Origin: Botryllus schlosseri
Lineage: Eukaryota
Assembly (NCBI GenBank): GCA_051294905.1
Contig: CM119371.1
Span: forward strand, 7,070,001 to 7,130,000
Length of the DNA stretch: 60,000 nucleotides
Direction of reading: 5' to 3'
Positions 1-60,000 of the stretch are shown here, piece after piece. The translations under genes were made by a program, and so were the position numbers. The notes beneath the pieces were generated by a model that saw nothing but the letters and a program-made list of their open reading frames with translations, was not told the origin of the DNA and ran no database searches. The stretch's first letter is position 1. Each line of letters begins with the position of its first letter.

Positions 1-110
1 CCTACTTGAATTATGAAATCACAGTGATCGTTTTCTTGCTTCATTCGATGTAATTCTTCCATCATCTTCACTGAATGTTTCTCTACATTTGGACACACAA
101 TCTGCACCAT
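1..110 (-). CDS. 5' end of BTB-BACK-Kelch gene copy 1 (continues off left edge)
   Basis: ATG (cat at 108-110) then MVQIVCPNVEKHSVKMMEELHRMKQENDHCDFIIQVG, near-identical to N-termini of copies 2 and 3. Confidence 0.9.
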   Translation of the reverse strand, partial: MVQIVCPNVEKHSVKMMEELHRMKQENDHCDFIIQV

Positions 111-248
111 GATTGGCAATAAACCACAATATATAATGTTCCTACGATTATTGTACCACTAATATATAGTCAAGCGCTGTTATTGAAGTAAAGATGAGAT
201 TAGTTTTAACTCAAGACAAAAGTAAAATACCAACACGGAGATCGCACT

Positions 249-720
249 GGGTTAAAATAGTGCGCAGCTATCAGATCCGGAGCACGTCCGGTTGAAATAG
301 TGCGCAGCTATCACTGCTGTGGATATACTCAGCTATCGCAGCTATCACCAAAAATCGCAGACATACAGTTTATTTAAAGGTCACGTATCGTTTAGGGCGC
401 AGCTATCAGCTTCGGAGCACGTCCTGGTTGAAATAGTGCGCAGCTATCAGCTCCGGAGCACGTCTGAGTTGAAATAGTGCGCAGCTATCAGCTCCGGAGC
501 AAGTCTGTGTTAAAATAGTGCGCAGCTATCAGCTCCGGAGCACGTCTGAGTTGAAATAGTGCGCAGCTATCAGATCCGGAGCACGTCTGAGTTGAAATAG
601 TGCGCAGCTATCAGCTCCGGAGCAAGTCTGGGTTGAAATAGTGCGCAGCTATCAGTTCCGGAGCACGTCTGAGTTGAAATAGTGCGCAGCTATCAGCTCC
701 GGAGCACGTCTGGGTTGAAA
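249..720 (+). repeat. 41-bp tandem repeat (gttgaaatagtgcgcagctatcagctccggagcacgtctga), left arm of an inverted-repeat element
   Basis: 41-bp period (e.g. aaatagtgcg at 431 and 472); includes ~90-bp interrupting block at ~311-400; reverse complement of 1972-4831. Confidence 0.95.
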
Positions 721-810
721 CACTGCGAAAAACTTGATGCCAGTACCATTAAAACATAGGGATTATAGAAATATACCAGCTTTTATTATCGTTGGAGCCA
801 TTGTTTAATG

Positions 811-1158
811 CAGTGGTTCCCAACGTGGGCGATATCGCGGGGGCGAAAATGATGAACGGGGCGACAGGGGGCGAAAATGAAAAAAGGGGGCGACGGGGGG
901 CGAAAATAGCGAAGGGGGAGATAGGAGGGCGATGACGCGTCAAAACGGCGGGCCTTTTTTTTAAGTCAACCCACTGAAATTTAGTTACAAAATTGTGTCA
1001 AACTAGACATCGAGCCGAAAATTTGACCTTTTTTTTTTAGTCAACCCGCCGGTGATTACAGTTTGTATGCTCAATTTTCGGTACACAAAATATGGGGGCG
1101 ATGATCGATGTTGACCTTGAAAAGGGGGCGATGGGTCGAAAAAGGTTGGGAACCACTG
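811..1158. mobile_element. hAT (Charlie/Buster-type) MITE
   Basis: TIRs cagtggttcccaac/gttgggaaccactg; 8-bp TSD gtttaatg/gtttaagg. Confidence 0.9.
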
Positions 1159-1539
1159 GTTTAAGGGGTTTATAACTGTAACCGGCCAATTATCGTATTA
1201 TATTGCCGATTCCATTGTTTACGAATAGAGATGTAGCAAGAATAGAACATTTATTAACCGTACTGAAATATAATATAATATTGTGTATGGTAAAATTAAG
1301 ATATTCAAATGGAAAAAGGGGCATGGATTTTGAACTGATATTTTGGAATCATTTGATTGATGCGGCCCGCGACACAAGTTGAGTTTGAGACCCCTGACCT
1401 AGGCGATGTAAAGAGGAGGCATCAACACTGAATGAAAAGCAAGGAAGATAGTATAAAAAAAAATAGTGATTTAATCGACAGCGATTACTTGATGACTTGA
1501 AATTGACACGTAAATTTTGCTCCGAGTCATGACTCGAGT

Positions 1540-1970
1540 CAGGGTTGTAATGACTCGAGTCACAATTTTCTGATGACTCGACTTGACTCAAGTCATATTC
1601 TCAAAATACGGAAATGACTCGACTCGACTCGAGTCTATATGTGTACATGACTCGAACCAAGTCATATGACTCGACACTCAGACGGCCAAGACCGACATTT
1701 TATTGCAGTTTCGAAGAATAGTAAATTAGTCACCCTATTGTTACTGATACTTGAAAATGCGACCAGAAACTATTAAAAGTGAGGAAAATTAGTATATTAT
1801 AAATGCGAACCATTCGATATCACCAAACAGAGTTATAGAAAGTGGGTTTGACAAGACTATAAATGGAAAATGAGCAGTCAACACAATCACTTGGACTTGG
1901 ACTCGAGTCAAAATACCATGACTCGGACTCGAACCTCTGCTCGATGACTTGGACTCGGACTTGAATCGGT
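1540..1970 (-). mobile_element. truncated GACTCGAGTC-rich hAT MITE
   Basis: starts cagggttgtaatgactcgagtc; reverse complement of 18625-19201; cut off by the satellite at ~1970. Confidence 0.85.
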
Positions 1971-1971
1971 G

Positions 1972-4831
1972 GCTGCGCACTATTTCAACTCAGACTTGCT
2001 CCGGATCTGATAGGTGCGCACTATTTCAACCTGGACGGGCTCTGGATCTGATAGCTGCGCACTATTTCAACCCGGACATGCTCCGAATCTGATAGCTGCG
2101 CACTATTTGAACCCAGACGTGCTCCGGAGCTGATAGCTGCGCATAATTCGAGTCCACATGTGCTCCGGAGCTGATAGCTGCGCACTATTTGAACCTAGAC
2201 GTGCTCCGGAGCTGATAGCTGCGCATAATTCGAGTCCACATCTGCTCCGGTGCCGATAGCTGCGCACTATTTCAACTCAGACTTGCTCCGGATCTGATAG
2301 CTGCGCACTATTTCAACCTGGACGTGCTCCGGATATGATAGCTGCGCACTATTTCAACCCGGACGTGCTCCGGAGCTGATAGCTGCGCACTATTTCAACC
2401 CAGACTTGCTCCGGAGCTGATAGCTGCGCACTATTTCAACTCGGACGTGCTCCGAATCTGATAGCTGCGCACTAATTCAACCCAGACAAGCTCCAGCGCT
2501 GATAGCTGCGCCCTAAACGATACGTGACCTTTAAATAACCTGTATGTCGGCGATTTTTGGTGATAGCTGCGATAGCTGAGTATATCCACAGTAGTGATAG
2601 CTGCGCACTATTTCAACCTGGACGTGCTCTGGAGCTGATAGCTGCGCACTATTTCAACCCAGACTTGCTCCGGATCTGATAGCTGCGCACTATTTCAACC
2701 CAGACGTGCTCCGGAGCTGATAGCTGCGCACTATTTCAACTCAGACTTGCTCCGGAGCTGATAGCTGCGCTCTATTTCAACTCAAACGTGCTCCGGATCT
2801 GATAGCTGCGCACTATTTCAACCCAGACAAGCTCCAGCGCTGATAGCTGCGCCCTAAACGATACGTGACCTTTAAATAAACTGTATGTCTGCGATTTTTG
2901 GTGATAGCTGCGATAGCTGAGTATATCCACAGTAGTGATAGCTGCGCACTATTTCAACTTGGACGTGCTCTGGATCTGATAGCTGCGCACTATTTCAACT
3001 CAGACGTGCTCCGGAGCTGATAGCTGCGCACTATTTTAACCCAGACTTGCTCCGGAGCTGATAGCTGCGCACTATTTGAACCCAGACGTGCTCCGGAGCT
3101 GATAGCTGCGCATAATTCGAGTCCACATGTGCTCCGGAGCTGATAGCTGCGCACTATTTGAACCTAGACGTGCTCCGGAGCTGATAGCTGCGCATAATTC
3201 GAGTCCACATCTGCTCCGGTGCCGATAGCTGCGCACTATTTCAACTCAGACTTGCTCCGGATCTGATAGCTGCGCACTATTTCAACCTGGACGTGCTCCG
3301 GATATGATAGCTGCGCACTATTTCAACCCGGACGTGCTCCGGAACTGATAGCTGCGCACTATTTCAACCCAGACTTGCTCCGGAGCTGATAGCTGCGCCC
3401 TATTTCAACTCAGACGTGCTCCGAATCTGATAGCTGCGCACTATTTCAACTCAGACATACTCCGGATCTGATAGCTGCGCACTAATTCAACCCAGACAAG
3501 CTCCAGCGCTGATAGCTGCGCCCTAAACGATACGTGACCTTTAAACGACCTGTATGTCGGCGATTTTTGGTGATAGCTGCGATAGCTGAGTATATCCACA
3601 GTAGTGATAGCTGCGCACTATTTCAACCTGGACGTGCTCTGGAGCTGATAGCTGCGCACTATTTCAACCCAGACGTGCTCCGGAGCCAATAGCTGCGCAA
3701 TATTTCAACTCAGACTTGCTCCGGAGCTGATAGCTGCGCACTATTTCAACTCAGACGTGCTCCGGATCTGATAGCTGCGCACTATTTCAACCCAGACGTG
3801 CTCCGGAGCTGATAGCTGCGCACTATTTCAACTCAGACTTGCTCCGGAGCTGATAGCTGCGCTCTATTTCAACTCAAACGTGCTCCGGATCTGATAGCTG
3901 CGCACTATTTCAACCCAGACAAGCTCCAGCGCTGATAGCTGCGCCCTAAACGATACGTGACCTTTAAATAAACTGTATGTCGGCGATTTTTGGTGATAGC
4001 TGCGATAGCTGAGTATATCCACAGTAGTGATAGCTGCGCACTATTTCAACTTGGACGTGCTCTGGAGCTGATAGCTGCGCACTATTTCAACTCAGACTTG
4101 CTCCGGATCTGATAGCTGCGCACTATTTCAACCCGGACGTGCTCCGGAGCCGATAGCTGCGCACTATTTCAACTCAGACTTGCTCCGGATCTGATAGCTG
4201 CGCACTATTTCAATCTGGACGTGCTCCGGATATGATAGCTGCGCACTATTTCAACCCGGACGTGCTCCGGAGCTGATAGCTGCGCACTATTTCAACCCAG
4301 ACTTGCTCCGGAGCTGATAGCTGCGCACTATTTCAACTCAGACGTGCTCCGGATCTGATAGCTGCGCACTATTTCAACCCAGACGTGCTCCGGAGCTGAT
4401 AGCTGCGCACTATTTCATCTCAGACTTGCTCCGGAGCTGATAGCTGCGCACTATTTCTACTCAGACTTGCTCCGGATCTGATAGCTGCGCACTATTTAAA
4501 CTCAGACTTGCTCCGGATCTGATAGCTGCGCACTATTTCAACCCGGACGTGCTCCGGAGCTGATAGCTGCGCACTATTTCAACTCAGACTTGCTCCGGAT
4601 GTGATAGCTGCGCACTATTTCAACTCAGATTTGATCCGGATCTGATAGCTGCGCACTAATTCAACCCAGACAAGCTCCAGCGCTGATAGCTGCGCCCTAA
4701 ACGATACGTGACCTTTAAATGACCTGTATGTCTGCGATTTTTGGTGATAGCTGCGATAGCTGAGTATATCCACAAGTGATAGCTGCGATAGCTGCGGGAG
4801 CTGCGATAGCTGAGTATATCCACGGGGCCCT
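1972..4831 (-). repeat. 41-bp satellite array with higher-order structure, right arm of inverted-repeat element, ending in ...ccacggggccctg
   Basis: dozens of 41-bp monomers; the ~90-bp block ccctaaacgatacgtg...gagtatatccac recurs near 2511, 2852, 3521, 3945, 4695; variant monomers repeat at 2141 and 3110. Confidence 0.95.
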
Positions 4832-5626
4832 GGTCGCTGGTTTAGCTCAGTGTTTGGAAACGAAATCAGCGAAGCATTTTGTTTGTAGGCGTCATCTGAC
4901 GGATGAGTTTTTGGATTTGGAGGGTAGCTGTTACAGACAGGGTTCGGGTTAAATAATATTTTCATCATTTCAAAACACCACAAGACTGCGATACAATGTA
5001 AAGATATAAAGGTGTCGGAAAGAGTAGTCTCTGAAATCAGACACCCAAGTGGGCTTAGGCCAGGGGTTCTCAAAGGGTGGCCCATGGCGCACTGGTGAGT
5101 CTTAGGACATATTTGAGATGGGCCACACAGCTATCAGCCAACAGGAACGAAAATAATTACGATTATATCATAACTGGAAGTTAATGCTGAAGTAACCAAG
5201 TATTCTGACAGTGGCATACGTCGTATGCCGTTGAACAGAGTGTGCACTGTGCAATAACGTCTGACTGAAGTGTTCGGCAGATCGTATTACCATAGCCTTT
5301 ATAAAGACTATGGTATTACCATAGTATACCACTATTGCAATTTAATATCAATTTTTGTTGCCCAAAATAATAATAATCGTCCGCAACTAGTGGATAATTC
5401 AAAAGAACATCGTATATCAACATTCAACAATCGCATTCTCTACTATAGTTGCTGGCGATTAGGTCTACCCCTGACGTGTGTCAGCCGAAAATATTCGGTT
5501 TCATTTCAATATGAATATACTATACGACCGTATATTGAAGTCCTGTACCTCCAACAAGCTGCACTGAATGAAAAGTAAAGCAAGAATATAATACACAAGC
5601 TAGCCCTGCAAATAGGTACAATCTTT

Positions 5627-7220
5627 GAGCGAGATAGTGTAATGGTGATGCGTCCGGCTTCTCGAGCGGTAGGTCGTGGGTTCGATCCCCGGCCGGGTCA
5701 TACCAATGACTCGAAAATTGGTATCCGCAGCCATCCTGCTAGGCCTTCAGCAATCACGGATAGCGTGGAGGAGAAAAAACGGAGACGCAGACTAGATGAC
5801 CTCACTCCGTATCGCAACTCCATCGTCAAAGCATCTCGATGGTGCAGGCGAAAAAGAATATCACCTCTCTCTTTGAAAATATATGCATCCACGATGACCA
5901 GGCCTGTTTATTTTTGGATTTCTCCAAAAATAACAAAAATAGCCTAGTTTTGGATGTTTTCAAATTTGAAGGTGTTTTGAGCCCTATTACTACTGAAAAA
6001 TTCCACCAAACGTATGTTATTATCATGTATTCAAGTCCTCCAACACATAGATATCATCAGTGATCTTGATCTAACTTTCCAATACATTCTTAACAAATTT
6101 AGTCTTTGGCCTGAAGAATGCCTTCTAAAGAATATCAATCATTGCGAGACGCCCCGCCGAGACCCTCATCCCACTTGATTTTCGAGATATCGGCCTCGAA
6201 CCTCGCGATTGTGGAAAACATCGAGGTTAGTGGTCCAAAAATGAAGGAATGTCTACTTCTTCAAACTCTCCAATCTTCCAAGCCTTTGCTCCTCACAAGC
6301 GCTCGTCAGTAATGCGTTCGAAACCTCTGATCCTCCACGAAGTAGCGTGCCTCATTGAACTTGACAGCCCAACACCCTCTGACCAGAAAACCTTCCTTGT
6401 GGCGGTCCTCTTTGTCCCAGTACTCGCCTTGACACAGAGCCCGAAGGCGTTCGCAAGGCGCATGAGCTCCTGCTGCTCCATGATCAGAACGTCAAGACCA
6501 TGAAGCTTCGTGACGGTGGTGCTCAGCTCTGTGAGACCGTGACCATGCGATCGAGAGCGAACAGGTGGATTCACCACTGCAGCGAAGGTGCACACTCCGG
6601 ACTGTTCTCGTCCATAACCTAAAGGAGTTTGGTACGGTTTCCAGTCAACTAAGAGGCCACCCTCTTCATTGACAATAAACGAGCGACAACAAACTTGGGG
6701 CGCGCACTTTCCATCTACTGGATCAAGTTGTGTTGCCGTCTGAAGCATCAGCAGATCAGTCCCGTCATCGTGTGGACGAAGTGATCGTGACAGAAGTGGC
6801 GGTGTATGATTTCGCCGTTCCCTTTGCCTCACTCAAGCTGCCTTCCCGTCTTCTATATGTGTCGCACTGTGAAACTAGGAGTACAAAGGTGGAGGGGCGT
6901 GAGGGCAAGGTCAGCAGAAACGTGAAGTGGATTGAGTGGAAGTAGTTTTAGCGTTTCGGTGACCCCTCCCTCACATACATGCTGTTTTTGTGTGTTTTCA
7001 TGAGTTTTCTGGTCGTTTACATCGTTCTGACTTGTTTATTTTACTGAAAAACTTGAGAAAACATCATCAAAAAAATCTTATTTTTGGATGTTTTCAAATC
7101 TTATTTTTGGAGAATCTCCAAAAATAAAACCCATTATCCAAAAATAAACAGGTCTGACGATGACTGGAGATATTCAGTGCAGTTGTTAAGACTCTTAAAC
7201 GTGTGGCAGATGTATCACAA
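5627..7220 (+). mobile_element. tRNA-derived SINE, interrupted by a DNA transposon at 5899-7156
   Basis: A box tagtgtaatgg (5635-5645), B box ggttcgatccc (5679-5689), non-tRNA body; absent from paralogous sites (~25628, ~35789); 3' end approximate. Confidence 0.8.
5899..7156. mobile_element. non-autonomous hAT-like element with GC-richer internal segment
   Basis: TIRs caggcctgtttatttttgga/tccaaaaataaacaggtctg; perfect 8-bp TSD acgatgac. Confidence 0.9.
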
Positions 7221-8398
7221 AACTATTTTCTACATTTCAAAATGTAGGTAGTTGGCCTAAACAACAGTTCAACTAGTAATTAAAGTACAATTTTAAAATG
7301 TCACCACTAGGTTATGTAGTGCAATTAAGCAAAACGTACTCAACTGCTGGGAACATTGAGCTATATAAACAGGTACAATCTTCAGCAATATATTCGGTTA
7401 CGATAACAGGCTCTTTTACGCACTCCGAATGATAATTTCACTGACGCAAGTTTTCCCAAAACTATTTTTTTACTTTCCAAAACCCAAACTGTGTGAAAAC
7501 TAGTTTGTATATAATCTGTTCAAGAAGTAGATTCCATATCCGGCCCGCCGAGAAGTTGCCCGCTCCTGTTACATAAGGTTTACCACATAATATCAGGTCG
7601 ACAACTTGCTAGATTCCCAATCTCAAGCTTTCGATACAGCTTATTTTTACTAACAGTAGACAAGTAACAAACCAATCGTGTCTGCTTCATTTCACAGAAA
7701 TTTATGAGAATTTATTGCTCTTACGCAGTTATAAGCAACAGATAGGACAACAAAGATAGAGAGACATTGACTTTCATGCTTAAACTGAACACAGTCGTGT
7801 CTTAAATATAGTGTTGATATATTTATAAAAAAACTGCTCTGCTAAAGCCTCAGGTTCCGCGAACAACAACCCAATACTATTCAAAAACTGAGACAAAGTG
7901 AAGATGTCAAACTAGCTGTAGTAACTAGAGCGAAAGAATCAAAACTCCTGTTCAATCATCTGTACACAGCCAGTATTAGAATGTGCAACCTAAATTGCAT
8001 GTCTTCCCTAAGAGAAGAAAGAGTCCGTATTTTGGCTCTGGAAAGTGCAAAAAGTAGCGGTTTTCTGCCTTTTCATTGCCGTGGCCCAACTTCCATTTTG
8101 CAAATATGCCAGGACGCACCATTCAGCTTCAGTATTCTCTTAAGCGGCGGCAATACGACAGGTTTAGGCCCAGCAGTTCATATCAAATCATAGCTCGTTC
8201 TCATGAGCACGAGAATGGCAAATGTCTCTATATGAATGTATCGCAAGCTTGGACGTTTCAAACTATACAGTTCTTCTATAGTCTTGATAGGAAAAACTGG
8301 AAATTAGAGTGGAACATTTCCCAAATTATATTAGAATTAGAGCAAGAAACATTTCACAAATTACATTAGAGTGTGACTACTGGCATGTTCCTCTAATT

Positions 8399-9087
8399 CA
8401 GTGGTTCCCAACCGGGGGGAATTCTCCCCTTGAAGGGAATTTTGAAATTTTTAGGGGGAATCTGGCTTTGGCATCGTATCGGAAGACACACTGGGTTTAA
8501 AGGTTTTTTGATTTTTATGGTATAGAACTGTTGAATAGAAATTATTTCTTTACAATTGTATGTTTCGTTGGCGGATTTCAAGCTAGGTGTATGTTTAAGT
8601 ACCTTCCGTAGATATTACACCCTCTGATAAAGTGAGGCTCACGAGACGATTTCGTTGGGTCTGCGACAGCCTCTCGACCAAATTTCTACTAAGCAGTAAA
8701 TCGTCAAGCCGAATTCAGCACAAGGCCGCTAGTGAAATCGTTTAACTTTTTAGGCCAACATATGAGCTAAGGTGAAAAACATACCAAATTAATCGATTCA
8801 ACTCAAGTCCATAGCAAGCGGACTGGTGATTTATTTTTCGTCAGCGGCAACCCGACCGATAAAAGACAGGTCAAATTTGACTGTACTTTACCAAAGTTTA
8901 GTGCGGTCCGCATTCGCCATAGTACGGACATATCTCAAAATGTTTTGCCATTAATTGATCAGTCAAAAAATGGTTGCGCGTTAAAAAGCACATTTGTTTA
9001 GTCACAGGCAACTTTTACCCAGGAGGGGAATTTTAGCTCAAATATCGGCCAAGGGGGGCACGAGACGAAAAAGGTTGGGAACCAATG
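8399..9087. mobile_element. hAT (Charlie/Buster-type) MITE
   Basis: TIRs cagtggttcccaacc/ggttgggaaccaatg; TSD ctctaatt both sides. Confidence 0.9.
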
Positions 9088-9095
9088 CTCTAATT

Positions 9096-9943
9096 CAGTG
9101 GTTCTCAACCGGGGGTCCGCGAAGCATTTTCAGGGGGTCCGCGAAGCCTCAAAATAACTGATAACCTAATTTTCTATGTTTTTAGTTTCAAAAAAGCCCG
9201 AGGCAGTTTAGCTTCAATAATACTAAAACTCCAGAGCTCACATCAATAGAATGGTCATCTGAGAGGAAATATCCTACTGTGCAGACTCATTTTAATTGCT
9301 AAATTGCCAATAGCCTGCTGAAACAAACATTTTGCAGTTTAGAGATGTTTTGTTGGGGATTGTGGAAAAAAATGGATGAGTAAGGTCAACCACGGTGACT
9401 TCGAAATGTTTACAAAAATCTATTTTCTCCTGTGATATACTCAACCATTTTCCCTAATAACTTCACGATAAGCTGCTAGATAGAAATGATCAGGCTTGAC
9501 GTTATATGTTCATTAAATTTTTTATTTAATTCTGGGGCCATATTTGTTACGATCATACCCGAATGTATCGTTGGAAACGCTATGCTTTATTATTACATTT
9601 GCCTCCACCTATATTTGTGGAAATGGATTTTCGGCACTCGTTCATATCAAATCGAAGGCGCGGATTTTCAAGACACGACCACATATTTCAGGGAATGCAG
9701 TTGCAGAATTCGCCTTGAAATAATAGAAGTCTACCCAATTTCTACATGTATAGTATGATCTTATTTTTAAGAGCGGTCATTTTTTTTGCTGTTTATCAAT
9801 AGGCCTACAGTTGCATATTTGCACCAGACATATGAGGATTGCAAGATAATTCAGCTAAATTTGAACTAAAACTTCGTGAGGGTCCGTGGGGTCCGTGACG
9901 GCCCGAAAGGGGTCCGCGAAGGTAAAAAGGTTGAGAACCACTG
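9096..9943. mobile_element. hAT (Charlie/Buster-type) MITE of a different family, abutting the previous one
   Basis: TIRs cagtggttctcaacc/ggttgagaaccactg; TSD ctctaatt both sides. Confidence 0.92.
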
Positions 9944-11581
9944 CTCTAATTAGACCTAAAATATCCAGTTGTCCAAGTCTGTCTGGACCGTATCCGCCTT
10001 TTTGGGGTCTATTGTTTGATTTGGGCGTCCGGCTTGGATTATAAATTGGTGCCTGCAGTGTGCTTTGCCCGGTCACTAGATGTCGACAAAGTGAAAGAGG
10101 CGCTTTTCGTAACGAGTTCTCCCTTGAAAAATCTGAAATTTTGTCAGGGCCTGATTCTATCGTCCTGAGTCGTGACAACCTGTGACCCAGGAAGCGGAAC
10201 GTCGCGCAGGACTGGGCCGGTTCACGTCCTTCTCGATCTGCAAAAAATAGCAGGGGGTCAGTCAATACTAGCAGTGGAATCACAAGATTTTAAAGGTATA
10301 TTTCTGAGCCCCATCCCGGGATTAATTCTATTGAAATCCCGAAATTTGGAGAAAGCTTCTGCCACACCTGATGTAACGCTTACTTTGCTTTTAAGCAGCA
10401 TTAAAATATTAGCTGACAGTCTTGAACAGTCTACTTTGCTGATATAATAATACAAACTATGGAACAAAAATGAACTGTGCCAGTGGTCTACATCTTTTTC
10501 GAAATGGCTCTATATTTTGTAGTATACGCAAATCTTGTCCAGTTCACCTTCACATAATACATCAAATCCATAGTAATCCTAATCGGAATAGGGATGGGTA
10601 AGGCTGCTACCCTTCAGAAATGCTAATGCTAAAAACTAGTCTACGTTAGAGAGTATTGGATCCCGGTCTAACAGTGGTCTTCAACTGGGGCCTAGGAAAC
10701 ATTATAAGGAAACTGCGCGCTTATGGACAAATATAGTATTGGGAGCTAGGGTATATTATGTGAAGCAATTTTGCTTCTAACTGCTAAAACTTCATGGCTT
10801 ACATCAGTCGAATGACCGTTTGATACCAGATATCAAACTGTGCCAGCTCATTTTAACTGCCTGCAAGCCATTTAGTCAATGGGTAGCCCTAATGATACAA
10901 ACATTTCGCTGTATCGGGCTGATTTGTTGAGGTTTGTGCGAAAACTGCAAATTAGGAATAGAAAGGTCAAACATGGCGACAATAATAAGAAACCGCATTA
11001 ACGAAGATACTCTCAATGTTCCCATGATTTTACGTCGGTGTTACAATAAATGAATGTGGCATGCATGGGTATTTTTTCAGTTCGCTAATCCTGGAATTGG
11101 CGAGTACAAATCACAATCTTGCGATTTCAATTTTGATCCCGAAATCCCAACCCTCGTCAATACACCCACGCAGGGGGGGTGACCCCAAAAAACTCACCAT
11201 CTTCCGTGGGTCCCGCACCTATTTTGATATACCATCTTGACAAAATGATTGCACAAATGATAGGAATCTGAACTTGTACTTCTTAAGGTTTCGTCTGTAG
11301 GTTTCGTCTACTTCTACAACTACCTCAAGTGGTTAGTTTTTATTTTTGAATGTAAACATGGAATGGCAATGACTGATTTTGCAGCAGCGAATGTACGATT
11401 TCTGGCAATCCAAAAGTTATCTTCCAGAGCGCAGAATTTACTGAATCTGGTCTTGATCGAAAGCTACTGTCGCACCGAATCCGAAAATGTGAATTAAAAT
11501 ATGATCAGGCACTGAACCACCCCGAATTCACCCTCCAAGTCTGAATTACCGGCATTGTCCAAACAATGGAAGAGCCGCAAT

Positions 11582-11755
11582 CAATGTTCCCTCTAATTTT
11601 TGACGAGTCTGTGCACACTCACCAACTCACCGCGCACGTAATGACTAAAAAAAGTCATCACTTCGGATATTTTGTGCGCAACTTAGATTTTCTGTGCGCA
11701 GAGACAGTGTCAGCACTACGCATTTGCACACGTGCGCAGCTTAGAGGGAACATTA
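11582..11755. mobile_element. short hAT MITE
   Basis: TIRs caatgttccctctaa/ttagagggaacatta; TSD gccgcaat/gccacaat. Confidence 0.85.
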
Positions 11756-13088
11756 GCCACAATGCGTCATTGTTTTGCGGTCATCCGATTGTTCTGAATA
11801 ATGCAGATTATAAATGTTGAGGTTGATTTTTCATCCGAGTAGGGAGTCTGGCCATATTTTCATTCATAATTTCAGAATCAGTGCGACAGTAGCTCTCGAT
11901 CAAGGCCAGATTCAGTAAATTCTACACTTTGGAGGATAACTTTAGGATTGCTAGAAATCCTACAGTCGTTGCCGCAAATTAAGACTGAATAAAGCCTCAG
12001 CGAAGCAGAACGAAGTTGCAGAATTGGTTGTTGCCATTCCATGTTTACATTCGATAGTTTTTCTACTCTAGCACTTCTACTTTTTGGAAAAACTAGTTGC
12101 TCGTTACACTTTGGATTTCGCAAAGTGGAAGGTAGTTTTGTGACACTTGTAATTCTTACTTAATTGATGACGATTTCAAACTACTTCCATTTCTACTTAA
12201 GTTTTTAGGAAAAACTATTCGTTTATTATAGTAGATAGTAGTTTTGTGATAGTCTTGCAACTTGCGTGGTAGCAATTTTAAACTACTACCAGCTACAGTT
12301 TTTCGGCAAAACAGAGATTACTTACGGTACTTTTTTACATATCTGGAAATCACGATTTCTATCTGTACTTCAGTAGAAATTTCAATGCTACTTTTCCTTT
12401 TATTTGAGTAACGATGATGAACACTTTGATCAACTACACTGCTGGAACACAACGATGTCGATTCACCCCCAACTCAACCTTCACTCACATTTGTCACCCA
12501 CCTTTTTAAATCAGGATCAACCAAATTTTCCTGCACGCAGACGAACCAGCAGGGGGACCTGGGGCACTTTCTGGCGGATCACTCCCGCTGATGGGCCGAC
12601 CTTCGACCAGTTACGTGACGGGCCGGAAATCCATCCCGAACGAGGCGGACCCTGGAATAAAACGGGGTCCGTTTCTTATGGCAAGAGGAAGCAAATTGTG
12701 ACATAGACTCAATTAAAATTACAATTGTAACTACACAGTTATTTCCAAATTAGATTAAAATAAGAACAATAGCTATACATTTTTTCCATATGAGATTAGA
12801 ATTAGATCTACCCAGTGTGTTCCAAATCAGACTAGAATTACAGAATTTGCAAAAACTTGGACATGGAATGAAGTTCAGTTCATATCAAATCACAGATTTT
12901 TCTCATAAGTATGAGAATGGCAAATGTGAAGACACCAAGCTTGCCTCGATTCAGGTGACACAGACACGTAACCAGACAATGGATTAGAAATAAATTGAGA
13001 GCAAGGTAACATTTCACAAATGAGATAATGGTATAATTAGTCTCATTACAACAACTAGAATTACCGTAACTGGTTGTCCACGTCTGCA

Positions 13089-14000
13089 CAGAGGTAGTCA
13101 GTAGCCTAACGAAATACTCGAGTAGTTTTCCTTTACTTGCATCACTTACTTCACTAAATCAAATTTTATGCTACTTTAACTCTGTCACATTTTTAACTTA
13201 CCTACCTTTCCCTAATCACAGTTTGTCATGTAGAAGTGTTAAGTTCTTCCATTAAGACAGATAGAGTGACAAAGATGGAGAAATTCAGGTGCGGCTTTTG
13301 CGAAGAGCCCTGACTTTTTGTCGTGCTTTGCACGAATATACGGGGTGACCAATATCATTCCACTAAAGTATGGGTCAATAAAATCGATGTTGCGGTTTGC
13401 GTGGTTTATGTGCGTAATTTCAGGTCGCCTATTTGCCGATACGGCAGTTTCATCACATTAAGCTTAACTAAAGTTCAGCCAAACGTTTGGAATTATACGA
13501 CCTGCCTTATTTCAGTTTGCTTCCTATCAGCTCAAAACATCAATGTAGTGTCCTGGTAGAATTTATCCACATCGGTCATTGTCTTATTAACTAAAGACAT
13601 TGCAATACGACCGACGGCGCCATACCATCACATTTTCTGAAAGGGGGCACTACGGTGAAAAAGAGGTCAAGAGCCACTGTTCTATAGCAATGGCGTCATT
13701 TGTAGGCTATCAAATGATAGTTCGAATCCTCATGCTGTTAAAACAGATATCTCCTGTGATGTAGCAACACGAACCCAACTCTCTGCACTATCAGTTTCCA
13801 GGTTTCGAGAGTGTAGTTATGACGAATTTTCAAAACTGCTAACATAATTCAGTAGTTTCGAAAGACAGCAAATCCTACTCCTACCTGAAGTAGGCCACTT
13901 CTGCGTTGCTTGGAACAGCACTGCTCCTACTCATACTTGAGTGAAATATGGATCACTACTTCTACTTGAGTAGTCTTCTTGACTGCTTTGACAGCATCTG
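13089..14000. mobile_element. old hAT-like element (CAGAGGTGGTC terminus family)
   Basis: termini cagaggtagtca/tgacagcatctg; subterminal tactt/agtag motifs shared with 45633-46762. Confidence 0.65.
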
Positions 14001-14015
14001 ATCATGCATGTGGAC

Positions 14016-16603
14016 TAGGGTGGAGTGAAAAATGAAAATTTTTGAATTTCAAAAAAGGGTCTTGAAATGTGGTGCCAAATTGTAAACAAATAAATTCTAT
14101 CATCATTTTGGGTCCGTACACCCTCTAGTGGTCGTGCAATTTCACTGAACGAGCCAAAAACAGCTAATTTCGCCATATCTCGATCATCACTTACACTAGA
14201 AAGTCAGTTTTGGGCTTAAAAGATGCAGAAGCAACATGTTTCTATCTCACTTCCATAGAACTTACTCTTAAAAATGAACAGAAAAAAAGTTACAAGCAAA
14301 TTTCTCATTTTATAGGTAAAATTGAGCACTGAAGCAGTGGGTAGGATGTCAAAAGCGTGTAGTGATTGATCTTATGACTGAGCATTGAGAAACATACCCT
14401 ATCAATTAGAACTACTTTTCAAAACTTGCTCAAACAAATGAAACCCCCTACAAGCATAAATAGGGCTCGGGCATCGAATAGAGACTGCTGAAACTGTATT
14501 TAAAACAGCGTCCATTGGTAGTGCAGCGTCACGATATCGGTAGGTTTATAACAACGGCCCTCATGAGATGTCTTACCAAAATGCTGTCGTAGGGTTTGTA
14601 TCATATTTTTCACAAAGCTCCTGAATGAAAGCACAAAAATTGAAAATACACATTCAAAACACAAACATCAATTCTATACTGGAAACGGAAAATTTTTGTA
14701 GCAGTATCACATGAGTATCACTGTGCACGAACATTAAAATCATGTTTAGTATTGAAAGATTTCATCTGCTTTCAAGACTTCAGTTTTTGTCGGATAAAGC
14801 TATCTTTACGTTCAAATCCTGAAACATGGGTGGATGCTTCAGTAACCACGTTCTTTCCACTGCCTGTTTGTGGCAAAGATGACTGAGCTATAATGCTGAT
14901 GATCTTAGGTTTTCCACCCCGACATCTGACAAGGTCTTCATTGCATGCGTCTGTTCAATATCTTTGTGGTTTAAGTTGACAATTTGGTGGAAAGATTAAG
15001 CCTTGATGATGATAACTGGAATTTGGAAGAAACTGATGCTCAATGTCGCTGTTTTTAGGTTTGGTGTCATTTATATACCTTCCTTCAAATTCATAATTGG
15101 AATTTGGTATGGTGTGGTTGTTGTGCGCATAGCTGTAATCTTGTTAACTGTAAATCTTCGGACGTTTCCCTCCTTGTCACCAAAGCATTCCCAGCAAAAC
15201 ATTTTCTGGATGTTCAAAATGAGCATTTCTTCGTAGCAAAGATAGTGCAAAATAGTGAATTCAGGTATCAGTCAGCTTTGTGACACGGGAAACTATATTG
15301 TGGAAATTTTTAGCACCTTCAACAATGGAATTGTGCATTTTTATTTCAAACCATGACGGAAAATGGACCTCCATGCAGAATTGAGCACGACAGTTCCGAT
15401 TTCTCGATGGATGACTCTGCCCCACATAGTACTTTGAAATTTGAGACGCGAGAGTCAACCATATTGAATGAACGATGGGCCCAGCCTCTAAATATTGCAG
15501 ATCTGGTTCCAATTGACGACTTTGAAGGAGGATATATAAATGAAACCAAACCCTAAAGCAGAAACATTGACACCAGCATCAGATTCTTCCAAATTCCAGT
15601 CATCAACATCCAGGCTTAATCTTTCCACCAAATTGTCAACTTAAACCTCAAAAATATTGAAGAGCCGCCTGCATCGCAATCAAGACCTTGTCTGATCACG
15701 AGCTGGCAAACCTATGATCATCACCATTAAGGCTCAGTTATCCTTGCCACAACCAGGCAGTGGATAGACATGTGACAGTGGTGACAAAAGAATCTGCTCA
15801 ATGTTTCAGGATTTAAACGTAGAGATGGCCTCATCAGACAAAAACTGCAGTCTTGAAACCAGATGAAATCTTTCAATACTAAACATGACTTTATTGTTTG
15901 TACACACTGATACTCATGTGATACTGCTACAAAAATGTTCTGTTTCCAGTATAGAATTGATGTTTGTGTTTTGAATGTGTATTTTCAATTTTTGCGCTTT
16001 CATTCAGGAGCTTTGTGACAAATATGCTACAAACCCTACGACAGCATTTTGGTAAGAAATCTCATGAGGGCCGTTCTAATAAACTTACCGATATCGTGAT
16101 GCCGCACTACCAATAGACGCTGTTTTAAATACAGTTTTAGCAGTCTCTATTCGATGCCCGAGCCCTATGTATTCTTGGAGGGGGTTTCATTTGTTTAAGA
16201 AAGTTTTGAAAAGTAGCTCTAATTGATAGGGTATGTTGCTCAGTCATAAGATTAATCACTACACGCTTTTGACATCCTACCCACTGCTTCAGTGCTTAAT
16301 TTTACATATAAAATCATAAATTTGCTTGTAACTTTTTTTCTGTTCATTTTTAAGAGTAAGTTCTATGGAAGTGAGATAGAAACATGTTGCTTCTGCATCT
16401 TTTAAGCCCAAAACTGACTTTCTAGTGTAAGTGATGATCAAGATATGGCGAAATTAGCTTTTCGGCTCGTTCGGTGAAATTGCACGACCACTAGAGGGTG
16501 TACGAACCCAAAATTATGATAGAATTTATTTGTTTACTATTTGGCACCACATATCAAGACCCTTTTTTGAAATTCAAAAATTTTCATTTTTCACTCCACC
16601 CTA
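14016..16603. mobile_element. ~2.6-kb palindromic (foldback) hAT-like element, copy A
   Basis: ~1-kb inverted arms starting tagggtggagtgaaaaa / ending tttttcactccacccta; perfect TSD atgtggac; absent from the unit-2 site (~30720). Confidence 0.95.
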
Positions 16604-17098
16604 ATGTGGACTAGGGCTGTTCAAAAATACCTTTTTCGGATTCCTAGGATTCATTGATTACATCGCAAAGTTGCCTAAAAAAGGCTGTACACCAAATTTG
16701 GCTCGATTCCAACCAGCCAAAGCCGTGGCAGAGCGAATTGAAGTTTTTGAGTTTATTTTTAAAAAAAAGATTTCATTTTAATTTTACTGTCAACCCAAGG
16801 AAATTGTTGAGTTGCCTAAAAGAACGACGCATAACAATTTTTGGTCACTTCCAACCGGTAGAAGCGAATTTATTGCAGTTGAAAGTTTTAGATTTGCAAA
16901 AATAGCATTGATGGTGGGTAATATCAGAATTATTGATGAAAAATTCAATTAACTTCTCTTCTACTGGTTGAAATTGCGTCCAATTTGTTTTGCAACGTTT
17001 TCGTAGACAACTCAACAATTTCATGAGGTTCACAGCAAAAATAGAAGAAAAAAATTTAATTTTTTCTGATAAATGATAAATTTCAATTGACTCTGCCT

Positions 17099-17464
17099 CA
17101 GGGTTGTAACCTAGTCACAAGGCTCCGAGTCACAAGACAATCTCAATTTTCTAATTTTGACTCGAGTCAAATCCGAGTCCAAGTCATCAAGTCCGGGTCA
17201 TGGTTTTATGACTCGAGTCCAAGTGCAAGTCATTGTGTTGAATGCTCAGTTTCCAGTTAAAGTCTTGTAAAACCCACTTTTTATAACTCTGTTTGGTGAT
17301 ATCCCAATAGTGTGGTTACTTTACTATTCTTCGAAATTACAATGATATGTCAGTCTTGGCCGTATGAAGCTCGAGTCATACGACTTGGTTCGAGTCATTT
17401 TGAGAAAATGACTCGAGTCAAGTCGAGTCATCAGAAAATCGTGACTCGAGTCATTACAACCTTG
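17099..17464 (+). mobile_element. GACTCGAGTC-rich hAT MITE
   Basis: TIRs cagggttgtaa/ttacaaccttg; TSD ctctgcct/ctctgtct; empty site at ~31193. Confidence 0.9.
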
Positions 17465-17474
17465 CTCTGTCTCG

Positions 17475-19977
17475 ACTTCTACTGGTACGAATTGAGCCAA
17501 ATTTGGTGTGCATCATATGTTTAGGCAACCTAACATTCTAATCAGTGTCTGTAGGGTGTAAATATATGGTGCACTGATGTTAGGGAAGCAACATGCTGAT
17601 ATGAAAATCCATTGAATTTCACTTGATTCATTCAACACTGAAATTGTTATGATTGTGGACAGAATGTTTGCTATTTATTTCTACATCATTACCAATTGTG
17701 GATACGTTACAAAATTACACAGATACTCACCTGTAGGCTATTCATCTCATCATGATTCCTGGAAATCTCGACATCGAGATCTTGTCTTATGGTAGGTGAC
17801 GAAGCCTGAAAAAAATCTAATAATTGCACAGCCCCAAATAGACTCAATCAGTAAAATTCAACAGCGGTTCCACCAGCCATCTACAACTGTATAGAGTACC
17901 AAAATGTCAGAGAATGCTTTCATTTGGTGTAAAAAATATGTTCATGTCCACTGGGAATGGGTTCACTTTGATTCACTCATTCCATCGTTATGACATTGAT
18001 GAGATGGCACAGGATTAAACAATTTAGGAAGATTTGGTTGTTCAATGTTCATTAAACTCTGCCCTGTGTCCAATGTCACGCCAACGATGTAATTAACCAT
18101 CTCATAAAAGGGTTTAGCCATGATCGCCACTAATGAATACAGTGGCATGCATGAATGTATGCTTTCAAACGGGATTTCAAGAACATGCAGCACGGGGATG
18201 GTAGCTATTTGCCATATCTCAATTATTCTACTAGTAGTCACGCACGGTTAAATCAGTTCCTACAAAGCGGGATAATAACTACGGCGTAGGAGCAAATTGA
18301 AAAGCGATAACCTCCAGATATGAGCTGTTAATTGTAATGCGAATAGAATATCAATGTTCATCCTAATTGTGGCTTGAAAATACGCAGCCGGACAAAACTC
18401 ACCATGAAAGTTGCAACATGGCTTACTTCTGATCGAAAGAAAATGCTTGCCTGCGATGATAAAGAAACGATACATCGGGTTGGAAACGATTCAAATATGA
18501 ACTTTACAAACCAAATGTGTTGAGAGTTGTTGTTACAGATAGAAATAAGATCGTTACTAGTGGTCGAGTTGAATTTATTGGTAATAATTTTATCATTTCA
18601 AAACACACGACCATAGCATTGATGCAGGGTTGTAACCAAGTCACAAGGCTCCGAGTCACAAGTCAATCTCACTTAATTATATTTTTGACTCGAGTCAAGT
18701 CGAGTCATTTTCAAGTCCCATCGAGTCAAGTACGAGTCCAAGTCAGCGAACAGAGGATCGAGTCCGATTCATGGTATTATGACTCGAGTCCGAGTCCAAG
18801 TCATTCTGTTGACTGCTCAGTTTTCAGTTAAAGTCATCCTAAACCCACTTTTTATAACTCTGTATGGTGATATTGAATGGTTCGCATTTATAACATATCA
18901 ATTTTCCTCACTTTTAGCAGTTTCTGGTCCCATTTTCAAGCACCAGTACCAACAAACGAAATCGCAATAGTGTGTTGGCTTCGAAATTACAATGAAATGT
19001 CGGTCTTGGCCGTCTGAATCTCGAGTCAATGACTTTCTTCGAGTCATGCGCAATGACTCGAGTTCAAGTCGAGTCAATACACAGATTGACTCGAGTCGAG
19101 TCATTTCCGTATTTTGAGAAAATGACTCGAGTCGAGTCATCCGAAAATCGTGACTCGAGTCGGACTCGAGACGAGTCATGACTCGAGTCATTACAACCCT
19201 GCATTGATGGCAAATAATCGAATCCGAAATCATTGATTTTACGAAAAGCTGAATTCAGATACTCACTTTTATCTCCTGGACAGAATTGTCAGATGATGCA
19301 TGTCAGATTCCAACTGATCGAGATTGTCATGTAAACTTCTTTTTTCACCAAAGCCATTTCACATCTGACGACCAGACCATTAAATGAGATGTGTTATACA
19401 TGGTAACACTCTGATTGCAATCCACTATAACAAAATGAAGAGTGGTTATGAAAAATAAAATCAATGATTCGATATAAAACACAGTTTTCTCGGGCATGGT
19501 TATCATACGAGCGGATGGGGTGGCCTATATAATGAGTTGCTGATAGTCGCCTCATATTAACATAATTGAAATGTTTTATTTTTCGAGTAGACGTACAAAT
19601 TTGCTATATATATCTTGATCATGGATAGAAAAATAATGACACTTTTTTTTATTCGGAACACCCACATTCAACAAAAACAATAAAAATAAGAAGATAAACA
19701 AAAATTTCATCCGATTTTGTTTCGTCGTTAATCATTGTTTATCCATAATTCTCAAAAAATAAGATAGGTATGTCAACTTGTAACCTAAGCTCTATTTCGA
19801 AGCGCATACTGCTGTGAGTACACCTTTTGAAGAGCGAATAACTTGAGCAAATATCGTATGCGGTTCAACAACGAAGAGATCATCCACACTGGTTTGACCT
19901 TTTTCATATTTAGTCATTGAGTGCTGCTGGCTTTTTCATAATGAATTATGGGAAGTGTAAAACTTGTACTGTCTACA
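17475..19977 (+). repeat. internal duplication within unit 1 (diverged partner at ~20240-22420)
   Basis: collinear diverged similarity, e.g. 17725-17810 vs 20517-20592 and 19210-19975 vs 21655-22415. Confidence 0.8.
18625..19201 (+). mobile_element. GACTCGAGTC-rich hAT MITE
   Basis: TIRs cagggttgtaa/ttacaaccctg; perfect TSD cattgatg; empty sites at ~21650 and ~32582. Confidence 0.95.
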
Positions 19978-22900
19978 GCAGTGTTTTTAACCTTACCTCC
20001 AGCACTCCCCCAAGGGGCGCTGACGATTTTGAAGGGGGCGGTAACGCTCAGGGGGCGATGGGCTCAAGGGGGCGCTGAAGAAAAATGGTAATGGTAATGC
20101 TATTGGAAAAGCAATACTTTTACTCATACTGAAGTGAACTTTGCATTGATACTTTTACTAGGAGTAGCTTTTTCGACCACTTCTGATCATGCATATGAGC
20201 TCATGCAATCGCGGATTGTTATTCTTATTCTTTCTAACTTTTTCAAGACAGCTAAGAGACTTCACCTCAGTCCAAATTTAATGGACTCAGTGTGCAATAT
20301 TTATTGAAAAATTTCTTTGTCAACTCGGAATGAGTAAATACTGGATGTAGACATAGGCAGAGTGTAAATATTGGTGTGCTCATGTCACGGAGATAGCATA
20401 GTGCTATGAATATCTATGGGATTTCATGCTGAAATTTACAACATCACGGACAGAACGTTACCTATATATTTCTAACACTGTTGCCAATTCTGGATATGTC
20501 ACAGTATTTCATAGTAACTCACCTAAGTCATCATGATTACTGAAAATGTTGTTATCGAGATCTTGTCTTTCGGCAGGTGACAAGGTCTGAAAAAGAAAAT
20601 CTCATAATCACACAGCCGGAAAATAGACTTGAACACATTAGCCTACTTCTAAAACGCAACTTGGACATAAGAACAGTGAAAGTAAACAGTTGATCCACTA
20701 ACCATCTTGAACTGTACATAGCAGAGGTTCTAGACCCCGGTCTGCAAAATATATTGGAGCTTTATATCTCAATTCCAAAACGCAAAAAGATAGACGCTTG
20801 TCCATCATTGGAGAAATACAACACCAAATGTGAAGTTATTTGGAAGTTTGTAATGCATTTTCTGCATGGTGTCATAATAGGGAGTTCATGGTCTACTTTG
20901 AGCGGCGCAACTGTTGTACAAAACTATTCCGAAGTAGCCTTCAACTTCTGAATAGTGATATGTGTAAGCTACAGTGACTATAAACACATTTCTTTAAATT
21001 CCAACAACCCAATTGACAGTATGATAGAGACTATAGCTAACAGAAGAGTTGCATTTCTTTCAAAGGATACTGAACACTCAGAAGCAAGTAAGCGGTCTCA
21101 AACATGAATTTGTGAGCTTCAACAACGATCGCTACTAACGAATACATAGGAGTGCATGAATGAATGTTTCCAAATAAGATTTCAAGGAGAACATGCGACA
21201 TGGGCAAGAAAAGCTATTGGCCATAATTCAATTGTTCTATTAGCAGGCACGCGTGGATCAATCAGTTCCTACAAACTGAGATAATATTTTCATCTTCAAC
21301 GTAGGAACAAATTGAAAACTGGTATCATCATGTAAACTTCACTGATCAATTCTTAAATAGGTCAGAATGGAATGTTGATGTCAATCCTAAATGTGACTTA
21401 AAAATACACAGCCGGATAAAATGATGACAATGACAATTGGTGAACTTAGATCAAAGTTGCGACTAGTTTGACTTTGATTTTAAGAAAACCCTTGCCTGTC
21501 ATGATAGAGAATAGACACATCAGGTTGGAAACCATTCAAATTCACCCAATGTGTTGAGACTTGTTGTTACAGATCGAAATAAGATCGCTACTAGTGGTTG
21601 AGTTGGGTTCATTGTGAATAATTTTATCAGTAAAACAAAAAAACCATAGCATTGATGGAAAATAATCGAATCCAAAATCATTGATTTTATGAAGAGATGA
21701 ATTCAGAATTACTCACTTTTATCTTTCAAGTAGAATTGTCAGACATTGATGCATGTCAGATTTCAACAGATTGAGATTGTCGTGCGGACTAGTTTTATCA
21801 CCAAAGCAAATTCACATACGCCTACCAGACTATTAATTGATATGTTTTATATGACGATATTCTAATTGCAATCCACTGTAACAAAATCAAGAGTGATTAT
21901 GAAAAGTAAAATCAATGAATTTACATACACCACAGGTTTCTCAAACCTGACTTTCTTACCAGAAGATGTGGCAGATAACGAGTTGCCGATAGCCATCTCA
22001 TATAAACTTGATCGGAATGGTTCGTTTTGGATATGCGTACAAATTTGGTATCTTGATCATGGATAATGAAAATGAATGACATTTTTGGAATCAGCGTCCT
22101 CTAAATCAGTCAACCGCAATAAATATACCATGACAAGCAAAAATTTAATCCTATGGTATTTCGTACTTAATCATTGTTTATCCACGACTCTCATAAAATT
22201 AGATATGCATACAAATTTGTAACTTATAACCTAAGCTCTATTTGGAATCACAAACTGTTGTGGTGATTAGCCCTTTGAAGAGTAAACAAATATCGTATGC
22301 GACTCAACAAAAGAGAGATCATCCACAGTCCACACTCATTTCAAATTTTCATATTGAGTACTGCGGTTCATTTCATATTGAATTATTGGAAGTGTAGAAC
22401 TTACAATGTTTACAGTAATCAGTAGGTTCTTAACTCCTGATATTGGCCATGATAAAACCATTGTGGTATCAATTGTCAAAGCCATCGACCATCGACTGTA
22501 TTGAGTAAGGAAGTAAATATATGATGGGCAGTATCAACTAAAATTGGCAGCAGTATTATGCACTTTCGTACAAGTCCACAAAATTACTGGTTACTATTGC
22601 CACGACATTCATCAAACGATACGAAACTAGCGAAAAGTAGTTTACACATAATAAAAAAAAAACAGAATGTACGAAGTTCTACCGATTTGACAAAGCAATT
22701 ATGTCGGATATAGCTTGATGAGTCGAAAATTTCAATTGAGCGACTTAATTCTTATTCATGTCTCAGCAGCAGACTTGTACAAACTACGGTACCAATCTAG
22801 TTACTTGACGGTTGAGAGTAGTTCTAATTACAGTTTGTGAAAGCAAGTAGTTCATGTGTTTATATTAGTGTGAATACCAACAGTGGCATAGTCATGGGTG

Positions 22901-23133
22901 GGTTGCAGACCGTTACCTTTCGAACTATAAACAAAATTCTTTTCAAACACCGATTCTATCTCCGATATTTTCAAGCTCATCTCAAATTCAGTGATTCGCA
23001 TTATCTGTATTGCGATGGTCAGGTCGCCAGTTACGAATTTTCAAAGCATGTTAAGCATATTTCTAGTAACCGGTTTTGAAAAGTGAGTGGTTCTAGTTCT
23101 AGGTTGAGTTGCATTTTGAAGATCCAGTAATTT

Positions 23134-24789
23134 CTACAAGTCTGCCCAGGTGAGTGCAATCCATCTCTTCACAAATATGGATGTGTAAATTTCAAAACAT
23201 TCATCTACATTTGGTGTCACTACAGTCCATTTGTCTTGCGATATATCATACTTTTCAATTGCATTAGAGGCTTCTCCATCTGGTACTGCGAAAATCCACT
23301 TGCCAATGTGATACGCAGAAACTGGACCATGACGAGCATTCATAGAAGATAATGAAGTCCATTGAGCTGACGTAACATCGTAACATTCTACGGTGTCAAT
23401 TCTCTTTTCTCCTCTCCAGCCACCGATGACAAATATCTTTAGATCAACTGCCACAACTCCACTCCCCCAAACAGGATATCTCATTGGGTCAAGATCAAAC
23501 CACTCTGACGAGGATGGAGTGAATCTGCAAAATGATGAAACTGTGACACCATCTTGTCCGATACCTCCGACACAATAGATGGAATCATTCAACGATACGA
23601 GGCTTGTTGATTGAATTGCGGCAGGCTTGTCTTTTAGTTGCACCCAATGATTCAGGGGAGAAGTAAATATTTCCACATAACTTGTTGCTTCAGAATAACT
23701 TCCTCCAATAACTAATATCGATCCTGACAAAGAAACTGAGCAAGGATCGATACCGTGATCACAAATCATATCATTCATCTTTTCCCATTTTGAATTATTT
23801 CTCTCAAAATTGAGTCGATGAACTGATTTATCGTCACATAGAATGTAGATGTATGAGTCTAGAGAAATCGCCGAGAAATGTCCTAAATTCCAAACGTTCT
23901 CATCATGAAACTCATCTACTTTCTCGGTTACTGGATTGAAGGATCGGATACAATTTGCGTCATAATCAAAGAGAATTATCAATTCATCATTGCCAATTTT
24001 TTCGTTCATTTTGTGTGATGCTTTTGAAGCTTTCAAAATATGTCCAGTGATCAATTTGTACAGTCCTAAGTCATTACCAATAATTTGGTTTGATTCCAAA
24101 AGACATTCTAAAAATGCCGGAGAGGCTCTATCAAACTTGATTGCTCCGAGACATTCGTGCAAATGTTCCTGATTTTTGCGATTTTTCTCAACCCAATTGA
24201 ACAATAACGTTAGTTTTTCTTCTTCGCATAACTTTGATTCTTCCAACTTCACAAAATTCTGGATGCAAGTTTTTCCAATATTTCCAAATTCAGATTGGAT
24301 TGAAATTTCCATGATATTTTCATGAAAAAATGCTCTACATTGCATAGAGATTGTATCCAGTCCATACATATCGGCGACATTTCTTGTAGAAAAGTAATTC
24401 TTTACATTAAGTGATTCCTCCAAAACGTCAGAAACTGCCTGTTTCACGTCTTCCAACTGCATCATGATTGCGACATGAAGAAGATCATTCATCTTTTCAT
24501 GAGGAATCTCAAATTTGCCGGAATATATGAAATCTATGCAGCTTTTCACACACAGAGAATCGACCTCTTTCATAACAACTTTTCCTTCACGACTTTCTTT
24601 GGTGTCGTGCTTTAACATAGCTTTGAAATAAGCACAACCAGCCGACAATACATTTTTGTGAGTGTAATAGACATCATCTCCCACTTGAATTATGAAATCA
24701 CAATGATCGTTTTCTTGCTTCATTCGATGTAATTCTTCCATCATATTCACTGAATGTTTCTCTACATTTTGACACACAATCTGCACCAT
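23134..24789 (-). CDS. intronless Kelch-like protein (BTB-BACK-Kelch repeats), 551 aa, putative CUL3 substrate adaptor
   Basis: BTB motif HCDFIIQVG...HKNVLSAGCAYFKAML, BACK region, Kelch repeats with GG..Y/F..W (LVIGG, YCVGG, FVIGG; VECYD...W). Confidence 0.95.
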   Translation of the reverse strand: MVQIVCQNVEKHSVNMMEELHRMKQENDHCDFIIQVGDDVYYTHKNVLSAGCAYFKAMLKHDTKESREGKVVMKEVDSLCVKSCIDFIYSGKFEIPHEKMNDLLHVAIMMQLEDVKQAVSDVLEESLNVKNYFSTRNVADMYGLDTISMQCRAFFHENIMEISIQSEFGNIGKTCIQNFVKLEESKLCEEEKLTLLFNWVEKNRKNQEHLHECLGAIKFDRASPAFLECLLESNQIIGNDLGLYKLITGHILKASKASHKMNEKIGNDELIILFDYDANCIRSFNPVTEKVDEFHDENVWNLGHFSAISLDSYIYILCDDKSVHRLNFERNNSKWEKMNDMICDHGIDPCSVSLSGSILVIGGSYSEATSYVEIFTSPLNHWVQLKDKPAAIQSTSLVSLNDSIYCVGGIGQDGVTVSSFCRFTPSSSEWFDLDPMRYPVWGSGVVAVDLKIFVIGGWRGEKRIDTVECYDVTSAQWTSLSSMNARHGPVSAYHIGKWIFAVPDGEASNAIEKYDISQDKWTVVTPNVDECFEIYTSIFVKRWIALTWADL

Positions 24790-25832
24790 GATTGTCGATC
24801 AACTACAGTATATAATTATCCTACGATTATTATAATATAGTCAAGCACTGTTATTGAAGTGAAGATGATTAGTTAACTCAAGTAATGCCTGTTGATTGTT
24901 GAAAGAATCACAATACGTCCATCAACGTCACGAGTATGAATTGAAGGAAATTCAACTACACACAAGGTGATCACTGAAAAGTCTGAAATCAGAGGCATTC
25001 CTGCCAAAATGCAGTTAGGAAAACTTCTTCCATCGATTTGCTTTCATTTTTATTCGTTGTATTGACACGAAACCAAAGAATTATTGCGGTCAATTACCAC
25101 AGCCTCGCGAATGATCGAGTTGATTATCCGTAATATAAATTGTATTTTGGAACATCGTAAATTCATTTTATACTATGAGATTTTCCAGGGGCGGCCGCAT
25201 CTGTTTCATGCTCCAGCCGAATATCACGAAGATTGACTTGAAAACAGCAGCGACACGAAAGATCGCGCTGGTTTCACTCCGTGTTTGGAAACGAAATCAG
25301 CGAAGCATGTAGCTTGTCAGTGTCATCTAACGGATAATTAGTTTTTGCATTTCAGGGTAGCTGTTACCACCAATGATATATATATTTATAATTGCGGTTA
25401 CTGACGCGGTAAACCTTGTGCTATCAGTAACAGTACTATCAGTTTGTGAATATTCCAATCATTTCAAAACACCACAAGACTGCGACTAGACGATGTAGAC
25501 AGGGATATTTAGAACTAGTTCTAGCTATCCTTTGGATGTAGAGAAGAGGCATGCACTCACACTGAATGAAAAAAAGTAAAGCAGAAAATATAAAAGACAA
25601 GCTAGCCCTACAAATGGGTACAATCTTTGAAAATAGATGCATTTGCGATAGTCATGGGTCTATAGCTGGATTACCTTGAGCAAAAGTGGAGAAAATTACC
25701 TGCATCTGCATGACATTCTCCCTGACTGTAACATCTGCTTTCACGGTGTGCCCTTTGACGTTCATTTGTTGTTTTAGTTTCATGTTTGGTTGTTCCAAAG
25801 TCTATGTTGAGTGACGTTGGGTTGTTCTAAAT

Positions 25833-26234
25833 CAGGGGCGGGTAACATACGGCCCGCAGCCAGCTTCCGGTCGTATACGATAATGTGGCCCGCGTCTACA
25901 TTCACTCGCGAACCAACGTTTTCGACCATTAACATTAGTTTAACGAGAGCAAGCCTAGTTCCAACGAATCTATGTTTATGGGCAGTCTTTACTGGGGGTT
26001 TGTACGTCCAACATGCAGCCAGAGAGGTCAAAGAACTTGGATCGGGCAATTCATTGACTACTGTTTTTGGTCTGTAACTCTGTATGCTTTACACTCAAAG
26101 TTCGTATTAAATACGATTTTTACCTTGTATAGCAGGATAAAGACGCGATTGATGTATCGATTTAGCAATCCGGCTCACCAAGTACTTGATTTTTCCATTT
26201 CCGGACCGCCGAATGGAGAAGTTGCCCTCCAGGG
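25833..26234. mobile_element. ancestral hAT (Charlie-type) MITE shared by the units
   Basis: TIR caggggcgggtaac / gttgccctccaggg; TSD ttctaaat/ttctgaat; unit-3 copy spans 35983-49774, split by the large insertion. Confidence 0.8.
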
Positions 26235-27330
26235 TTCTGAATGTTCACCGCATAATAATCAGGTCGATCACTTGCTATATTCCCAATCTCGTGATTTCAT
26301 AACAGTTTATTTTTTACAAACAGTAGACAAGTAACAAACCCAATTTTGTCGGAATCATTACGCAGAAGATCACGAGAGTTTACTCGTACGCAGTTGTAAG
26401 CAACAGATAGGACAAAGAGACATTAAATTTCTGGACTCTCTTCTGAGTAAATACTAGTCATTGATTGTACAATGTACACTGCCCATTCTCAGTTATAGAT
26501 CCTCGACCTAATTGTTCGTTTTTGCACATAAGATACATTCCGTATTAGCTTTCCTGGTTCGTTATCTCATTTAAATAACCATTTACCCTGATTCTGGCTG
26601 ACAAGAAGATCGTTATGATCTTATCCGCGGTACCAGTCAATACCAATTTACTGTTTGTGTTTGTTAAATATTGCACCAGTCGTGTCTAAAATCCAGTGTT
26701 GATATATTTATAGAAACCTGCTTTTTCAAAGCATCAGGTCCAGCAAACAACAGCTTTATACCTTCAAACCACTGAGGCAAAGCGAAGATGTCAAAATAGC
26801 TGTAGTAACTAAAGCAAAAGAATCAAAACTTCGGTACCATAATCTGTAGCCTACATAGTAAGTATTAGAATGCGCAATCTAAATTGCTCTTACCCCTTGT
26901 CAAGGAAGAGGCCGTATTTGACTTTGTGAATAGCCAGGGTTAACAACTTAACATGTCTGCGAAAAGCAGTGGTTGTTGTCCTTTTCATAGCCGTGGCCCA
27001 ATTTCCATCATGCAATATGCCAGGACCTACCACTCGTCCTCAGTCTCCTTTTAAGAGGCGGCAATACGGCAGGTTTAAGCCTAGCAGTTCATATCAAACC
27101 GTAGTTCCTTCTCATGAGCACGAGAATGGCAAATGTATGCATCGCAGGGTTGGCTCGTTTCAAACTAAACAGTTCTTCTGTAGCCTTTACAGGGAAACTA
27201 GAAATTTAAGTGGAATATTTCCCAAATTAGATTAGAATTAGAGCAAGATGCATTTTACAAATTAGATTAGAGTCAGATTACTGGCATTTTCTCGAATAAG
27301 TAATTAATACTATCAAGTTATCCAAGTCTA

Positions 27331-30300
27331 TCAGGACCCTTTCCGGCTTTTTGGGTCAATTGTTTGATTTGGGGGTCCAACTTGGATTGTTACTTGGGGC
27401 CTGCAGTACGCTTCGCCTGGTCACTTGATCTCGACAAAGTGAAGGAGGCGCTTTTCGTAATGAGTTCTCCCTCGAAAAATTTGAAATTTTGTCGGTGCCG
27501 GATTCCGTCGTCGTGACAACCTGTGACCCAGGGAGGGGGTTCGAATTTTACGAATTCTTCGTTTGACTGAGCCACCAAATAATTACTCGATTTGGAGCGT
27601 CAAACAGGACTGGGCCGGTTCACGTCCTCCTCGATCTGCAAAAAATAGGCGGTCAGTCAATACTAGTATTGGAATCATGGGATTTTAAGGTATATTTCTG
27701 ATCCCGCTCCCGGGATTAACTCTATTGAAATCCCTGGATATCGAGAAAGCATCTTTCAGAGCTCAAATAGCGCTTATTTTATTCTTAAAACACCGTTACA
27801 ATATAAGCTGACTGCAACTATGGCACAACAATGAGCTACGCCAGTGGTCTTCAATCTTTTTCGTAATGGTACACCATTAGGTCATTCAAAACTTGTCCAG
27901 CACAGTTCACATAATACATTGAATCCATAGTAACCATAATCAGAAGAGGGACGGGTTCGGCTGCAACCTATCGGAAATTCTAATGCTAGAAAATAATCAG
28001 AGCTCTGGATTACCAGATCTCGATACAACAGTGGTTTTCAACAGGGGGTCTGCGAAACACTTTCAGGAAACCGCAAACCGATTGCTAAATATAATTTGTG
28101 ATATTGGAAACTAGGGTAGATTATCTGAAGCAGTTTTGCTTCATAACTTATGAAACTTTGTAGGTTACATCAGCTGGATGGGCGTTTAAGACATGATATC
28201 AAACTCTGCCAGCCCATTTTAATTGACTGCAAGCCATGTAGTCAATGGGTCGACCTATTGATACGAACTTTTTGCTGTATCGGGCTGTTTCGTTGTGGTT
28301 TGCGGATTAACTGCAAATTTGGAATAGAAAGGTCAAAAAGATCGATTATAATCAGAAACCACTCAAACAATGACATTCTCGCTGTTCTCCCGATTTTGCG
28401 TCAGTAAATGAATGTAACTTCGCTAATCTTGGGGTTAAGGAGTGAAAATCCCAGTCCTGGGATTCAAATTTTAATCCCAAAATCACAACCATAGTGCAGG
28501 ACCGCCCCTAAAAATTCGCCAACTTCCGTGGGTCCTGCACTTATTTTGGTATCCCATTTTGAAAGATACTTTTCAAAACTAGCAAGACAAAATTTGAAAA
28601 TTTTAATTTTTTTTTTCTCGGCCCGAAATATCGACATTAGGGCTCTTCAAAAATGACCCTTTTTCTCAAACCGTACTGGCTACTTGATAAAATTGTTAGG
28701 TTACCTAATTTAAGCCTACACACCAAATTTGGTTCAATTCCAACCAGTGGAAGCGGAGTTATTGCCGTCGAAAATTTGGTTTTGAATAAAATAGTATTTA
28801 CGGTGGGCACCACTATGATAAATAATTAAAGCATTGGTCACCGTAAATACTATCTTATTCAAAACCAAATTTTCGACGGCAATAACTCCGCTTCCGCTGT
28901 GTGAAAGTCAACCAAATTTGATGAACATCGCTCCTATAGACAGCCTAACACTTTCATGGCGTGAGCAGAATATTTTCAAATTTTTTGTTATTTAATTTTA
29001 GATAATAAATAGAAACTTTCTTCTCCTGTATCAATGCGGCTACTGGTTGAAATTGAACCAATTTGGTGTGTAGGCCTAAATTAGGTAACCTAACAATTTT
29101 ATCAAGTAGCAAGTCCGATTTGAGAAAAAAGTCGTGTTTGAAGAGCCCTAATGTCGATATTTCAAGCCAAGAAAAAAATTGAAAATTTTCATATTTCTTC
29201 TAAATTTGCCTTGCTAGTCCCCTTGAAGAGTTTTGAAAAGTATCGAGTAAGAGCCCTAATCGACATAGTACCTACACCTATACTCTTACCTCATGGCCTT
29301 ATCTTACCCAAAACATAAATAATAACTTCATAATTTCGATTTTCATTGGCAGCGGTTCAGTATCCCAGTAATTTACTGGAATAATGTTTCGTTTTTCTCC
29401 ATTGTAAATTTTTTTTTTAATTTTGTTAAACAGCTTCACGGTAAATCAAAAATTTGCATGATATATATGTCTTATAGTATTCAGTGAGGTTATTTTAAAA
29501 AGCGAACATCGATACCTGTGTTATGCTAAGAGACGTTTGGCCTAGGTCTACCTTGCTCTGATTGACAGAGCTTCACAGCAAACTTTTTGAGAAAATGACC
29601 TGAAATTTGAAATTTCAAAATGGAATTTCTCCTAGAGGGGTTGCACATATTCCTTCAAATTTTAGCATAACACAGCACTGTCCTAGTACTTCCTACAGAA
29701 GGCGTTATATTGAAAAAAGGGCTTAACAATATTGAGATTTAGCATTCCCCGTGTCGGTGCATTTTTTCTCCTTCAAATCCACAATCTGCAGGGTAAAACT
29801 AAACTTTTTGTTTTTTGTATATAACATAGCGACTGAAATTCGCGGTGATGGGGTAGCCATCAGAGAGTTAGGTTTTTGACTTGCTAGTCCCCTTAAGTAG
29901 GTTTGCTCTTCTTCTACAACTACCTCCAGTGGTTCGTTTTTCCACTCTTACACTTTTACTGAACGGATTTGTAGGAAAGACTAGTTGCTTGTTACACTTT
30001 GGATCTCGTGGGAAGAACTTTTGTGATACTTGCAATTCTTACTGGAGTGGTAACAATTTCAAACTACTTCCATTGCAGTTTTTTTGCAAACTAGGCCTAG
30101 AATAATTACCGTTTTCACTTATTTGGACATTTCTACTTCTACTTGTAGCCTACTTGTGTAGAAATTTACAACACTGCTTAGCCTCTTATTTGAGTGGCAA
30201 CAATGAATACAGTACCTCGATATCTGCTCACGAAACAGCAATCTCGATTCAACCCCAACCTTCACCCACATTCGTCACTCACCTGCTTACATAGCGATCG

Positions 30301-32740
30301 ACCGACTTTTCCCTGTGGGCACCAACACCAACGGTTGGACCTGGAGCACTTTCTGGTGGATAGCCGCACGTTGCTGGGTCGATCTTGACCAGTTCGGTGG
30401 CGGGCCAGGAATCCATCCCGAATGAGGGGGACTCTGGAATAAAAAGGGATTCAGTTTCTAGGGAAACATGAAAGAATTTGGAGGATATTACATAATACGT
30501 TCAAATCATTACCCTGTTAAAATAGACATCTCCTGGTTTCGAGAGTGTATTTATGACTAGTTTTCAAATCTAGTTACATAATTAAGTAGTTTGAAACACA
30601 GTGAATTCTGCTGCTACCTGAAGTAGGCTACTTATGGGTTGTTTGGAAAAGCAATACTATTACTAATACTTGAGTGAAATATGCACCTTCTTGACTACTT
30701 TGACAACTTCTGATCATGCATGCAGACTGGGGTTGTTTAGAAATAAACTTTTTTTCGAATTCCGAAGATTCACTGATTATATTGCTAGGCTAGGTTGCCT
30801 TAAAATCGCTCCGCACCAATTTGGCTCGATTCCAGCTAGTGAAAGCCGACGTAGAGCCATTGAAATTTTGGAAATCATTGTATTTTTATTCAAATTTTAC
30901 TTGTAAACGCCATACGATTGTTAAGTTGCTTAAAAGAACAATGCATAACATTTTTTCTCAATTCAAACTGGTAGAAGCAAAGTTACTGCAGTTGAAAGTT
31001 TTAGGTTTGCAAAAGAGCGTTGATGGTGAGTAATCCCAGAATTATTAATGAAAAACTCAATTAACTTCTCTTTTACGGGTTGGAATTGCTTCAAATTTGC
31101 TTTGCAACTTTTTGTAGACAACTCAACAATTTCGTGAGGTTCAGAGCAACAAAAAATAAATTCTAATAAATACTGTAATAAATTTCAATTGACTCTGCCT
31201 CGACTTCTACTGGTAGGAATTCGCCAAATTTGGTGTGCAGCATTTCTTAGGCAACCTGACATTCTAATCAGTGAATCCCGGGTATATTGAAAATAAGTTA
31301 TTTTTGAACAATCCTAATGCATGCAATCGCTGATATCTGTAGTTATTTCTGTGACTATTTCGCGACCACTAAAAGACTTTACCCCCTCCGAATTTGCTGG
31401 AAATCAGTGAGCCATATTTAATGCATGATTTCTATGTCAGCTCGTAATGAGTAAATGCTGGATGTAGGAGTCTGTAGGCTATAAATATATGGTGCGCTGA
31501 TGTTAGGGAAGATAATATGTTGATATCAAAATCCATGGGATTCCACTTGATTCATTTTAAACAGATATTGACTACACTGTGGACAGAATGTTTGCTATAT
31601 ATTTCTATATTGTCATCCATTCTGGATGTTACAAAATTACACAGAGACTCACATGTTGCTATCATGATTCCTGGAAAGCTGGATGTCGAGATCTTGTCTT
31701 TTGACCGGTGAAAAAGCCTGAAAGAAAAGCTCATAATTACACAACCGTAAAAATAGGCTTGAACAATGAAATTAAACAGTGGTTCCACCAGCCACCTCGA
31801 ACTGCATAGAGAACAAAAATATCAGAAAATACTTTCATTTGGTGTAGAAAATATGTTGGTGTCCACAGGGAAGTGGTTCACTTTGGTTTATTCATTCCAT
31901 CGTTACGACATTACAGAGACGCCACAGTGCTGGGCTTAAACAATTTAGGAAGATTTGGTTGTTCATTAAACTCTCACCTGTGCCCAATGCCACATCAAAG
32001 ATGTAATCAAGTACAGGTATCTCATAAAAGAGTTTAACCACAATCGCCACTAATGAATGAGGACATGCATGAATGTATGATTTTCAACGGGATTTCAACA
32101 ACATGCAGATGCACCACGGGCAAGGATATCTATTAGCCATATCTCAATTGTTCTACTATCAGTCATGCGCGGTTCAATCAGCACCTATAAAACGGGATAG
32201 TAACTACGGCGTTAGAACAGATATCATTACCATATGTTAACTTCACTAATTGATTTTTAAATACCTAGGTAGGTTCGAATGGAATATCATTGTCCATCGT
32301 AATTGTGGCTTGAAAATACGCAGCCGAATAAAACACACCTTGAATGATAATTGGTGAACTTGCTTTAAAGTTGCAACTTGCTTGACTCTGATCGAAAGAA
32401 AATCCTTGCCTGTGATGATAAATAAGGATACGGTACATCGGCTTAGAAACGATTAAAATTCAAACTTTACAGTCACCCAATGTGTTGAGACATGTTTTTA
32501 CAGAGAGATATAAGATCGTCACTAGTGGTTGAGTTGAAATTGTTGGTAATAATTTGATCGTTTCAAAACACACACCCATAGCATTGATTGCAAATAATTG
32601 AATCCAAAATCATTGATTTTACGAAAAAGTGAATTCAGAATTACTCACTTTTTTCTCCTGGACAGAATTGAGGCATGTCAGATTACGATCGATTGATAAC
32701 TTCTTTTATCATCAAAGCCATTTCACATCCGACGACTAGA
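27331..32740 (-). pseudogene. decayed multi-exon relic, unit 2 (from 32649, 31653-31717, 30283-30433, ~27331-27635)
   Basis: conserved splice signals homologous to units 1 and 3; contains the 27390-27578 ORF. Confidence 0.55.
28638..29258. mobile_element. composite hAT structure: palindromic MITE (28638-29150) plus inverted copy of left flank (29151-29258)
   Basis: tagggctctt start; aagagcccta ends at 29150 and 29258; atcgacat at 28630 and 29259, its reverse complement at 29151. Confidence 0.75.
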
Positions 32741-34083
32741 CCATTAAATGATATGATATAAATTATGATCGTCTGATTGCAATCCACTGTAACAAAATGA
32801 TGAGTGGTTATGAAAAGTAAAATCAATGAATCTATTTACACAGGTTGCTCAACCCCTGCAATCATACCATATGATGTGATATAGCGATGATATATACATA
32901 GTTTTCGATAGCCCCGCATAAAAACATAATCGAAATGGTTTATGTTGAATATGCGTACAAATTTGATATCTTGATCATGGATGCAAAAAACGATGTCAAT
33001 TTTTAATTCGGCGCCCGATATTCGTCAGACACAATATAAATAACAAGATGAACAAAAATTTAATCTGATTTTATTTCGTACTTAACACGCACGGTTCTCA
33101 TAAACTAAGATAGGCATATAAACTTGTAACTTGTAAGTTGTAACCTAAGCTCTATTTGGAAGCACATAGTGTTGTGAGTATACCTTTTGAAGAGTGAATA
33201 ACTTTGAGCAAATATCATACACGGCTCAACTAGGAAGAGATCATCCACACTCTTGGTAAATTTTCCTGTGCATTGAGTCATTGAGTGCTGTTGGTAAGAT
33301 CATATTGAATCATGGGAAGGGTAACCGCTTAACAGTAATCAGTAGGTTCCCCACTCCTGATATTGGCCATATAACCATTGTGGAATCAATTGTCCAAGTC
33401 ATCAAAATCATCGACCATATCTATATTCAGTAAGGAACTGGGTTGTATCAACTAGAATAGTCGGCAGGATTATGCATTGTGGTACGGTACAAGGAATGAA
33501 GTATATTTCCAAAAAATTATTGGTTATTATTGCTATTACATTCATGAAATAGTACGAATCTACCAATAAGTAGTTTACACATGAAAAAATTTGAAAAACT
33601 AAAAGTACAAAGTTCTGCCGCTTTGAAACAAAAAATGCACAATTTTCTTGGCAATTATGATGGATATAGCTTGAGGAATGGAAAATATCAATTGATACAA
33701 CTTTATTTTATATCATGTCGCAGGTGCAGACTTGTACAAACTACTAATCTATTTGGTTGACGGTTAAGAGTAGTTGTAGTTAGAGATTTTAAAAAGCGAG
33801 TAGTTCTGGTATCGTTGTTTGGCGTGAATAGTTATAGTGGTGTTTTGTTGTGTTATTTTCTTGCAGCTATTGCTAGCTCAGAGTTAATACTACTAACATC
33901 GACGTAGCCAGCGGTGGGTTTAAGGGGTTGAAAATCGTCCTATTTCGAACTGCAAACCCCGTTGTTTTGAATCACCGATTCCATCTCAAATATGTCTTTG
34001 CTCATTTCAAATTCAGGTATTCGCATTATCAGTTATGCAGTTGCTTCTGAATTAATAGACTCAGTTGTGTCTTAGTTCGTTAG

Positions 34084-34989
34084 TTACGGTTTTTGAAGCA
34101 TGTCATCATGACACTTCTCTACTTTCTCACTTACTGGACGGAAGGATCGGATACAATCTGCGTCATCATCAAAAAGAATTATCAATTCATCTTTGTCAAT
34201 TTCTTCGTTCATGTTGTGTGACGCTTTTGAAGCTTTCAAAAGATGTCCATTGATCAACTTGTACAGTTCAAAGTCGTTACTGATGATTAGGTTTGATTGC
34301 AAAAGATATTCTAAAAATGCCGGAGAGACTTTATCAAACTTGACGGCTTCAAGACATTCGTGCAAATGTTCCTGATTTTTTCGATTTTTTTCAACCCAAT
34401 TGAACAATAATGTTAGTTTTTCTTCGCATAACTTTGATTTTTCCGACGTCACATAATCGAGGATGTTAGTTTTTTCAACATTTCCAAATTCTAGTTGGTT
34501 TGACATTTCCATAATATTTTCATGAAAAAATGCTCTACATCGCGTGGAGACGGCATCCAGTCCATACATATCGGCGACATTTCTTGTAGAAAAGTAATTC
34601 TCTACATCAACTGATTCCTCCAAAACGTCAGATACTGCCTGTTTCACGTCATCCAACTGCATCATGATTGCGACATGAAGAAGATCATTCATCTTTTCAT
34701 CAGGAATCTCAAATTTGCCCGAATATATGAAATCGATGCAGTTTTTCACACACTGAGAATCGACCTCTTTCAAAACGACTTTTCCTTCGCGACTCTCTTT
34801 GGTGTCGTGTTTCAACATGGCTTTGAAATAAGCACAACCAGCCGACAATACATTTTTGTGAGTGTAATAGACATCATCTCCTACTTGAATTATGAAATCA
34901 CAATGATCGTTTTCTTGCTTCATTCTATGTAATTCTTCCATCATCTTCACTGAATGTTTCTCTACATCTGGACACACAATCTGCACCAT
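34084..34989 (-). CDS. BTB-BACK-only paralogue (Kelch repeats deleted); open frame, functional status unknown
   Basis: aligns to residues 1-~298 of copy 2, then jumps at ~34103 to sequence homologous to ~23050, ending MLQKP*. Confidence 0.8.
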   Translation of the reverse strand: MVQIVCPDVEKHSVKMMEELHRMKQENDHCDFIIQVGDDVYYTHKNVLSAGCAYFKAMLKHDTKESREGKVVLKEVDSQCVKNCIDFIYSGKFEIPDEKMNDLLHVAIMMQLDDVKQAVSDVLEESVDVENYFSTRNVADMYGLDAVSTRCRAFFHENIMEMSNQLEFGNVEKTNILDYVTSEKSKLCEEKLTLLFNWVEKNRKNQEHLHECLEAVKFDKVSPAFLEYLLQSNLIISNDFELYKLINGHLLKASKASHNMNEEIDKDELIILFDDDADCIRSFRPVSEKVEKCHDDMLQKP

Positions 34990-36668
34990 GATTTTCAATC
35001 AACTACAATATACAATTATCCAACGATTATATAATATAGTCAAGCACTGCTATTGCATTAAAGATGATTAGTTAATTCGTAATGCCTGTTCTGTTGAAAG
35101 AATCGTAATAATACCAATACGTATCAACGTCACAAGTATGAATTGAAGGACTTTCAATTACACACAAGGTGAACACTGAACAGTGCTAAATCAGAGACAT
35201 CCCTGCCAATCTGCCATAATGCAGTTATAAAAACTTCTTCCATCGATTTGCTTTACTTTTAGAAATGAAACGAAATAGTTATTGCGGTCGATTACCACCC
35301 CCGGCCACGGGAATGATCGAGTTGATTATCCGTAATCTAAATTGTATTTTGGAACACTGTTAAATAATTTGGTACTATGGTATATTCCAGGGGTGGCCGC
35401 ACATGTTTCATGCTCCAACCGAATATATCAAAGATTGATTTTAAAAGAGTGGCAACATGAAAGATCATGCTAGTGATTTCACTACGTGTTTGGAAACGAA
35501 ATCAGCGAAGCATGTGGCTTGTCAGTGTCATCTGACGGAAAATTAGTTTTTGAATTTGCAGTGCAGCTGTTACCAATGATACATATCATTGCGGTTACTG
35601 ACAGAGTAAACCTTGTGCTATCAGTAACAGCTATTCAGTTTAATAATATTTTCATCATTTCAAAACACCACAAGACTGCCACTAGGCGATGTAGAGAAGA
35701 GGCACTATAGAGGCACGCACGCACACTGAATGAAAAGTACACCAGAGAATATAAAAGACAAGCTAGTCCTACAGATGAGTACAATCTTTGAAAATTTATG
35801 CATTTACGATAGGTATGGGTCTAAACAACAGTTCAAGTAGTAGTAGAGGGATTACCTCCTGAAAACAGTGGAGAAGATTAACTGCATCCGCGTGATTCTC
35901 TCCCTGACTGTAAAATCTACCTTCATTGTGTACCCTTTGATATTCATTTGTTGTTATAGTTTCATGCTTGGTTGTTCTAAATCAGGGGCGGGCAACATAA
36001 GGCCCGCAGACAGCTTCCGGTCGTATACGATAATGTGGCCCGCGTCTACATTCCCTCGCGAGCCAATGTTTTCAACTATGAACATTAGCCTAAACAAGAC
36101 AAAGCCTCGTTCCAATCAAACTTATGTTTACGTGGAGTCTTTACTGAGGGTTTGGAACTAGTGCACTATACACCAACATTACCCGTTCATGGTGATCACT
36201 TTATTGACTAAGTACTTTTACACGTCAACCTTTTTTTTTATTGTTCTCTCGAATTGATATTTCATTACTCAACAGATTTCTAGTTGCGAGGTTTCAGTTT
36301 TTTTTCCGTTTACGCTCATTACGTAAAATAATTCACTTGATACCTATTATAAACGATGCACTGCCATTCATTTATGCTTCGTTACATAGCTATCTTACCA
36401 TGACTCACAGTTTTTCCCTTTAACGCCCATTACGTGAAACACGGAGTGCTTGGGACTCATCATAAACGATACGCCAAAGGATTTGTTTTATACGCATGAT
36501 ACCTATCACCATTTTTCTTAACGATTTACCAAAATTATAACGTTACACTTCATTACTTCCCTATAACAAACTATGAAAATCCCGTATTTACATCTAAATT
36601 TTAAACACCCATTCTTACCTTCAGATTTAGTCATTCTCCGTTGTGTTCCGTATTACTCTTATTGCCAT

Positions 36669-38470
36669 CTATTGACTTGTTCCGTTTCGTCTCCTCGTGT
36701 TCCTCATACGACTTAAGGTTCTACGTCGACGACACCTTATACAACCTACCCATAACACAATCACCAGAGCTATCAACCCGGTTACCATCATTATCACAGC
36801 AACCGGTTTCAGTGTAGTAGGGATGGTGTGAACCTCTGAAAGGTTCGGGTTCGTGTGAACGTGAACCTTTTTGAAAGGTTCTGTGTGAACACGAACGTGA
36901 ACCTCATGACGTCACGTGACGTCATATTGCTAATTTCAACCCCATATTTCAATTAGGTGATTGCCTATATTAATCTACTGTACACGATACCGAGCGACGA
37001 CTCGGGGCCACATAATAGCTCAGTACTTAAGTACATATTGACGTTTGAAACGTCACCAAATCTATCAACTGAGGCAATCAAATGATATCATAATCTCATA
37101 AAATCAGTATCTTGCGTCGCTTTGCCAACAATTTCAACCTGATTGGACAATGTGTTCAGCGTCTGAGTATTGCCATATGGATATTGAGCAAAGTGTAAAA
37201 TGGGTTTCTATACTTGCTACCGATTAACAAGTTATACGGCAGTATAGCCAACACCCCAGTGGCACAGATTTGGTTTTTATGATACAGTATACATATGTAG
37301 TCAAGATTGACCCCGTACGCCTGCTAGACGATATCAATCTCGTTGATTGGTTGAATAAGGATCATTTGCTGACAAAATACAGTGTATTTCGCTCTTGATG
37401 TCATGTGATTGCGGGTCAAGCTCACAGCACAGAGACACCAAATATGCACGAACGGAAAGCTGGATATTTCGAGCAAACTTTTGTAACAATACAAGTAAAT
37501 TTTTGAGATTGTCAAGGGCATGCTCGTTTAGTGTTGAATCTTTATGTTGCCAGTTCCATGCATGTGAGAGGCCCGCAGTTGAAAGTCAATAAATTTGAAA
37601 GAAATATATAATGAAGGGAAAATTGCAATTTATGAAAAAGGTTCACAGTGCAGAACCTACCAAGGTTCTGTTGTGAACGCGAACCTCAAATTTTCCGAGG
37701 TTCACACACAGAACGCGAACGTGAACCTCACGTTCACACCATCCCTACAGTGTAGGTATCAGTTTCGCACCTTCCATAATCATCCTATCGATCAAGATTA
37801 ATCCACTTACCTTATATCCACCTTCCATCATCACCAGTTCGTGCAGCCATCGAGTATAGTTGTGGTCAACGAAATCTGTGGTTGTCTTCCCCACGGTGGT
37901 TCTTGATATTCGGGAATACTCAGGAGCGGGTGTTCCCAAACTTCGGGTTTTCTGCCCGGGCTGCGGCGATGTGTTAGCCATCGTTGACTCAAAGGTAATA
38001 TTCATTAGTTCGACACTCTTCGAGGACGAGTCGTCTTTGTCGTCTCCTGTTGAATACAAAACAGTTGTTTCGGTACTTACCTTGCGGTTGTGGTCTGGGT
38101 TTTGGTAGTCCGTTCCGATGTCGGTCCTGCCGTCTTCCGTGGTGTTCTGCAGAGCCTTCGCAGTGGTGACCGGATGCACTCGCATCGTTGTTGGTGTTTC
38201 ACCAATGATTTTCTTCATTCCGTAGGTTTGGTTTCACGCGCGAAGAGTTTGCAACTGTTGCTTCCCATAAGTCGCATCAGTTGGTTTGACAGTTTTATAC
38301 TCCCCCTTTTTGTTAGCCATCGATTTCGATCGTCTTCCTTGCACCAGCCTCGCTTTCATCCGCCATTGTTTTGTTAGGGGTGGCAGATGTTTCAGCGCTG
38401 TAGTGCTTGGATCATAGTCTTTCGCCGCTGGAGTTACCCACGTCGGACTGTAGTAAGCGATCATGTACAC
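36669..38470 (-). pseudogene. env-position single-pass membrane glycoprotein ORF, disrupted by a MITE and one in-frame TGA
   Basis: ORF 37745-38218 continues in frame after removing the MITE and one TSD: ...IPTL-KPVAVIMMVTGLIALVIVLWVGCIRCRRRR...GTSQ* (stop 36669-36671); ORF 38234-38470 is in the same frame. Confidence 0.7.
36818..37747. mobile_element. hAT (Ac-type) MITE with gtgaac subterminal motifs
   Basis: TIRs tagggatggtgtgaac/gttcacaccatcccta; perfect TSD cagtgtag. Confidence 0.95.
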
Positions 38471-38554
38471 TTCTTGGGATGGGGGTTTACCTCTGACGTC
38501 TGTCTTGCTACTATCGAGTGCGACACGCCTTGTCTTGTTAGTCTTTCATTTATT

Positions 38555-40300
38555 TTCTCATGAACAACAAAAATAGCCAATTTTCATTCGGCAAAACCTT
38601 GTTCAATAATACCAAAATAAGGTATTATATCTATTGCTTCCTTTAGTGCCTTCGCCTGACCCTCCCGCGTCGGGTTATAAGGGCCAGAAACGAAAGGCTT
38701 AGTCGATGGGTCCTTACGTCCGATGTCGCATTGGTATTTCATGGATTGGGGGGCGCTGAGTTGGCCCCGCAGGCTATCAAGTTCGGAAGCAAATGGATCA
38801 TAAACGGCTGTCAAGACTCCTTCAGGGATGGCGATTTTTTCTAGGCCAGTCAAAAGTCAGGAGGTTTGTATGACAGTTTCGCCAGTGCTACCGATTGTGC
38901 ACAGAGACTTTCGAGTTCCGTCTTCACGCTGGGACTGGTGTCTTGTTGTAAGGTTACATAGTAATTGGGCCAGTTATTGGCCCAATGCGAATCTCGTTAT
39001 GAACGGGGTTTTGGTGTTGGTGGAGAGAAGGGCGAGGTTCTTCGTTGTCAGCGGGGATTCCCAACCTATTCAATCTGACCTCTGATCTCGGCGTGTGCCC
39101 ACGCCTACCGTCACGCCGGCGGATTCAGTCGCCGCCGGGGGCCCGTTTCTGGGGAGACGTGCATCTTAAAATCCCCAGACTCCTTGCCGGTCATGACCGG
39201 ACATGTGTCCGGTTAGCCGGTAACAGCTGCTTTGTTTGGGAAATTACTCATAACTGTGGCTGTCGTCATGCATCTATGGGCCGAATTGTTACAGTTATTC
39301 GGACAAGTGCATCCACGAGAGCTTTCAGGACCAGTTTTCTCGTGCAGGTCCTTATTTACGTCAGCCGGGATTCCGCGCTCGACGTCTTCATTATTGGTGC
39401 CGTCAGGGATTCCTGACTCGACACATCTTTAGTTAGTGCCAGCAGTGCTAACTGACCCGACACTTTCTCGACTAGTGCCAGCAGGGGCTACCTGACCCAA
39501 CACTAGGGATTTCCCATATTTTTTTGACCTTTTGGGAAAGAAGGTAAGACAGTTGCCGTCGTTAGATCGGCGTATTTATGATTGGTGCCAGCAGGGATTC
39601 CTAACTCGACACATTTCGCGCCAGTGGTGATTACCATCTCGACACTTGCGCCAGCGGCAACGGCCTGCATGCGGCGACACAGACAACGTGCCGGCTCGAC
39701 GCTTATCTGGTTTGCAGCTTCCATCAACCCATCATCGGTTACAGTGTCGCGAAGACTGCTTCCGACTTTGGTTCCGTCCCGTTGATCACACGAGATCCCG
39801 TCATGAAGCATTACTAAAGACAACCCTTCGTTTGCATTAGGCGGAGATTCAAATTCAGTCGCTATGTTTGGTAATTGTTGTACATGATCAATCCATTTTA
39901 GACCTACAATATCGAGAGGTCTCCTTCCTCGATCGCAAATGGAGCCGATAGTCCGTCGAAATTGATTATTACTAAGGAGTCAACGTGGGAGGAGTCACAT
40001 ATATCACGTAGTTTCATGTCTATAGGTTGTCGCTCCTCCCAGCTTGGCGGGTATTAGGTTTCTACGACGTTTTTCAATTTGAGGACGCTTCCCGTGTCGG
40101 CGCAGAAAACCCCAGTTGTGATCCTTCGACGATCTTTTCTTTTCATAGATTGGCGTTCGCAGATAGTAAGGAGGTAATCGATGTGTTCGTCTTCAGACTC
40201 TCCCCCGTCCACTGAAATTGCCAAGAAATGACGCTGAGCCCCAGAAGACCAGTTGGTGCCTCCATTTGATTATAGTGTAGCTTCATGGCGCTTGCCATGC
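38555..40300 (-). pseudogene. degenerate Ty3/Gypsy-like gag and RT N-terminal remnant
   Basis: KPFVSGPYN...LKEAIDIIPYFGIIEQGFAE*KLAIFVVHEK resembles the PY...GIIEPSxSxWxSPxxxVxKK start of Gypsy RT; GESEDEHIDYLLTICE (~40210-40160) is gag-like; possible decayed knuckle CYRLTGHM (~39225-39200); judged by eye. Confidence 0.6.
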
Positions 40301-40683
40301 AAGTGTTCCACACTTGGTTCGATTTACTTCACAGAGCTCAACCCCATCTCCTGGCTTTTCCACATTTTTCCATACCCCTTATACAACCCGGTTTTGTCGA
40401 CGTTGATTGAAGCATTGGTTGTGGATTGATCGAACGAAGCAGTGACCTTGGAAGGTCCAGCGGCTCAAACTATTCATACAATAGACAAGCCCCTTGGCTT
40501 AATACAACCAAATACTCCAATAATTATCATGCAGACAGAATGAGGTATCTAAGCAAAATTCGGTTAAATTGGCATATAGAATATCCATCAATTATAACCC
40601 AAGATAAAGCTTAAACCTATTCATATTCATGCACGATTTAATGTATTTTAAATACTCCAAGGTTTGTTTTCGCATAGAAACTA

Positions 40684-40879
40684 TGCGACGGCCTTTCCTG
40701 CCGAAGTGGTATCTTTCAGGGTTTGTTAACACATAATTAATGTGACGGCCTTTCCTGCCGTAAAATAACTCATAGGTTTGTTTACACATATAATGCATGT
40801 GACGGCCTGTCCTGCCGTAAAGCAGCTCCGAGGTTAGTTTACACATCTAATGAATGTGACGGCCTTTCCTGCCGTAAAG
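40684..40879. repeat. 57-bp tandem repeat with internal hairpin acggc-N7-gccgt
   Basis: units start at 40684, 40741, 40798, 40855. Confidence 0.95.
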
Positions 40880-42334
40880 TTCATTCATGACATATCGCTA
40901 CATGATACACCATTCAATCACAATAGTCATGCACGATCCAATGTTTTAATCACTATCTGTTATATCTCTGCGTTCCTTTGTATCGGTGTGTATAAGCTTT
41001 TTATTCATTCGTATGTACCGTGTCTCACAAACAATCGATCTGATTTACCACGAATCTCTAACTCTACACATGCTCCAATAAGGTAGAGGTTCCTAGCTTA
41101 GTCTAAGGGCGCGTAGCTAGTTATAACGCGTAACTCCGGGAGGTTTCAACATTAAGGACTTTGTATCGTTGACCCGATTAACATGGCCATATGCCAATTA
41201 AAGTGCACTTGATGATACTACCCTTAACAAGGTGTTGCTTATTCGAACACTGTTAGATACCCAGGGTCCCTTTTACGGGTTTCTGAAGAAATCCCTAACC
41301 ATTTCTAATCCTAAGCTTCTATCCCGTTAGGGTGAAGGGTCCCGACACTAATATAGGGCGTGGTCGGTGTATAACGCCTTATTAATACCTACAGTTGTAG
41401 TACTCGCTATTAAATTACTGCAGTAACAACCAACTATTCTCATATTAAATGTTCATAACTTATACCTATATTTAAGACATGTTAGCGTCATCTTAAAGCA
41501 ATATGATGGTAAATGTCAAAGATTAGGTAAATGCAGTACTTGAACAATATAGGAAAGATAGGCGTCACGTTGCAATAATACGTCATAGTAAACCCTCCCA
41601 TGAAAATACCCTTTTGCAGATTGATTTTTGCCAATACAGTAAACTTCATAGTTCATACACGTCATGATTGCAATACGACAAAATGGCGCTCGTCAGGCGC
41701 ATTCACTTCGTAAAGTGAATACGCGGACAAAGCGGGTTTTAGGCTAGTGTCATATTCCATCATCGACATATCAGTTTCGAAAAACGAATGTGTGGATAAG
41801 TTCAACCATGGGTTACTTTTCTAAGGTCTTTATATTAGCAGTACTGGCCTGAAGTATTCCTAATGTTATAGGCCTAGTAATTCCGGTTATATAATATTTC
41901 TGTATTTATTGTAGTTGGTGCCTAAAACGTTTTGGAAAGTCTGTCGATATTCTTGGTCTAAAGACCAAGGTATCGATCCATTATTTTAGTAGCCCTAATC
42001 GTTTTGGAAAGTATATCGGTCTTCTCCAGGATCTACCACCAAGGTACCGAGGTAGCAATTTGAAATCCGTTGACATTGTTGTTTGCGATTAGATAGCCGG
42101 CAACTATACTGGCGCTTCAGCGCTAGGACGTAAAATCGACACAAGGCCCCGATACACATGACAACACAAAATGGACACAGTAGCCAACGAACTGGCTCGC
42201 TGCTCCGTGACCATTTACAGCGTCTCCACAGGGGCATTGACGTCCTGATCAGAATGGTATTGAGTGTATTGACCTTGCCGGAATAGTAGCACTTGTGACG
42301 TTCAGATATAGTTAAATATATTTCCATTTCGAGT

Positions 42335-42494
42335 CAGACCCAGACAACTAAAAAATTTTCAGCTTTTCCGAATTAGATGAGATTTAGAGCTACACAGCTT
42401 TTTCAAATTATGTTAAAATTAGAATTAGATTACTGGCATTTCGCTCTAATTCCGTGAGATTAGACGACTAGGATTATTTAGTTGTCCAAGCCTG
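42335..42494. mobile_element. short hAT-like MITE (aattaga-rich family)
   Basis: imperfect TIRs cagacccagacaactaaa/tttagttgtccaagcctg; TSD tttcgagt/gttcgagt. Confidence 0.75.
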
Positions 42495-43381
42495 GTTCGA
42501 GTCGCCTGCTGGCAGTACCAATAATAAATCCAATTTGACTTTGTCCTTGTTATTACTTAATGCGACAAGTCGGTATATTTCTGAAGCTATTCTTGAGTTA
42601 GTGCGTTTCATCTTACGTCAGCGAGGTAAATTGTCCTCAAAAACACTAAACAAGAATGCTCTAAAATGCTGACAAAACCATGGAATATCTAGGTACAAAG
42701 GCACCTGCCTTATTGTCGGCATAAATATGCACAGCGAACGGCACAATTGGCGCACTGCGATACCACATATTTACAACGCCGCAACATACCCTACGGAAAC
42801 TTTATCGCTGCTAGTGATTATTTTTCATCCTCACTAATTCTTGGTCCTAGTTCGGCCCATGTAAGCTTACACGAAATAATAGAGTGTTTTTCGGCATATT
42901 CAAATCTTGACTGGAGTCAGGCTCACTTTCAACTAGACACTTTCATCCCGCCAAATCTGTCGCAGCCAATTACTATACACGCGGCAGGATAGTTAGTACT
43001 ACTGCCCTGGATCGCAGTTTCGTGGTGTTTTGAAATGATGAAAATATTATTAAAACTGATTGACTAAACGCGGCATAAGCACTCGTCATTTCCTGCTTTT
43101 ATATCTCTAGACATTAGTATCTCTGGACTTTAATTAAACTATACTAACTGTCCTACTCAAATTTTCGCGTAAATGAATTACATACTATTCGTATTGATTA
43201 TTCGAGCGGGTTTCTGCAGATATGGATCAATACCGTTAAGCATGATCCGTTTTGAATACTATCGATAAAATGTGTTAATATGGTGTAGCCTTCTTTGTTT
43301 CATCAATGGCGACTAGGACTATATACTGCGCATGTTTGAGAACAAACGGCAATATTCGCGAAGGATTTCATATGTCGTCAC

Positions 43382-45591
43382 TAGGGCCATTTAAAGTCAT
43401 ATCTTTTTCTATGCATCAGTAAGTCGTGAAATCAATTTTAACGCAAAAACCGCATCCATATGGGGTATATTAAGAAAGTTATAAAGTCATATAAAGTCAT
43501 ATTTTCCTGGTTAGATCATATTTGAGTTATAAAGTCATATTGTTGTATACTTTAAATAAAAAGTGCCAAATGAAACAATTACGCACTAAGAAAGTAAGGC
43601 AATTTCCGATTGAACGAAGGCAAACTGTAAGGTTAGCCTACATAACATTACAGTCGCAGACTTACGAGGTCACACATTGCATTATGAGGTCACACATTGC
43701 ATTGTGTTGCTACATAATCTGTTTTACTTCTGTGCACTAGAGATGTACAGGATCAGGATTTTGGATTCTAACAGGTCAGGAATCCGGGTGATTTTTTGGC
43801 AACAGGATTGGATCCGGATTCCAAATTTTACTGTTTTGCCGGATCCGGATCAGGACAGGATTTTTATTTTAAGGAAAACCTGATCAGAATCATGTCCAAC
43901 ATGTTCAGATTCAGAACAGGCAAAAACTTATCTTTTCGGAGTTTATAAACTATATTTTTTACATGTCTGATAACATATATTTTCCGCTTAGGAAATTTGT
44001 CAGATCTTGATGTTGGTTGATATCGTTTGGGGTTCTTGTCTAATTCAGAATGTCTAAGATTTTAAAATTGATAGCTCGGAATGACATTGTTACGGCCGAA
44101 AATACCGCCACAAAGACGAAAAGTGATGTCTGGAGACAGTTCCGACATTTCGTAGACAAGCAAGATGGGAAATATGCTGGGTATGTCGTATGTCATGTGC
44201 TGCCATCCTGCCAATATTATCTCAAAGTTCAACTGATGAGCTCGAACACTACCATACATTATATTAGGAGTCCTCTGAGTGACTCGGAGATTGGAGATCA
44301 CATCGGCTTACTGAAATATTGAACGAATCTCAGTATCATTGCCAGGTATCCAAATCTCAGTAGACTTGCTGTTGGGTGTTGGGGTGATCAAAATCAGTAT
44401 TCCTGCATGCAGCATCAAATGCATCCTGTGAAAGGGCTTTCAGTTTGTGTGGGAATACTATTGCTAAAAAAAGATCCTTACTCTCAGCTTACAGATTACT
44501 AGACAGCTTACTAGATGTTTTAGTTGTATTGAAAAGTGCTGGTGAATGGTGACGATGTTTTCAAGTGAGGTCAGGCGGATTGTGTCATCATTTCTTTTTT
44601 TTCTGTCAGTCTGTATCTTAGCGATGACCACGTCGCACTTCTTGCATACAATTTTAGTTATCATCTGTCTGTTTGCAGTGTGTGAACTACTATTATTTTG
44701 TAAGTTCATCCTGCTTTCAGCTTCTGTTGATGTTTTCCAGAAACCACATATTGTAATATGATATTTACCGCTGCTCATAACATGGATCATGAAGCAATTT
44801 TTGAAAACAGGATTATTTTTGGACTCGGATAGTGAAATATGCGATTGCAACAGGATCAGGATTGGATCAGGATTATGATATCATGAAACAGGATTGGATC
44901 AGGATCTTAAAAAACCATGATCCGTACATCTCTACTGTGCACTGAAGTGGGACGTCATTTGAAGTTCAGAGACTTCCACAAGTGAAAGAAATAGTCAACG
45001 CATGGGAAGCTGAAGGAGTTTTTATAAAGAGCGTCAAAGATTCAGTGAACGAGCCAAAGTGGACGAGTTAACAGAAATATGCCTCCACTACAACAATATT
45101 TCAAACTTGATACTGAAAATGTAACGTACACTATCAAAGAGGCTCATGCTGATCTAAATGCCCTCGAATTCGCAAAAAATCCGCTTGAGCTCAAAAATTA
45201 CATTAAGAAGCGATTGGACAAAAACGATGTGAAACAAATTATGGAGCTACAAAGACAAGACATTTCACCAGCGCTGTATGCAAAACTGCAAAGTGTCAAC
45301 CCACATCAGCGTCTGTGGAGCGCTCATTTTCCTTACTAAAGTAATTTTACGTCCAATCGTAACTTTAAAGTCTCCAACATTCCACACTACATGAAACTAC
45401 TACAAAAGTGGTTTAAAATAAAAATGGATGCGTATTACTGTTATGTTGTTCATGTCTTACTCGTCAGTTCCATGAGTGACGTTGGTTACATGTAAAAATA
45501 CACGATTTTCGCATAAAGTCATATAAAGTCATATTTTCCCAAAAATAAAGTCATATAATTGATTTTTTAAGGTCATATAAAAATGGACCTA
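43382..45591 (+). mobile_element. internally deleted hAT transposon with transposase C-terminal remnant
   Basis: TIRs tagggccattt/aaatggaccta; TSD gtcgtcac/gtcatcac; frameshifted CQPTSASVERSFSLLK motif at ~45294-45341 following ORF 45079. Confidence 0.88.
43738..44934 (+). mobile_element. nested internally deleted hAT (Ac-type) transposon
   Basis: TIRs tagagatgtac/gtacatctcta; perfect TSD ctgtgcac; BED-finger start KSDVWRQF...YVVC and dimerization remnants RYPNLSRLA / ASCERAFSLCG. Confidence 0.92.
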
Positions 45592-45632
45592 GTCATCACC
45601 CATTCGAATTACAACAGAATATGACTGATATC

Positions 45633-46762
45633 CAGAGGTGGTTGGTCACGAAGTACTTCTACTTTTTGGAAGTACTCAAGTAGTTTTCCTCTACTTCTGG
45701 TACTTATTCAAGTAGATCTGATTTTCTCTACTTCTACTTCTACTTCGTAATATTTTGTGATCTACTTACTTAATTTTCGCTATTTTCAGTTTGTCAAGTA
45801 GAAGTAGTCTAATTCCCCAATACGAACGATAACTTGAGGAATTCCGCGGCTGTTTTCATGGAGTACCAACATTTAATATTCATAAGAGTCAAGTAAAGCC
45901 CAGGAATTTTATTGCGCTTCGCGCATAGTAGTAATGGAGTGACAAATATGTTTTCATGAAAGTATCAGTGAATGTAATTTAGGTACCGGATGCTTGGTTC
46001 CTCTCACACCGCATTGTCGTCCTTATCAAATATTTCATCACAGTAAATATGGCTCACCACAACGTTTGAAACTACTGTTTCACAATCTAGCAATTGCCTA
46101 TCATATTGTAATCTAGCAGCCCGTTACGTGTCTTGATAATCTGGAAAATCCAGCTTTTTTGAACGTTACACCTGTTTTAGCAGATGACCTTTTAAGCTTT
46201 GTAGACAAAATACAGGAAATATATTCTCCGCTTTTTAGAAGTGGTATTTGTATTTCATTTTAATTAACGTATAATAATCACGCAAAGTGATGTAACCGTA
46301 TCCGACACATTTTCTACGTATTGCTCTTTGCCTAAACTTGTGGCCTTATAATATGGGGTAGGGCGCAATCCCATGATATTCTCTAAAAACGGGGTGTTCC
46401 AGTAAACAAAAGATAAGTATCGCATTTTCATATCAGTACTATAATTTGCATCCCATGATGCGAAACAATAGTTATTATGTCGAAAGTTGATACCTCCTGG
46501 GATGCATCAATACGAATCAAGCTCCCTGCACGGGCCGCATAGCTCAATTCGCAGCTTTTGACAGTCCATGCGAACGAATTAAGACTGTTTTCAAAACTAC
46601 TTACTTACTTGAGTAGATATAAAGTCAGTTAATTCTACTTCTACTTCAAGTAGTTTTAGGTGGCTTATTGAAGAAGTACTTCTACTTGTACTTGAGTAGA
46701 TTTTTCCGTCGCTACTCCTACTTCTACTTGAGTAGCTTTCTTGACTACTTTGACCACCTCTG
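45633..46762. mobile_element. non-autonomous hAT-like element
   Basis: TIRs cagaggtggt/accacctctg; perfect TSD ctgatatc. Confidence 0.9.
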
Positions 46763-46932
46763 CTGATATCATCCACAAGTCAGTTTTTCTTTTCTTTAGC
46801 AATTGTCATACAATTCGAACCCTCTCTGTCTTTCAGCGTTCCCTTTCTTTGAATTCAAATCGACTAGCACTTTTTATACAGTTGCACTGTGTTCCAGAAT
46901 AGCTATAACCATAAACTCTTGTGACCTCAGAA

Positions 46933-47130
46933 CAGTGTGGAGATCAAACCACTACCTTCGAGTCACGAGTCACCTTGAGACATTACACATTTCGACCCGA
47001 GCCCAGCCAAGTACCGTCAAGTCATCATTCAAGTCAAATTGAATTTTCGAAGTATGCATGATTGCATGATGATGCAAAGTCACTACACTTTGCCAACTGG
47101 GTGTAGGACAAATTAATTGGTCATTTATCT
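46933..47130 (+). mobile_element. left-end fragment of the family at 58369-59240
   Basis: shares caagtcaaattgaattttcgaagtatg...gcaaagtcactaca with ~58500-58550. Confidence 0.75.
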
Positions 47131-50100
47131 TGAATCAAATACTGAATAAACTTAAATTTACATACGCTCTGATCTTCGATGACGTAACCTCGGTGCAACA
47201 ATGCCAGCCTCGTCCGTGCGTAGATGCGGTCTGCCTATAAGCTTCAATTCCTCCGCTTCGTGTTGGAGTCCGAATTGGACTGGATAGATGGTGATTCGAG
47301 GCTGCTTATATGCATTTCTGTTTCAAAAACAAACAAGGTCTTCCCTGCCAAGAGCTGGCTATAAGTTTCGGGCCCAGTTCGTGATGAGTTATTTTCTTTT
47401 TAATCTTTTTATGAATCACAGTTCGTGCTCCATCCGCGGCCATTAACTAATTGTTTTCGGCTCTACCAGCTACCAAAATGGCACAGCTTCGTGTGCGAGT
47501 TAATCTCCCTCATCATTATAAATGACCCATTATAACGACTTCGTGCACGAGCAGAAATAACTAAGTGTCACGATTCGGCCTCGGCTCCTTATTTGGATAG
47601 AAACATCGGTCGCCCTTTTTGATTTTGTGCCAAACCAATACATTGCAGTACCTCGCTCGCTGCAATCACCTTTCCCCCACTCAGAGAAATACATTACCTT
47701 TGGGTTGTCAGTCCTTTTACAAGCTTACTCAGCAACCCACACACAACAACGTCTAACAACAAGAATTCTTCAATTCGGGTTTTCATGCGAAGCCTAGCTT
47801 GAACTCCGGGATCCTAGTATTTTTAGGCGTCAGAGGCATACCCTGTACGACCTTAGCTTGGCTGGCCCATAATTGGTCGAAGCGACGACCTAGCGCATCA
47901 CAAATAGCCCCCCTTTTTTAATAAAAGGGCGACTTTTGTTCATATATTTCTTTAGGTCGCCAGCGGGCGCTGTTGTTTCATTATGCGCACACGAAATTCA
48001 TTCGAGGTTCTCCTAAACTGGATTATAGCATAGAGAGTACCGCACGAATAATTTGTATCTTCTTTGTACGGGCGAAACCAGAATACATATATTCTTGCGC
48101 GCTGTGTCAAATACATGCGACATCATATGCCAACGATTGTTAACACACGGCGTTGATCACCCGAATTTAGTGCGAGTTTAGAATCCCGGACTATTGTTGA
48201 TTTTCCTGAGGTGAATTTATTGAAATTCAACGTCGAGTTAACTTTATGTTTTCTTTCACCGAATAGTTGCAAAATTGCGGAGTTTTAAAAGGGTCAAAAT
48301 ACAACTACAGGTCACATTACTTTGGTATAGATACAGTATCACGTCAGATATATCTTCGCTTGTATATTTATATCGGCCGCACGAGATACGTAGCTGGGTG
48401 TTTACCTTAGATGGATTGTTCTCGAGTTTCATGATCAAAAAGTGGTAGGTTCACGCGGGTTTTCACTACGCGGCCATCCATATGGTAATCTCGTTATCAT
48501 GTTGCATCACCAACCAGCAAGCCAGTGTCGAAAACGTCCGTTCAGCAAAACTACTTGAACTAATTCAGAACTCGCACCGCCGCGAATCTCGCGCCTCATC
48601 AGCACCTGACAGCACAACCCAACGCCAAGCACCGCATAATGCACTTCTGCACAGTATTAATTACAGAGCAAACGCTTACCATACTGACCAAGCGATCAAT
48701 TGTACAAAGCAGATGAGAATTAACATCCATCATGCGGTATATACGGGAGAGCACAGATAATAACGCGCGAATGATCAGGCTATTATTGTATCTCCCCTAT
48801 AAAGGTGAGATCGTAATTCACATTTTCCTACGTGCTATGTCAAATACCCGTGACAACGCATCCCCACGATCGCTAACACACGGCGCTTTTCACCCGCGTG
48901 AATGGAGATTCAAATTGAGTGTGAATTTAGGATCACATACAATTGTCGTTTTTCTGACGTGAGCTTACCGAACTAATTTCAACAATAATTCCAAAGGTCA
49001 TGTATTCCCGTATGTATATAAAAAAAACGCAACTACAGGTCGCATTAATTTGGTAAATTAAAAGTCCGCTGCTCGCCGTCATATTAACTTTGCCGCAACG
49101 ATAGGTCTTCGCATCTCATTCGAGTTATACCATATGGCATCGATTATGAAATTTGACCCTTTATAACTTCCTGAATTCGCATCGCCCATTAAGCGATAAC
49201 AGTTATTCACTCTACCAAGCTAGATTTAAATATGTGGTTGCCGCGATTCACTGACTATACAGCCGGCGAGTTCACATTTCGCCTCAATTAAAATGGCCGA
49301 CAGATTATACCTCTGATCGTTAATGTTCGTTCCTTGTATTTATCCTCGGTACACGAATACTACATTAATGCCTTCAAGTTCAGATTACTCTACACTACAT
49401 TTCTACCCTTTTCTTTACGCTTACACGTCAATTTTTGGTGGGGTTAAGTTCATCTGTTCCATATGAGTTCAAATAAACTTCAATAAAATATATGCTTCGT
49501 CATATTACACTTCTTTTACAACCATTCTCTCGAATTTCAAACAGTGTTCTCCGTGTAACAGAGGGTACTAGGTATATGAGAACCGAGGGTTTGTACCTCT
49601 AACACGCAGCCAGAGAGTTCAAAGTACTTGTATTGACTACTGTTTTTGGTATCTATGCTTTACGCTCAAAGTTTATATTAAATGCGATTTATTCCTTGTA
49701 CAGGTGGACAAAGACACGATTGAAGTATCGATTCAGAAATCCGACCCACCGAATGGAGAAGTTGCCCGCCCCGGTTCTGAATGTTCAGTTGTTCACGCAT
49801 AATTATCAGGTCGACAACTTGCTAGATTTCCCAATTTCATGCTTTCAAAATAGTTTACTTTTGGAAACAGTAGACAAGTAATAAATCCAATTGTGTAAAA
49901 TTCATTTCGCAGAAAATTATGATAATTTACTATTACGCAGTAGGGTGGAGTGAAAAATGAAAATTTTCGAATTTCAAAAATGTGTCTTGATATGTGGTGC
50001 CAAATAGCATTGAATAAATAAATTCTGTCATAATTTTGGGTTCGTACACCCTCTGGTGGTCGTGCACTTTCACCGAACGAGCCGAAAATAGCCAATTTCG

Positions 50101-51289
50101 CCATATCTTGATATAACCGCTTACACTAGAAAGCTGGTTTTGGGCTTAAAAAAGCAGAAGCAACATGTGTCTATCTTACTTCCATGGAACTTACTCTTAA
50201 AAATGAACAGAAAAAAGTTTTTTCTGTTCTGATTTTATAGGTAAAATTAAGCACTGAAGCAGTGGGTATAGGATGTCAAAAGCGTGTATTGATTGATCTT
50301 ATGACTGAGCATCAATAACAACTACTTTTCAAAACTTCCTCAAACAAATGAAGCCCCCTCCAAGTATAAATAGGGCTCGGGCATCGAATAGTGACTGTTA
50401 AAACTGCATTTACAAATGCGTACTTCGGTAGTGCGGCCTCGCGATATAGTGATAAGTTTAAAACAGTGACCGTCAAGAGATTTCTTACTAACATGCTGTT
50501 GTAGGGTTTGTATCACATATATCACAAGGCCCCGGATTGAAAACACTAAAATTGAAATTCCCAATTCCGCATTCAGAACACAAACTGTTGTGTTCCTCTT
50601 AAACTATTCCTTGATCTTCTATCAAAGAAGGCTATACCGATGCAGTACAAGTACGACCACGTTTATTCACGACCAAACCTTAACAGAACTACGACACGCG
50701 AAATACTAACGACGGTAGGAACACAGGAAAACAATCAACGAGCATGAGTCATCATTGACAAACGCAAAGTAATTCCACAACACAAACATCAATGCTGTAT
50801 TGGAAACAGAAAATTTTTGTACAGGCTGCACAAACATTAATATCATGTTTAGTATTAAAATATTTCGTATGATTTTGAGACTTCAGTTTTTGTCTGATGA
50901 GGCCATCTCTACGTTTGAATTCTAAAACATGGACAGATGCATCGGTGACCACTGTCACAATGTCCACTGCCTCGTTGTGGCAAGGATGACAGCCGTAATG
51001 GTGAGGATCTTGGGTTTTCCAGCTCGAGATCTGACAAGGTCTTGATTTCAGGCGGCTGTGCAATATCTTTTTTTAGGTTTGGTTTCATTTATATATCCAA
51101 CTTCAAAGTCGTAAATTTGAATTTGGTACGATGTGGTTGATCCAGCATAGCTGCAATCTCTACAAGTCTTCGGACGCTTTTCTCCTCGTCACCAAGCATT
51201 CCCAGCTAAACATTTTCTGGGTGATCAAAATAAGCATTTCTTTGTAGCATAGATATTGCAAGAGAACGAATTCATGTATCAGGCAGCTT

Positions 51290-51293
<4 letters not shown>

Positions 51294-51323
<30 letters not shown>

Positions 51324-51777
51324 TTTATTTTCATCAAACCAAAATACATAACACACGGCAGTGGTGATGGTACAGAAAATATGCATGCACACTGCACAGT
51401 ATTCGGTATTAGGTAGGAATGACCGATAAGACCGTGAAGGTCATCTAGTCTGATCACACCAGCATCAAACAGGTACACTTGACTCTAAGCAGTCTGGCTG
51501 TAAAAAATGTTACAGTAGTTAAAAAAAATAAAATAGAAGAAAAATTAAACGATGGTATAGCAAATGATCAATGAAGCAATGTCTGGACGAGGTATGGCAA
51601 CAGTGTTAGTGTGACGATAAGAGGTGACCAAGTAGGGCTTTTTGGAATCTATTATAGGGCAATTCACGGATATGTGGTGGTAATGCATTCCAGATGATAG
51701 GTCCCGAGTAGTCGATGGACCTCTTAGTTAAGTTGCTATTGGGTGGGGGTAAGTAGATCTTTCCATTAGACGAGGAA
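51294..51777 (-). mobile_element. 5'-truncated LINE (CR1/L2/Crack group) 3' end with (CT)n tail
   Basis: ORF2 C-terminal-type motif KRSIDYSGPIIWNALP...FQKAL, 3' UTR, AATAAA then (CT)n; absent from copy A (~15283). Confidence 0.8.
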
Positions 51778-52924
51778 CAGGAAACTATATCGTAGACAAT
51801 TTTTGCGCCATCAACAACGGAATTGTGCATTTTTATTTCAAACCATGACACAAAATAGACTTCCATGCGGAATTGAGCAAGACATAGTTCAGATTTCTCG
51901 ATGATAACTCTGTCCCACACAGTACCTTGTAAATTTGGCATGTGAGAGTCAACAATCTTGCATGAACGATCGGCTCAGCCTCTAAATATTGCAGATCTGC
52001 TTCCAATTGGCGACTTAGATGGATATATAAATGAAACCAAACCTAAAAACAGCAACATTGACACCAGCATCAGATTCTTCCGAATTCCAACTATGAATAT
52101 CGATTCTACATCTTCCAAATTGTCAACTTAAAATCAGACATATCGAAAAGCCGCCTGCAACCATGACCTTGTCAGATCTCGAGCTGGAAAACCCAAGATA
52201 ATCACCAATTTCGCCCAGATATTCTGGCCACAACCAGGCAGTGATGACTAAAGCATCTGCGCATGTTTCAGGATTCAAAAGTAAAGATGGCCTCATCAGA
52301 CAAAAACTGAAGTCTCGCAAATATTTTGTTTCCAATATAGAATTGATATTTTTGTTTTGAATGTGGATCTCCAATTTTTGTGCTTTCAATCAGGAGCTTT
52401 GTGATGCATGTGATACAAACCCTACAACAGCATGTTGGTAAAAATGTCTTTACAGTGACTGTTTTTAGGTTATCGAAATCGCGAGGCCGCACTACCGATG
52501 AACGCCGTTTTAGGTACAGTTTTAGAAGTCACTATTGATGCCCGAGCCCTATTTATACTTGGAGGGGGCTTCATTTGTTTGAGCAAGTTTCGAAAAGTAG
52601 TTGCAATTGATAAGGTATGTTGCTCAGTCATAAGATCAATCACTACACGCTTTTGACATCCCACCCACTGCTTCAGTGCTTAATTTGCGTGTAACTTTGT
52701 TCTGTTCATTTTCAAGAGTAAGTTCTGTGGAAGTGAGATAGAAACATATTGCTTCTGCATCTTTTAAGCATAAAACTGACTTTCTAGTGTAAGCGGTTAT
52801 CAAGATATGGCGAAATTGGCTATTTTCGGCTCGCTCGGTGAAAGTGCACGACCACTAGAGGGCGTACGAAACAAAATTGATGACAGAATTTATTTATTTG
52901 CTATTTGGCACCACATATCAAGAT

Positions 52925-53428
52925 TAGGCATGGGCAAAATCGAGTACCTGAGTGATTCGATTCTGAATCACGTAATATGCTTCGAGTCGAGTATCACTCG
53001 TTATGACGTCATAAGAGAATGTAATACGTCAAAGTTCAAATATGTACCGTTTATGCCCCCACAAGGAATATAATGCCTTTTATCCGTCTCATAAATGATA
53101 ATTTGGTATTTTTTCGACCATACCGATTTCATTCCACTTGGTGACAATGTTGTGAGATAATCTTGACTTCGGAAATGTGCTACGTCCTGTAATCTTCGTA
53201 GCTTCGTACCATATGTTTCGTGTGCTACGATACCGCCAATCAAGGTTTCAAGGCTTCACCAGTGAAAATTAGTATCGAAACTATAATACTCGTTGATAAA
53301 TTAACTTTCAGTGGCGAGAAGCGTATAATTTCAGTACTCGAAAAAATCGTATTTTACTACTCGACTCGAATCATTAAAATTAATACTCGATTCAGATTCG
53401 AGTACTCGAATCTTTGTGCCCAGCCCTA
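52925..53428. mobile_element. hAT (Ac-type) MITE
   Basis: TIRs taggcatgggca/tgcccagcccta; perfect TSD atcaagat. Confidence 0.92.
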
Positions 53429-54072
53429 ATCAAGATACTTTTTCGAAATTCAAAAATTTTAATTTTTCACTCCATCCTATTACGCCGTTGTAAGCAACAG
53501 ATAGGACAAACGCAGAGGGACATTGAATTTCAAGCCTAACCTGAACACAGTCGTGTCCTAAATTTAGTGTTGATATATTTATAGAAATCTGCTCTTCCAA
53601 AGCCTCAGGTCCAGCAAACAACAACATAATATTATTCAAAATACTGAGACAAAGTGAAAATGTCAAAATAGTTGTTGTAACTAGAGCAAAATAATCAAAA
53701 CATCTGTAAGATCACCTGTACATAGTAAGTGTTAGAATTTGGAATCTAAATTGCTGTTATTACCAAGTCAAGAAAGAGACCGTATTTTGGCGTTGGAAAT
53801 AGTCAGGATTAACATATCTGCCAAAAAGCAATGCTCCTTGTCCTTTTTATAGAAGTGACACAATTTTCATTTTGCAAATATGCCACGACCCACCACTCAG
53901 ACTCGATCTCCTTTTAAGCGGCGACAATACGGCAGGTGTAAGCCTAGCGGTGCATATCAAACCATAGTTCGTTTTCATGAGCACGAGAATGCCAAATGTA
54001 TGTATCGTAAGCTTGGTTTGTTTTGAACTAAACGGTTCTTCTGTAACAAAATCTATCCAGTTGTCTGAGCCT

Positions 54073-57000
54073 GTCTGGAACGCATCTGCCTTTTTGGGTC
54101 AATTGTTTGATTTGGGGTCCGAGTTGGATTGTTGATTGGGGCCTGCAGCGGGCTTCAACTGGACACTAGATGTCGAAAAATTGAAGGAGGCGCTTTTCGT
54201 AATGAGTTCTCCCTCGACAAATTTGAAATTTTATTCGATGTCTGATTCCGTCGTCGTGACAAACTTGCGACCCAGGCAGGGGGTCTTGGGTTTGAATTTG
54301 ACGAACTCTTCGTTTGATTGAGCCGCCACATTCTTACTGGCTTTGAAACGTCGCACAGGACTGGGCCGGTTTACGTCCTCCTCGGTCTGCAAAAATACTA
54401 GGGGGTCAAGTCAATACTAGCATTGGAATCACGGGATCAACTCTACTGAAATCACGAGATATCGAGAAAGCATCTATCAGAGCTGTAGTAGCATTTGCTT
54501 TGCTCTTAAAGCAGCGTTACAATATCAGCTTACTGTCTTGAACACGCTACATTGCCGTGACGATAATACCAACTATGGCACAACTATGAACTACACCAGT
54601 GGTCTTAAATATTTTTTTTAACGGTACATCATTTTAAAGGTCACGCAAAATTTATACACCTCAGTTAACAAAATACATCGAATCCGTCGTAATCCTAATC
54701 GGAAGGCTGCAATCCTTCGGAAACGCTAATGCTAAAAACTAATCAGCGTTCGAGATTACCACATCACGATCTAACGCTGGTTTTCAACGGCAGTCTACGA
54801 AACATCTTCAGAAAACCGGAAGCCGATTGAATCATATAATTTTTGATATTGCAAGCTAGGGTAGATCATGTGAAGCAATTTTGCTTCTAATTTCTAAAAC
54901 TTCATGGTTTACATCAGCCGAATGACCGTTTAACACAAGATATCAGATTGCACCAGCTGACTTTTTGCCCGCAAACCATTTAGTCAATGGGTAGAGCTAT
55001 TGTTACAAACATTTTGCTGTTTAGAGCTGACATTGAGGTTTGTGTAAAAACAGCAAATTTGGAATAGAAAGGTCAAACAGAGTGATCATAATCAGAAAAC
55101 GCCTTAAACAATGATATTTTCGGTGCTGTCACAATTTTGAGTCTGTATTACAATAAATGTATGTGACTTGCAAGTGCATATTTCTACATCGATAATCTCA
55201 GGGTTGGGGAGTAAAAATCCAAATCGTGGGGTTTAAATTTTAATCCCTAAATCCCAACCCTTGTGAGGAATGACCCAAAAAAACTCACCATCTTCCGTGG
55301 GACCCGCACTTATTCTGGTATCCTATCTTGAAAGAAAGATTGCACGGATGATAGGAATCAGAACTTCTACTTTTCAGAGTTCTGTAAGTAGATTTTGTCT
55401 ACATCTACAACTACCTCACGTGGTCGGTTTTTATATTCTTCCACTTCTATTTCCACAGATTTTTAGGAAAAACTAGTTGCTTGTTACAATTTGGATTTCG
55501 CAGGAGATTTTTGATGCTCGCAATCTTTCCACTAGGCCCACAATACTATATTTTTTTACTATTTGGAAATTTTCTACTTGTACTTGAAAAAAAATTTACA
55601 ACACTGCTTACCCTTTCAGTCGAGTACCAACGACGAACACTTTGCCCACATCTGCTCCTGAAACAGCGATGTAGAATCGCCGCCAAGCCCAACCTTCACC
55701 CACCTTTTTAAATCGGGATCAATCGACTTTTCCTGTAGGCGTTCGGACCAAGGGTGGGACCAGGGGCTCATTCTGACAGATCACTCCCGGTGGTGGGTGG
55801 TCCTTTGATCAATTGGGTGCCATGCCAGAAATCCATCCTGAGTGAGGGCGTTGCTGGAATGAAGGGGGGTAGTTTTTTGTTGGCAACACGAAGCAAAATG
55901 CAAACACTGATTCGATTACAATCATAATTGTAAATAAATAAATTAGATTATAAGTAAAACGATAACTACATATTATTTATAAATGAGATTAGAATCAGAA
56001 GTACATCTATACAGCTAACACACTTTACCTCAGTCCGAATTTACTGGAAAACCGTGCACAATATTTTTTGCATGATTTCTTTGTCAAATCAGAATGAGTA
56101 AATGCTGGACGTAGGCGTAGGTAGGATGTAAATATCTGGTGTGCCAATGCGAAGGATAGCAACATCTTACAAGAAATGACATCATGGTATAGAAATCCAT
56201 TCAATTTCAATTGATTCATTTCACACTGATACTGTGAACATTGTGAACAGAATGTTTGCGATATCCTATACCGTTGCCAATTCTGGACATGTTACACAAA
56301 ATTACACAGAAACTCACCTGTAGTCATCACTATCCCTCGAAATCTTGATAAAGAGATCTTGTCTTTTGGCAGGAGATAAAGCCTGAAACAAAATCTCATT
56401 ATTATCCATCAGGAAGGATAAGACTAGCACTGCTACTTGAATGTGTCTTGAACAAAAACAGTGAAGCTATTGAATAGTTTTCCACCAATCACCTTTAACT
56501 GTATAGAGCCATAAGATGTGAAAAATGCTCTCTTCTTGGATAGGAAATTTTTTACTGTGCAGGGTGTGTTTCACTTTGATTTACTCATTCATCTTTATGG
56601 CATCACAGAGCCGTTCTCGTGCGTGTCAAAACCATTATTACACATTCCCCAGTGCTCAATGTCTGACGTCGATGTATTTTTCCGTAACGCAGAAGAGGTC
56701 AACCACAATCGCCTCTAACGAATACAGATCAGTGCATGAATGCAAGCTTTTAAACGGGTTCTCAAGGAGAATGTGCAGTAAACGCGAGGATAACCCTTAG
56801 TTCAAGGACTCGTCAATTAGCAAGTAGCCGTTGGACAGATTCGCTTGCGGTGAAAGAATATCATTTTGTTCAAGTCGCCAACACCGAGTTTACTACAATG
56901 CATTGGATCAAGTTTGGGGACCTAGGGGATTTGAGATGTGACATCTGACTTTTTATGGGGCGGTATACGTAGGCCTATAGCAGTTTATCGTCAGGAGGTA

Positions 57001-57760
57001 GCCTACTTTGGAAATTAAATGGAGCAACTAAGTGACCAACGGGAAATGAATAATGACAATAGAAATACATCAAATTTTCAAAAATATATTTAGTTACCGC
57101 GAGCCGTGTGGTATTTCAGCCATTTTTCTAATGTTTCATTCATGAAAAAGATATAGAAGATATAAATTCATAGTGTAAAAAGTAAGCAGTTTCCAGTTTC
57201 ACCTAAAAACTTATAATAAAAGCTGAAGTACCGTAACCAAAAATAAAACCACTCGAGTGAGTCGTAAAAGCAGGTAAAACCAACTTGAGTATTCTGAAAA
57301 GCAGAGGAACTTTCTCGTCGATCACCTCTGGATATGAGCTGGTAATTGTGATGTGAATAGAATACCGATGTCCATCCTAATTGTGGGTTGGAAATACGCG
57401 GCCCGATAAAACTCCCTTGACTCTGATCCAAAGAAAATCTTTGCCTGTTACGAGAAGGAAAGGATAGACCGGGTTAGAATCGGTTTAAATTCTAATTTCA
57501 CAGACAGAAATACGATCGTTACTAGAGGTTGAGTTAAGTTTATTGTTGATAATTTTATCATTTCAGAACATCCCCAAATAGCTTCGATGGCAAATAATCT
57601 AATCCAAAATCATTGATTTTGCAAAAAGATAAATCCAGAATTGCTCACTTTTATCTCCCGCATAAAATTCTCACGCGTTGATGTATGTCAGAATCCAACT
57701 GATTGAGATCGGCTGAGATTATCATGTAAACTGCTTTTATCACCGAAGCCATCTTATAGC
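54073..57760 (-). pseudogene. decayed multi-exon relic, unit 3 (from 57649, 56318-56382, ~55704-55853, ~55289-55308, ~54073-54386)
   Basis: conserved splice signals homologous to units 1 and 2. Confidence 0.55.
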
Positions 57761-58368
57761 AGACGACTACACCATTAAATTATATAATATAATATATAAA
57801 TATGAATATGATGATCGTCTGATTGCAATCCACTATAACAAAATGAAGAGTGGTTATGAAAAGTAAAATCAATGAATCTATATACAACACAGATTGCTCA
57901 AACCTGACTATCATACCAGAAGATGTGGTAGGCCTATATGAGGAGTTGCCTATAGTCGCCTCATATAAACACAATCGAGTAGGATAGGCATATAAACTTG
58001 TAACTAGTAACCTAAGCTCTATTTCGAACACATATTGTTGTAAGCATACCTTTTGAAGAGTGAATAACTTGAGTAAATATCTTATGTGCCCCAAGATGGA
58101 AGAAAACATTCACACACATTCGAAATTTTAGTGCATTGAGTCATTGAATGCCGCGGGTTATTTCATACTGAATAATGGGAAGTGAAAAATTTAAAGGCCC
58201 TACAGTAATCAGTAGCTTCCCCGCTCCTGATATTGGCCATATAAATATTTTGGAATGAATTGCACAAGTTATCAAAATCATCGACCATATCTATATTGAA
58301 TAAGCAACTAAGTATATATGATGGGCTGTATCAACTAGAATTGCCGGCAGTATTATTATACACTGTGG

Positions 58369-59240
58369 CAGTGTTGGGATCAAGTCACAACCTTCGAGTC
58401 ACGAGTGATTTCGAGTCATTGCAGATTTTGACTGGAGTCAAGTCAAGTCACTCGTTTTTTGGAGGTGACTCGAGTCAAGTCACAAGTCAAGTCACGACTC
58501 AAGTCAAATTGAATTTTCGAAGTATGAATGATGATGCAAAGTCACTACATTTTGCTAACTGGTGAAAGACAGAATAATTGGCCTTTGGCCATTTAATTAG
58601 ATAGAATCTAATAACAAATATAAAGACAAATATACATGCAAAAGGTGTTGTATCGCTCACGATGCTCATAAAATATGTGAGTAACTGTGTATACCTACAT
58701 GTTACAGTCTGTTATTACCAACCACAATAGAGAATCGAATACGAAGCCTCGACAAGTTGAAACAAATTGATATGGTACAGTAGGCTACACTACACATCTG
58801 CACATCCGCGAGAGTATACACATAATATTTGTTATTTCGATTTAAATTATTCTTAAGGGTTTGTAAAAGTGAGCACTGAGTAAACATGCACTGAGCCGTC
58901 TAAGAAAAAAGATACGTTGCTATTAGATTAATCTACTACTATACTACGACAACGTAAGCTGTGATCGTGTCGTTTGCGGTCAGTAAAGTAAATCAGCGAA
59001 TGACTGATTGCCCTCACATGTGACATCTTCGTATCGCGAAAAATCCGAACATATATATAATGAGGTGATTTAATCTACACCGTTGACTTGAAATTGACTC
59101 GTTAATTCTGCTCCGAGTCACGAGTCAATTGGCATTTTTGAAGCGCCGAGACAAGTCAAGTCAAGTCATTTTTTCAAAGTGACTCGAGTCAAGTCAAGTC
59201 AAGTCATACGAAAAAGTTGACTCGAGTCATCCCAATACTG
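58369..59240 (+). mobile_element. GACTCGAGTC/caagt-rich hAT-like element at a duplication junction
   Basis: TIRs cagtgttgggat/atcccaatactg; flanks do not match (cactgtgg vs ccattaaa). Confidence 0.85.
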
Positions 59241-60000
59241 CCATTAAATGACACGTTATCCAATATCGTGATCTTCTGATTGCAATCCACTGTAACAAAA
59301 TCACGAGTGGTTATAAAAGTAAATCAATGAATCTATATACAATAGGTTGCTCAAGCCTGGCCATCGTATCAGAAGATGTGGTAGATAACGAGTTGCCGAT
59401 AGTCGTCTCATATAAACATAATCGAAATGGTTAGTGTGAGTATGCGAGAAAATCCGGTATCTTGATCATAGATAGCGAAAAAATGACACCTTTTTATTAG
59501 GCTCACCCAAATTCATCAAAAACAATGAAAATAAAAAGATAAACAAAAATTTCATCCGATTTAATTTCGTGCTTAATCATTGTTAACGCACGATTCTCAT
59601 AAAATAAGACAGGCATATAAACTTGTAGCTTGAAACCTAAGCTCTATTTGGAAGTGCATACTGTTGTGAGTATTCCTTTTGAAGAGCGAATAGTTTGAGC
59701 CAATATCATGTGCGGCTATACAAGGAAGAGATCATCCACACTGATTTGACTTTTTCGCGAGCCACTGAGTGCTGCTGGTTTTTTCATATTGAATTATGTG
59801 AAGTGTACGACTTATGAGGCCGACAGTAATCAGTAGGTTCCCAACTCCTGATATTGGCCATATAAACCGTTGTGGAATGAATTTTCCAAGTCATTAAAAT
59901 CATCGATCATATTTAGCCTATATTGAGTAAGTAACTACTGTAAATATATGATGCGCTGTATCAACTAAAACTGCAGACAGTAATCACGGTATTATGCGCT

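Follow-up and report, generated by a model that had tools for sequence, protein, structure and literature searches.

The minus strand of the window (the whole 60,000-nt stretch of DNA that was analyzed) carries a real membrane-anchor coding frame. A MITE splits the frame into two in-phase pieces, the second of which holds the anchor, and the frame lies in a repeat whose other copies share a junction that lacks pol (table 1). Directly upstream of it on the same strand lies a peptide with a weak likeness to the beginning of a Gypsy reverse transcriptase (RT). The reading we favor, with a probability of about 45%, is that the repeat is a non-autonomous Ty3/Gypsy-like family that has lost most of pol, whose gag/protease region has decayed, and that has kept one frame for a small anchored protein.

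Table 1. Features of the locus and its surroundings, in positions of the window.
Feature	Position	Strand	Remarks
Candidate 3' end	36155..36421	-	Purine run 36421-36411, with TG two letters further; AATAAA twice; perhaps a lone LTR, its partner not found in the window
Membrane ORF, 3' piece	36669..36809	-	46 codons; anchor ~36738-36803; RCRRRR 36720-36737; basic tail
Target-site duplication, left copy	36810..36817		8 nt
MITE, hAT type	36818..37747		930 nt; 16-nt perfect terminal inverted repeat (TIR); 12 subterminal GTGAAC-type motifs; sits in membrane ORF
Target-site duplication, right copy	37748..37755		8 nt, identical to left copy
Membrane ORF, 5' piece	37748..38218	-	157 codons; Thr/Ser-rich; no Cys; four sequons; no signal peptide
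Integrase-end-like stretch, weak	38132..38194	-	21 residues near ORF start (residues 9-29)
Upstream ORF	38234..38464	-	76 aa from ATG, 103 stop to stop; frame of membrane ORF; hydrophilic; no family
RT-start-like peptide (Ty3/Gypsy), weak	38560..38739	-	One stop inside aligned block; no RT core follows
Broken GC-rich region (49%) where gag/protease would lie	38857..40500	-	Longest frame 158 aa, 39503-39979
Repeat	40683..40880		57-nt unit, 3.5 copies; in non-coding DNA of the upstream part
Upstream block	41370..41796		Joined to 40031-40538 on one contig (record 13)

A membrane-protein frame split by a MITE

The membrane ORF opens with an ATG at 38218 and closes with a stop at 36669-36671, which gives 203 codons when an X is placed at the insertion break. 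The 157 and 46 codons on the two sides of the MITE are in phase, and the fusion across the insertion put forward in the first-pass annotation holds, as does much of what that annotation said of the product. Thr and Ser make up 23.5% of the 157-aa piece, the ectodomain is Cys-free (0 Cys in 157 aa), and the sequons NTT, NIT, NTS, and NYT stand at residues 25, 73, 82, and 120. Four of six Asn lie in sequons, mildly above what composition gives (at least four sequons in 115 of 5,000 residue shuffles). A fifth sequon lies behind the anchor. The anchor segment, also proposed in the annotation together with its RCRRRR tail, reaches a KD19 of 2.92, a value found in only one of the 501 stop-free frames of at least 46 aa in the window, namely its own; that frame is also the only one of the 501 in which so hydrophobic a segment is followed by at least four basic residues. 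RCRRRR comes directly after the anchor, and the tail is 22 aa long. Where the protein truly ends is uncertain, since many other copies have a different stop after the 3' piece. When the local DNA is shuffled by dinucleotides, it gives a stop-free frame of 208 codons in 32 of 2,000 cases and one of 162 codons in 184 of 2,000.

The ORF upstream lies, as annotated, in the frame of the membrane ORF and is separated from it by one stop (it ends one stop and five codons ahead of the ATG); its annotated length of 78 aa is obtained only from a GTG, the ATG giving the shorter product of table 1. Two ideas formed by eye, a GPY/F-like motif in this upstream ORF and an RRSxR-like tail motif, found no support.

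An 8-nt duplication with short inverted ends is what we take to be the rule for the hAT superfamily, and the MITE is typed accordingly. It has short TIRs, the 8-nt duplication, no transposase, and an empty site in other sequences. These sequences come from sequencing runs, 20 of the 24 listed, from nine studies, containing at least half of the query words; the contigs of four were examined. No run is recorded as RNA. Four runs of one study with next to none of the words were not counted as evidence. The empty site, a joint from 36809 to 37748 that skips 938 nt with eight letters fitting either side, is present in all four runs examined, which bears out the annotated insertion of a MITE with a duplicated 8-nt flank inside the membrane frame. 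In run X1, far more sequence falls on the MITE than on the DNA beside it, and both borders show loose ends by the hundred. In runs X3 and X4, the depth of the empty-site joint, a rough guide since contig depth was not taken as copy number, is about that of the element's other contigs, and the MITE-bearing copy of the window is therefore probably a minority form. Short inverted ends, an 8-nt duplication, subterminal repeats, high abundance, and a polymorphic empty site are features of hAT-derived MITEs; the MITE differs from them in that no autonomous partner was identified for it. A literature search with its end motif returned only irrelevant matches.

Layout of the repeat and possible traces of Ty3/Gypsy sequence

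Contigs about 99% alike to the window tile 36301-36809 and 37761-40538. The junction that lacks pol recurs in them: record 17 of run X3 bridges the RT-like peptide and the upstream ORF without an RT core and with two differences. It also recurs in record 7 of run X1, a diverged copy about 87% alike (19 differences and three gap letters in ~170). Since both lack the RT core, the loss of pol is shared and older than ~13% divergence. The pol-less layout is thus a trait of the family, common to near-identical and diverged copies, and the locus is not the lone fossil that it had been taken for. No copy linking the membrane ORF to a full pol was seen in the run contigs, which cannot show absence. 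Over the membrane ORF, records 5 and 6 of run X1 differ from the window at 24 of 165 and 20 of 177 letters, which adds up to 44 substitutions over 342 ungapped letters. Across the insertion site, a diverged form skips 953 letters and has 15 between, so that its net length equals that of the empty site. Elsewhere the diverged pieces are mostly gapped (records 3, 7, 30, and 31); record 8, outside the ORF, is gap-free. Among the longest pieces listed, from which all of these are drawn, this pattern is a hint that diverged copies may keep the frame.

The element has a GC content of 48-49% versus 37-38% in its flanks. Host DNA whose sequence recurs at a second kelch-like gene stops at 36154, and the candidate 3' end of table 1 lies just inside this border. 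On the other side, copies differ across 40539-41369, where contig 13 of run X16 has ~1370 other letters. The window contains a candidate 3' end only, and the far end of the element was not found in it.

To compare the locus with known retroelements, loci were collected by their RT motif, together with Pol proteins, and profiles were built from them. Of 171 loci, 130 have an RT-like frame, 79 were kept after removal of near-duplicates, and 68 of these have enough upstream sequence for a profile of the RT start. With this 68-sequence profile, the peptide at 38739-38560 ranks first among 1,596 tiles of the window (6.2 bits vs. 2.2 for the next; HMMER E 1.2). The window-wide E is the fair figure because the peptide had been picked by eye from this window. 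Its score is reached by two of 2,000 shuffles, and reversed tiles reach at most 1.6 bits. The 57 aligned columns are in register, with a best identity to ordinary Gypsy RT starts of 15 of 57, and hhalign aligns 63 columns (P 0.026, probability 1.9%). Other profiles treat the peptide less well. It went undetected with a 9-sequence profile, came second with a 59-sequence profile whose reversed control scored higher, and came fourth in a glocal scan. Pfam finds no family in it and homolog searches find no relatives. If a position inside the element is required as well, we put the likelihood of a chance match at a few in a hundred. The Gypsy-RT-start-like peptide reported upstream on the same strand is thus present, and at the top of the window's tiles, and its match is weak. 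As for an RT domain of Ty3/Gypsy type, only this start is seen, with no RT core and too short for a tree.

The other parts of a Gypsy element are harder to recognize. The region where gag and protease would lie is interrupted by 24-32 stops per frame, and its longest frame has no relatives in homolog searches. The 208-codon open run of the membrane ORF is not far above the 158 codons that survive in this decayed region. The peptides annotated as gag-like exist as frames, and no likeness to Gag appeared in Pfam, PDB, or protein searches or in comparisons with 77 gag/protease regions and the 79 loci, although a region so broken makes a miss weak evidence. Profiles of the protease, of the zinc knuckle, and of gag/protease regions gave no support: none of 58 best matches falls in the region, and the ranks reached are 13 and 19 (19 for the knuckle-like peptide). 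In the span 38555-40300, a profile match to Gypsy is accordingly confined to the RT start, where it is weak, and no Gag, protease, or zinc knuckle was found. Pfam searches with 13 frames, with 10 frames read with stops as X, and with 10 further pieces returned no retroelement family; PHROGs returned nothing below E 0.1 for 10 pieces, a PDB sequence search gave only chance-level matches (MRT4, bacterioferritin), and Rfam and tRNA scans were empty. A protease motif suspected by eye near 39310 or 40110 was unsupported. No RNase H or integrase core lies in the ~350 nt that separate the RT-like peptide from the membrane ORF.

Neither the Ty3/Gypsy order PR-RT-RH-IN nor the full set of two LTRs with a 4-6-nt target duplication, a primer site, and a purine tract is found in the window copy; no direct repeat pair surrounds the element in the window, which offers a single candidate 3' end. 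Because these two defining features are not found in this copy, we do not file the locus as a member of Ty3/Gypsy, and an assignment of the element to Gypsy would be thin, the RT start being the part of the element that may weakly fit.

Origin and possible role of the membrane protein

The first-pass annotation regarded the product as a glycoprotein in the position of Env. Judged by hydropathy only, neither the membrane ORF nor the upstream frame has a signal-like start (KD10 does not exceed 0.6 over residues 1-35 of either), and the only other hydrophobic stretches on the minus strand up to 43100, at ~40536 and ~42183, are not linked to the ORF. A protein with a single anchor 22 residues from its end and without a signal sequence is expected to be tail-anchored, with its Thr-rich part in the cytosol. 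Of the features of an errantivirus Env, the C-terminal membrane anchor with a short basic tail is present; by hydropathy no signal peptide or N-terminal transmembrane (TM) segment lies ahead of the ectodomain, and a structured, cysteine-bridged fusogen ectodomain with a furin site and a fusion peptide is not seen. The sole furin-like feature is a minimal RXXR at 103 that no hydrophobic peptide follows, and no fusion-peptide motif was found in the protein. The 157-aa piece has no relatives among 1.84 billion representatives or in metagenome contigs, which also hold no exact match to the DNA; Pfam gives only generic TM-like matches below cut-off for the 3' piece (E 0.03-0.3). The best match of the membrane ORF in the ESM Atlas is 0.83, at low recognition, with no usable match for the RT-like peptide, and single-sequence AlphaFold models reach a pLDDT of 42 and 37 (37 for the 5' piece). 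With no signal peptide, ectodomain Cys, or fusion-peptide motif in the protein and no relative in the databases searched, the names glycoprotein and Env are unproven, and an Env role is unsupported. TM segments and sequons are, as stated in the account of Rodriguez et al. (2017; PMC5408684), insufficient to call an ORF env. The element may have acquired the ORF independently, as the annotation also proposed.

Four other origins need to be weighed. There may be no separate small ORF3 at all, the frame instead joining the end of Pol (integrase strands and a low-complexity tail) to the anchor and tail of a longer Env, either through a second deletion or as an anchor fused to Pol. We consider this rather unlikely; on this reading a deletion would have created the protein, which would be tail-anchored or junk and make no use of its sequons. 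The start of the membrane ORF is what recommends it. The integrase-end-like stretch there is the best of 1,596 tiles for two related tails of the 47 tried (score 59 vs. 47 and 51 for the next) and ranks eighth of 1,008 with a 34-sequence profile; the motif [MILV][KR][IV]HPV occurs once in the six frames of the window, at this very start, and a like motif is found in 22 of 42 tails. The first 30 residues may therefore be an integrase end, which would sit well with the missing signal peptide. Such fusions do exist, since at another locus (L002) the Pol tail runs in frame into a hydrophobic stretch and Env-like sequence (a likeness judged by eye). Yet the match is the best of 47 tails whose median z is 0.16, a 16-sequence profile did not find the stretch, and the share of Asn in sequons, seldom reached by shuffles, fits a luminal domain. 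It is improbable that the repeat is not Gypsy and belongs to another non-autonomous kind, which took up an exon from a host membrane gene resembling those of mucins or proteoglycans, with the RT likeness due to chance. A Thr/Ser stalk with an anchor and a basic tail is a common build among host proteins, no retroelement domain reaches profile significance, and the window has no LTR pair, all of which would suit a captured exon; the search of 1.84 billion representatives nevertheless found no relative of the ORF, the window's top RT-start tile lies in the element and on the right strand, and a simple pattern finds no acceptor-like site in 38200-38600.

The absence of an LTR pair would suit equally a deleted derivative of LTR-less retrovirus-like elements with transposase ends, in which the ORF would encode an accessory surface protein, and so would the low identity to ordinary Gypsy RT starts (15 of 57 columns at best). 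No inverted ends with a target duplication were found between 36000-36460 and 40500-46000, however, and we hold this origin to be more improbable still. Very little speaks for an anchor that is an accident of GAT/GGT-rich DNA read off-frame in a frame long by chance. The anchor DNA is rich in G and T, one of its two other frames reads as Asp/Gly-rich while the remaining one holds many stops, and a 162-codon frame is not rare among shuffles, but none of 5,000 base shuffles of the anchor DNA matches its hydrophobicity, T stands at the second position in 15 of its 24 codons (vs. 6 and 4 in the other frames), an internal repeat is not significant (59 of 1,000), and both sides of the MITE are in phase. 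As the source of the anchor, an off-frame accident is mostly rejected on the shuffles and the second-position T.

If the repeat is instead a non-autonomous Ty3/Gypsy-like family, most of pol would have been lost long ago and the gag/protease region would have decayed, with the frame for a small single-pass membrane protein kept downstream; in the window copy, the MITE has jumped into that frame. Copies may have multiplied with RT and integrase supplied by a complete relative. By analogy with the Tor elements considered below, the membrane ORF might be read from a shorter RNA, either spliced or started at an internal promoter, and its signal sequence could have come from the leader of that RNA or have been lost. 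The protein would then be a glycan-rich accessory of the surface or the particle that acts in attachment, shielding, or interference, and would not be a fusogen. That a retroelement family without gag and pol function keeps, under selection, a small Cys-free mucin-like surface protein unlike the F- and gB-type Env is a further step, and one that we think improbable. If true, it would give animal Gypsy elements an env-position gene of a third kind, whose product could be an attachment or shielding partner for the fusogens of other elements or an interference factor useful to the host. The survey of Chary and Hayashi (2026; PMC13524379) divides the env genes of animal Gypsy elements between an F and a gB type. 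A family whose anchored ORF is Cys-free and mucin-like would belong to neither type and would be informative on the frequency with which retroelements acquire membrane genes independently. The evidence comes from one broken copy and short contigs, and with small membrane ORFs already described in pol-deleted families the gain is limited.

Comparison with known systems

F- and gB-type errantiviruses are alike in having the order gag-pol-env in invertebrates, tunicates included, but their Env has a large, structured, cysteine-bridged ectodomain with a signal peptide (or TM) on one side and a TM on the other (PMC13524379), whereas the ORF at the locus is ~200 aa, Cys-free before the anchor, and without a signal peptide. 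Tor3a, Tor3b, and Tor4b, Gypsy elements of the tunicate Oikopleura dioica, are described as encoding a C-terminally anchored glycoprotein at the env position, expressed from an RNA that is spliced or starts internally (Henriet et al. 2015; PMC4402516). The reported Env of Tor3b and Tor4b carries F-X-G and N-[L/V]-G motifs along with seven conserved Cys, and furin cleaves it into products of 60-65 kDa; both motifs are absent from the 157-aa piece. Tor copies, unlike the element at the locus, are also described with LTRs and intact ORFs (PMC4402516). Our literature search, mostly outside subscription journals, found no report of a mucin-like ORF3 or env in retrotransposons, tunicate endogenous retroviruses included.

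Small membrane ORF3s that are neither F nor gB have already been published for Gypsy elements of rotifers (PMC5408684). In the bdelloid elements Vesta4 and Vesta6c, TM ORF3s of 210-230 aa lie downstream of pol and are described as having little or no homology to known env. The ORF3 of Vesta4 has two TM regions, cysteines, an RXXR, and a coiled coil, whereas the ORF at the locus has one anchor, no Cys before the anchor, and a Thr/Ser-rich composition; that of Vesta6c shows a weak likeness to gp41. TelKA2n, a non-autonomous bdelloid family, lacks most of pol and keeps an ORF at the env position, as the element at the locus would, but its env-like ORF belongs to a clade with F-type Env (PMC5408684). 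The closest likeness to the locus is therefore, at most, to the small membrane ORF3s of Vesta4 and Vesta6c and to the pol-deleted TelKA2n.

Short frames and repeats of the putative Gypsy-like element

Two short minus-strand frames, which could be accessory genes, fall within or beside the upstream block (41370-41796) of the putative pol-less Gypsy-like element. A Pfam search with these frames returned no family, and one of them (112 aa) contains a Cys-rich hydrophobic stretch. The broken GC-rich region of the element holds three copies of a 48-nt unit (39379-39614). Within the upstream ORF, which shares the frame of the membrane ORF, there is a 12-nt purine run (38300-38311, minus strand) that resembles a retroviral purine tract.

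Frames and genes in or beside the element and elsewhere in the window
Feature	Position	Strand	Description
Short frame	41519-41820	-	in/next to upstream block
Short frame	41998-42333	-	in/next to upstream block
BTB-BACK-kelch gene	23134-24798	-	intronless, 554 codons
BTB-BACK-kelch gene	34084-34998	-	intronless, shortened to 304 codons, without kelch repeats
Third BTB-BACK-kelch gene	1-215		intronless, start only, at window edge

Putative transposon remnant, genes and repeats

The stretch ~43770-44910 is a putative hAT transposon remnant, with a weak hAT dimerisation match (44388-44549; E 0.007, below cut-off). Motifs are repeated within it at 43801-43819 and 44855-44905, and it is flanked by identical copies of a 27-nt direct repeat (43481-43507 and 45513-45539), 2032 nt apart. 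Comparison of the window with itself shows that 23900-26002 and 34103-36154, each covering part of a BTB-BACK-kelch gene, are 83% alike. The window also carries a 41-nt satellite in two oppositely oriented blocks (247-727 and 1972-4800) and an inverted pair of ~1.1 kb each, 90% alike (14016-15102 and 15507-16603), with more copies of the inverted-pair sequence at 49930-52923.

Reference retroelement loci

Among reference loci gathered by RT motif, eukaryotic Gypsy RT occurs on contigs of many bacterial and archaeal genome bins (L052-L131), with several such contigs in each of some marine bins; these contigs are probably host contamination. In reference locus L002 (3-5957, minus strand), gag and pol of a Gypsy element form one frame of 1985 aa, which is truncated by the contig end; its integrase tail continues in frame into a hydrophobic stretch and a sequence that by eye resembles the start of an F-like Env.
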